Shown: positions 1 to 32,000, counted from the first letter of the stretch. The stretch is DNA of 32,000 nucleotides from Coprobacillaceae bacterium (GCA_963675915.1 OY780959.1:1590001-1622000); one strand, 5' to 3'. Notes: generated from the sequence alone by a model not told the origin. Made by a program: numbers and translations.

Positions 1-3
1 TTA

Positions 4-312
4 TTATCCGTTAATTGCAGTAACAGTTAATTTTGTATAAGGTTGTCTGTGACCTTGTTTTTTATGATAATGTTTTTTAGCATTATATTTGAAAATAGTC
101 ACTTTCTTTTCTTTACCTTGTTTTTCAACTGTTGCAGTAACTGTTGCACCATCTAAATATGGAGCACCAATTTTAGCAGCTTCGTCACCGATGAATAATA
201 CTTTGTCAAAAGTAAAATCAGCTCCTGCTTCTACATCTAATTTTTCAACGAAAATAGTTGAACCTACTTCAACTTTTAATTGTTTTCCGCCTGTTTCAAT
301 AATTGCGTACAT
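4..312 (-). CDS. rplU: 50S ribosomal protein L21 (bL21)
   Basis: 102 aa plus TAA. The N-terminus [17 protein letters not shown] and the C-terminal HRQPYTK are classic L21. It is preceded by a structured leader and a sigma-A-like promoter. Confidence 0.97.
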
Positions 313-407
313 GCTTGCGCACCTCCTATGATTTTCTTAGACTCGCCAACCAAGGCAGCTTCCGCTTTGACACCTCTTATGCGCGGTTGTAGCTAGAGGT
401 CTACAAC
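313..407 (-). promoter_or_regulatory. structured 5-prime UTR of rplU (L21-leader-like)
   Basis: About 95 nt lie between the predicted TSS and the rplU ATG. Nested helices are visible on the minus strand (GTTGTAG...CTACAAC and ACCTCT...AGAGGT). Firmicutes carry an L21 autoregulatory leader at this position, but no covariance model could be run. Confidence 0.4.
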
Positions 408-413
408 ACAGGA

Positions 414-442
414 ATTTTACCACTAAATCAACCTGGTGTCAA
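414..442 (-). promoter_or_regulatory. sigma-A-type promoter of rplU
   Basis: Minus strand: TTGACA (442-437), 17-nt spacer, TAAAAT (419-414). Confidence 0.6.
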
Positions 443-449
443 CCATTAT

Positions 450-968
450 TTAATAAAAAGTTTGGTCAACTTCAAATGTTTTCAGTCGATCAACCACCAG
501 ATAGACCAACACCCCCACAATCAGGTTTCCAACCACGGTTGGAAGATAGCGCAAGGTGATGAACTGTTCGATTGAAAGATTGGTCCTTTGAAATACCGTA
601 TAGACAATAAAAGGAATAACCTGATTGATTGTGATCAATCCGATTGTGATGACCACACTCTCAAAAAAAGAAATCTTCCGGGTTTGGATATAGTGATTGA
701 CCAGGTAGGTGTCAATCACGAAAAGCCAGACATAAATGAACTGGGAATTGGCATAAATGATTGAATAGTACAGTCCCACCACCAGGGCATAGGCATACTG
801 GTGCCGGCGGGAAACCGTATTGACAACGTATGCGAACATGATCACTCCGACACTGGAGATATACTCGAACATATTCGAAATCCGATATGGCACAAAATAG
901 GTAATTGTCGAGTCGATTGCAAAAGCAACGACAAGAAATAGCGACAATCTGACAATTTTATTTTTCAT
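450..968 (-). CDS. mreD: rod shape-determining protein MreD (polytopic membrane protein)
   Basis: Hydrophobic 172-aa product immediately after mreC. Start chosen at MKNKIVRL (ATG 968-966) behind AAAGAGG. The 13-codon upstream extension in the ORF track overlaps mreC. Confidence 0.7.
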   Translation of the reverse strand: MKNKIVRLSLFLVVAFAIDSTITYFVPYRISNMFEYISSVGVIMFAYVVNTVSRRHQYAYALVVGLYYSIIYANSQFIYVWLFVIDTYLVNHYIQTRKISFFESVVITIGLITINQVIPFIVYTVFQRTNLSIEQFITLRYLPTVVGNLIVGVLVYLVVDRLKTFEVDQTFY

Positions 969-969
969 A

Positions 970-1806
970 TCAGCCTCTTTGGACCACGGAAATGTATTCC
1001 AGGTCATTCAGATTTGCTGCCAGTTTGACCAACAGGACTTTTCTGGTCGCATCACCATAGTCATGAAGCCGCAAAGTGGTTCCCACAAAAATCCCCTTGG
1101 GTGCCTTGTCCTGTCCGCCAAGTCCCGATGTGTAGACCTTGATATCCGGTTGGATAACCTCGACATTGGTCAAAACATTTATCACCAGCGCTTCATTTTC
1201 ATCATCATAACCTTCAACCAGACCGTAGCAGACAGTGCCGTCTTCGACCGTGAACATAATTGGTACTTCATTGACATAATTTCCGGAAGTAAGCAACATG
1301 ACGTTGGCTGTTATCGGTGTCGTTGACGTGATTACTCCGACCATCCCCATATTGTTTACCACCACCATGTCCTTGGAAAGGCCACTGTTTTCACCACCAT
1401 TGATGGTGATTTCATCATCCCATTTGTCAAAAGACCGCGTCATCAGCGAGAAAGTCTTGACCTGATACTCAGTTGGCAGATGTTCCAGATCCAACTGTTC
1501 TTTTAGTTCATTCAGCTCATTGGCCAGGACATCCGTATTCGCCTCGATTGAAGCATAGGAATTCAGTTTTTCTTGAAGCAACCGGTTTTCGTTGTATACA
1601 TCGGTCACCGCATGGATTTCTTCAAATATATTTGCAACCATTTCCAATGGCTGTTTGACTACATAATATTCTATCGAGGCTACTGTATCATGCAAAACCG
1701 ACTCCAAATACGTACGATTCCGGCTCGTCAATGATTGAACGGTAACCACTACCAGACTAAAAACAATTATTACAACCAAAATCGTTCTTACCAAGTTGTT
1801 TTTCAA
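970..1806 (-). CDS. mreC: rod shape-determining protein MreC
   Basis: N-terminal TM segment, coiled-coil region (LNELKEQLDLE), then a beta-rich C-terminus with TSGLGG..PKGI.VG typical of MreC. Start placed at TTG 1806 behind GAGGTGA; the ORF is open up to 1854. Confidence 0.85.
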   Translation of the reverse strand: MKNNLVRTILVVIIVFSLVVVTVQSLTSRNRTYLESVLHDTVASIEYYVVKQPLEMVANIFEEIHAVTDVYNENRLLQEKLNSYASIEANTDVLANELNELKEQLDLEHLPTEYQVKTFSLMTRSFDKWDDEITINGGENSGLSKDMVVVNNMGMVGVITSTTPITANVMLLTSGNYVNEVPIMFTVEDGTVCYGLVEGYDDENEALVINVLTNVEVIQPDIKVYTSGLGGQDKAPKGIFVGTTLRLHDYGDATRKVLLVKLAANLNDLEYISVVQRG

Positions 1807-1855
1807 ATAAATCACCTCGAAAAATATTATACAAACAAAAGCCCAAAAAAGCAAT

Positions 1856-2533
1856 TCAATTCGAGTTGATTAGCCGGTCAGTCAAAATGCTGTAGTAACA
1901 ATTTTCGCCGAAAATCAAATGATCAACCAATTCCAGTCCAAGTTCCTCCGCCTGACGCTGGAGTATTTTGGTTGCTTCGATGTCATAAGGCGAAGGTCGG
2001 GGATTTCCGCTGGGATGATTGTGAATCACGATGAACCGGCCCGATCCCGATTTGAGAACTTCCCGGAGAATATCCTTGATTGAGAAAATCGAACTGTCGC
2101 TTGAACCGATGTGGATCAGTTTTTCACTGACCAATTGCAATGTCGCCGAGAGGCAGAGTAACACGACCTTCTCCTGCGATTCAAGTTGCAGTTTGCCGCC
2201 AAGATAACGATAAATCACTTGGGGTGAGTCAAGTACCAGGCGCGCTCCTTTATAACCGCTCATCAACCGTTTGGAAAGTTCAATCACAGCCATCAGTTCA
2301 ACCGCCTTGACCTCGCCGATTCCCTTGATTTGCTTTAGTTCCGTCATTGAAAGATCGACCAGGCCTTCGATTCCATCAGCTTCGCTTAGAAGGAGTCCCG
2401 CCAACTCCAGCACCGAATTTTCCCGGGTACCGGTTCTTAACAGGATGGCCATGAGTTCCTGATTGGATAGAGTTGCAATCCCCAGCCGCCGGGCTTTTTC
2501 GCGGGGACGTTCCCTTAGTGGGGTTTTTAGCAT
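1856..2533 (-). CDS. radC: RadC-family JAMM protein (UPF0758)
   Basis: N-terminus MLKTPLRERPREKARRLGIATLSNQELMAILLRTGT and the JAMM motif HNHPSGNPRPSPYD. ATG at 2533; the longer ORF to 2653 is an unsupported extension. Confidence 0.9.
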   Translation of the reverse strand: MLKTPLRERPREKARRLGIATLSNQELMAILLRTGTRENSVLELAGLLLSEADGIEGLVDLSMTELKQIKGIGEVKAVELMAVIELSKRLMSGYKGARLVLDSPQVIYRYLGGKLQLESQEKVVLLCLSATLQLVSEKLIHIGSSDSSIFSIKDILREVLKSGSGRFIVIHNHPSGNPRPSPYDIEATKILQRQAEELGLELVDHLIFGENCYYSILTDRLINSN

Positions 2534-2561
2534 GACCAAAAGGCACTCGAAGTGCCCTTGG

Positions 2562-2726
2562 TTATCGCGACCATTCCATGGAAATGAACCACGGTACTGA
2601 AATCCTTCCCCGCGAGCTGGTGAAAATCTTGTATACCCCGGTACCCACGACAATACAGATCAGAACTGTTCCCAATCCAAACCCGGCCGAAATCATTTGT
2701 TGTTGCTCTGGTGTTAATTCTTGCAT
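2562..2726 (-). CDS. small hydrophobic peptide (54 aa) with a leader-like N-terminus
   Basis: AAGGAG, 6 nt, then ATG. Sequence is MQELTPEQQQMISAG followed by FGLGTVLICIVVGTGVYKIF. It fits exactly between the valS terminator region and the radC start. Confidence 0.4.
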   Translation of the reverse strand: MQELTPEQQQMISAGFGLGTVLICIVVGTGVYKIFTSSRGRISVPWFISMEWSR

Positions 2727-2795
2727 CTTGTTCTCCTTTACCATTCATCTCTCATCAATGATATACAGGGATCACCAGTCGTTTACTCGAGAAAA

Positions 2796-2822
2796 CAAAA
2801 AAAGGATGAAATTAATCATCCT
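2796..2822 (-). terminator. rho-independent terminator after valS
   Basis: Minus strand AGGATGA-loop-TCATCCT followed by TTTTTTTG. The stem overlaps the valS stop codon. Confidence 0.7.
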
Positions 2823-5439
2823 AATATTTTTCAAGCTGTGCCATGATAGCGTCATATTTTGATTTGTAGTCGGCCAGTTTGGCTTTTTCTTCATTGACTT
2901 TGGCTTCAGGAGCTTTTGCCAGGAAGCGCTCATTGGAAAGCATTTTTTCACAACGGGCGATTTCGTTTTGCATTTTTTTGGCTTGGTCTTCAAGTTTCGC
3001 TTTTTCAGCTTCCTTGTCGACATAATCACCAAGTTCAACCACGATTGACTGACCGCCTTTGATGGTCACGATTGCCACATCATCACTGTGTTCAACATTG
3101 ACACCTTTGCAAGTCGAGTTGGTCAGTTTTTTGATATACAGATCAACTGACTGCAGCAATTCAGTAATATTGTCATCATTTGACTCAATCGAGTAAACCA
3201 CTTCGATGCTGTTTTTGATTGTATAGTTGGCACGGATATCACGGATACCTTTGATCACATCAATGACATATGCGAATTTGTCATTTACTTCATCATCATT
3301 GAAATCTTCATTCACTTCCGGATAAGAAGCGATTGTGATTGATTCTTCAAGATGCGGTAAAGTTTGGTAGATTTCTTCAGTCATGAACGGCATGAATGGG
3401 TGAAGCAGTCGGACGATTGAATTCATCACGTAAACAAGAGTGTTTTTAGTTGCTTCTTTTTCAGTTTCATTATCGCTGTTAAGATGTGCTTTGGCAAGCT
3501 CGATATACCAAGAACAGAAATCATCCCAGATGAACTGATGCAGAGTTGATCCGACAACTACGAATTCGAATTTTTCCATATTGGCATCGACTTCTTCGAT
3601 AACCTCATTCAAACGGTTCAAAATCCATTTGTCGCACAAGTTCAGGTTCTCAAATTTAAGGTCTTCATATTTAAGATCATCATCGATATTCATCAAGACA
3701 AAACGGGCTGAGTTCCAGATTTTGTTGATGAAGTTCCAAGCCGATTCCAGTTTGTCCGGAATGAAACGCAAATCCATCCCCGGAGCCGAGTTGGTAGTCA
3801 AAAAGTATCTCAGGGTGTCAGCGCCATATTGGTCGATAACATCCATCGGATCGATCCCGTTACCCAGGGATTTCGACATTTTAACCCCGTTGGCATCACG
3901 GATCAGACCATGAATCAACACGTCATTGAATGGGCGTTGATCGGTGAAGTGCAGTGATTGGAAAATCATTCTACTTACCCAGAAGAAGATGATGTCATAT
4001 CCGGTAACCAGCGTGTTGGTCGGGAAATAACGTTGGAACATCTCACTGTCGGTATTAGGCCACCCAAGCGTCGAGAAAGGCCACAGCGCTGAAGAGAACC
4101 AAGTATCCAGAACATCTTCATCCTGAGTGTAGTTTTCGATATCTTCAGGCGGATTTTTTGAGACAACGACTTCACCGGTTTCATTATGATACCAAGCCGG
4201 GATTCGATGACCCCACCATAACTGACGTGATACACACCAGTCTTCGATGTTTTCCATCCAATTGTTGAATGTTTTTTCAAAACGTTCCGGTACGAAACTT
4301 ACTTTGCCGTCAGTCTGTTGGTTAGCCAAAGAAGCTTCTGCCAATGGTTCCATTTTTACGAACCATTGTTTAGAAAGATATGGTTCGACAATCGCATCAG
4401 AACGTTCCGAATGTCCAACCTGATGGACTATTTCCTCGATATGGTCAACCACACCGGCTGCCTTGAAGTCCGCCAATAAGGCCTTACGACACTCAAAACG
4501 GTCCATTCCTTCATATTTGTGAGCCAATTCATTCATGGTTCCATCAGGATTCATACAGATTGGCATTCCAAGATCATATTTTTTACCTAAGATAAAGTCA
4601 TTAGGGTCATGGGCCGGAGTACATTTCATTACTGCAGTTCCAAAGTCCATGTCGATGTAATCATCAGCCATGATCGGCAACGCTTCACCGTTAGCCGGGT
4701 TGATTGCTTTTTTCCCGATAATATCCTGATATCTCTCATCATCAGGATGGACGAAAATCGCCGTATCCCCGAACATTGTTTCCGGACGGGTAGTCGCGAT
4801 AATCAGCTCGCGGTCATCTTCAGCCATTTTATATTTGAAATAATACATTGCTCCATTTACTTCTTTATGGATAACTTCGATATTTGAAAGAGCCGTTTTT
4901 TGAACCGGATCCCAGTTGATGATTCTTTCGCCACGGTACATCAGTCCTTCTTCGTAAAGTTTGACGAAGACTTCCGTTACCGCATCATTCAACCCTTGGT
5001 CAAGGGTGAATCTCTCTTTGGAATAATCGAGTGACAATCCCAATTTTTCCCATTGTTGGCGGATAATCGCCGCATACTCTTCTTTCCAAGCCCATGATTG
5101 TTCCAGGAACTTTTCACGACCGAGGTCATAACGGGAAATTCCCTGTTCACGCAGACGGGCATCTACTTTGGCCTGAGTTGCAATTCCGGCATGATCCATC
5201 CCCGGTAGCCATAAAGCATCATATCCTTGCATTCTTTTATGACGGATGATCATATCCTGAAGAGTAGTATCCCAGGCATGCCCCAAGTGCAATTTTCCGG
5301 TTACATTCGGTGGCGGAATAACGATTGAATAAGGTTTCTTGCTGGTGTCGCCAGCTTCGAAATACTTCTTCTCCAGCCATTCTTGATATTTTCCGGCTTC
5401 TACAGCCTTATGATCATATTTACTTGCTAATTGTTTCAT
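2821..5439 (-). CDS. valS: valine--tRNA ligase
   Basis: 872 aa with the HIGH motif ([14 protein letters not shown]), the KMSKS motif (KMSKSLGN) and the C-terminal coiled coil typical of ValRS. Confidence 0.98.
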
Positions 5440-5448
5440 AATTTCTCC

Positions 5449-6087
5449 TTAATTCTCGATAAATAACGAAGCATTTTCGCCCACATATTCATTGATAGTA
5501 CTCAAAAAAGCTTCCTGACGGATAAATGAGATCAACTCTTCTTTGAAGTCACTCAAATTATATGAAGAATACGCCCCTTCTTCGTTTTCCACATCAGTTT
5601 CCCCGACTGAATAACGATAATATTCGATTGCCTCAAAGAAGCAATCCTTAAGCTCGAATTGTTTGACATCGGTGAACAGTTCCTCAAGGTCTTTGACGAA
5701 CATCGAACCTTCTTGAGAGGTCATGAATCTTTCGATCGAACCTTTATGGGTAAGTTCCCGTTCCAACAGATAGAGACCGTAAATTTTTCGTTCCGGCTTG
5801 GTGATATAATCATGGAATGAAACATCCGGATCATCAATTTTAAAATATTCATCTTCCTTACTCATCAAATGATAAAGGATTACATGAGTATAATTCCCAT
5901 CAGGTGCATTTTCCAAGTCTTCCAAAGAAATCACCCGGTATTTTTCCTTCATCTGTTCGATAGTATCCATTGCGTCTTGACTTCTTTTCTTGGCCTTGGT
6001 ATATCTTTTCGCATAAAAAAGGACAACCCCAAGAACTACTACTGCTGTTAATGATAAAAATAATAAATCCTGCATCGCTGCGCTCAT
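5449..6087 (-). CDS. hypothetical N-terminally membrane-anchored protein (213 aa), co-transcribed with valS
   Basis: Start MSAAMQDLLFLSLTAVVVLGVVLF behind AGGAGG. Its TAA stop overlaps the valS Shine-Dalgarno (TAAGGAG). The 31 upstream codons in the ORF track are actually the T-box terminator. Confidence 0.75.
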   Translation of the reverse strand: MSAAMQDLLFLSLTAVVVLGVVLFYAKRYTKAKKRSQDAMDTIEQMKEKYRVISLEDLENAPDGNYTHVILYHLMSKEDEYFKIDDPDVSFHDYITKPERKIYGLYLLERELTHKGSIERFMTSQEGSMFVKDLEELFTDVKQFELKDCFFEAIEYYRYSVGETDVENEEGAYSSYNLSDFKEELISFIRQEAFLSTINEYVGENASLFIEN

Positions 6088-6102
6088 CGCTTTTTCCTCC
6101 TG

Positions 6103-6329
6103 AAATAAAAAAAGACCGTCCTGATAAGGACGATCATAATTATCGCGGTACCACCTTAATTCCTGCCGGTTCCCCGACAAGCTCTCAAAACCTTAACGCG
6201 GTCAAACGTGAAAACTTACTTAGGTTCAGTCTCCAGGCTCCTTGGCTACCTTCTTAAAGCTTCTCTCCTCTTTCACACCATCCAAGAGGTCTCTTTGAAA
6301 TCCACTTTAGTACTCCTCCAAATCATTGC
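6103..6329 (-). promoter_or_regulatory. T-box leader (tRNA-sensing riboswitch), probable Val specifier
   Basis: Minus strand contains the conserved T-box sequence AATTAAGGTGGTACCGCG (core at 6144-6155). It is followed by terminator GATCGTCC-TTATCA-GGACGGTC plus a T-run (6103-6135). Stem I has an AGAGA motif, and GUA sits at the 3-prime side of the putative specifier loop (GAAGGUAG). Confidence 0.85.
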
Positions 6330-6335
6330 CATATA

Positions 6336-6364
6336 ATTCTAACACGGAAAATTTGAAAAATCAA
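6336..6364 (-). promoter_or_regulatory. promoter of the T-box/valS operon
   Basis: Minus strand TTGATT (6364-6359), 17 nt, TAGAAT (6341-6336), preceded by a TG extended -10 element. Confidence 0.6.
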
Positions 6365-6367
6365 CGA

Positions 6368-6967
6368 CTAGTCGAAATTTACATCACATAAGTCATAGAT
6401 GGCTTGCCAAGCCTGATCGATTCCAACTTTTTTCAGTGAAGAAAAACGGATAAATCGGTCATTTTCATCGAAATCCAGTTTTTCTTTGATTCTTTTTTCA
6501 AACTTTTTCAGTTCGTTTCTTTTGATTTTGTCTTCTTTGGTCGCCACCACAATCACTGGAAGGTCGTAATATTTGACATACTCATACATCGTCACATCAT
6601 CATTGGTTGGAACATGACGGTAATCGACCAATAGAATCATCCCCTTGAGCGTTTTTCGCTTGGTGATATAAGTGTCAATCATCTTCCCGAACGATGCCTG
6701 GATGTGCTCCGGAACTTTGGCATAGCCGTATCCGGGAACATCGACGAATCGCAGTTCATCATTGACATTATAGAAGTTCAATGTCCGGGTTTTCCCGGGA
6801 TTAGATGAAACTTTTGCCAATCCGCTTCGATTAAGCATTGTATTGATGAATGAAGATTTTCCGACATTTGAGCGTCCTGCCAGACAGATTTCCGGAAGAT
6901 CCTCCTCAGGCCATTGCGACTCCCAGGCCGCCGACAAAATATATTCAGATTTTTTTATTTTAGCCAT
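6368..6967 (-). CDS. engB: ribosome biogenesis GTPase EngB/YsxC
   Basis: 199 aa with G1 motif GRSNVGKSS and DVPGYG. It lies downstream of lon, as in Bacillus. Confidence 0.95.
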   Translation of the reverse strand: MAKIKKSEYILSAAWESQWPEEDLPEICLAGRSNVGKSSFINTMLNRSGLAKVSSNPGKTRTLNFYNVNDELRFVDVPGYGYAKVPEHIQASFGKMIDTYITKRKTLKGMILLVDYRHVPTNDDVTMYEYVKYYDLPVIVVATKEDKIKRNELKKFEKRIKEKLDFDENDRFIRFSSLKKVGIDQAWQAIYDLCDVNFD

Positions 6968-7017
6968 ATTAACATCCTCGCTTTAAAGACAGTATAACAA
7001 TTAATTGGAAAAACACA

Positions 7018-7045
7018 AGAAAAAATCACTACACTAGGTAGTGAT
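7018..7045 (-). terminator. terminator or attenuator after lon
   Basis: Minus strand ATCACTAC-loop-GTAGTGAT followed by TTTTTC. Confidence 0.55.
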
Positions 7046-9363
7046 TATAAATACGCATGTTCAAAGACTGTATCGACATGTTCTGCCAATACGATTTCGA
7101 TTTCATCACGAACTTCTGATGGGATGTCTTCGATATCCTTCTCATTTTGAGATGGGATGATAATCTTCTTGATTCCTGAACGGTGAGCTGAGATTGCTTT
7201 TTCTTTCAATCCGCCAATGGCCAGAACGTCACCACGTAAAGTGATTTCTCCGGTCATCGCAATATCATCACGGACTAACTTACCGCTGAATGATGAATAG
7301 ATTGCTGTTGTCAAAGAAACTCCGGCACTAGGTCCATCTTTTTTAACCGCTCCTTCAGGAACGTGGATATGGATATCAAATTTATCGAATTCGATCCCTT
7401 CCAAATCGTATTTTTCGACATTGGCTTTCAGGTAATCCAGGGCAATCGATGCCGATTCCTTCATAACATCACCAAGTTGTCCGGTGATGATGAATTTCCC
7501 GGAACCTTTGAAGTGATTGACTTCTATTGGAAGAATATCTCCTCCGAATTGAGTCCACGCCAAGCCGGTAACAACACCGACTGTCGGTTCTTTTTGTTTC
7601 TTAGTATGGGTATATGGTGCTTTTGAAAGGATTCTTTCCAAATCTTCCACATCAACCGCAACACTTTCCTTACCATCTTTAAGGATTTCAAGGACTGCTT
7701 TACGGCAAACTTTGGCAAGCAGACGTTCAAGTGAACGAACTCCGGCCTCACGAGTATAATGACGAATGATTTCCATAATCGCCGCATCTGTGATGGTCAA
7801 CTGACCATCTTTAAGCCCATGCATTTCGCTTTGTTTTCTGATTAGATTGTTTTTGGCAATCATCAGTTTTTCCTGTTCGGTATAACTTGACAGTTCGATG
7901 ATTTCCAAACGGTCCAATAATGGTGCTGGTATGGTTCCCAGATCATTCGCAGTTGCAATGAACAGTACTTTTGACAAGTCATATGGTTCTTCCAGGTAGT
8001 TGTCCGAGAAGAAACTGTTTTGTTCTGGATCTAGAACTTCAAGCATGGCACTAGTAGGATCACCTTTGTAATCACTTGCCATTTTATCAATTTCATCAAG
8101 CAGGAATACCGGATTGACTACTCCGGCTTTTTTCATTGACTGAATGATTCTTCCCGGCATTGACCCCAGGTAAGTACGACGATGTCCACGGACTTCCGCT
8201 TCATCACGAACCCCACCGAGACTGGCTTTGACGAATTCACGTCCCAACGCTCTGGCAATCGATTTGGACAATGATGTTTTCCCGACACCCGGTGGCCCAG
8301 CCAGACAGATGATCGGTGCTTTCAATGATTTGGTCATTTGTTTTACTGCAAGATGTTCGATGATTCTTTCTTTTACTTTTTCAAGTCCGTAGTGATCTTC
8401 ATCAAGAACAACCTGCACATGGTTGATATCTTCGATATCTTCAGTTTCCTGATACCAAGGGATTTTCATCATCCAGTCGATATAGTTGCGGACAACGTTC
8501 GACTCGGAACTTGCCTGAGGCATCGCTTCAAAACGACGGAGTTCCTCAAGGATTTTTTTCTTGATATGGTCAGGGTATGGGTTTTCTTCCAGTTCCTTAC
8601 GGATATAACTTGCGTCATCTTCCTTGTCAACTGTATCACCCAACTCTTCACGAATAGCTTTTAGCTTTTCACGAAGATAGAATTCCCGCTGGTTCTCATC
8701 AACTGATTCACGAACTTTGCGGTTGATTTCTTCCTCGATCAATGTGATTGAACTTTCTTGTTCCACTGTTTGAGCAACAAGCAACAAACGTTCATTGATA
8801 TTGAATGTTTCTAAGATGTTTTGTTTTCTTTGTAAACTACAAGGAAGGTACATAGCCAGGGTGTCCGCCAATTCACTTGGACTCACTCCGCCTTCCAATC
8901 TGTTGATTGCAACAGTCGGCATATGAGGCAGATATTTCTGACTTTCCTGGAAATATTGGGTCAGTTTACGTACCAACGCAACTTCTTCGTCACCATTTCC
9001 ACGAACATCTTCCACAATTTCCCCGTTGGCATAGATTGTCTCATCGGTGAATTCATAGTTCGATACTTTGAAACGTTCGACACCTCTCACAGTGACTCTG
9101 ATAGAGCCCTGAGTGGCACGACGGATCTTTTTGGAAATTTTACATAAAGTAGCTGTGTAATATACGTCTTGTTCGGTAGGATTTTCTACTACGGGGTCGA
9201 TTTGGGAAACCATGATAATGTTATCCTCAAAATCGTCATGTGCTTGCTCAACCGCTTCTAATGAAAGTGGGCGGCCGACATCTAACGTTAACTTATTGTT
9301 AGGATAAACAATCATTCCACGAGTAAAGATTACCGGGTATCTAAGTGTTGTTTGTTCACTCAT
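7045..9363 (-). CDS. lon: ATP-dependent Lon protease
   Basis: 772 aa with Walker A GPPGVGKTSL and the protease serine motif DGPSAG. Confidence 0.98.
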   Translation of the reverse strand: MSEQTTLRYPVIFTRGMIVYPNNKLTLDVGRPLSLEAVEQAHDDFEDNIIMVSQIDPVVENPTEQDVYYTATLCKISKKIRRATQGSIRVTVRGVERFKVSNYEFTDETIYANGEIVEDVRGNGDEEVALVRKLTQYFQESQKYLPHMPTVAINRLEGGVSPSELADTLAMYLPCSLQRKQNILETFNINERLLLVAQTVEQESSITLIEEEINRKVRESVDENQREFYLREKLKAIREELGDTVDKEDDASYIRKELEENPYPDHIKKKILEELRRFEAMPQASSESNVVRNYIDWMMKIPWYQETEDIEDINHVQVVLDEDHYGLEKVKERIIEHLAVKQMTKSLKAPIICLAGPPGVGKTSLSKSIARALGREFVKASLGGVRDEAEVRGHRRTYLGSMPGRIIQSMKKAGVVNPVFLLDEIDKMASDYKGDPTSAMLEVLDPEQNSFFSDNYLEEPYDLSKVLFIATANDLGTIPAPLLDRLEIIELSSYTEQEKLMIAKNNLIRKQSEMHGLKDGQLTITDAAIMEIIRHYTREAGVRSLERLLAKVCRKAVLEILKDGKESVAVDVEDLERILSKAPYTHTKKQKEPTVGVVTGLAWTQFGGDILPIEVNHFKGSGKFIITGQLGDVMKESASIALDYLKANVEKYDLEGIEFDKFDIHIHVPEGAVKKDGPSAGVSLTTAIYSSFSGKLVRDDIAMTGEITLRGDVLAIGGLKEKAISAHRSGIKKIIIPSQNEKDIEDIPSEVRDEIEIVLAEHVDTVFEHAYL

Positions 9364-9381
9364 AAGTTTTCCTCCTTGTTT

Positions 9382-9403
9382 AAAAAGACGCCTTAGCGTC
9401 TTT
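9382..9403 (-). terminator. hairpin plus T-run between tig and lon
   Basis: Minus strand GACGC-TAAG-GCGTC followed by TTTTTAAAC. Confidence 0.45.
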
Positions 9404-9410
9404 GGATTAT

Positions 9411-10697
9411 TTACTTCTTAAGGTTGTCTCTTACTAATTCAAGAGCTTTTCTTGTAAGTAAATCAGACTCTAAACGGTCCATGTTATTTGCGAAGATGTT
9501 TTTAACTTCTTCTAACTCTCTTTGGTATGTATCAGCGATCATTTGTAATTCAGCTTCAATTTCTTCAGCTGTATTTTCCAAACCTTCAGCTTTTACGATT
9601 TGTGCCAAGATAGCATTTAATTTGAATCTGTCAACTGCTTGTGGACGAACGTTTTGAGCGATCACATCTTTTGATTGACCAGTGAATTGTTCATATAATT
9701 CAAAGTTCATTCCTTGTTGTTGCAGGTTCATTTCGATTTCTTGTAATAATTGTTGAACTTCACCTTCGATCATCGCAGCAGATTCTTCTACTTTTGAGTT
9801 TTCGATGATTGCTTTGAATAAATCTTCATTGAATTTGTTTTCAACTTCTGATTCTTTACGAGTAGTCAAATCTTTTTGAACATGTTCTTTAAGTTGATCT
9901 AAAGTATCAACACCATCGATGTTTACATCTTTAGCTAATTCATCATCGATTTCAGGTAATGTTTTTGATTTGATATCAATTACTTTACATTTGAAAGTAG
10001 CTTCTTTACCAGCCAGGTTTTCAGCACCGTAATTTTCAGGGAAAGTTACAACTACGTCTTTTTCTTCTCCAGATTTAAGACCTACTAATTGATCTTCGAA
10101 TCCTGGGATGAATGATCCTGAACCGATTTCCAATGGATAAGCTTCACCTTTTCCACCTTCGAATGCTTCACCATCAACGAAACCTTCGAAATCGATTGTT
10201 GCAGTATCTCCAGTTTCAACTGCACCGTCTTCAGCTTTAACTGCTAATTCAGCGAATTGTTCTTGGTAGTTTTTCAATGCTGCTTCGATATCTTCAGCAG
10301 TCACTTCTACTTCACCTTTGGCAACTTCTAAATCTTTGTATTGTCCAAGTTCTACTTCTGGTAAAACTGGTACATTGATTACGATTGTCACACCTTCATC
10401 ATTAAGGCTTTCAATATTTACAGCAGGTTGAGCAATTGGAGCGATATTATTGTCCATCAATGCTTTTGAGTAATTTGCTGACAATAATGCATCGATTGCT
10501 TCTTGTTGGATTGAAGCATCAGAAATTTTAGAACGCACTAATTGTTTTGGTGCTTTCCCATCTCTGAATCCGTCAACTTTAACGTTTTTTGCTAATTTGT
10601 CAACTGCTGCTTCTTTAGCTGCAGTCCATTCTTCTTTATCAAAAGAAATTTTCACTTCTGTGATTGCGTTTTCTAATCTTTTAATGCTTGTGTTCAT
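9411..10697 (-). CDS. tig: trigger factor
   Basis: 428 aa with an acidic composition. It has the FKBP-type region (DFEGFVDGEAFEGGKGE) and typical tig-lon synteny. Promoter TTGAAT-17-TATAAT lies just upstream. Confidence 0.97.
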   Translation of the reverse strand: MNTSIKRLENAITEVKISFDKEEWTAAKEAAVDKLAKNVKVDGFRDGKAPKQLVRSKISDASIQQEAIDALLSANYSKALMDNNIAPIAQPAVNIESLNDEGVTIVINVPVLPEVELGQYKDLEVAKGEVEVTAEDIEAALKNYQEQFAELAVKAEDGAVETGDTATIDFEGFVDGEAFEGGKGEAYPLEIGSGSFIPGFEDQLVGLKSGEEKDVVVTFPENYGAENLAGKEATFKCKVIDIKSKTLPEIDDELAKDVNIDGVDTLDQLKEHVQKDLTTRKESEVENKFNEDLFKAIIENSKVEESAAMIEGEVQQLLQEIEMNLQQQGMNFELYEQFTGQSKDVIAQNVRPQAVDRFKLNAILAQIVKAEGLENTAEEIEAELQMIADTYQRELEEVKNIFANNMDRLESDLLTRKALELVRDNLKK

Positions 10698-10759
10698 ACT
10701 AATCTCCTTTTATTGTTTCGCGTTCCATTATATACTAAACGGCCTGTATATTCAACTAA

Positions 10760-11677
10760 TTAATACTGAATTGCCCTGAAATTCTCGAGATACTCCTGAA
10801 TATCATCCTCGTTGCCGTAATATGAAATCTCGATGTCTTCGATTTCCATTTTTATGTCCTGCAAAGCAGCCAGATAGAAGTGGATCGCCCCGGCCAGGGA
10901 ATTCACTTCATAATCATTGACAATCCTTGGGAAAATATCATACAGGTAGACAGTCAAAAACTGCAAAGCCTGTTCATATAGAGTCGGATTTTCATCCTCA
11001 AGATTCTCGCTAAGCAGATCGACAAGCGACCCGATTTCCGGTTGATCTAGCACGCTGGTCATCAGTGATGGATTGATATACTCCTCCTCGAAACCTTTGA
11101 CCACCAGGAATTCTTCATCGATGACCTGTTCAATCATCATTTCAATCACCTGGCTTTTAGCGAAATTTGGTATTTCCGGATTTTTCAAAAACGAATGAAT
11201 ATAAGGCACCAGCCGTCGGATATTCAACGACTGCATCTGGTTGATTGCCAGATAGATCACTTCCTGGTTGGTATTCCTTCCCGAAAGAATCGACTCGATA
11301 TCCTCGAGATTGAAAGTCAGATTGTTATAATCGATGTTGCTTTCATGTTTGGCAATCAGCAATTGATCGTAAACCTCGTTGTACATCATCTCGTAATTGC
11401 TTGGCACATACGGCATCGACAATTCCTCAATGACCATGTCAATCGCCTCATCATAGCGTTCCAGTTCTTTCAAAATAGTCAGATACATCCCGACCACTTC
11501 ATAGTAGCTCTGTTCAGCTTTGACCTTTGCCAGCATCACCTCTTTAAGCGCCTGTTGATAATCGGCCAGACCGATCAGACAGACGAGCCTTTGCAAACGG
11601 ACATTTTCGTCTTCCATGTCGGTAAGAAGCTTCAGCGCCTCACCATATTCACGGTTATTTATATATTCATTAATCAT
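10760..11677 (-). CDS. helical-repeat (TPR-like) protein of unknown function
   Basis: 305-aa acidic protein, predicted all-helical. Its position upstream of tig-lon matches B. subtilis ysoA and the mycoplasma DUF3196 protein. That family assignment is from memory only. Confidence 0.75.
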   Translation of the reverse strand: MINEYINNREYGEALKLLTDMEDENVRLQRLVCLIGLADYQQALKEVMLAKVKAEQSYYEVVGMYLTILKELERYDEAIDMVIEELSMPYVPSNYEMMYNEVYDQLLIAKHESNIDYNNLTFNLEDIESILSGRNTNQEVIYLAINQMQSLNIRRLVPYIHSFLKNPEIPNFAKSQVIEMMIEQVIDEEFLVVKGFEEEYINPSLMTSVLDQPEIGSLVDLLSENLEDENPTLYEQALQFLTVYLYDIFPRIVNDYEVNSLAGAIHFYLAALQDIKMEIEDIEISYYGNEDDIQEYLENFRAIQY

Positions 11678-11816
11678 TAACTACCTCTTCATCATCATCA
11701 AAATCGTAAACCATTTCCTGGAAATCTTGATTTTTTTCCATTTCCAGCATATCCATTATTTCCAAATAGTCTTCATCTTTTCGACCATCTCTTTGACCGT
11801 CATCAATAAAAGCCAT
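11670..11816 (-). CDS. possible 48-aa highly acidic protein
   Basis: Not in the ORF track because it is under 60 aa. Sequence: MAFIDDGQRDGRKDEDYLEIMDMLEMEKNQDFQEMVYDFDDDEEVVND. An AAGGA motif lies 7 nt upstream, and its stop overlaps the next gene's start (AATGATTAA). Confidence 0.3.
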   Translation of the reverse strand: MAFIDDGQRDGRKDEDYLEIMDMLEMEKNQDFQEMVYDFDDDEEVVND

Positions 11817-11820
11817 TAAC

Positions 11821-12684
11821 TCATCCTTCTTTCAATAAATTAAATATCTTCAGATATTTGTCCTGATAGATTGTGTTCCTATTAAATATAAACATTATAT
11901 CATGATATATCTCCATATCCAAAAGATATAATAACTCTAATTTGCCGGTTGTCAATTCCTCTTCAACCGCCATTTTATACATGAACGATATTCCAGCCCC
12001 TGATTCGACCAGTCGTTTGATCATTTTGATATCACTGATGATATTTACCTTGGCAAACGAATCATAACTGAGATTATGCTCCTCGAGAAACCGGTTGAAG
12101 ATTTCCCGCGAACCCGAACCGTTCTCCCGGATATAGATTGGAATATCGAGAATATCCTGAAGAGCGGCCTTCTTCCCAATTTTCAGTTGCGGCGATTTTA
12201 TGGCCACATATTCCTGCCTCGACAGACACCAGGAGTCGAATTGATTCGAATCGAAGTACCCTTCGACTATCGCAAAATCAATCTTCCCGTTTTTAAGATC
12301 ATCCAAAAGATGACGGGTGTTGTTGATTTTGAATTCAAGCGAATATTCCTTGGCAATTGTGGCGATTCGATCACAAATCAGATACTCGCCGGCAGTCTTG
12401 GTTGCCCCGAATCTAATCGGCGGTTCCACCTCGGTTTTAAACTCATTTAATAACCGGGCCTCATCAGCTTTCATCGTGATCAAGGCACTGTGAATCCGAA
12501 AACCGGCCTCAGTTATTTCCAACCGTTTATTCTTATAATCAAATAGTCGGACATTGTAGAAATCCTCAAGATAACGGATATGGTTACTCACCGCCGGTTG
12601 GGTCAGCCCCAATGCCTGGGCCGCTTTGGTATAACTTCTCAGTTTGACCACCATTAGAAATGTGTTAACACGAAAATCCAACAT
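11821..12684 (-). CDS. LysR-family transcriptional regulator
   Basis: N-terminal wHTH (FLMVVKLRSYTKAAQALGLTQPAVSNHIRYLE) followed by a substrate-binding domain. Start at ATG 12684 behind GAGGTGA. It is divergent from a YeiH-type transporter. Confidence 0.93.
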   Translation of the reverse strand: MLDFRVNTFLMVVKLRSYTKAAQALGLTQPAVSNHIRYLEDFYNVRLFDYKNKRLEITEAGFRIHSALITMKADEARLLNEFKTEVEPPIRFGATKTAGEYLICDRIATIAKEYSLEFKINNTRHLLDDLKNGKIDFAIVEGYFDSNQFDSWCLSRQEYVAIKSPQLKIGKKAALQDILDIPIYIRENGSGSREIFNRFLEEHNLSYDSFAKVNIISDIKMIKRLVESGAGISFMYKMAVEEELTTGKLELLYLLDMEIYHDIMFIFNRNTIYQDKYLKIFNLLKEG

Positions 12685-12739
12685 GATATCACCTCGAACC
12701 AACTATAACATATTATTATCGATGAATAAATATTTATAA

Positions 12740-12754
12740 TTAGATTTTATCTAA
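12740..12754. promoter_or_regulatory. candidate LysR box (T-N11-A palindrome)
   Basis: TTAGAT-TTT-ATCTAA perfect inverted repeat. It overlaps the -35 position of the + strand promoter, whose TATAAT is at 12764-12769. Confidence 0.4.
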
Positions 12755-12790
12755 GTCAAATATTATAATTCCCTCAAGGGAGGAATTACA

Positions 12791-13816
12791 ATGAACACAA
12801 CAATTCAAAACAACACAATGAAATCAATCATCACTAAAGTCCCCGGCCTCGCCCTTTGTCTTGCAATCGCCTTGGTCGCTTACATATTTGGAAGTCAATT
12901 CCCGATTATCGGCGGTCCGGTAACCGGAATCATCTTGGGAATGATCAGCGGATTATTTTTCAAGAACCGCGCCCAATATGAATCCGGGATTACTTTTAGT
13001 TCCAAAAAAATCCTGCAATGGGCAGTTATCCTGCTGGGATTCAAACTGAACTTTAACGCGGTAATCTCAATGGGAATCACATCACTACCGGTAATTTTAT
13101 CAACTATCACTACGGCCTTGACCATGGCCTTTATTCTTCATAAAATATTAAAAACCAAAACCAACCAAGCGATATTAATCGGAGTTGGATCGTGTATCTG
13201 CGGGGGATCAGCCATTGCGGCCAGTTCATCGGTCATCGATGCCAAAAAGGAAGATATCGTGACTGCAATGTCCGTCATCTTCCTGTTCAATATCATTGCC
13301 GCTTTGATATTCCCAACCTTGGGCAGCATCATGCATCTTTCCAATGAAGGATTTGCCCTGTTTGCCGGATCAGCCGTGAATGACACTTCATCAGTGACTG
13401 CAACCGCGGCTTCATGGGACAGCATCCACAACAGCAGCATTCTCGGTCTGGCGACTATCGTCAAATTGACTCGGACGTTGGCCATCATTCCAATCACCCT
13501 GGTTTTGGGAATCATTACTGAACGTAAAACTGGAAATCAGAAATTCAACCTGAAAAAAATATTTCCAACTTTCATCGTTTATTTCTTGATTGCCTCAGTT
13601 GTGACAACTTTTTTCCCTTTGCCAGATATCTTCATCATGACCACAGGAACCCTATCTAAAATATTCATCATCATGGCCATGAGTGCAATCGGACTAAATA
13701 CGGATATCAAGAAATTGCTTACCAATGCCAAAAAGCCGATCCTGATGGGTTTTGTCATCTGGATCAGCATCATAACTGTCAGTTTGATCAGTCAAACCTT
13801 ATTGAACCTGGCTTAA
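12791..13816 (+). CDS. YeiH/UPF0324-family membrane protein (putative sulfate exporter family)
   Basis: 341-aa polytopic protein with GGSAIAA. It is paired divergently with a LysR regulator, as in E. coli yeiE-yeiH. Confidence 0.85.
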   Translation: MNTTIQNNTMKSIITKVPGLALCLAIALVAYIFGSQFPIIGGPVTGIILGMISGLFFKNRAQYESGITFSSKKILQWAVILLGFKLNFNAVISMGITSLPVILSTITTALTMAFILHKILKTKTNQAILIGVGSCICGGSAIAASSSVIDAKKEDIVTAMSVIFLFNIIAALIFPTLGSIMHLSNEGFALFAGSAVNDTSSVTATAASWDSIHNSSILGLATIVKLTRTLAIIPITLVLGIITERKTGNQKFNLKKIFPTFIVYFLIASVVTTFFPLPDIFIMTTGTLSKIFIIMAMSAIGLNTDIKKLLTNAKKPILMGFVIWISIITVSLISQTLLNLA

Positions 13817-14205
13817 GTTCTTTTTTCAAATTTGTTTTGGCAACGCGGACAGGTAATTACAATCTTGCCACGTTTTTTAGGCACCCGAACCAACTGGTTG
13901 CATGAGGGACAACGGTAATATTTGTTGTTGCGATCAGCAATTCGCAGTTTCACTTTGTTCCAGATATTCCGATACGGGCGTGATAATTTGAGGAAACGAT
14001 TCAACTCGTTTCTTCTTTTTTGATATTTTTTCGAAAGCATCCGAAAAATCGCCAACGCCAAAACCAGATAATTGACAACAACCAGAATATAGCTGTTGAT
14101 GAATACGTTGATTATTATGACTAAGAAGGCAACCCCGACCAAGAAATTATTCAATTGGTCATTGCCATATCTCCCATATAAAAAACGTGCTATTTTTTCA
14201 CGCAT
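13813..14205 (-). CDS. membrane protein with C-terminal zinc ribbon
   Basis: 130 aa with two TM helices, then CPSC...17 residues...CPRC. Confidence 0.7.
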   Translation of the reverse strand: MREKIARFLYGRYGNDQLNNFLVGVAFLVIIINVFINSYILVVVNYLVLALAIFRMLSKKYQKRRNELNRFLKLSRPYRNIWNKVKLRIADRNNKYYRCPSCNQLVRVPKKRGKIVITCPRCQNKFEKRT

Positions 14206-14285
14206 AAAATCACCATCCTTCCCAACGATTCTAACAACAATAAATTAACTTTATGTGAATAAAATCATTTTTTTGACATTAAGTC

Positions 14286-14307
14286 AAAAACGACTCTTAG
14301 AGAGCCG
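14286..14307 (-). terminator. terminator after nifS
   Basis: Minus strand CGGCTCT-CTA-AGAGTCG followed by TTTTT. Confidence 0.5.
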
Positions 14308-14360
14308 CCTCAATTTTATTATTCCTGATTTTCCTGGAAGCTTGATTGACCTGATTGAGC

Positions 14361-15524
14361 TTACCCCGGATATAGCGGTGACATGATCCGCAGCCGTTCC
14401 ACCATAGTCTTCAACTCATCGACCACGATATCCATTTCCGCTTTGGTATTATCCTCGCCAAGGGTAAAACGAACCGAACCGAAAGCCTCATTCTCTGGAA
14501 GTTTTATTGCCTTGAGAACATGGGAATAGCCGATACGGCTCGACGTGCACGCCGAACCATTCGAAGCGCATATCCCCTTCTGGTCAAGCATCATCAAAAG
14601 CGATTCGCTTTGAACATAAGCAAAACCGATATTGACATTGTTGGGCAATCTGGTCATTGAAGAACCATTAAGCTTGGTATAGGGTATCTCGGATAAAATC
14701 CGGTGGATCAGATAATCTCGAAGTGAAGCCATTTTTTCATTCCGCCCTTGAAAACCGGTGTGAGCCAGCTCGGTCGCCTTGGCAAAACCTACGATTGCCG
14801 GTAAATTCTCTGTACCGGCGCGGCGCTTTCCTTCCTGATTCCCACCATGAATAAAAGGTTCGATTGCCACACCGCTTCTGACATAAAGCATTCCAACGCC
14901 CTTGGGACCGTGCATTTTATGGCCGCTGGCACTAAGCATATCAATCTTGAATTCATCAACATCGATTGGAATATGCCCATACGCCTGGACGGCATCGGTA
15001 TGGAAGATGATTTGGTGTTCCTTGGCAATCTTGCCGATTTCTTTGATTGGTTGAATCGTTCCAATCTCATTATTGGCAAACATTATAGATATCAGGATGG
15101 TTGTAGGTCTGATTGTGGCTTCAAGAAGAGTCGGGTCTACCATCCCTGCTTCATCCACGTCAAGATATGTCACTTCATACCCGAGTTTTTCCAGATATTC
15201 ACAGGTCTTCAAGATGGCATGATGCTCGATTTTGGACGTGATAATATGATTACCTTTGCTCCTGGCGGCAAATGACACACCTTTTAAAGCCCAGTTGTTA
15301 GACTCGCTGCCTCCGGAAGTGAAATATATTTCTTTAGCCTTGGACCCGATAAAATCCGCAATTACTGCCCGGGAGTCTTTCAAAGCCTTTTTTGATTTGG
15401 TCGCCAGAGTGTAAGGACTCGAAGGATTGCCATAGCAGTCAAGCAAATATGGTTGCATCTCTTGGTAGACAACTTGATTGATTTTAGTTGTCGCAGCATT
15501 GTCAAGATAGATCAAATTTCGCAT
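14361..15524 (-). CDS. nifS: cysteine desulfurase (NifS/IscS class V aminotransferase)
   Basis: 387 aa with the PLP-lysine motif SGHKMHGPKGVG and an active-site Cys near the C-terminus (SNGSACTS). Confidence 0.95.
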   Translation of the reverse strand: MRNLIYLDNAATTKINQVVYQEMQPYLLDCYGNPSSPYTLATKSKKALKDSRAVIADFIGSKAKEIYFTSGGSESNNWALKGVSFAARSKGNHIITSKIEHHAILKTCEYLEKLGYEVTYLDVDEAGMVDPTLLEATIRPTTILISIMFANNEIGTIQPIKEIGKIAKEHQIIFHTDAVQAYGHIPIDVDEFKIDMLSASGHKMHGPKGVGMLYVRSGVAIEPFIHGGNQEGKRRAGTENLPAIVGFAKATELAHTGFQGRNEKMASLRDYLIHRILSEIPYTKLNGSSMTRLPNNVNIGFAYVQSESLLMMLDQKGICASNGSACTSSRIGYSHVLKAIKLPENEAFGSVRFTLGEDNTKAEMDIVVDELKTMVERLRIMSPLYPG

Positions 15525-15581
15525 TTCCCGCCTCCTATATCAATATTTTCAAATTAATTGTTGTGCCGGAATCAAAAGATA

Positions 15582-16499
15582 CTAAACAGCTCTGGCCTTT
15601 GCCGCTAATTCCAGCATTCGTTCCAATGGCTTTCTGGCATTTTCCATAACTTCTTCACTCAATTCCACTTCGTTCAAGGGACTTTCAAGCACTTCAAGGA
15701 CATTTTCAAGGGTGACCTTTTTCATATTGGGGCAAAATTGGCGGTGACCGACTGAGTAGAACTTCTTTTGGGGATTTTTCAATAACAACTCATAAAAGAT
15801 TCCCATCTCGGTACAGATGATAAATGAATCATTTTCCAGCGAAGTCGCCAATTCGATTATTTGCGAAGTGCTTCCGACATAATCAGCCAACTCCAGTACA
15901 TCGGGGGTACATTCGGGATGGGCCAAGACAATCGCATCGGGGAATTTTGCCATTGCCTGCTTTACCAGCGGAGCTTCAATACTTTTATGAACATGACAGA
16001 AACCGTCATGAAAAATGAATTCCTTATCAGGCAGTTTTTCCGCCACATAGCGACCCAGATTATTATCCGGGATAAAGAAAATCTTCTTTTCCGGCAACTG
16101 ATTCACCACATCAAGCGCATTTGATGAAGTGACACAGACATCAGATAAAGCCTTGATTTTGGCAGTTGAATTGACATAACATACCACTGCCACATCGTCA
16201 TGCTCTTTTCGCACCAGGGCAATATCCTCGGGTTCAACCATATGGGCCATCTGGCAGTCAGCCGATTCGTCAGCCATATAGACATTTTTGGCAGGATTAA
16301 GCAACTTGGCGCTCTCGCCCATGAAAGATACTCCGGCAAACAGGATATTCTGGCTGTCAACTTCCTTGGCCACTTTCGATAAGTAATATGAATCACCAAC
16401 ATAGTCAGCAATTTCCTGAACACTCCCATCCACATAGTAGTGGGCCAAGATAACAAAATCCTTTTCATTTTTCAACTGTTGAATTTCTTTTTTTATCAT
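15582..16499 (-). CDS. nadA: quinolinate synthase NadA
   Basis: N-terminus MIKKEIQQLKNEKDFVILAHYY, plus internal ILFAGVSFMGE and conserved Cys residues. ATG at 16499. Confidence 0.95.
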   Translation of the reverse strand: MIKKEIQQLKNEKDFVILAHYYVDGSVQEIADYVGDSYYLSKVAKEVDSQNILFAGVSFMGESAKLLNPAKNVYMADESADCQMAHMVEPEDIALVRKEHDDVAVVCYVNSTAKIKALSDVCVTSSNALDVVNQLPEKKIFFIPDNNLGRYVAEKLPDKEFIFHDGFCHVHKSIEAPLVKQAMAKFPDAIVLAHPECTPDVLELADYVGSTSQIIELATSLENDSFIICTEMGIFYELLLKNPQKKFYSVGHRQFCPNMKKVTLENVLEVLESPLNEVELSEEVMENARKPLERMLELAAKARAV

Positions 16500-16538
16500 A
16501 AAAACTCTCTTTCTCAATATTTTGTAATCTAATCGCCA

Positions 16539-16560
16539 TGGCCAAAGATTGAATTGGCCA
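16539..16560. promoter_or_regulatory. candidate Rrf2 operator in the nadA/rrf2 divergent region
   Basis: Inverted repeat TGGCCAA-N8-TTGGCCA. Confidence 0.35.
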
Positions 16561-16600
16561 ATATGCTATGGTATGATTGCATCAAAGAGGAGGACATACC

Positions 16601-17023
16601 ATGAAAATTTCCACTAGAGGCCGCTATTCCTTGCGGGTGATGATCGAACTGGCCAGCCGCAACAATGAGGGGTATATCCCACTTAAGCAATTGTCACGGG
16701 ATCAGAACATTTCCAAGAAATACATGGAACAGATTCTCCCTCCGCTCATCAAAAACGGCTTGCTTGAAGCTTCCAGAGGGCATCTTGGCGGCTACCAACT
16801 GGCCAAGGATCCCACCGCAATCACAATCAAAGATATAATCATCAGTGCCGAAGGCAGCCTGGCTCCGGTTGCCTGCATGGATCACAATCCCAACAAATGC
16901 GAAAACTGTGAAACCTGTCCGACCCTGCCAATCTATCAGGGACTGTACGAGACTGTTTCGAATTATCTCGAAGGCATCACACTTCAAGATGTTCTTGAGG
17001 GCAAAACCAAGACCGACTTCTAG
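16601..17023 (+). CDS. Rrf2-family transcriptional regulator (Cys-rich, likely Fe-S binding)
   Basis: N-terminus MKISTRGRYSLRVMIELA behind AAAGAGGAGG. A Cys cluster CMDHNPNKCENCETC is present. Confidence 0.93.
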   Translation: MKISTRGRYSLRVMIELASRNNEGYIPLKQLSRDQNISKKYMEQILPPLIKNGLLEASRGHLGGYQLAKDPTAITIKDIIISAEGSLAPVACMDHNPNKCENCETCPTLPIYQGLYETVSNYLEGITLQDVLEGKTKTDF

Positions 17024-17062
17024 TTTACTAACGATTTTATGAAGGCAATAATAACATTTCTT

Positions 17063-17095
17063 AAAACCTACCAATGTGGTAGGTTTTGTGTTTTC
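17063..17095 (+). terminator. terminator after the Rrf2 gene
   Basis: AAAACCTACCA-loop-TGGTAGGTTTT followed by GTGTTTT. Confidence 0.7.
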
Positions 17096-17180
17096 AATAT
17101 ACCACAAGAACTTAATTCATGCAATTGTTAAAGGATATTTTTACCCATTCAATCGCCTAAAAAACATTATTCGCATTCAA

Positions 17181-17204
17181 AAGGCAGCCTTAAACAGCTG
17201 CCTT
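17181..17204 (-). terminator. hairpin after the DUF2812-like gene
   Basis: AAGGCAGC-N8-GCTGCCTT. Only a short T-run follows on the minus strand. Confidence 0.4.
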
Positions 17205-17225
17205 CGAATATAGTGATTTTACAAA

Positions 17226-18530
17226 TCAGGACATGTAATAATCAATCAGATCAAATATTGGCAGATCTTCTGCCAATAAAACTTCCAGGACCACTTTGTC
17301 TTTGATCATCACATAATGATTGTTCCAATAATAGCCCATATCAATTTTGTCTGAATCGATTGGTTGTAATGACATGATTGCCTCTTGATAACTTTGATAT
17401 TCAATTGGAGTCTTTGCTCCGCCTGCTTCCAGAAACAATTGATCCAGATCGCTCCAGCCCCGACTGCGATGTTCAAGTTCTTCCACCTTGAACTTGAAAA
17501 TATCTTGGGCGATGAAATTATCTAGGCAATAATATCTAATTTCTCTATACTCACTCAGATATTCGATATTTTTTTCCTGAGGTGTTTGAGACCCAAAATA
17601 TCCGATTGATTGATACAAAATGGCATTATTGTTAATAGTGTAATTGTAAGCGTCCTGTTGGAGAGCTTCATTGCCAGAAATAATCATGCTGTTGATATCA
17701 GGATACCTGGCCAAGTTAAATATGAAGACATAAACAACAATGGACGCTGGCTTGATAAATCTTTCCAACTTTCCATTATTCATGATCATCAATTTGCCAT
17801 AGAGCCGCCAAAAAGCAACAAAGACTATCGCCAAAACAGTTAGATAGCCAAGCGTTCTCGGGTTATTCAAACCGAGCAAAATCACTTCAAGACCAATTAG
17901 CAACAGCAAGCCGAACCTAACAATATAATGGAATACCTTGATCAGGCGATAACCGCTGACCTGAGGATTTTCTCCTCGGGCCAAACGGGCATATTTGATT
18001 CTGGCAAAGATCATCTCGACACCATTCATTATTAAGTAAAGCCCCAGGGCAATCCCGACAAAAGAAAGTAGTACCCGGTGGAAATACAGCAAATATCCGG
18101 CCAGACTGCTTCTAGTCAGCAATCGGATCATCCCATTGTAATTGAAAAGCAGCCCCACTAACAAAGCCAGGATAAATAAAGCGGCAATCTTAATGGTACC
18201 AAAAACTTCATTTACCGCCATAGATTTGTAATCAGCATTATAAACAGGTTCCCGGGTTTCAAGATTATCGGAGTACAGGAAGGATACTTTTTGGTAACTC
18301 CCAAGATATTGGTAGCCCTGGTCTTTAAGCTGACGGATTTCTTCTCCGTTTGCCTGATAAAAATTCATAAAAAACTTAATCTGGGATGGTGATACCTGCT
18401 TGAATCTAAAGAAAATCATTCCCACTTTATCAAGCCTCCAACCCGAAGCTGCTTCCCTTTCCAGCATTTCCAGACATTTTTCTTCTTCAAAAATACTCCG
18501 GCCAATTAAACGATACTTAAATTTTTTCAT
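17226..18530 (-). CDS. DUF2812-like multi-pass membrane protein
   Basis: The N-terminus MKKFKYRL..FEEEKCLEMLEREAASGWRLDKVGMIFFRFK fits the DUF2812 pattern as I remember it. It is followed by several TM helices. SD is GAGGGG. Confidence 0.75.
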   Translation of the reverse strand: MKKFKYRLIGRSIFEEEKCLEMLEREAASGWRLDKVGMIFFRFKQVSPSQIKFFMNFYQANGEEIRQLKDQGYQYLGSYQKVSFLYSDNLETREPVYNADYKSMAVNEVFGTIKIAALFILALLVGLLFNYNGMIRLLTRSSLAGYLLYFHRVLLSFVGIALGLYLIMNGVEMIFARIKYARLARGENPQVSGYRLIKVFHYIVRFGLLLLIGLEVILLGLNNPRTLGYLTVLAIVFVAFWRLYGKLMIMNNGKLERFIKPASIVVYVFIFNLARYPDINSMIISGNEALQQDAYNYTINNNAILYQSIGYFGSQTPQEKNIEYLSEYREIRYYCLDNFIAQDIFKFKVEELEHRSRGWSDLDQLFLEAGGAKTPIEYQSYQEAIMSLQPIDSDKIDMGYYWNNHYVMIKDKVVLEVLLAEDLPIFDLIDYYMS

Positions 18531-18575
18531 CCAAACCCCTCATTTCACTGAAATACAATAATATCATTACCTCAT

Positions 18576-18604
18576 ATTTTACACATAACCCCGAAATGTA
18601 TCAA
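18576..18604 (-). promoter_or_regulatory. promoter of the DUF2812-like gene
   Basis: Minus strand TTGATA (18604-18599), 17 nt, TAAAAT (18581-18576). Confidence 0.55.
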
Positions 18605-18788
18605 CGTTCGAAAACTTAAGATTTTCTTAAGATGGACAAGATGAATTATGCTTGTGAAAAGCAAACGCAAACCAAATGATAAATAGTCCATAATTGACTC
18701 AAATAATCGTACGAGCAATTTTTATGTTTTACAAAAGGTCTTGTAAATCAATGACAGCATAGGTAGTTGCTGACATGTCATTGTTACA

Positions 18789-18843
18789 AAAAAAACGACT
18801 ATCTAATAGCCGTTACTTTCTTAATGACGTCCACTAAGGGATT
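18789..18843 (-). repeat. att-like direct repeat (tRNA-Arg 3-prime fragment plus terminator copy)
   Basis: 51 of 55 nt are identical to 28480-28534. It covers a degenerate copy of the last 19 nt of tRNA-Arg (CCA changed to TCA) and the 36 nt downstream, including the terminator hairpin. Confidence 0.85.
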
Positions 18844-19210
18844 AGTTGTAAGTGATTTCATATCTGTATTTCAGGCAATTATATCACCCTTCAAAATTAT
18901 TTTTTACTGATATTTCATGTTTTTGACATCAAAATGATATCAATGATTGTGATACCAATTCTTATTTGATTTCCTAATAACTTTTTTATATCGAATAACG
19001 ATCTAAGCTAGAAAACATTTAAGGTTTCATTTGGCAGAATTTATTACGGTAAGACAAATTAACCTTGCTTGTATTTGATTTCGTTGTGCTCAATTTATCT
19101 TCACATTCCATTTATTTCGTCAACTCCTTCAATCCCTTCAAAATCTAACACTATATCCATCACACAATTTCCTTTCCAACTGCATTTATTTACCCAGAAA
19201 TTTGATTTTC

Positions 19211-19516
19211 CTAATAATCAATTATTGATAAAAAATCGTTCTCCATACAACGGTAGTCATCAAATCCTCTTAAGGATATTTTATTAATTGATTTGCCCTT
19301 AAGATGGAAGTATTTATTATCAAAAGCTAACAATTGGTCAGACTTTTCTTCTCCTAAGCACTGGATGAAAAATCGCATATATCTATATGGGTCTTTTTGA
19401 AAATCCGCAACATATTGAATCCCACAGAAATTCTGTTCCTTCCTAAAACCATACTTTTTCCTTAACTTTATCAGGAGCTGACGCGCAGCTTCATGGCCAC
19501 TGAGCATTTTTACCAT
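19211..19516 (-). CDS. hypothetical protein (about 101 aa), orphan
   Basis: ORF MVKMLSGHEAARQLLIKLRKKYGFRKEQNF... with no family I recognise. A promoter-like TTGACA-17-TCTAAT lies upstream. Downstream DNA shows only broken reading frames. Confidence 0.45.
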   Translation of the reverse strand: MVKMLSGHEAARQLLIKLRKKYGFRKEQNFCGIQYVADFQKDPYRYMRFFIQCLGEEKSDQLLAFDNKYFHLKGKSINKISLRGFDDYRCMENDFLSIIDY

Positions 19517-19617
19517 AAACACACCATCCCTTCTTCACAACCCTTTGTATCATTAAGTAATATTTTCTAAAGTGAAAACTAAGCCTACCTATCTCAAAAG
19601 AATTTTTCAAGTATATA

Positions 19618-19646
19618 ATTAGAATTGCACTTGACAAAGCTGTCAA
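19618..19646 (-). promoter_or_regulatory. promoter with palindromic -35 region
   Basis: The palindrome TTGACAAAGCTGTCAA (19631-19646) supplies a minus-strand TTGACA. After a 17-nt spacer comes TCTAAT (19623-19618). Confidence 0.4.
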
Positions 19647-19698
19647 AGTCAATGAACTGCAGTTAACGGGGTTTAATGCATATACTAACTAGCATATT

Positions 19699-19851
19699 TT
19701 AACGTAGGCGTATTTGTTTTTTTACCAAAAAAGTCAAATCCAGAAATACTATTACAACTAATAAAATCATAGCTAACACAAACAGCAGTAAATTCTCCGT
19801 CGGATTAATAAAATAAAAAACAGCGCCTACTTTCGCAATAGACAACAGCAT
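19699..19851 (-). CDS. possible small membrane protein (50 aa)
   Basis: MLLSIAKVGAVFYFINPTENLLLFVLAMILLVVIVFLDLTFLVKKQIRLR, two hydrophobic helices. The ATG lies 2 nt after the last stop of the decayed lipoprotein gene. The ORF-track version starts at an upstream TTG. Confidence 0.3.
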   Translation of the reverse strand: MLLSIAKVGAVFYFINPTENLLLFVLAMILLVVIVFLDLTFLVKKQIRLR

Positions 19852-19853
19852 AC

Positions 19854-20167
19854 TTATTTTGAATTTAATGCAATACCACAAATATCATTATCAGAATCAC
19901 CTGAAATAATTAATTCAACCTCGGATCCATGACCATTATAATCTTCAATTTTTTGCTATTATCAATATAATTATATTGATAAACAATTATATCTTCGTAT
20001 TTACTTTGCTAAAGGCCATATAGATCAGAATCAATTATTGCAATTATTTGTGCTTATCCTGTTACATTATTGTGTAGTTGTTCAACACCGACGAATTCCT
20101 CATACCATTTGCAATTAATCGGTTCGCTACAACCTGAGATTAAAATCAAATTCAAACACATATATAG
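19854..20167 (-). pseudogene. lipoprotein gene, 3-prime part (interrupted by transposon and carrying premature stops)
   Basis: It continues the signal peptide begun at 23516: ...MCLNLILISGC|SEPINCKWYEEF. It then has an in-frame TAA, an in-frame TAG and a frame change before the final ...GHGSEVELIISGDSDNDICGIALNSK. Confidence 0.6.
20162..20167. repeat. target-site duplication, left copy (ATATAG)
   Basis: Identical hexamer at 23481-23486, directly abutting both terminal inverted repeats. Confidence 0.8.
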
Positions 20168-20191
20168 TGTAGCTAGTCAATTTATTTGATG
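20168..20191. repeat. terminal inverted repeat, left
   Basis: TGTAGCTAGTCAATTTATTTGATG. The reverse complement of 23457-23480 is TGTAGCTAGCCATTTTATTTGATG. Confidence 0.88.
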
Positions 20192-20313
20192 GATGATTCT
20201 TCAAATTATATGGGCCTTCTTTTGGTCCTTTTTTGATGTTCTTCAAATTAATTGAATGGGATATTCAGTTTATTTGAAATGATGTTTTAGAGGAGAAAGA
20301 AAATAATCGCCTG

Positions 20314-20622
20314 TTAGACGATTATCCCTGACTCGTTTAATTTGTAGATGGCTTGTGATATGGCTTCGCTGCTGATTGGATCTATCTCGCGCAATAGAGC
20401 TGACTTGTTCCAAAATTTGTCTTTGAAATATGATAGTTCCAGTCCCAGCTTCATCAACGGGATGCAAATCCAGTTTCCTTTGGCTGATTTACCTACTATC
20501 ACTTCGATTTCATTGCCGTCATATCTTAGCTGGAATTCACACTTATCTGGGTTTTGCGAGACTATTACTATCTCGTTGGCCCATGTTTTTTCATCATAGT
20601 TGCAGAAGTATTCGATTATCAA
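20314..20622 (-). CDS. orphan 102-aa transposon protein
   Basis: A TTG start overlaps the ATPase stop (TTGA). No recognisable motif: MIIEYFCNYDEKTWANEIVIVSQNPDKCEFQLRYDGNEIEVIVGK... Confidence 0.65.
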   Translation of the reverse strand: MIIEYFCNYDEKTWANEIVIVSQNPDKCEFQLRYDGNEIEVIVGKSAKGNWICIPLMKLGLELSYFKDKFWNKSALLREIDPISSEAISQAIYKLNESGIIV

Positions 20623-21422
20623 ATTACTACCTCTTCGATTGTTTCTAGGATTAAATCGGAATCAATTACTTCGATTTTTCTGATTGCTCCGATAAACATT
20701 GCCCGGTCGCATATCCGATCAATAACCCGACAGGTGCCGTTGGATGCATTGATGATTGCTTCAATGGCATTGTCGTTGAACACTTCTTGAATTGTTTTTC
20801 CGCCTTGGAGCTTGTCTTTGATATAAGCAAGACTTTCAGTTTTGTTTAACGGCTCCAGTTTGTAATTGATAATCATTCGCTGACGCAGTGGTTCATGAGC
20901 GGTCAATTTAAGGTTCCTGGTTATTGTCGGCAATCCGACCATCAAGACTACCGCATGATCCTTGGAATCCATATCAAAATTGAAGATCATCTTCAAATCA
21001 TTAAGAATGGCGTTATTCATGTAATTACATTCATCAAAGATAAACACCGGGGTAATCCTTTTTTCGTAAATCAACTGGTTTATGGCTGATTGGATCTCCC
21101 TGAACAGATCATTCTTTCGATACCGAGGAGTCAAATCCAGCGACTCAGCCAGTTGCATATAGAATTCCTTGACTGTAAGGGTCGACATTGACAAATAAAT
21201 TATCTTGTAAGCTGATTTGGGGAGTGTTTTGATATAGTTCCTGATCATGGTTGTTTTGCCATGTCCAGGTTCACCGACTATTAGTCCGAAACCTTTGATT
21301 TCAAAAAGGCTGTTAAGGCGTACTTTCAATTCCTGGTATTCACTTGTTTCAATAAATAAATTCTTTGAGTTCTTGATAAACGGATTGAATTCCAATCCGT
21401 ATCTGGTCCAATATTTTTCCAT
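20619..21422 (-). CDS. ExeA/TniB-type AAA+ ATPase (transposition helper)
   Basis: N-terminus MEKYWTRYGLEFNPF (ExeA-like GL..PF), Walker A GEPGHGKTT, Walker B VFIFDECN. The ATG overlaps the transposase stop (TAATG). Confidence 0.9.
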   Translation of the reverse strand: MEKYWTRYGLEFNPFIKNSKNLFIETSEYQELKVRLNSLFEIKGFGLIVGEPGHGKTTMIRNYIKTLPKSAYKIIYLSMSTLTVKEFYMQLAESLDLTPRYRKNDLFREIQSAINQLIYEKRITPVFIFDECNYMNNAILNDLKMIFNFDMDSKDHAVVLMVGLPTITRNLKLTAHEPLRQRMIINYKLEPLNKTESLAYIKDKLQGGKTIQEVFNDNAIEAIINASNGTCRVIDRICDRAMFIGAIRKIEVIDSDLILETIEEVVI

Positions 21423-22669
21423 TAATCTTCTCCTCCGCATAATTTTGGCTGCACTCGTTTTACTTTTGAATTAGCGTTTTTATCAAGTAGGTGAATCCGT
21501 TCCAGTTCGCCGGTATTCTTGTTAACTATATAGACGTTTTCCAAGTCCGGAGTATATCGGAACATATGCCTTTCACCAGAATAGATATAATCAATCTCGT
21601 ATTCCCGATTATCTATTTTGATTACCGAATCAGTACTGACAGACCGCTCTACTTCGAACAGGAAAGTATTGTCGATAAAGTCATCATCAAGCCTTTTGAT
21701 CAGATTGCTTTCCTGAAAAAAACGTTGATGAGGTGTCAATCCATTCAAAGACGAATGCACCTTGTTGTTGTAATCATTGATGAACTGGCTTAAATCCTGC
21801 TTCAAACCTTCTAGATTGTTTGTGTAATCTTTTATGTTTATTTGGGCGAAGAACTGATCTTTAATCGTCCGAAACACCCGCTCAATTTTTGATTTTCCTT
21901 CCGGCGAGTACGGTTTGCAGTAGCTGATGGTTGAATTAATCCTTGCTGCAATCATCTTGATCTGGTGATTTCGATAATTGGAGCCGTTGTCAAACCTGAA
22001 CATCTCAGGAACTCCATATTTTGTTACCGCACTTTTCATAGTATCCATCAAATTGACTGTGTTGTCATTCAAATACAAATCAAGATGGACGATCATCCTT
22101 GAAGCATCATCAATCAGGGCAATCATATAAGTTCGGTTTTTCTTGCCATTAATGGTTATGTAAGGACCGACCGAACTGTCACCAGCCCAGTTCATATTGA
22201 TATGGGGCACTTCGTAGCGGCGCATGTCTTTCTTGTTTGATAGACGCAATTCCGACTTTATCTGATTGACACATCGATTAACGGTTGATAGCGAAACATC
22301 AGTTTTCTTGATGATTCCCTTTTCAATCAACTTGCCGTAAATTACAGTTGCCGGCAATCTAGGATAGGTTGTCTTATAATATTTGATTGTTTCAACGATG
22401 TCATCATCCAGTCTTCTTGACTTGCCACAATCACTTCGCTTTTGAGGAATCAATCCATCGAAGCCTTTCTCTTCGTAAGCAGCAATCCACCTGGAGATGG
22501 TACTGCTTGAGACAGTGAAATCACGGTTGTCGAAACTCTTATAGACTTTCTTGGTAGCTTCCGTAATCGCCTGATTCTTAGACCATGCAGCATCGTAATT
22601 TCCGGTAATGATGTCATGAATGATCCGATGGCGCATCAACGCTACGTATTCTTGTTCTTTTTTATCCAT
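21422..22669 (-). CDS. DDE (retroviral-integrase fold) transposase, MuA/TnsB/TniA/IstA-like
   Basis: 415 aa with N-terminal HTH regions. The catalytic triad candidates are WAGDSS, RFDNGS and, about 35 residues later, GKSKIER. The C-terminal beta-barrel-like segment is VSTDSVIKIDNREYEI...MFRYTPDLENVYIV. SD is GGAGG. Confidence 0.93.
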   Translation of the reverse strand: MDKKEQEYVALMRHRIIHDIITGNYDAAWSKNQAITEATKKVYKSFDNRDFTVSSSTISRWIAAYEEKGFDGLIPQKRSDCGKSRRLDDDIVETIKYYKTTYPRLPATVIYGKLIEKGIIKKTDVSLSTVNRCVNQIKSELRLSNKKDMRRYEVPHINMNWAGDSSVGPYITINGKKNRTYMIALIDDASRMIVHLDLYLNDNTVNLMDTMKSAVTKYGVPEMFRFDNGSNYRNHQIKMIAARINSTISYCKPYSPEGKSKIERVFRTIKDQFFAQINIKDYTNNLEGLKQDLSQFINDYNNKVHSSLNGLTPHQRFFQESNLIKRLDDDFIDNTFLFEVERSVSTDSVIKIDNREYEIDYIYSGERHMFRYTPDLENVYIVNKNTGELERIHLLDKNANSKVKRVQPKLCGGED

Positions 22670-22717
22670 ATAATACCTCCGTCACCCACTATATACTAAT
22701 AGAATCGATTATTTAAC

Positions 22718-23272
22718 TCATCCTATGTGGTTGATGGTATACAGGATATTTATGGTATTTCTACATTGCATGAACTGCATCAAATAATTTGAAAAACAAC
22801 TTTCAACAAGTTGGTTAATATCATTTGATTCAATTCTCAACGACATCAAACGTTGCTGCCAAACATTGATATACCTGCTCACAACATTATAAATTTCACA
22901 CTCAGACATATAGGGATTTCGATCAAGAATGGCTTTTAATAGTTTCTGATTATTTTTATGTATGGAAATCTCAACTTGAACAGCCAACGGGATACTTGAA
23001 TATGGAACCAAACATGAAAGAAGAATTGCGTGGGTTCTGCCACAATCCTTACATCTTAGCCGCATTATTCTCAAATTAAAAAAGCCAAAAGGCAGTTTCA
23101 CCCTTCGGTTATAATAACCATGAATTATGAAATTGCCCTGGCAGTCACCAGCGCAACTCAAGGAAAAACGATTGATATTGGAAACCAATTCATTATAATA
23201 GGCCTGGAGTTTGGCCCGCGAATCAATCTTCATCAATTTATTATTGATTTTTACTCCGTGATACGTTATCAT
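22718..23272 (-). CDS. Cys4 zinc-ribbon protein (DUF6431-like), first gene of the transposon
   Basis: SCAGDC...HGYYNRRV...RLRCKDCGRTHAILLSCLVPYSS matches my recollection of the DUF6431 pattern. The start is uncertain: ATG 23272 is chosen, and the ORF is open to TTG 23386. Confidence 0.65.
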   Translation of the reverse strand: MITYHGVKINNKLMKIDSRAKLQAYYNELVSNINRFSLSCAGDCQGNFIIHGYYNRRVKLPFGFFNLRIMRLRCKDCGRTHAILLSCLVPYSSIPLAVQVEISIHKNNQKLLKAILDRNPYMSECEIYNVVSRYINVWQQRLMSLRIESNDINQLVESCFSNYLMQFMQCRNTINILYTINHIG

Positions 23273-23456
23273 ATTCTTGTCTATATGGCAAATGAGAGAA
23301 ACTGCTTGGTGGTGGCGTCTCTCATTTTTTCTTTCTCTAGATTTATTACCAATAAAATAACAAAGCAAAAGGTCAATCTCAAGCAATTTGAAGAAAAATT
23401 CATCAAATTATTTGGAATTGACCTTTATTTATTATGACTAGATTATGGTTAGATGG

Positions 23457-23480
23457 CATCAAATAAAATGGCTAGCTACA
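23457..23480. repeat. terminal inverted repeat, right
   Basis: CATCAAATAAAATGGCTAGCTACA, the partner of 20168-20191. Confidence 0.88.
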
Positions 23481-23486
23481 ATATAG
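23481..23486. repeat. target-site duplication, right copy (ATATAG)
   Basis: Identical to 20162-20167. Confidence 0.8.
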
Positions 23487-23516
23487 GACCATTAAGATTG
23501 CGATTTTTTTGATCAT
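23481..23516 (-). pseudogene. lipoprotein gene, 5-prime part (first 12 codons)
   Basis: ATG ATC AAA AAA ATC GCA ATC TTA ATG GTC CTA TAT encodes MIKKIAILMVLY. It joins in frame to 20161 once the transposon and one ATATAG copy are removed. Confidence 0.6.
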
Positions 23517-23530
23517 GATAGCATTACAGC

Positions 23531-23788
23531 CTAAGATAATAATCCGAAGAGCATAAATAAAATCAATAATACCAAAATAATAATTAGGGTAACAATAAAG
23601 TAGCTAAATTTGCTATTGTGACTCGCTAACAGATCAATTCCATATTTCTTTCTGAAAATCAGGGCCAATATCATAACCGAAATAATTGCTGCTAACGAAA
23701 ATAAATCAGTTTTTAATATATAATCCATAAAAAAACCACAAATGATTACTAGCACAAATGTTGTTTTGATTTTATTTGTCTTGGTCAT
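23531..23788 (-). CDS. small polytopic membrane protein (85 aa)
   Basis: MTKTNKIKTTFVLVIICGFF... with three hydrophobic helices. A TTGACA...TATAAT-like promoter lies upstream, but its 15-nt spacer is short. Confidence 0.5.
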   Translation of the reverse strand: MTKTNKIKTTFVLVIICGFFMDYILKTDLFSLAAIISVMILALIFRKKYGIDLLASHNSKFSYFIVTLIIILVLLILFMLFGLLS

Positions 23789-23998
23789 TTCAATTTACCT
23801 GATACATTATAAATGACTTATCAATCTGTCAATTTATAATGCACTTTCCCTTCTTAATATCTTGTATTAGAATTTAATTGTGAATGTGTACTTTAAGTTT
23901 TATTACCTGTCAAAGAAAAAATTACCGTATTTACATTTCCACCTCAATAAATGCTTCTAGGGTATTCTTTTTTCCTGAATAAAATTTGTTTCAGATTC

Positions 23999-24085
23999 TT
24001 AGGCAAGTACAGCTTGACATCTAAATGAAAATAATTCTGTAAAATATACTACGATAACACATAATTTTGTTAATCTATACTTCAT
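23999..24085 (-). CDS. possible 28-aa peptide
   Basis: GAGGGAG, 7 nt, ATG. Sequence: MKYRLTKLCVIVVYFTELFSFRCQAVLA. Its upstream region is cut off by the IS66 end at 24159. Confidence 0.2.
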   Translation of the reverse strand: MKYRLTKLCVIVVYFTELFSFRCQAVLA

Positions 24086-24158
24086 AGTATTTTCTCCCTC
24101 AATAATACTATGAATTAACTACACACTTCGATATAAACAGAGATATATTTAACCTTTG

Positions 24159-24180
24159 GTAAGCGTCAAATAGAAGGCAC
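24159..24180. repeat. IS66 terminal inverted repeat (tnpC side)
   Basis: GTAAGCGTCAAATAGAAGGCAC. The reverse complement of 26572-26593 is GTAAGCGTCAAATAGATGACAC. Confidence 0.85.
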
Positions 24181-24255
24181 CTACAAATGAAAAGAGCCCC
24201 AGTGTATAATGGGCTCAGTTGGATATTTACGTTGATGCACTAAAAGATCATATTT

Positions 24256-25827
24256 CTATGATTTTTTAGTGATATACAGTTCTTTTGGCAGTTTTGCCCA
24301 CGGCATTACTGTTTCCAATGATTTTTCATCAGTTATATCCAGATCCGGCAAACGGTCTAGGATATACTGGAAATAATCATATGGTTTGAGATTGTTCATT
24401 TTGGCTGACTCAACCAAGCTGTAAATGTAGGAACTGCTATTGGCACCTTTAACTGTATTCATAAACAGCCAATTCTTGCGGCCGACAGTGAACGGTCTGA
24501 TGATGTTTTCAGCTGCATTGTTGCTGATATCTATTCTCCCATCACTAATATATGTTCTCAACTTTGATTCTTGATTGTAAGCATAGTTGATTGCTTCGCC
24601 TAAATGAGATTTAGGTAGAGCAACCTTTTTAAGTTCATGGATTTTTTTGAAGAATTCATTCACTTTCTTCAATGACTTTTCCTGCCGAATTTTGGTCAGT
24701 TTGTCATAATCGCAATCTTTGTGCTTTCTCTCTATGGCGAACAGCTCGTTGATCATTGCGAAACATTTATATGTCTCGGTAGACTCAAGATTGACATTTT
24801 TAGGAACCAGATCCAAAGCTTCTTTGAATTTCCTTCTAGCATGAGCCCAACAACCTGCCTGAGTTACACCTTCGACTTTGTCATATGCCTGGTAACCGTC
24901 TGATATCAAAACTCCTTTGAAATCTTCAAGGTAATTAACGGCGTGCTTATGGGCGCGGCTTGGCTCGTAGTTAAACAGTACGTATTGATTGGCTTCGCTT
25001 CTGCCAGTCATATAGACCCACATGTATGATTTCGATGATGCCGCTTTACCTGGTTCATGTAGCACTTGGACGCTGGTCTCATCGGCATTGATATACTGGG
25101 CCTTCATCAGCTGTTTATACATGTAGTCAATCAATGGTTTGAAGTAGTTATTTGATACCCTGATCAGCCAGTTTGACATGTTCTGACGATTCAGATTGAT
25201 CCTCATTCTTTGATAGGAAACTTCCTGACGGTATAACGGCAACGATTTGACATACTTGTCATTGATGATATTTGCCACCAGTGAAGCTGAAGCAATGCTA
25301 CCGCTGATCAATGGCGTTGGTCCATTAGCTTTGATAATGGTTGCTTCGATGTCGTTCTTCTCGCAATTGCGGCAGCTGTAGATGTGTTCGACATGATTAA
25401 TCACTTCCACTTTGGCAGGAACGAAAATAAGTTCTTTGCGAACTTTTTTCGACATCTCATGCAATTCATGATTGCATTTAGGACAAACCTTTTCATCAGC
25501 ACTCAAAACATAATCAATCGTAGTGTTCTTCAAGGAATCCAAATCCATAATTCTTGATTTCTTTTTGCGCTTATGAGATTTTACTTCGGTGATATTTGAT
25601 TCATCATTGATCGGTGTTGATTCAAATTCAATCTCATCAAACAAAGACAACTGATCAACATGAACTTTTTCAGACGATTGACCAAACAATTTCTTCTGCT
25701 GCAGTCTGACCTGTTCCTTGTACCAGCTGTTCTCTTGAGATAATTGTTCTACTTTTGTATGTAAAGCCATGTAGGATTTTTCTAATTCCTCACGTGACAT
25801 TTTCTTGATATTAACGGTATTTTTCAT
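24256..25827 (-). CDS. tnpC: IS66-family transposase TnpC
   Basis: 523 aa with an N-terminal coiled coil, a zinc finger (CPKCNHELHE...CRNC) and the DDE region (INADETSVQVL). Confidence 0.95.
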   Translation of the reverse strand: MKNTVNIKKMSREELEKSYMALHTKVEQLSQENSWYKEQVRLQQKKLFGQSSEKVHVDQLSLFDEIEFESTPINDESNITEVKSHKRKKKSRIMDLDSLKNTTIDYVLSADEKVCPKCNHELHEMSKKVRKELIFVPAKVEVINHVEHIYSCRNCEKNDIEATIIKANGPTPLISGSIASASLVANIINDKYVKSLPLYRQEVSYQRMRINLNRQNMSNWLIRVSNNYFKPLIDYMYKQLMKAQYINADETSVQVLHEPGKAASSKSYMWVYMTGRSEANQYVLFNYEPSRAHKHAVNYLEDFKGVLISDGYQAYDKVEGVTQAGCWAHARRKFKEALDLVPKNVNLESTETYKCFAMINELFAIERKHKDCDYDKLTKIRQEKSLKKVNEFFKKIHELKKVALPKSHLGEAINYAYNQESKLRTYISDGRIDISNNAAENIIRPFTVGRKNWLFMNTVKGANSSSYIYSLVESAKMNNLKPYDYFQYILDRLPDLDITDEKSLETVMPWAKLPKELYITKKS

Positions 25828-25859
25828 ATCTAGATTATACCAAAAAATCGGCCAAGTTA

Positions 25860-26219
25860 CTAGATAATAAGCCGATTTTCCATGTTTTTAAATGCATATT
25901 TTTGATCGATTTCAAGGCCCTCGAGCAACCAGCGAAACTGTCTTTCATCAATGACTCTGGTGTTTGAATTCTCATCTTCACGAACCTTGAACTTTCCGCT
26001 TTCAAGCCGTTTGAGAAACAGCCAAAACCCACCATTTTCGTAATAAAGAATCTTCATCCTGTTGCGAGCCCGGTTGACAAAAATGAACAAGCTGCCGTTC
26101 ATCACATCCAAATCAAACTCCATGGCCACTATCAAAGACAAACCATCGATTGACTTGCGCATGTCGACATGTCCAGTGGCAAGATAAATATGTTTGACAT
26201 CATCAGTGTTGATAATCAT
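25860..26219 (-). CDS. tnpB: IS66 Orf2 (TnpB)
   Basis: 119 aa. The segment IYLATGHVDMRKSIDGLSLIV is the conserved IS66 Orf2 signature. Confidence 0.93.
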   Translation of the reverse strand: MIINTDDVKHIYLATGHVDMRKSIDGLSLIVAMEFDLDVMNGSLFIFVNRARNRMKILYYENGGFWLFLKRLESGKFKVREDENSNTRVIDERQFRWLLEGLEIDQKYAFKNMENRLII

Positions 26220-26509
26220 TTGATAGCCCCAATCACTTTACAAAGCAGAGACTCATCAAATGTCAGTTCCACATCGTTGACAGTGATTGTAATCTTCCTG
26301 GTGGGATTGTCAATCAATACCGGGGCGAAGAAACGGCCATCAGACTTAACCGGTTGGCTGAGTTCATCAGTATCAATGATCTTACGCCATTTATAAAACG
26401 AATTCTTGTTGATCCCATTTTCCATGCACCAACGGCTAATGGATTTCCCGGAAATCCGCCAATTTTTAACTAGACCATTCCAATAATCATAACGCTCTTG
26501 AGCATTCAT
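26216..26509 (-). CDS. tnpA: IS66 Orf1 (TnpA, HTH protein)
   Basis: 97 aa with an HTH (GKSISRWCMENGINKNSFYKWRK). It has an ATGA overlap with Orf2. Confidence 0.85.
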   Translation of the reverse strand: MNAQERYDYWNGLVKNWRISGKSISRWCMENGINKNSFYKWRKIIDTDELSQPVKSDGRFFAPVLIDNPTRKITITVNDVELTFDESLLCKVIGAIK

Positions 26510-26571
26510 AAAAAGTACCTCCTGTTATAACTTACAACGAAATTATAACCCGAGGCACTAAATTTTAAAAC

Positions 26572-26593
26572 GTGTCATCTATTTGACGCTTAC
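26572..26593. repeat. IS66 terminal inverted repeat (tnpA side)
   Basis: See 24159-24180. Confidence 0.85.
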
Positions 26594-27013
26594 GAAGTAT
26601 CAGCTATTGATTATATTCTAAAACCAGTTAACCCCAATAGGTTTAATCGAACACTGGACAAAATTGCCGGCGTTTTACAAAAAAATCTAAATAACGTAAT
26701 TCGTTTAAAAGCATCTAACGGATATTATACGATTGATACAAAATCTATTATTTATATCGAGGCGAATAGACACAATTGCGTTTTTCATATGATCGATGAG
26801 GATAAGCAAATAAATATCCCAATCTCAGAAGTGGAGAAATCCCTGGTAGACCATGATTTATACCGGGTTCATAGATCATTTATTGTCAACTTGAAATATA
26901 TTGGTTCATTTAACCGGCCACTCATTAAACTTACTAATGGTGATTCAGTTCCCGTAGGTCGATCAAAAATCAAAGAAGTACAAAATCTATTTTTGAAATA
27001 TTTCGGAGGGTAG
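26594..27013 (+). pseudogene. LytTR-family response regulator, 3-prime fragment (truncated by IS66)
   Basis: An open frame runs from the IS66 boundary: EVSAIDYILKPVNPNRF (end of the receiver domain), then the LytTR domain (IIYIEANRHNCVFHM...YRVHRSFIVNLKYI). The roughly 100 N-terminal codons are absent on both sides of the IS. Confidence 0.85.
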
Positions 27014-27085
27014 CAGCATGTATTTAGCATTTGAAATTCTTATCAACTTTGTGGATGAATTCTTGTCTTATTTTTCATCGATTCA

Positions 27086-28357
27086 ATGCTCGTGAATAAA
27101 AATCTCCCAATGCGCTATATAACCGCAGCAACTTTTATTTTCGTATCTTCAATCTTAACCTTGTTCACCATTCAGCAGTATAATTCAAATATAGTTTTGT
27201 TAGTATTTTTGATTTATATCATATACTCATTAATTTTCTATACCGGCCACTTTCTCTTTAAGTTTTTGGTTCCGGTTTTTGCTTTTTTCATATTTAACCT
27301 GGTCGAAATAATTACCCTTTCTCTGGTAACATCATTTTCTAGCGTGGATATCCAGCAATTAATGGGTGAAGAATTCATTAGATTAATGTTGATGCTTATA
27401 ACGCGAACAATAATATTTATTTTGATGTTTATTATTTCCTATCTGATGAATAGAGATTCCTACTCAAAAAGTATTACTAATAATGAAAGGCAAGTTTATG
27501 TATACCTGTTTGTACCGCTAGCATCTGTTTTGTCAATGGTATTTATATTAAGACATTATCTTGAATATAGTTCTGGTAATATGTATTTACTTGTAGTTTC
27601 AATAGCTTTGTTTTCCGTTAATTTAATTTCGTTTATACAAACCAGAACACTAATCACCAACCTAACCAGAAAATACAGTATCGATATGTTGTTAAAAGAG
27701 AATGAGCTAAAAACAGAACTGTATGATAGAACTATAGCGTCTTACAACCACCTCAAAGGGTGGAAACATGATATAAATATTCATCTTAACACGCTTGGCC
27801 ATCTTGCCTCTGATAAATCATATGTTCAATTGGAAGATTATATTAAGAATATAGGTTACGATCTGGAAAATAGAATTATCATAGTAAATACAGGCAACAT
27901 CTACCTTGACGCTACAATCAGCGACTTTATCAGTAAAAGTAATTCCTTGAATGTTCCACTAGATATTGAATTAGAAATTCCCGACATTTCACATATCGAA
28001 AATATTGATTTGTGTTCATTATTTGGGAATATTACTTCAAACGCCTTAGATGCTGTTCAAAAGACTGATGATAAAAGAATCAGCTTATCCGTTTCTCTAA
28101 TGCCAAATAAAATGATTAGGATTATATGCGAGAACACTTTCGATGGAAAAGTCAATCTGAATAATTCACAAATCCGTTCTAGAAAGGGCGGTTCTAACCA
28201 TGGTTACGGTTTGAAAAACATTAAGAAAATTGTTAATAAATATGGTGGAATGATGGATGTTAATTATACTGGCGCAAAATTTAAAGTTACCGTTCTAATT
28301 CCAACTGTAAACACTCGAGACAAAAAGATCTATATTTATAGTAGCGAGGCATATTAG
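27086..28357 (+). CDS. AgrC/ComD/VirS-like (HPK10) GHKL sensor histidine kinase, N-terminus frameshifted
   Basis: Multi-TM N-terminus. H-box GWKHDINIHLNTL, N-box FGNITSNALDA, G-box GSNHGYGLKNIKKIVNKYGG. The native start appears to be ATG 27018 behind GGAGGG, in a different frame that stops at 27093-27095. Confidence 0.85.
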   Translation: MLVNKNLPMRYITAATFIFVSSILTLFTIQQYNSNIVLLVFLIYIIYSLIFYTGHFLFKFLVPVFAFFIFNLVEIITLSLVTSFSSVDIQQLMGEEFIRLMLMLITRTIIFILMFIISYLMNRDSYSKSITNNERQVYVYLFVPLASVLSMVFILRHYLEYSSGNMYLLVVSIALFSVNLISFIQTRTLITNLTRKYSIDMLLKENELKTELYDRTIASYNHLKGWKHDINIHLNTLGHLASDKSYVQLEDYIKNIGYDLENRIIIVNTGNIYLDATISDFISKSNSLNVPLDIELEIPDISHIENIDLCSLFGNITSNALDAVQKTDDKRISLSVSLMPNKMIRIICENTFDGKVNLNNSQIRSRKGGSNHGYGLKNIKKIVNKYGGMMDVNYTGAKFKVTVLIPTVNTRDKKIYIYSSEAY

Positions 28358-28376
28358 GCAATTACATAATCAATAA

Positions 28377-28410
28377 ATATCCTAGGTTTAGTCACCTAGG
28401 ATATTTTTTA
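28377..28410 (+). terminator. terminator after the kinase gene
   Basis: ATATCCTAGG-TTTAGTCA-CCTAGGATAT followed by TTTTT. Confidence 0.75.
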
Positions 28411-28479
28411 TGTGCGCATTAAAACACTTAAATTGAATACCTATAGGATTTTAAAAAAAGACAGTTCAACTACCCAAAT

Positions 28480-28534
28480 AAAAAAACGACTATTCAATAG
28501 TCGTTACTTTCTTAATGGCGTCCACTAAGGGATT
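28480..28534 (-). repeat. att-like direct repeat (terminator plus tRNA-Arg 3-prime end)
   Basis: Partner of 18789-18843, offset 9,691 bp, 51 of 55 nt identical. Confidence 0.85.
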
Positions 28535-28592
28535 CGAACCCCTGACCGCACGCTTAGAAGGCGTGTGCTCTATCCAGCTGAGCTAAGTGGAC
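28516..28592 (-). tRNA. tRNA-Arg (anticodon UCU)
   Basis: 77 nt with an encoded CCA: GTCCACTTAGCTCAGCTGGATAGAGCACACGCCTTCTAAGCGTGCGGTCAGGGGTTCGAATCCCTTAGTGGACGCCA. It folds by hand into a cloverleaf with a 7-bp acceptor stem and anticodon loop CTTCTAA. Confidence 0.93.
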
Positions 28593-28628
28593 ATTAAAAC
28601 TCAATCCCAGTTTGGCTGGTGCATGATA

Positions 28629-28656
28629 ATTATACACTATTAATGTCCGTTTTCAA
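28629..28656 (-). promoter_or_regulatory. promoter of tRNA-Arg copy 1
   Basis: Minus strand TTGAAA (28656-28651), 16 nt, TATAAT (28634-28629). Confidence 0.5.
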
Positions 28657-28687
28657 AGAACAATTTACTGATATTGAGTCAAATAAA

Positions 28688-29752
28688 TTAAAACATGCTT
28701 CCTATTTTGATTGCCAGATAGATAATATAGTAGCTGATGAAAATCGATCCGGTCCGCTTCGAGATCAGTTTGAATTTATAGGTAGGAACAAACAACAGCA
28801 ATGAAGCTCCCAACATGATAGCTACATCAAGGAATATCCGCTGGTCTGGAATCGTGATTGGATTGATGAATCCGCTGATTCCAATAACCAAAAGAATGTT
28901 CATGATATTGCTGCCGACAATATTTCCCACCGCGATATCTTCCTCCTTTTTCAGGACAGCTACCAGTACTGCCACGAATTCCGGCAGTGAGGTACCAAAT
29001 GAAACCACAGTCAGTCCGATCAACTCTTCACCAAAACCGAAACTATGAGCTATTTCAACAGCGTTATCCACCGCTAATTCGGCTCCAATTATCATACCGG
29101 CCAAACCCAATAAAAACAGCGGAAGATGCTTAAAAACCTCTTTTTTACGGTTGGTTGTGACGGCCACTTTATAAGAACCCGTCTTTTCAATACATTCAAT
29201 TATCGGAATATCCTCACATTCGGGCGCTATTGCTTCCTGACTTTCCAGGTATTCAAAAAGCTGACCTTCTTCGGGAGTATCCGGAATCTCATTACGAAGG
29301 ATCTGGCGGGTTTTGTCCATGACATATCCCACAAATGCGATCATTCCGACAATCAGGACTCCGGCTTCGACTCGGGAGATGCCGTTTGAAGTGAACATCA
29401 TCACCGCCAAAAGAATCTGAATCATGATTGACAACAAAATCTCACGACGGGGAACCTGGGAATCAACGATGATTGGAGCAATAAGTGATGATAGACCGAT
29501 AACCACCGTGATATTGACAATGCTGCTTCCGACGACATCCCCGACTGCAAGCATATTGGTCCCCTGGATTCCCGAATAGATTCCAATGACTGCCTCAGGA
29601 GCACTGGTTCCCAAGGCCACCAGGAACAATCCAATGATAAAGCTGGGGATTCGCAGTATTTTAGCTGCCTTGGAAGCTTCATTTACCATCGTATCCGCAC
29701 CTTTTACCAAAAACAACAAACCGACAGCCATTATCAGAAATTTTGCAATCAT
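28688..29752 (-). CDS. CaCA-family sodium/calcium antiporter (YrbG-like)
   Basis: 354-aa polytopic protein with the two alpha-repeat motifs GTSAPE and GTSLPE. Confidence 0.9.
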   Translation of the reverse strand: MIAKFLIMAVGLLFLVKGADTMVNEASKAAKILRIPSFIIGLFLVALGTSAPEAVIGIYSGIQGTNMLAVGDVVGSSIVNITVVIGLSSLIAPIIVDSQVPRREILLSIMIQILLAVMMFTSNGISRVEAGVLIVGMIAFVGYVMDKTRQILRNEIPDTPEEGQLFEYLESQEAIAPECEDIPIIECIEKTGSYKVAVTTNRKKEVFKHLPLFLLGLAGMIIGAELAVDNAVEIAHSFGFGEELIGLTVVSFGTSLPEFVAVLVAVLKKEEDIAVGNIVGSNIMNILLVIGISGFINPITIPDQRIFLDVAIMLGASLLLFVPTYKFKLISKRTGSIFISYYIIYLAIKIGSMF

Positions 29753-29896
29753 CTTATCTCACCCGACCTTTTCAAACCACAAAACCAAATAACAATTTCT
29801 TTCTATTATTTATAACCTTAACACCATAATTTCATATCATAGAATCGGATAATAAAAGACGTTGTCGTACCGAATTTGATTATCTGAGTGCTAACT

Positions 29897-30379
29897 TTAC
29901 TTCTCATCGAGCAATCTGATGATATCATCCTCCATCGAACCGGGATCATCTTTAGGTGCTGCCCGTAATACAACTTCACCGTTGCGGGATATCAGGAACT
30001 TAGTAAAATTCCATTTGATTTTTTTCCCGAGCACCCCTTTTTTCTGGTTCTTGAGATAGGTGTATAACGGATCTTCATTGTCCCCGTTGACATCAATTTT
30101 GGCAAACTGTTCAAAAGTGATTCCAAAACGGGTTGAACAGAATTGGGCGATTTCCTCATTGGTCCCCGGTGCCTGATGACCGAACTGATTACAAGGAAAA
30201 TCCAAAATTTCCAAACCCTGATGATGATATTTTTCATACAATTTCTGCAATGGATGGTATTGGAGAGTGAAGCCACAGGCAGTAGCCGTATTAACGATAA
30301 TCAGTACTTTGCCCTTGTAATCGCCAAGGGACATCGTGGTTCCATCCATTCTTTTAACACTAAAATCATAGATATTCAT
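29897..30379 (-). CDS. glutathione peroxidase
   Basis: MNIYDFSVKRMDG..., active-site NTATACGFT, and FPCNQFG. ATG 30379 sits behind GGAGG. Confidence 0.95.
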   Translation of the reverse strand: MNIYDFSVKRMDGTTMSLGDYKGKVLIIVNTATACGFTLQYHPLQKLYEKYHHQGLEILDFPCNQFGHQAPGTNEEIAQFCSTRFGITFEQFAKIDVNGDNEDPLYTYLKNQKKGVLGKKIKWNFTKFLISRNGEVVLRAAPKDDPGSMEDDIIRLLDEK

Positions 30380-30577
30380 AATAACCTCCATATGTACAAA
30401 TAAAATATACTCTTATATATTATATTCTAAAACTCATGAAGCAATTAATCAAATAAATAACTCATTTAATCTAAAAAAGACAATTATATCAACTGTCCTT
30501 TGGTACTGTTAGATGTTCCAAAACGGAAAATCACTTCTTAATTGATTACCATTCCTTATCACTGCATTCAATATTTA

Positions 30578-30694
30578 TTAGTTGAAAAATAATAAGATTT
30601 CATGGAAATTGACAATAATCAAAGCGAGGACCGCTCCAAACATCACACAAAACGCGTTCAAGGTTATCTGCACCACTGCATCTTCAACATTCAT
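30578..30694 (-). CDS. possible 38-aa hydrophobic peptide
   Basis: MNVEDAVVQITLNAFCVMFGAVLALIIVNFHEILLFFN ending in a double TAA. There is no Shine-Dalgarno, so this is weak. Confidence 0.15.
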   Translation of the reverse strand: MNVEDAVVQITLNAFCVMFGAVLALIIVNFHEILLFFN

Positions 30695-30806
30695 ATTATT
30701 TTGAATTAACTCTGACTAGAAAATCATATAGTTTATTATCACATTCAGAGAGCACCCTCCTAATGATAAAATTATATCACAAAATCAGTTTATTTTCCCC
30801 TTGAAC

Positions 30807-30831
30807 AAAAAAACAACCCTTCCGGGTTGTT
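30807..30831 (-). terminator. terminator after tRNA-Arg copy 2
   Basis: Minus strand AACAACCC-GGAA-GGGTTGTT followed by TTTTTTT. Confidence 0.75.
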
Positions 30832-30841
30832 AGTATTCAAA

Positions 30842-30918
30842 TGGCGTCCACTAAGGGATTCGAACCCCTGACCGCACGCTTAGAAGGCGTGTGCTCTATC
30901 CAGCTGAGCTAAGTAGAC
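30842..30918 (-). tRNA. tRNA-Arg (anticodon UCU), second copy
   Basis: Identical to 28516-28592 except tRNA position 4 (C to U, giving a U4-G70 wobble). Confidence 0.93.
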
Positions 30919-30936
30919 ATTTTCGACTGCCATGAA

Positions 30937-30965
30937 ATAATAACATACTTGGCAGTCAGTATCAA
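30937..30965 (-). promoter_or_regulatory. promoter of tRNA-Arg copy 2
   Basis: Minus strand TTGATA (30965-30960), 17 nt, TATTAT (30942-30937). Confidence 0.55.
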
Positions 30966-30987
30966 GCCTTTTTTTGATTTTTTTTAG

Positions 30988-31014
30988 AAAAATAAAACCC
31001 CGGAAAATCCGAGG
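30988..31014 (-). terminator. terminator after the phosphoesterase gene
   Basis: Minus strand CCTCGGA-TTT-TCCGGGG followed by TTTTATTTTTC. Confidence 0.65.
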
Positions 31015-31015
31015 T

Positions 31016-31480
31016 CTAAACTAGCTCGATCAGCTCATAGTCGATCTTTCCCGATTCGACATACAGAACCATATAACTCTTGTTCGAGCCGCCTCGAGGC
31101 AGTCTCGATGAACCCGGATTGATCAGGGTGAAACCATCGACTTCCTTGAATTGGGGCACATGAGTATGACCGGAAAGCAAAACATCGCAGTTGGAATACT
31201 TCAAATCTTCAACCATCTGTCTATCGCGATCGAAATAACCGTAACGGTCCCCGTGAGTAACCAGGAAAGCGACTCCTTCACAGTCAAACTTCTCAGCTAC
31301 CGGAAAATTACTGGTCCAGTCGTTGTTGCCGGACACTGCAATAAATCCTTCCAGATCATCTTCGGTTCCTTCGCTATCACCGCAATGAACAAATATATCG
31401 GCATCTTCATTCTGTTCCTTGATCAGATCAACTGAAAGGGAAGCGCCGTGATTATCAGATACAACTACAATTTTTTTCAA
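31016..31480 (-). CDS. YfcE/YsnB-family metallophosphoesterase
   Basis: 154 aa with the motifs VSDNHG, HCGD, GNND, THGD and SGHTH. Confidence 0.9.
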   Translation of the reverse strand: MKKIVVVSDNHGASLSVDLIKEQNEDADIFVHCGDSEGTEDDLEGFIAVSGNNDWTSNFPVAEKFDCEGVAFLVTHGDRYGYFDRDRQMVEDLKYSNCDVLLSGHTHVPQFKEVDGFTLINPGSSRLPRGGSNKSYMVLYVESGKIDYELIELV

Positions 31481-31482
31481 CT

Positions 31483-32000
31483 TTAATCTCCTAAATTCAA
31501 ATATTTTACTTCGATATCACCATAGTCAAAGAATCCCTGTGATGAAAATACAAATTCTTCGACATCACCGGTAGTGTTAATTTCAACGTTGCCACCACTG
31601 CTGTTAAGCAAATCGTTATGCTCGAGGTACTTTTCAACTTCATAACAAATGGCGTGTGACGATGAAATGCATTTGACATTGGGCATGACCGTTTCAATCT
31701 GACCAGTCAAAATCGGATAATGGGTGCACCCCAAGATGATGCTTTCCACTTTGCCTTTGTATTCATCCAGGTATTCATGGAGAGTATCAAAGATTCCATT
31801 TTTATAAATTCCTGATTCCACCAGGGGAACCAGAGCTGGAGTCGCTTTGGCAAATATTTTTATATTTCGGTTCAACTTTAGAATTTCATCACTGTATTTG
31901 TGAGATTTTATTGTCGCTTCAGTGGCAATGATCAAAGTGCTGGTGAAGCCCTGACTGATAAAATCACTGACAGTGGCATCGATAACCCCGATGATTTTGA
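31483..32000 (-). CDS. murI: glutamate racemase (partial, N-terminus beyond window edge)
   Basis: Contains the ILGCTHYP signature. The reading frame stays open to position 32000 (...KIIGVIDATVSDFISQGFTSTLIIATEAT...). Confidence 0.9.
   Translation of the reverse strand, partial: KIIGVIDATVSDFISQGFTSTLIIATEATIKSHKYSDEILKLNRNIKIFAKATPALVPLVESGIYKNGIFDTLHEYLDEYKGKVESIILGCTHYPILTGQIETVMPNVKCISSSHAICYEVEKYLEHNDLLNSSGGNVEINTTGDVEEFVFSSQGFFDYGDIEVKYLNLGD

Follow-up and report, generated by a model that had tools for sequence, protein, structure and literature searches.

An IS-like transposon in a Coprobacillaceae genome and its family with a DUF6431, DDE transposase and AAA+ ATPase core

Positions 20168-23480 of the window, as the whole 32-kb stretch of DNA is called here, contain an intact copy of an IS-like transposon of 3,313 bp. 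The whole unit is mobile as a block that ends in TGT...ACA inverted repeats, and its insertions duplicate 6 bp of the target. The family to which it belongs is large, widespread and formally undescribed, and has as its core an operon of three genes, for a zinc-ribbon protein (DUF6431), a DDE transposase and an AAA+ ATPase, in that order. The explanation that best accounts for the results, and which we consider quite probable as a whole, is an IS-like element of this family that uses an ATPase-assisted mechanism, with DUF6431 as a DNA-binding component and a dispensable fourth gene. The sequence-only reading, in which a discrete and apparently active transposon encodes a DDE transposase together with an AAA+ helper, is supported.

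Boundaries of the element and its insertions

The right, gene-distal end begins TGT with the terminal inverted repeat TGTAGCTAGTCAATTTATTTGATG (20168-20191, plus strand). The repeat at the left, gene-proximal end (23457-23480, minus strand), the reverse complement of which reads TGTAGCTAGCCATTTTATTTGATG, is identical to it at 22 of 24 positions. The inverted-repeat pattern has no other occurrence in the window, and 0 matches are expected in shuffles. Two perfect copies of the hexamer ATATAG, at 20162-20167 and 23481-23486, flank the element. Both the 24-nt repeats and the duplication had been claimed from the sequence, and both were borne out, the former by direct check and shuffling. An independent check on the boundaries is provided by a second copy in another Coprobacillaceae genome (L001, 5190-8504), which is 91% identical, aligns to window positions 23480-20166 and then stops, with similarity ending exactly at the inverted repeats. 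L001 is inserted within a transposase gene and is flanked by its own 6-bp duplication, CTGAAG. A scan of genome contigs with a single protein returned one close locus only, and neither plasmid nor phage records gave a blastn match to the complete element. Rejoining the flanks of the window insertion restored no convincing ORF.

Elsewhere in the family, perfect 6-bp duplications are found at 11 insertions from five sub-lineages, and three of these, in Helicovermis, were confirmed by comparison with uninterrupted paralogous (empty) sites. For one C. butyricum copy, the duplication is possibly 7 bp. The 11 duplicated hexamers share no common consensus, the sites are scattered, and none of the 11 is of the NCTAGN type. 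An automated search for inverted repeats and duplications at 80 metagenome loci was noisy, with many contigs ending inside the element or having chimeric flanks; hits were accepted only if they had a TGT start, at least 18/22 matches and an exact duplication. No circle or tandem end junctions were found in the IS-sized contigs examined.

The ends carry further sequence features. Two subterminal direct repeats, TTCTTCAAATTA, candidate sites for protein binding, lie at 20197-20208 and 20239-20250 on the plus strand (span 20197-20250). The subterminal motif TTCWTCAAATTR was derived post hoc, and all four of its exact matches in the 32-kb window fall within about 100 bp of either end (0.12 expected); one site is kept at the same position in L001. 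Inside the left end by 55-113 bp, upstream of orf1, is an imperfect palindrome of about 59 bp with 28-nt arms (23368-23426), which includes both left-end copies of TTCWTCAAATTR. A palindrome is found at the equivalent position in L001, L016, C. butyricum (L002), Helicovermis (L008) and L048. At the other side of the element, a terminator-like hairpin at the end of orf4 (20300-20328, minus strand) was identified by consensus scan only.

Proteins encoded by the element

The element contains four coupled ORFs on the minus strand and has no space for a further gene. The transposase stop overlaps the ATPase start in TAATG (21420-21424) and the ATPase stop overlaps the orf4 start in TTGA (20619-20622), as the sequence-only reading had it and as is directly visible in the sequence. 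The 1-nt overlap between the transposase and ATPase genes is conserved across the family.

The transposase, orf2 (21422-22669, minus strand, 415 aa), is a DDE (rve) protein. An HTH lies at its N terminus, D164, D227 and E263 are its catalytic residues, and its C-terminal extension is of the kind common to Mu, TnsB and IstA. In a profile search of the PDB, ShCAST TnsB is the best solved structure (E = 7e-25, positions 48-388), followed by IstA (8b4h, E = 8e-13). The protein also matches the phage family phrog_310, annotated 'transposase' (E = 1e-51), and aligns over nearly its full length with Tn552 p480 (hhalign probability 99.7%, 25% identity; BLASTP E = 5e-20). Its best NCBIfam match is IS481 (NF033577), a match that spans residues 49-317, the HTH plus the catalytic core, and scores 170.6 bits, below the curated cut-off of 224 bits. 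Relatives score 147-255 bits against this model, and only the Geobacillus protein (255), labeled 'IS481 family transposase' by PGAP, exceeds the cut-off. PF09299 and PF22483 are matched by members of the family. By sequence comparison, the transposase combines an IS481-like catalytic core with a C-terminal extension of the Mu/TnsB/Tn552 type.

The product of orf3 (20619-21422, minus strand) is an AAA+ ATPase that matches AAA_22 (E = 4e-20). The corrected gene model gives 267 aa from the ATG at 21422, and relatives are equally long. In the family alignment, the Walker A motif, GEPGHGKT, has invariant G53, G55, K56 and T57; the Walker B motif has invariant D130 and E131; and N148, R182 and R232 are likewise invariant. 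MuB (8xvb) is the best PDB match, nearly full length (E = 3.8e-8), with TnsC and TniB as detectable relatives, and the strongest similarities elsewhere are to phrog_296, 'DNA transposition protein' (E = 2.5e-25), and to Tn552 p271 (271 aa; hhalign 97.5% probability, BLASTP E = 1e-11). Against IstB, hhalign gives 28.7% over the Walker A region only (29 columns), and IstB_IS21 (PF01695) is not matched. These profiles place the ATPase in the MuB/Tn552-p271/TniB/TnsC group rather than the DnaC-like IstB group. The earlier label 'ExeA/TniB-type' thus stands for TniB, in company with MuB, Tn552 p271 and TnsC, and is not upheld by the PDB, phrog and hhalign comparisons for ExeA as a function.

The first gene, orf1 (22718-23272, minus strand), encodes a 184-aa DUF6431 (PF20020) protein in which a Cys4 zinc ribbon (C40, C44, C74, C77) is followed by a helical C-terminal half. 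Its start is most likely the ATG at 23272, as in all homologues, and not further upstream. DUF6431 proteins form 596 clusters and are stand-alone, mostly 150-250 aa long. Weak hits link them to the N-terminal parts of the ISH6 and ISL3 transposase models and to Zn_ribbon_ISL3, HTH_28 and HTH_Tnp_ISL3. Similarity to TniQ was not detected: 0 of 33 members match PF06527 at E <= 1, and hhalign gives 0.1% probability against Tn402 TniQ. Profile searches of the PDB with DUF6431 and DUF6618 returned nothing meaningful. The AlphaFold models of these two proteins are unusable (pLDDT 46.3 and 45.0, respectively), and their alignments were shallow because word-index searches found few close relatives (three for DUF6431 and five for DUF6618). 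Gene position and weak domain similarity suggest that DUF6431 is most likely a sequence-specific DNA-binding subunit, which is the least certain step of our interpretation.

The last gene, orf4 (20314-20622, minus strand), encodes a 102-aa DUF6618 protein (PF20323, E = 3e-7) and occupies a lineage-variable accessory slot. DUF6618 was detected at 13 or more of 55 family loci, a lower bound; the elements of Clostridium butyricum and Helicovermis lack it. In other lineages, the slot after the ATPase gene holds unrelated small ORFs or is empty. An SSB-like tail, acidic-[LIV]PF, forms the C terminus of several small proteins of this slot. Since DUF6618 is missing or replaced in relatives, its gene is an accessory or passenger by the refuting condition set in the sequence-only reading. 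The four-gene organization originally proposed therefore gives way to a conserved unit of three genes, DUF6431, DDE and AAA+. The two uncharacterized ORFs that had been grouped as accessory part company here, in that the zinc-ribbon protein belongs to the core and the 102-aa orphan does not.

Distribution of the family and relation to known transposons

The breadth of the family was assessed by protein searches, look-ups of the encoding contigs, plasmid tblastn and a metagenome scan. More than 2,000 transposase clusters were found, in Bacillota and Pseudomonadota. In a survey of 88 loci with custom HMMs, DUF6431 lies upstream of the transposase in 68-71 of 71 cases and the ATPase lies downstream in about 66 of 72; copies that are truncated, or artefacts of the distance criteria, account for the rest. 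The same gene order occurs on annotated plasmids of Clostridium, Geobacillus, Sporosarcina and Cupriavidus, with 28-36% transposase identity, and element length across the family is 3.0-3.5 kb. One C. butyricum genome carries six copies and Helicovermis profundi five; near-identical copies number 5 to 15 per genome in some hosts. The flanks of two C. butyricum copies (L002 and L003) are reciprocal, which points to an inversion between them. Three of four Helicovermis copies sit in copies of one group II intron, with two sites 23 bp apart. Two Helicovermis copies lie about 2.5 kb from each other, a spacing that would be unexpected if the ATPase conferred strong target immunity of the Mu/Tn7 type. 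Purifying selection acts on each of the four ORFs (dN/dS 0.01-0.24) and is strongest on the ATPase; values are 0.01-0.03 for the transposase and ATPase, 0.06-0.08 for DUF6618 and 0.11-0.24 for DUF6431. PADLOC assigns no defence-system membership.

The architecture has been noted before as a 15-copy 'repetitive gene cassette' in a 2026 preprint, which also describes an element-driven 63-kb deletion in Clostridium sp. JS66 (bioRxiv 10.64898/2026.08.16.744336). Beyond this preprint and a table of Ruminococcus gnavus loci, our literature search found no description of the family, although it may already be catalogued as an IS in ISfinder or TnCentral. The organization can thus be called undescribed but not unseen, as RefSeq annotates its genes under DUF names and one preprint mentions it.

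The sequence-only reading was right to set the element apart from the classical families, as it falls outside the definitions of IS21, Tn552, Tn5053 and Tn7. Domain searches of the four ORFs detect neither a resolvase (serine BinL, TniR) nor TnsA, and the TniQ tests were negative as well, again as first proposed. From its predicted proteins, an rve transposase with a Mu-type C-terminal domain and an adjacent MuB/TnsC/TniB-type AAA+ ATPase, the element is assigned to the ATPase-assisted DDE class that includes Mu, Tn7, Tn552 and Tn5053. Tn552 differs in its long terminal repeats, its resolvase BinL and its bla cargo, and it lacks DUF6431, the obligatory upstream gene of the window family, whose 3.0-3.5-kb elements have no resolvase or cargo. 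The two nevertheless share homologous transposases and ATPases (p480 and p271), transposase-then-ATPase order with overlapping genes, occurrence in Bacillota and the 6-bp duplication class, a footprint of B3/Tn552-family transposases (PMC8705779).

The likeness to Mu and B3 phages lies in TG...CA ends, in the strongest phage-family matches and in MuB as the closest structure to the ATPase. The window element is not a phage, is about 3.3 kb long where Mu has about 37 kb, and encodes a DUF6431 protein for which the tests made show no relation to Ner or to the Mu repressor. Mu has the small DNA-binding genes ner and c upstream of A and B, and the window element likewise has a small gene upstream; the Mu duplication is 5 bp, in contrast to 6 bp. 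Tn7-like elements, including CAST, and Tn5053/Tn402 are linked to the family by TnsB, TnsC and TniB homology and by a set of three protein parts, one of them small and zinc-binding. Their gene order differs, their duplications are 5 bp as opposed to 6 bp at the 11 verified insertions, and the window family has no TnsA, TniQ, resolvase, attachment-site or guide-RNA machinery. IS21 is also a small IS with a DDE transposase and a helper ATPase, and IstA ranks high among the structures, but its IstB is DnaC-like and it has two genes and no DUF6431. IS481, in ISfinder's description a single-gene IS of about 1-1.3 kb, has short duplications that are often 6 bp of the form NCTAGN; it shares the HTH and catalytic core, TGT termini and duplication length with the window element. 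About 100 aa are added at the C terminus of the window transposase, and its family has three or four genes and no CTAG preference.

Proposed mechanism and its alternatives

In the mechanism we propose, the transposase would bind the terminal and subterminal repeats, after which the 3' ends would be nicked and joined to the target at a 6-bp stagger. By analogy with MuB and TnsC, the ATP-bound ATPase would coat or mark target DNA and activate the transposase. The strand-transfer product would most likely be handled by a copy-type route, given that there is no TnsA-like nuclease and no resolvase, either through replication/repair of a Shapiro intermediate or by IS3/IS481-style copy-out-paste-in. 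Such a route fits the 5 to 15 near-identical copies seen in some genomes. DUF6431, which resembles the zinc-ribbon (plus HTH) DNA-binding heads of ISL3 and ISH6 transposases, would most likely work on the palindrome of the left end and on the subterminal repeats, either during assembly or to control expression. The fourth gene, here DUF6618, would be a dispensable accessory in a variable slot.

A different role for DUF6431, as a TniQ/TnsD equivalent, would make it a zinc-ribbon adaptor that reads a target feature and recruits the ATPase, and would turn the element into a minimal Tn5053/Tn7-like transposon (TniA-TniB-TniQ type) whose selector has been replaced. The homology of transposase and ATPase to TnsB/TniA and TnsC/TniB speaks for this, as do the universal retention of DUF6431, its faster evolution relative to its partners and the frequency of insertions inside other mobile DNA (the Helicovermis intron copies and the transposase gene holding L001). 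Type V-K CRISPR-associated transposons, moreover, have small zinc-finger TniQ proteins of a size like that of DUF6431. We regard this role as unlikely, since hhalign, PF06527 and PDB profile searches detect no TniQ similarity, the gene stands first in the operon and not after the ATPase, and the 11 scattered target hexamers lack a consensus and are 6 bp rather than 5 bp long.

Far less probable is an ordinary IS481-family IS in which the transposase alone suffices and DUF6431, the ATPase and DUF6618 are passengers. IS481 is the best NCBIfam match, with the Geobacillus relative above the cut-off; TGT ends and 6-bp duplications are known in IS481 elements (PMC6794481), and so are members carrying passenger genes. 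Yet the order of the triad is constant in different phyla and at transposase identities of 28% to 97%, the transposase/ATPase overlap is conserved, and the strongest purifying selection falls on the supposed passenger ATPase. This ATPase is specifically akin to transposition ATPases, and the transposase extension is typical of ATPase-assisted enzymes; the window protein scores under the IS481 cut-off, and NCTAGN duplications are absent from the 11 insertions. Derivation from a Mu/B3-like transposable prophage, of which only the A/B transposition module is left, would explain the matches to the transposable-phage proteins phrog_310 and phrog_296, but we consider it extremely improbable. The family presents a complete 3.0-3.5-kb unit in many copies, with its own inverted repeats and duplications and no phage genes; only 13 relatives occur in 2.9 million viral contigs, the blastn search of phage records was empty, and exact boundaries and empty-site comparisons contradict a remnant.

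Beyond the ATPase-assisted element with a DNA-binding DUF6431 that we favor, a broader view is offered tentatively, as somewhat less than an even chance. The family would be an unclassified, very widespread IS family and the simplest ATPase-assisted transposon, a bridge from IS481/IS3 to Tn552, Mu and Tn7. DUF6431 would be a new obligatory third component, either end-binding and regulatory or a non-TniQ selector, and the slot after the ATPase a place for interchangeable small host-interface proteins. If so, the SSB-like tails of slot proteins could bring host factors for replication restart or repair to the strand-transfer product.

Among DNA-insertion machines, ATPase-assisted transposons such as Mu, Tn7 and the CRISPR-associated transposons are understood best and engineered most; all of them are large and have many components. 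With about 3 kb and three proteins, the window family is a natural minimal form, abundant in gut and environmental Bacillota and present also in Proteobacteria. It would offer a compact model for how an AAA+ protein couples target capture to a DDE transposase, for what substitutes for TnsA or a resolvase, and for the role of DUF6431. In genome annotation, the triplets labeled 'DDE-type integrase / AAA family ATPase / DUF6431', of which there are thousands, are one mobile element, which drives rearrangements such as the JS66 deletion reported in the preprint and the C. butyricum inversion suggested by its flanks.

Boundaries, gene content and extent of the family

The terminal inverted repeats of the element, TGTAGCTAGTCAATTTATTTGATG at the gene-distal right end (20168-20191, plus strand) and TGTAGCTAGCCATTTTATTTGATG at the gene-proximal left end (23457-23480, minus strand), are identical at 22 of 24 positions. 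A degenerate 24-mer of these ends matches only the two sites in the window, and none is expected from shuffled sequence. The hexamer ATATAG is duplicated on either side of the element (20162-20167 and 23481-23486). All four ORFs are on the minus strand. There, TAATG (21420-21424) contains both the transposase stop codon and the overlapping start codon of the ATPase gene, and TTGA (20619-20622) does likewise for the ATPase stop and the start of orf4. The repeats, the duplication and the ORF overlaps described in the sequence-only reading were all recovered at the same positions. Comparison with homologs led us to adjust two gene models: the zinc-ribbon gene (orf1) most likely begins with the ATG at 23272, for a protein of 184 aa, and the 267-aa ATPase (orf3) is read from the ATG at 21422. 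Purifying selection acts on every one of the four ORFs: between diverged copies, dN/dS is 0.01-0.03 for both transposase and ATPase, 0.06-0.08 for DUF6618 and 0.11-0.24 for DUF6431. Scans of the window element for promoters and terminators gave consensus matches only.

The family is large. Transposase homologs form 2,219 clusters at 90% identity (E <= 1e-10), many of them on contigs of ~3 kb, as expected because the repeat breaks assemblies. The order DUF6431, DDE transposase, ATPase is found on annotated plasmids from four hosts, with transposase identities of 28-36%. The Clostridium estertheticum plasmid also encodes DUF6618; the Geobacillus transposase is labeled 'IS481 family' by PGAP; the Sporosarcina plasmid contains a DUF6431 ORF, though it is missing from the PLSDB gene table shown; and Cupriavidus provides the fourth example. 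The terminal repeat consensus TGTWGA..GYCAAATTA is discernible across sub-lineages.

We surveyed six-frame ORFs at 88 independent loci (80 from a metagenome scan) with HMMs built from our own alignments. Of the 71 loci with enough room, 68 have DUF6431 upstream of the transposase; the three apparent misses come from fragmented transposase genes or are artefacts of our distance criteria. An ATPase gene is found downstream of the transposase in 66 of 72 loci, with truncated copies accounting for most of the exceptions, and DUF6618 comes next after the ATPase in at least 13 of 55. Because DUF6431 and the ATPase are nearly constant and DUF6618 is sporadic, the family core comprises three genes, with the fourth position a variable accessory slot. 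The four-gene organization first read from the window therefore stands for DUF6431, DDE transposase and ATPase, which are conserved together, but not for the fourth gene. Likewise, the two proteins then grouped as uncharacterized accessories part company: the zinc ribbon belongs to the core, and the last-encoded 102-aa protein occupies the variable slot. Copies do not routinely lack both; only the fourth-slot gene varies.

The transposase and ATPase are homologs of A/B-type pairs

The orf2 product is an rve-type transposase with invariant D164, D227 and E263. Its best family HMM is IS481, with 170.6 bits against a 224-bit cut-off and coverage of residues 49-317 only. The transposase family profile retrieves ShCAST TnsB (E = 7e-25 over positions 48-388), followed by IS21 IstA. 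The protein itself matches the transposable-phage transposase family phrog_310 (E = 1e-51), residues 10-380 align with Tn552 p480 (hhalign probability 99.7%), and several relatives match Mu-transposase C-terminal domain models. The basic C-terminal tail is conserved, including N400 and R405 (NSKVKR in the window version); MuA and TnsB provide the analogy that makes it a candidate motif for contact with the ATPase.

The ATPase retains intact Walker A and Walker B motifs and conserved N148, R182 and R232. The best solved-structure match to its profile is MuB (8xvb, E = 3.8e-8, almost full length), with Cdc6 and TnsC proteins next, and orf3 also matches phrog_296, a 'DNA transposition protein' family (E = 2.5e-25). 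In hhalign comparisons, Tn552 p271 (97.5%) ranks ahead of TniB (84.6%) and IstB (28.7%, Walker A region only). The two proteins are thus homologs of the A/B-type pairs in Tn552, Mu, Tn5053 and Tn7, and the profile and hhalign matches bear out the pairing of DDE transposase and AAA+ helper recognized in the sequence-only reading. Its assignment of the ATPase to an ExeA/TniB type captured the TniB relationship, but the best matches are MuB and Tn552 p271.

The mismatch with classical families noted earlier was also upheld: each named family considered has defining features that the element lacks. The element falls under the IS481 HMM cut-off and is not a single-gene unit; unlike Tn552, it has no resolvase; unlike Tn7 and Tn5053, it has no TniQ, TnsA or TniR and makes 6-bp rather than 5-bp duplications; and its ATPase is not IstB-like, in contrast to IS21. 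The claimed absence of a resolvase, a TnsA-like nuclease and TniQ holds for the window element. Judged by its sequence, the element does fit a wider class, that of DDE transposons assisted by an ATPase.

In Clostridium sp. JS66, DUF6431, DDE and AAA ATPase genes form a 'repetitive gene cassette' that is present in 15 copies and borders a deletion (bioRxiv 10.64898/2026.08.16.744336), and family genes appear in a published locus table for Ruminococcus gnavus. Neither the JS66 preprint nor the R. gnavus paper gives a family name or a mechanism. Literature searches brought up no other description of the family; the main caveat is that this result covers the literature, with ISfinder and TnCentral entries outside it.

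Copies, target sites and mobility

The element transposes as a unit, with a 6-bp stagger. Perfect 6-bp duplications are found at 11 insertions in five sub-lineages, with no consensus among the duplicated hexamers. For three insertions in Helicovermis profundi, the uninterrupted paralogous target, a group II intron, has a single copy of the hexamer. This genome carries five near-identical copies and a Clostridium butyricum genome six, their transposases ~50% identical to that of the window, and in both the common sequence stops exactly at TGT/TAT...ACA/ATA termini. A second Coprobacillaceae genome (L001, OY776328.1) contains a copy of the window element with 90.8% identity; the alignment runs from window position 23480 to 20166 and ends there, and the copy is flanked by its own duplication, CTGAAG. 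The L001 copy seems to split another rve-type transposase gene (4842-5198 and 8523-9569), with the N-terminal HTH part upstream and the catalytic part downstream.

A further copy, on an ENA contig (L104, ERZ21878193 ctg6212l, 2255-5505), encodes a transposase identical to that of the window. Divergence from the window copy is much higher in its left-end region and first ~55 DUF6431 codons than in the remainder, which marks the L104 copy as a mosaic or recombinant, and an IS66 copy has taken the place of the outermost ~66 bp at its left end. The window neighborhood is AT-rich (GC 0.31) and crowded with mobile elements. An IS66-family element adjoins the transposon (24256-26593; TnpC 24256-25827, TnpB 25860-26219), and the L104 copy is flanked by IS66 segments, in inverted orientation, with 100% identity to window segments 24339-26593 and 25414-26593.

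Three of four examined H. profundi copies (L008, L010 and L011, AP028654.1) lie inside copies of one group II intron, two of them at sites (ACATAC and TATAGC) that share an orientation and are only 23 bp apart. These insertions suggest a regional preference in target choice or, alternatively, that insertion into repeated mobile DNA is tolerated. In 5 of the 11 verified insertions (L005, L007, L008, L011 and L013), 'TA', mostly 'cTA', directly precedes the duplication. Locus L011 holds two copies (4174-7218 and 9685-11245) in inverted orientation ~2.5 kb apart, a spacing that would be unexpected under strong Mu/Tn7-like target immunity from the ATPase. Two C. butyricum copies (L002 and L003, JABFUH010000001.1) have exchanged half-duplications, ATTGAC/CGTTAT and CGTTAT/ATTGAC, a pattern that implies a ~650 kb chromosomal inversion via recombination between inverted copies.

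DUF6431, the accessory slot and a proposed mechanism

The orf1 product belongs to DUF6431 (PF20020) and contains a Cys4 zinc ribbon (C40, C44, C74 and C77) and a helical C-terminal half. It shows weak similarity to Zn_ribbon_ISL3 and to N-terminal regions of ISH6 and ISL3 transposase models, and the Cupriavidus member to HTH_28 and HTH_Tnp_ISL3. Nearly all of the 596 clusters found in an exhaustive search are stand-alone proteins of 150-250 aa. DUF6431 is universally kept, is encoded first and resembles the DNA-binding heads of transposases, and we favor a role as an end-, operator- or assembly-binding subunit. The main rival is a TniQ-like target selector; the clustering of insertions in other mobile DNA agrees with such a role, but DUF6431 has no detectable similarity to TniQ.

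Possible sites for a DNA-binding subunit are present. All four exact window matches to TTCWTCAAATTR, a motif defined post hoc with 0.12 matches expected in shuffles, fall within ~100 bp of the two ends of the element. The right-end pair are direct repeats, and the left-end pair form the arms of a ~59 bp palindrome (23368-23426), upstream of orf1. L001, C. butyricum, Helicovermis and two further relatives (L016 and L048) likewise have a palindrome in the equivalent place, upstream of orf1 and ~45-125 bp in from the left end. Either the transposase or DUF6431 is a candidate to bind the subterminal repeats and palindrome.

From established knowledge of Tn552, Mu, Tn5053 and Tn7, the transposase would bind the terminal and subterminal sites, nick the 3' ends and transfer them into target DNA, which the ATP-bound ATPase would capture before end transfer. 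A copy-type outcome is more likely than cut-and-paste, since the element lacks a TnsA-like nuclease and a resolvase and genomes carry 5-15 near-identical copies. The route could run through a circle, as in IS3/IS481, or through replication or repair of the Shapiro type; a search of IS-sized contigs for an end-to-end junction of the element found none.

The fourth slot may connect to these late steps in some lineages. In the window it encodes DUF6618 (PF20323), for which neither a solved-structure relative nor a defense-system match was found; elsewhere the slot behind the ATPase gene is taken up by unrelated small ORFs or is empty. At L022 (6028-6366), a 112-aa slot protein scores under our own DUF6618 HMM threshold. 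It is nevertheless a divergent DUF6618 (hhalign probability 91.8%) that shares the C-terminal D.FWNTE region, so DUF6618-like proteins are more widespread than the survey count. Slot proteins from six otherwise dissimilar lineages (L012, 5050-5307; L015, 5158-5355; L065, from 6051; L067, from 6059; L086, from 3129; L090, from 3174) end in an acidic stretch and [LIV/A]PF. The six tails read ..VTEAPF, ..NELDLPF, ..EEEELPF, ..EEKELPFS, ..DEEDVPF and ..YEELVPF; the window DUF6618 ends in ..NESGIIV, without such a tail. The C-terminal tip of SSB, ..DDDIPF, recruits PriA, RecQ, ExoI and the chi subunit, and we take the acidic-[LIV/A]PF tails to resemble it. By this analogy, the acidic-PF slot proteins may connect the product of transposition with replication restart or repair in the host.
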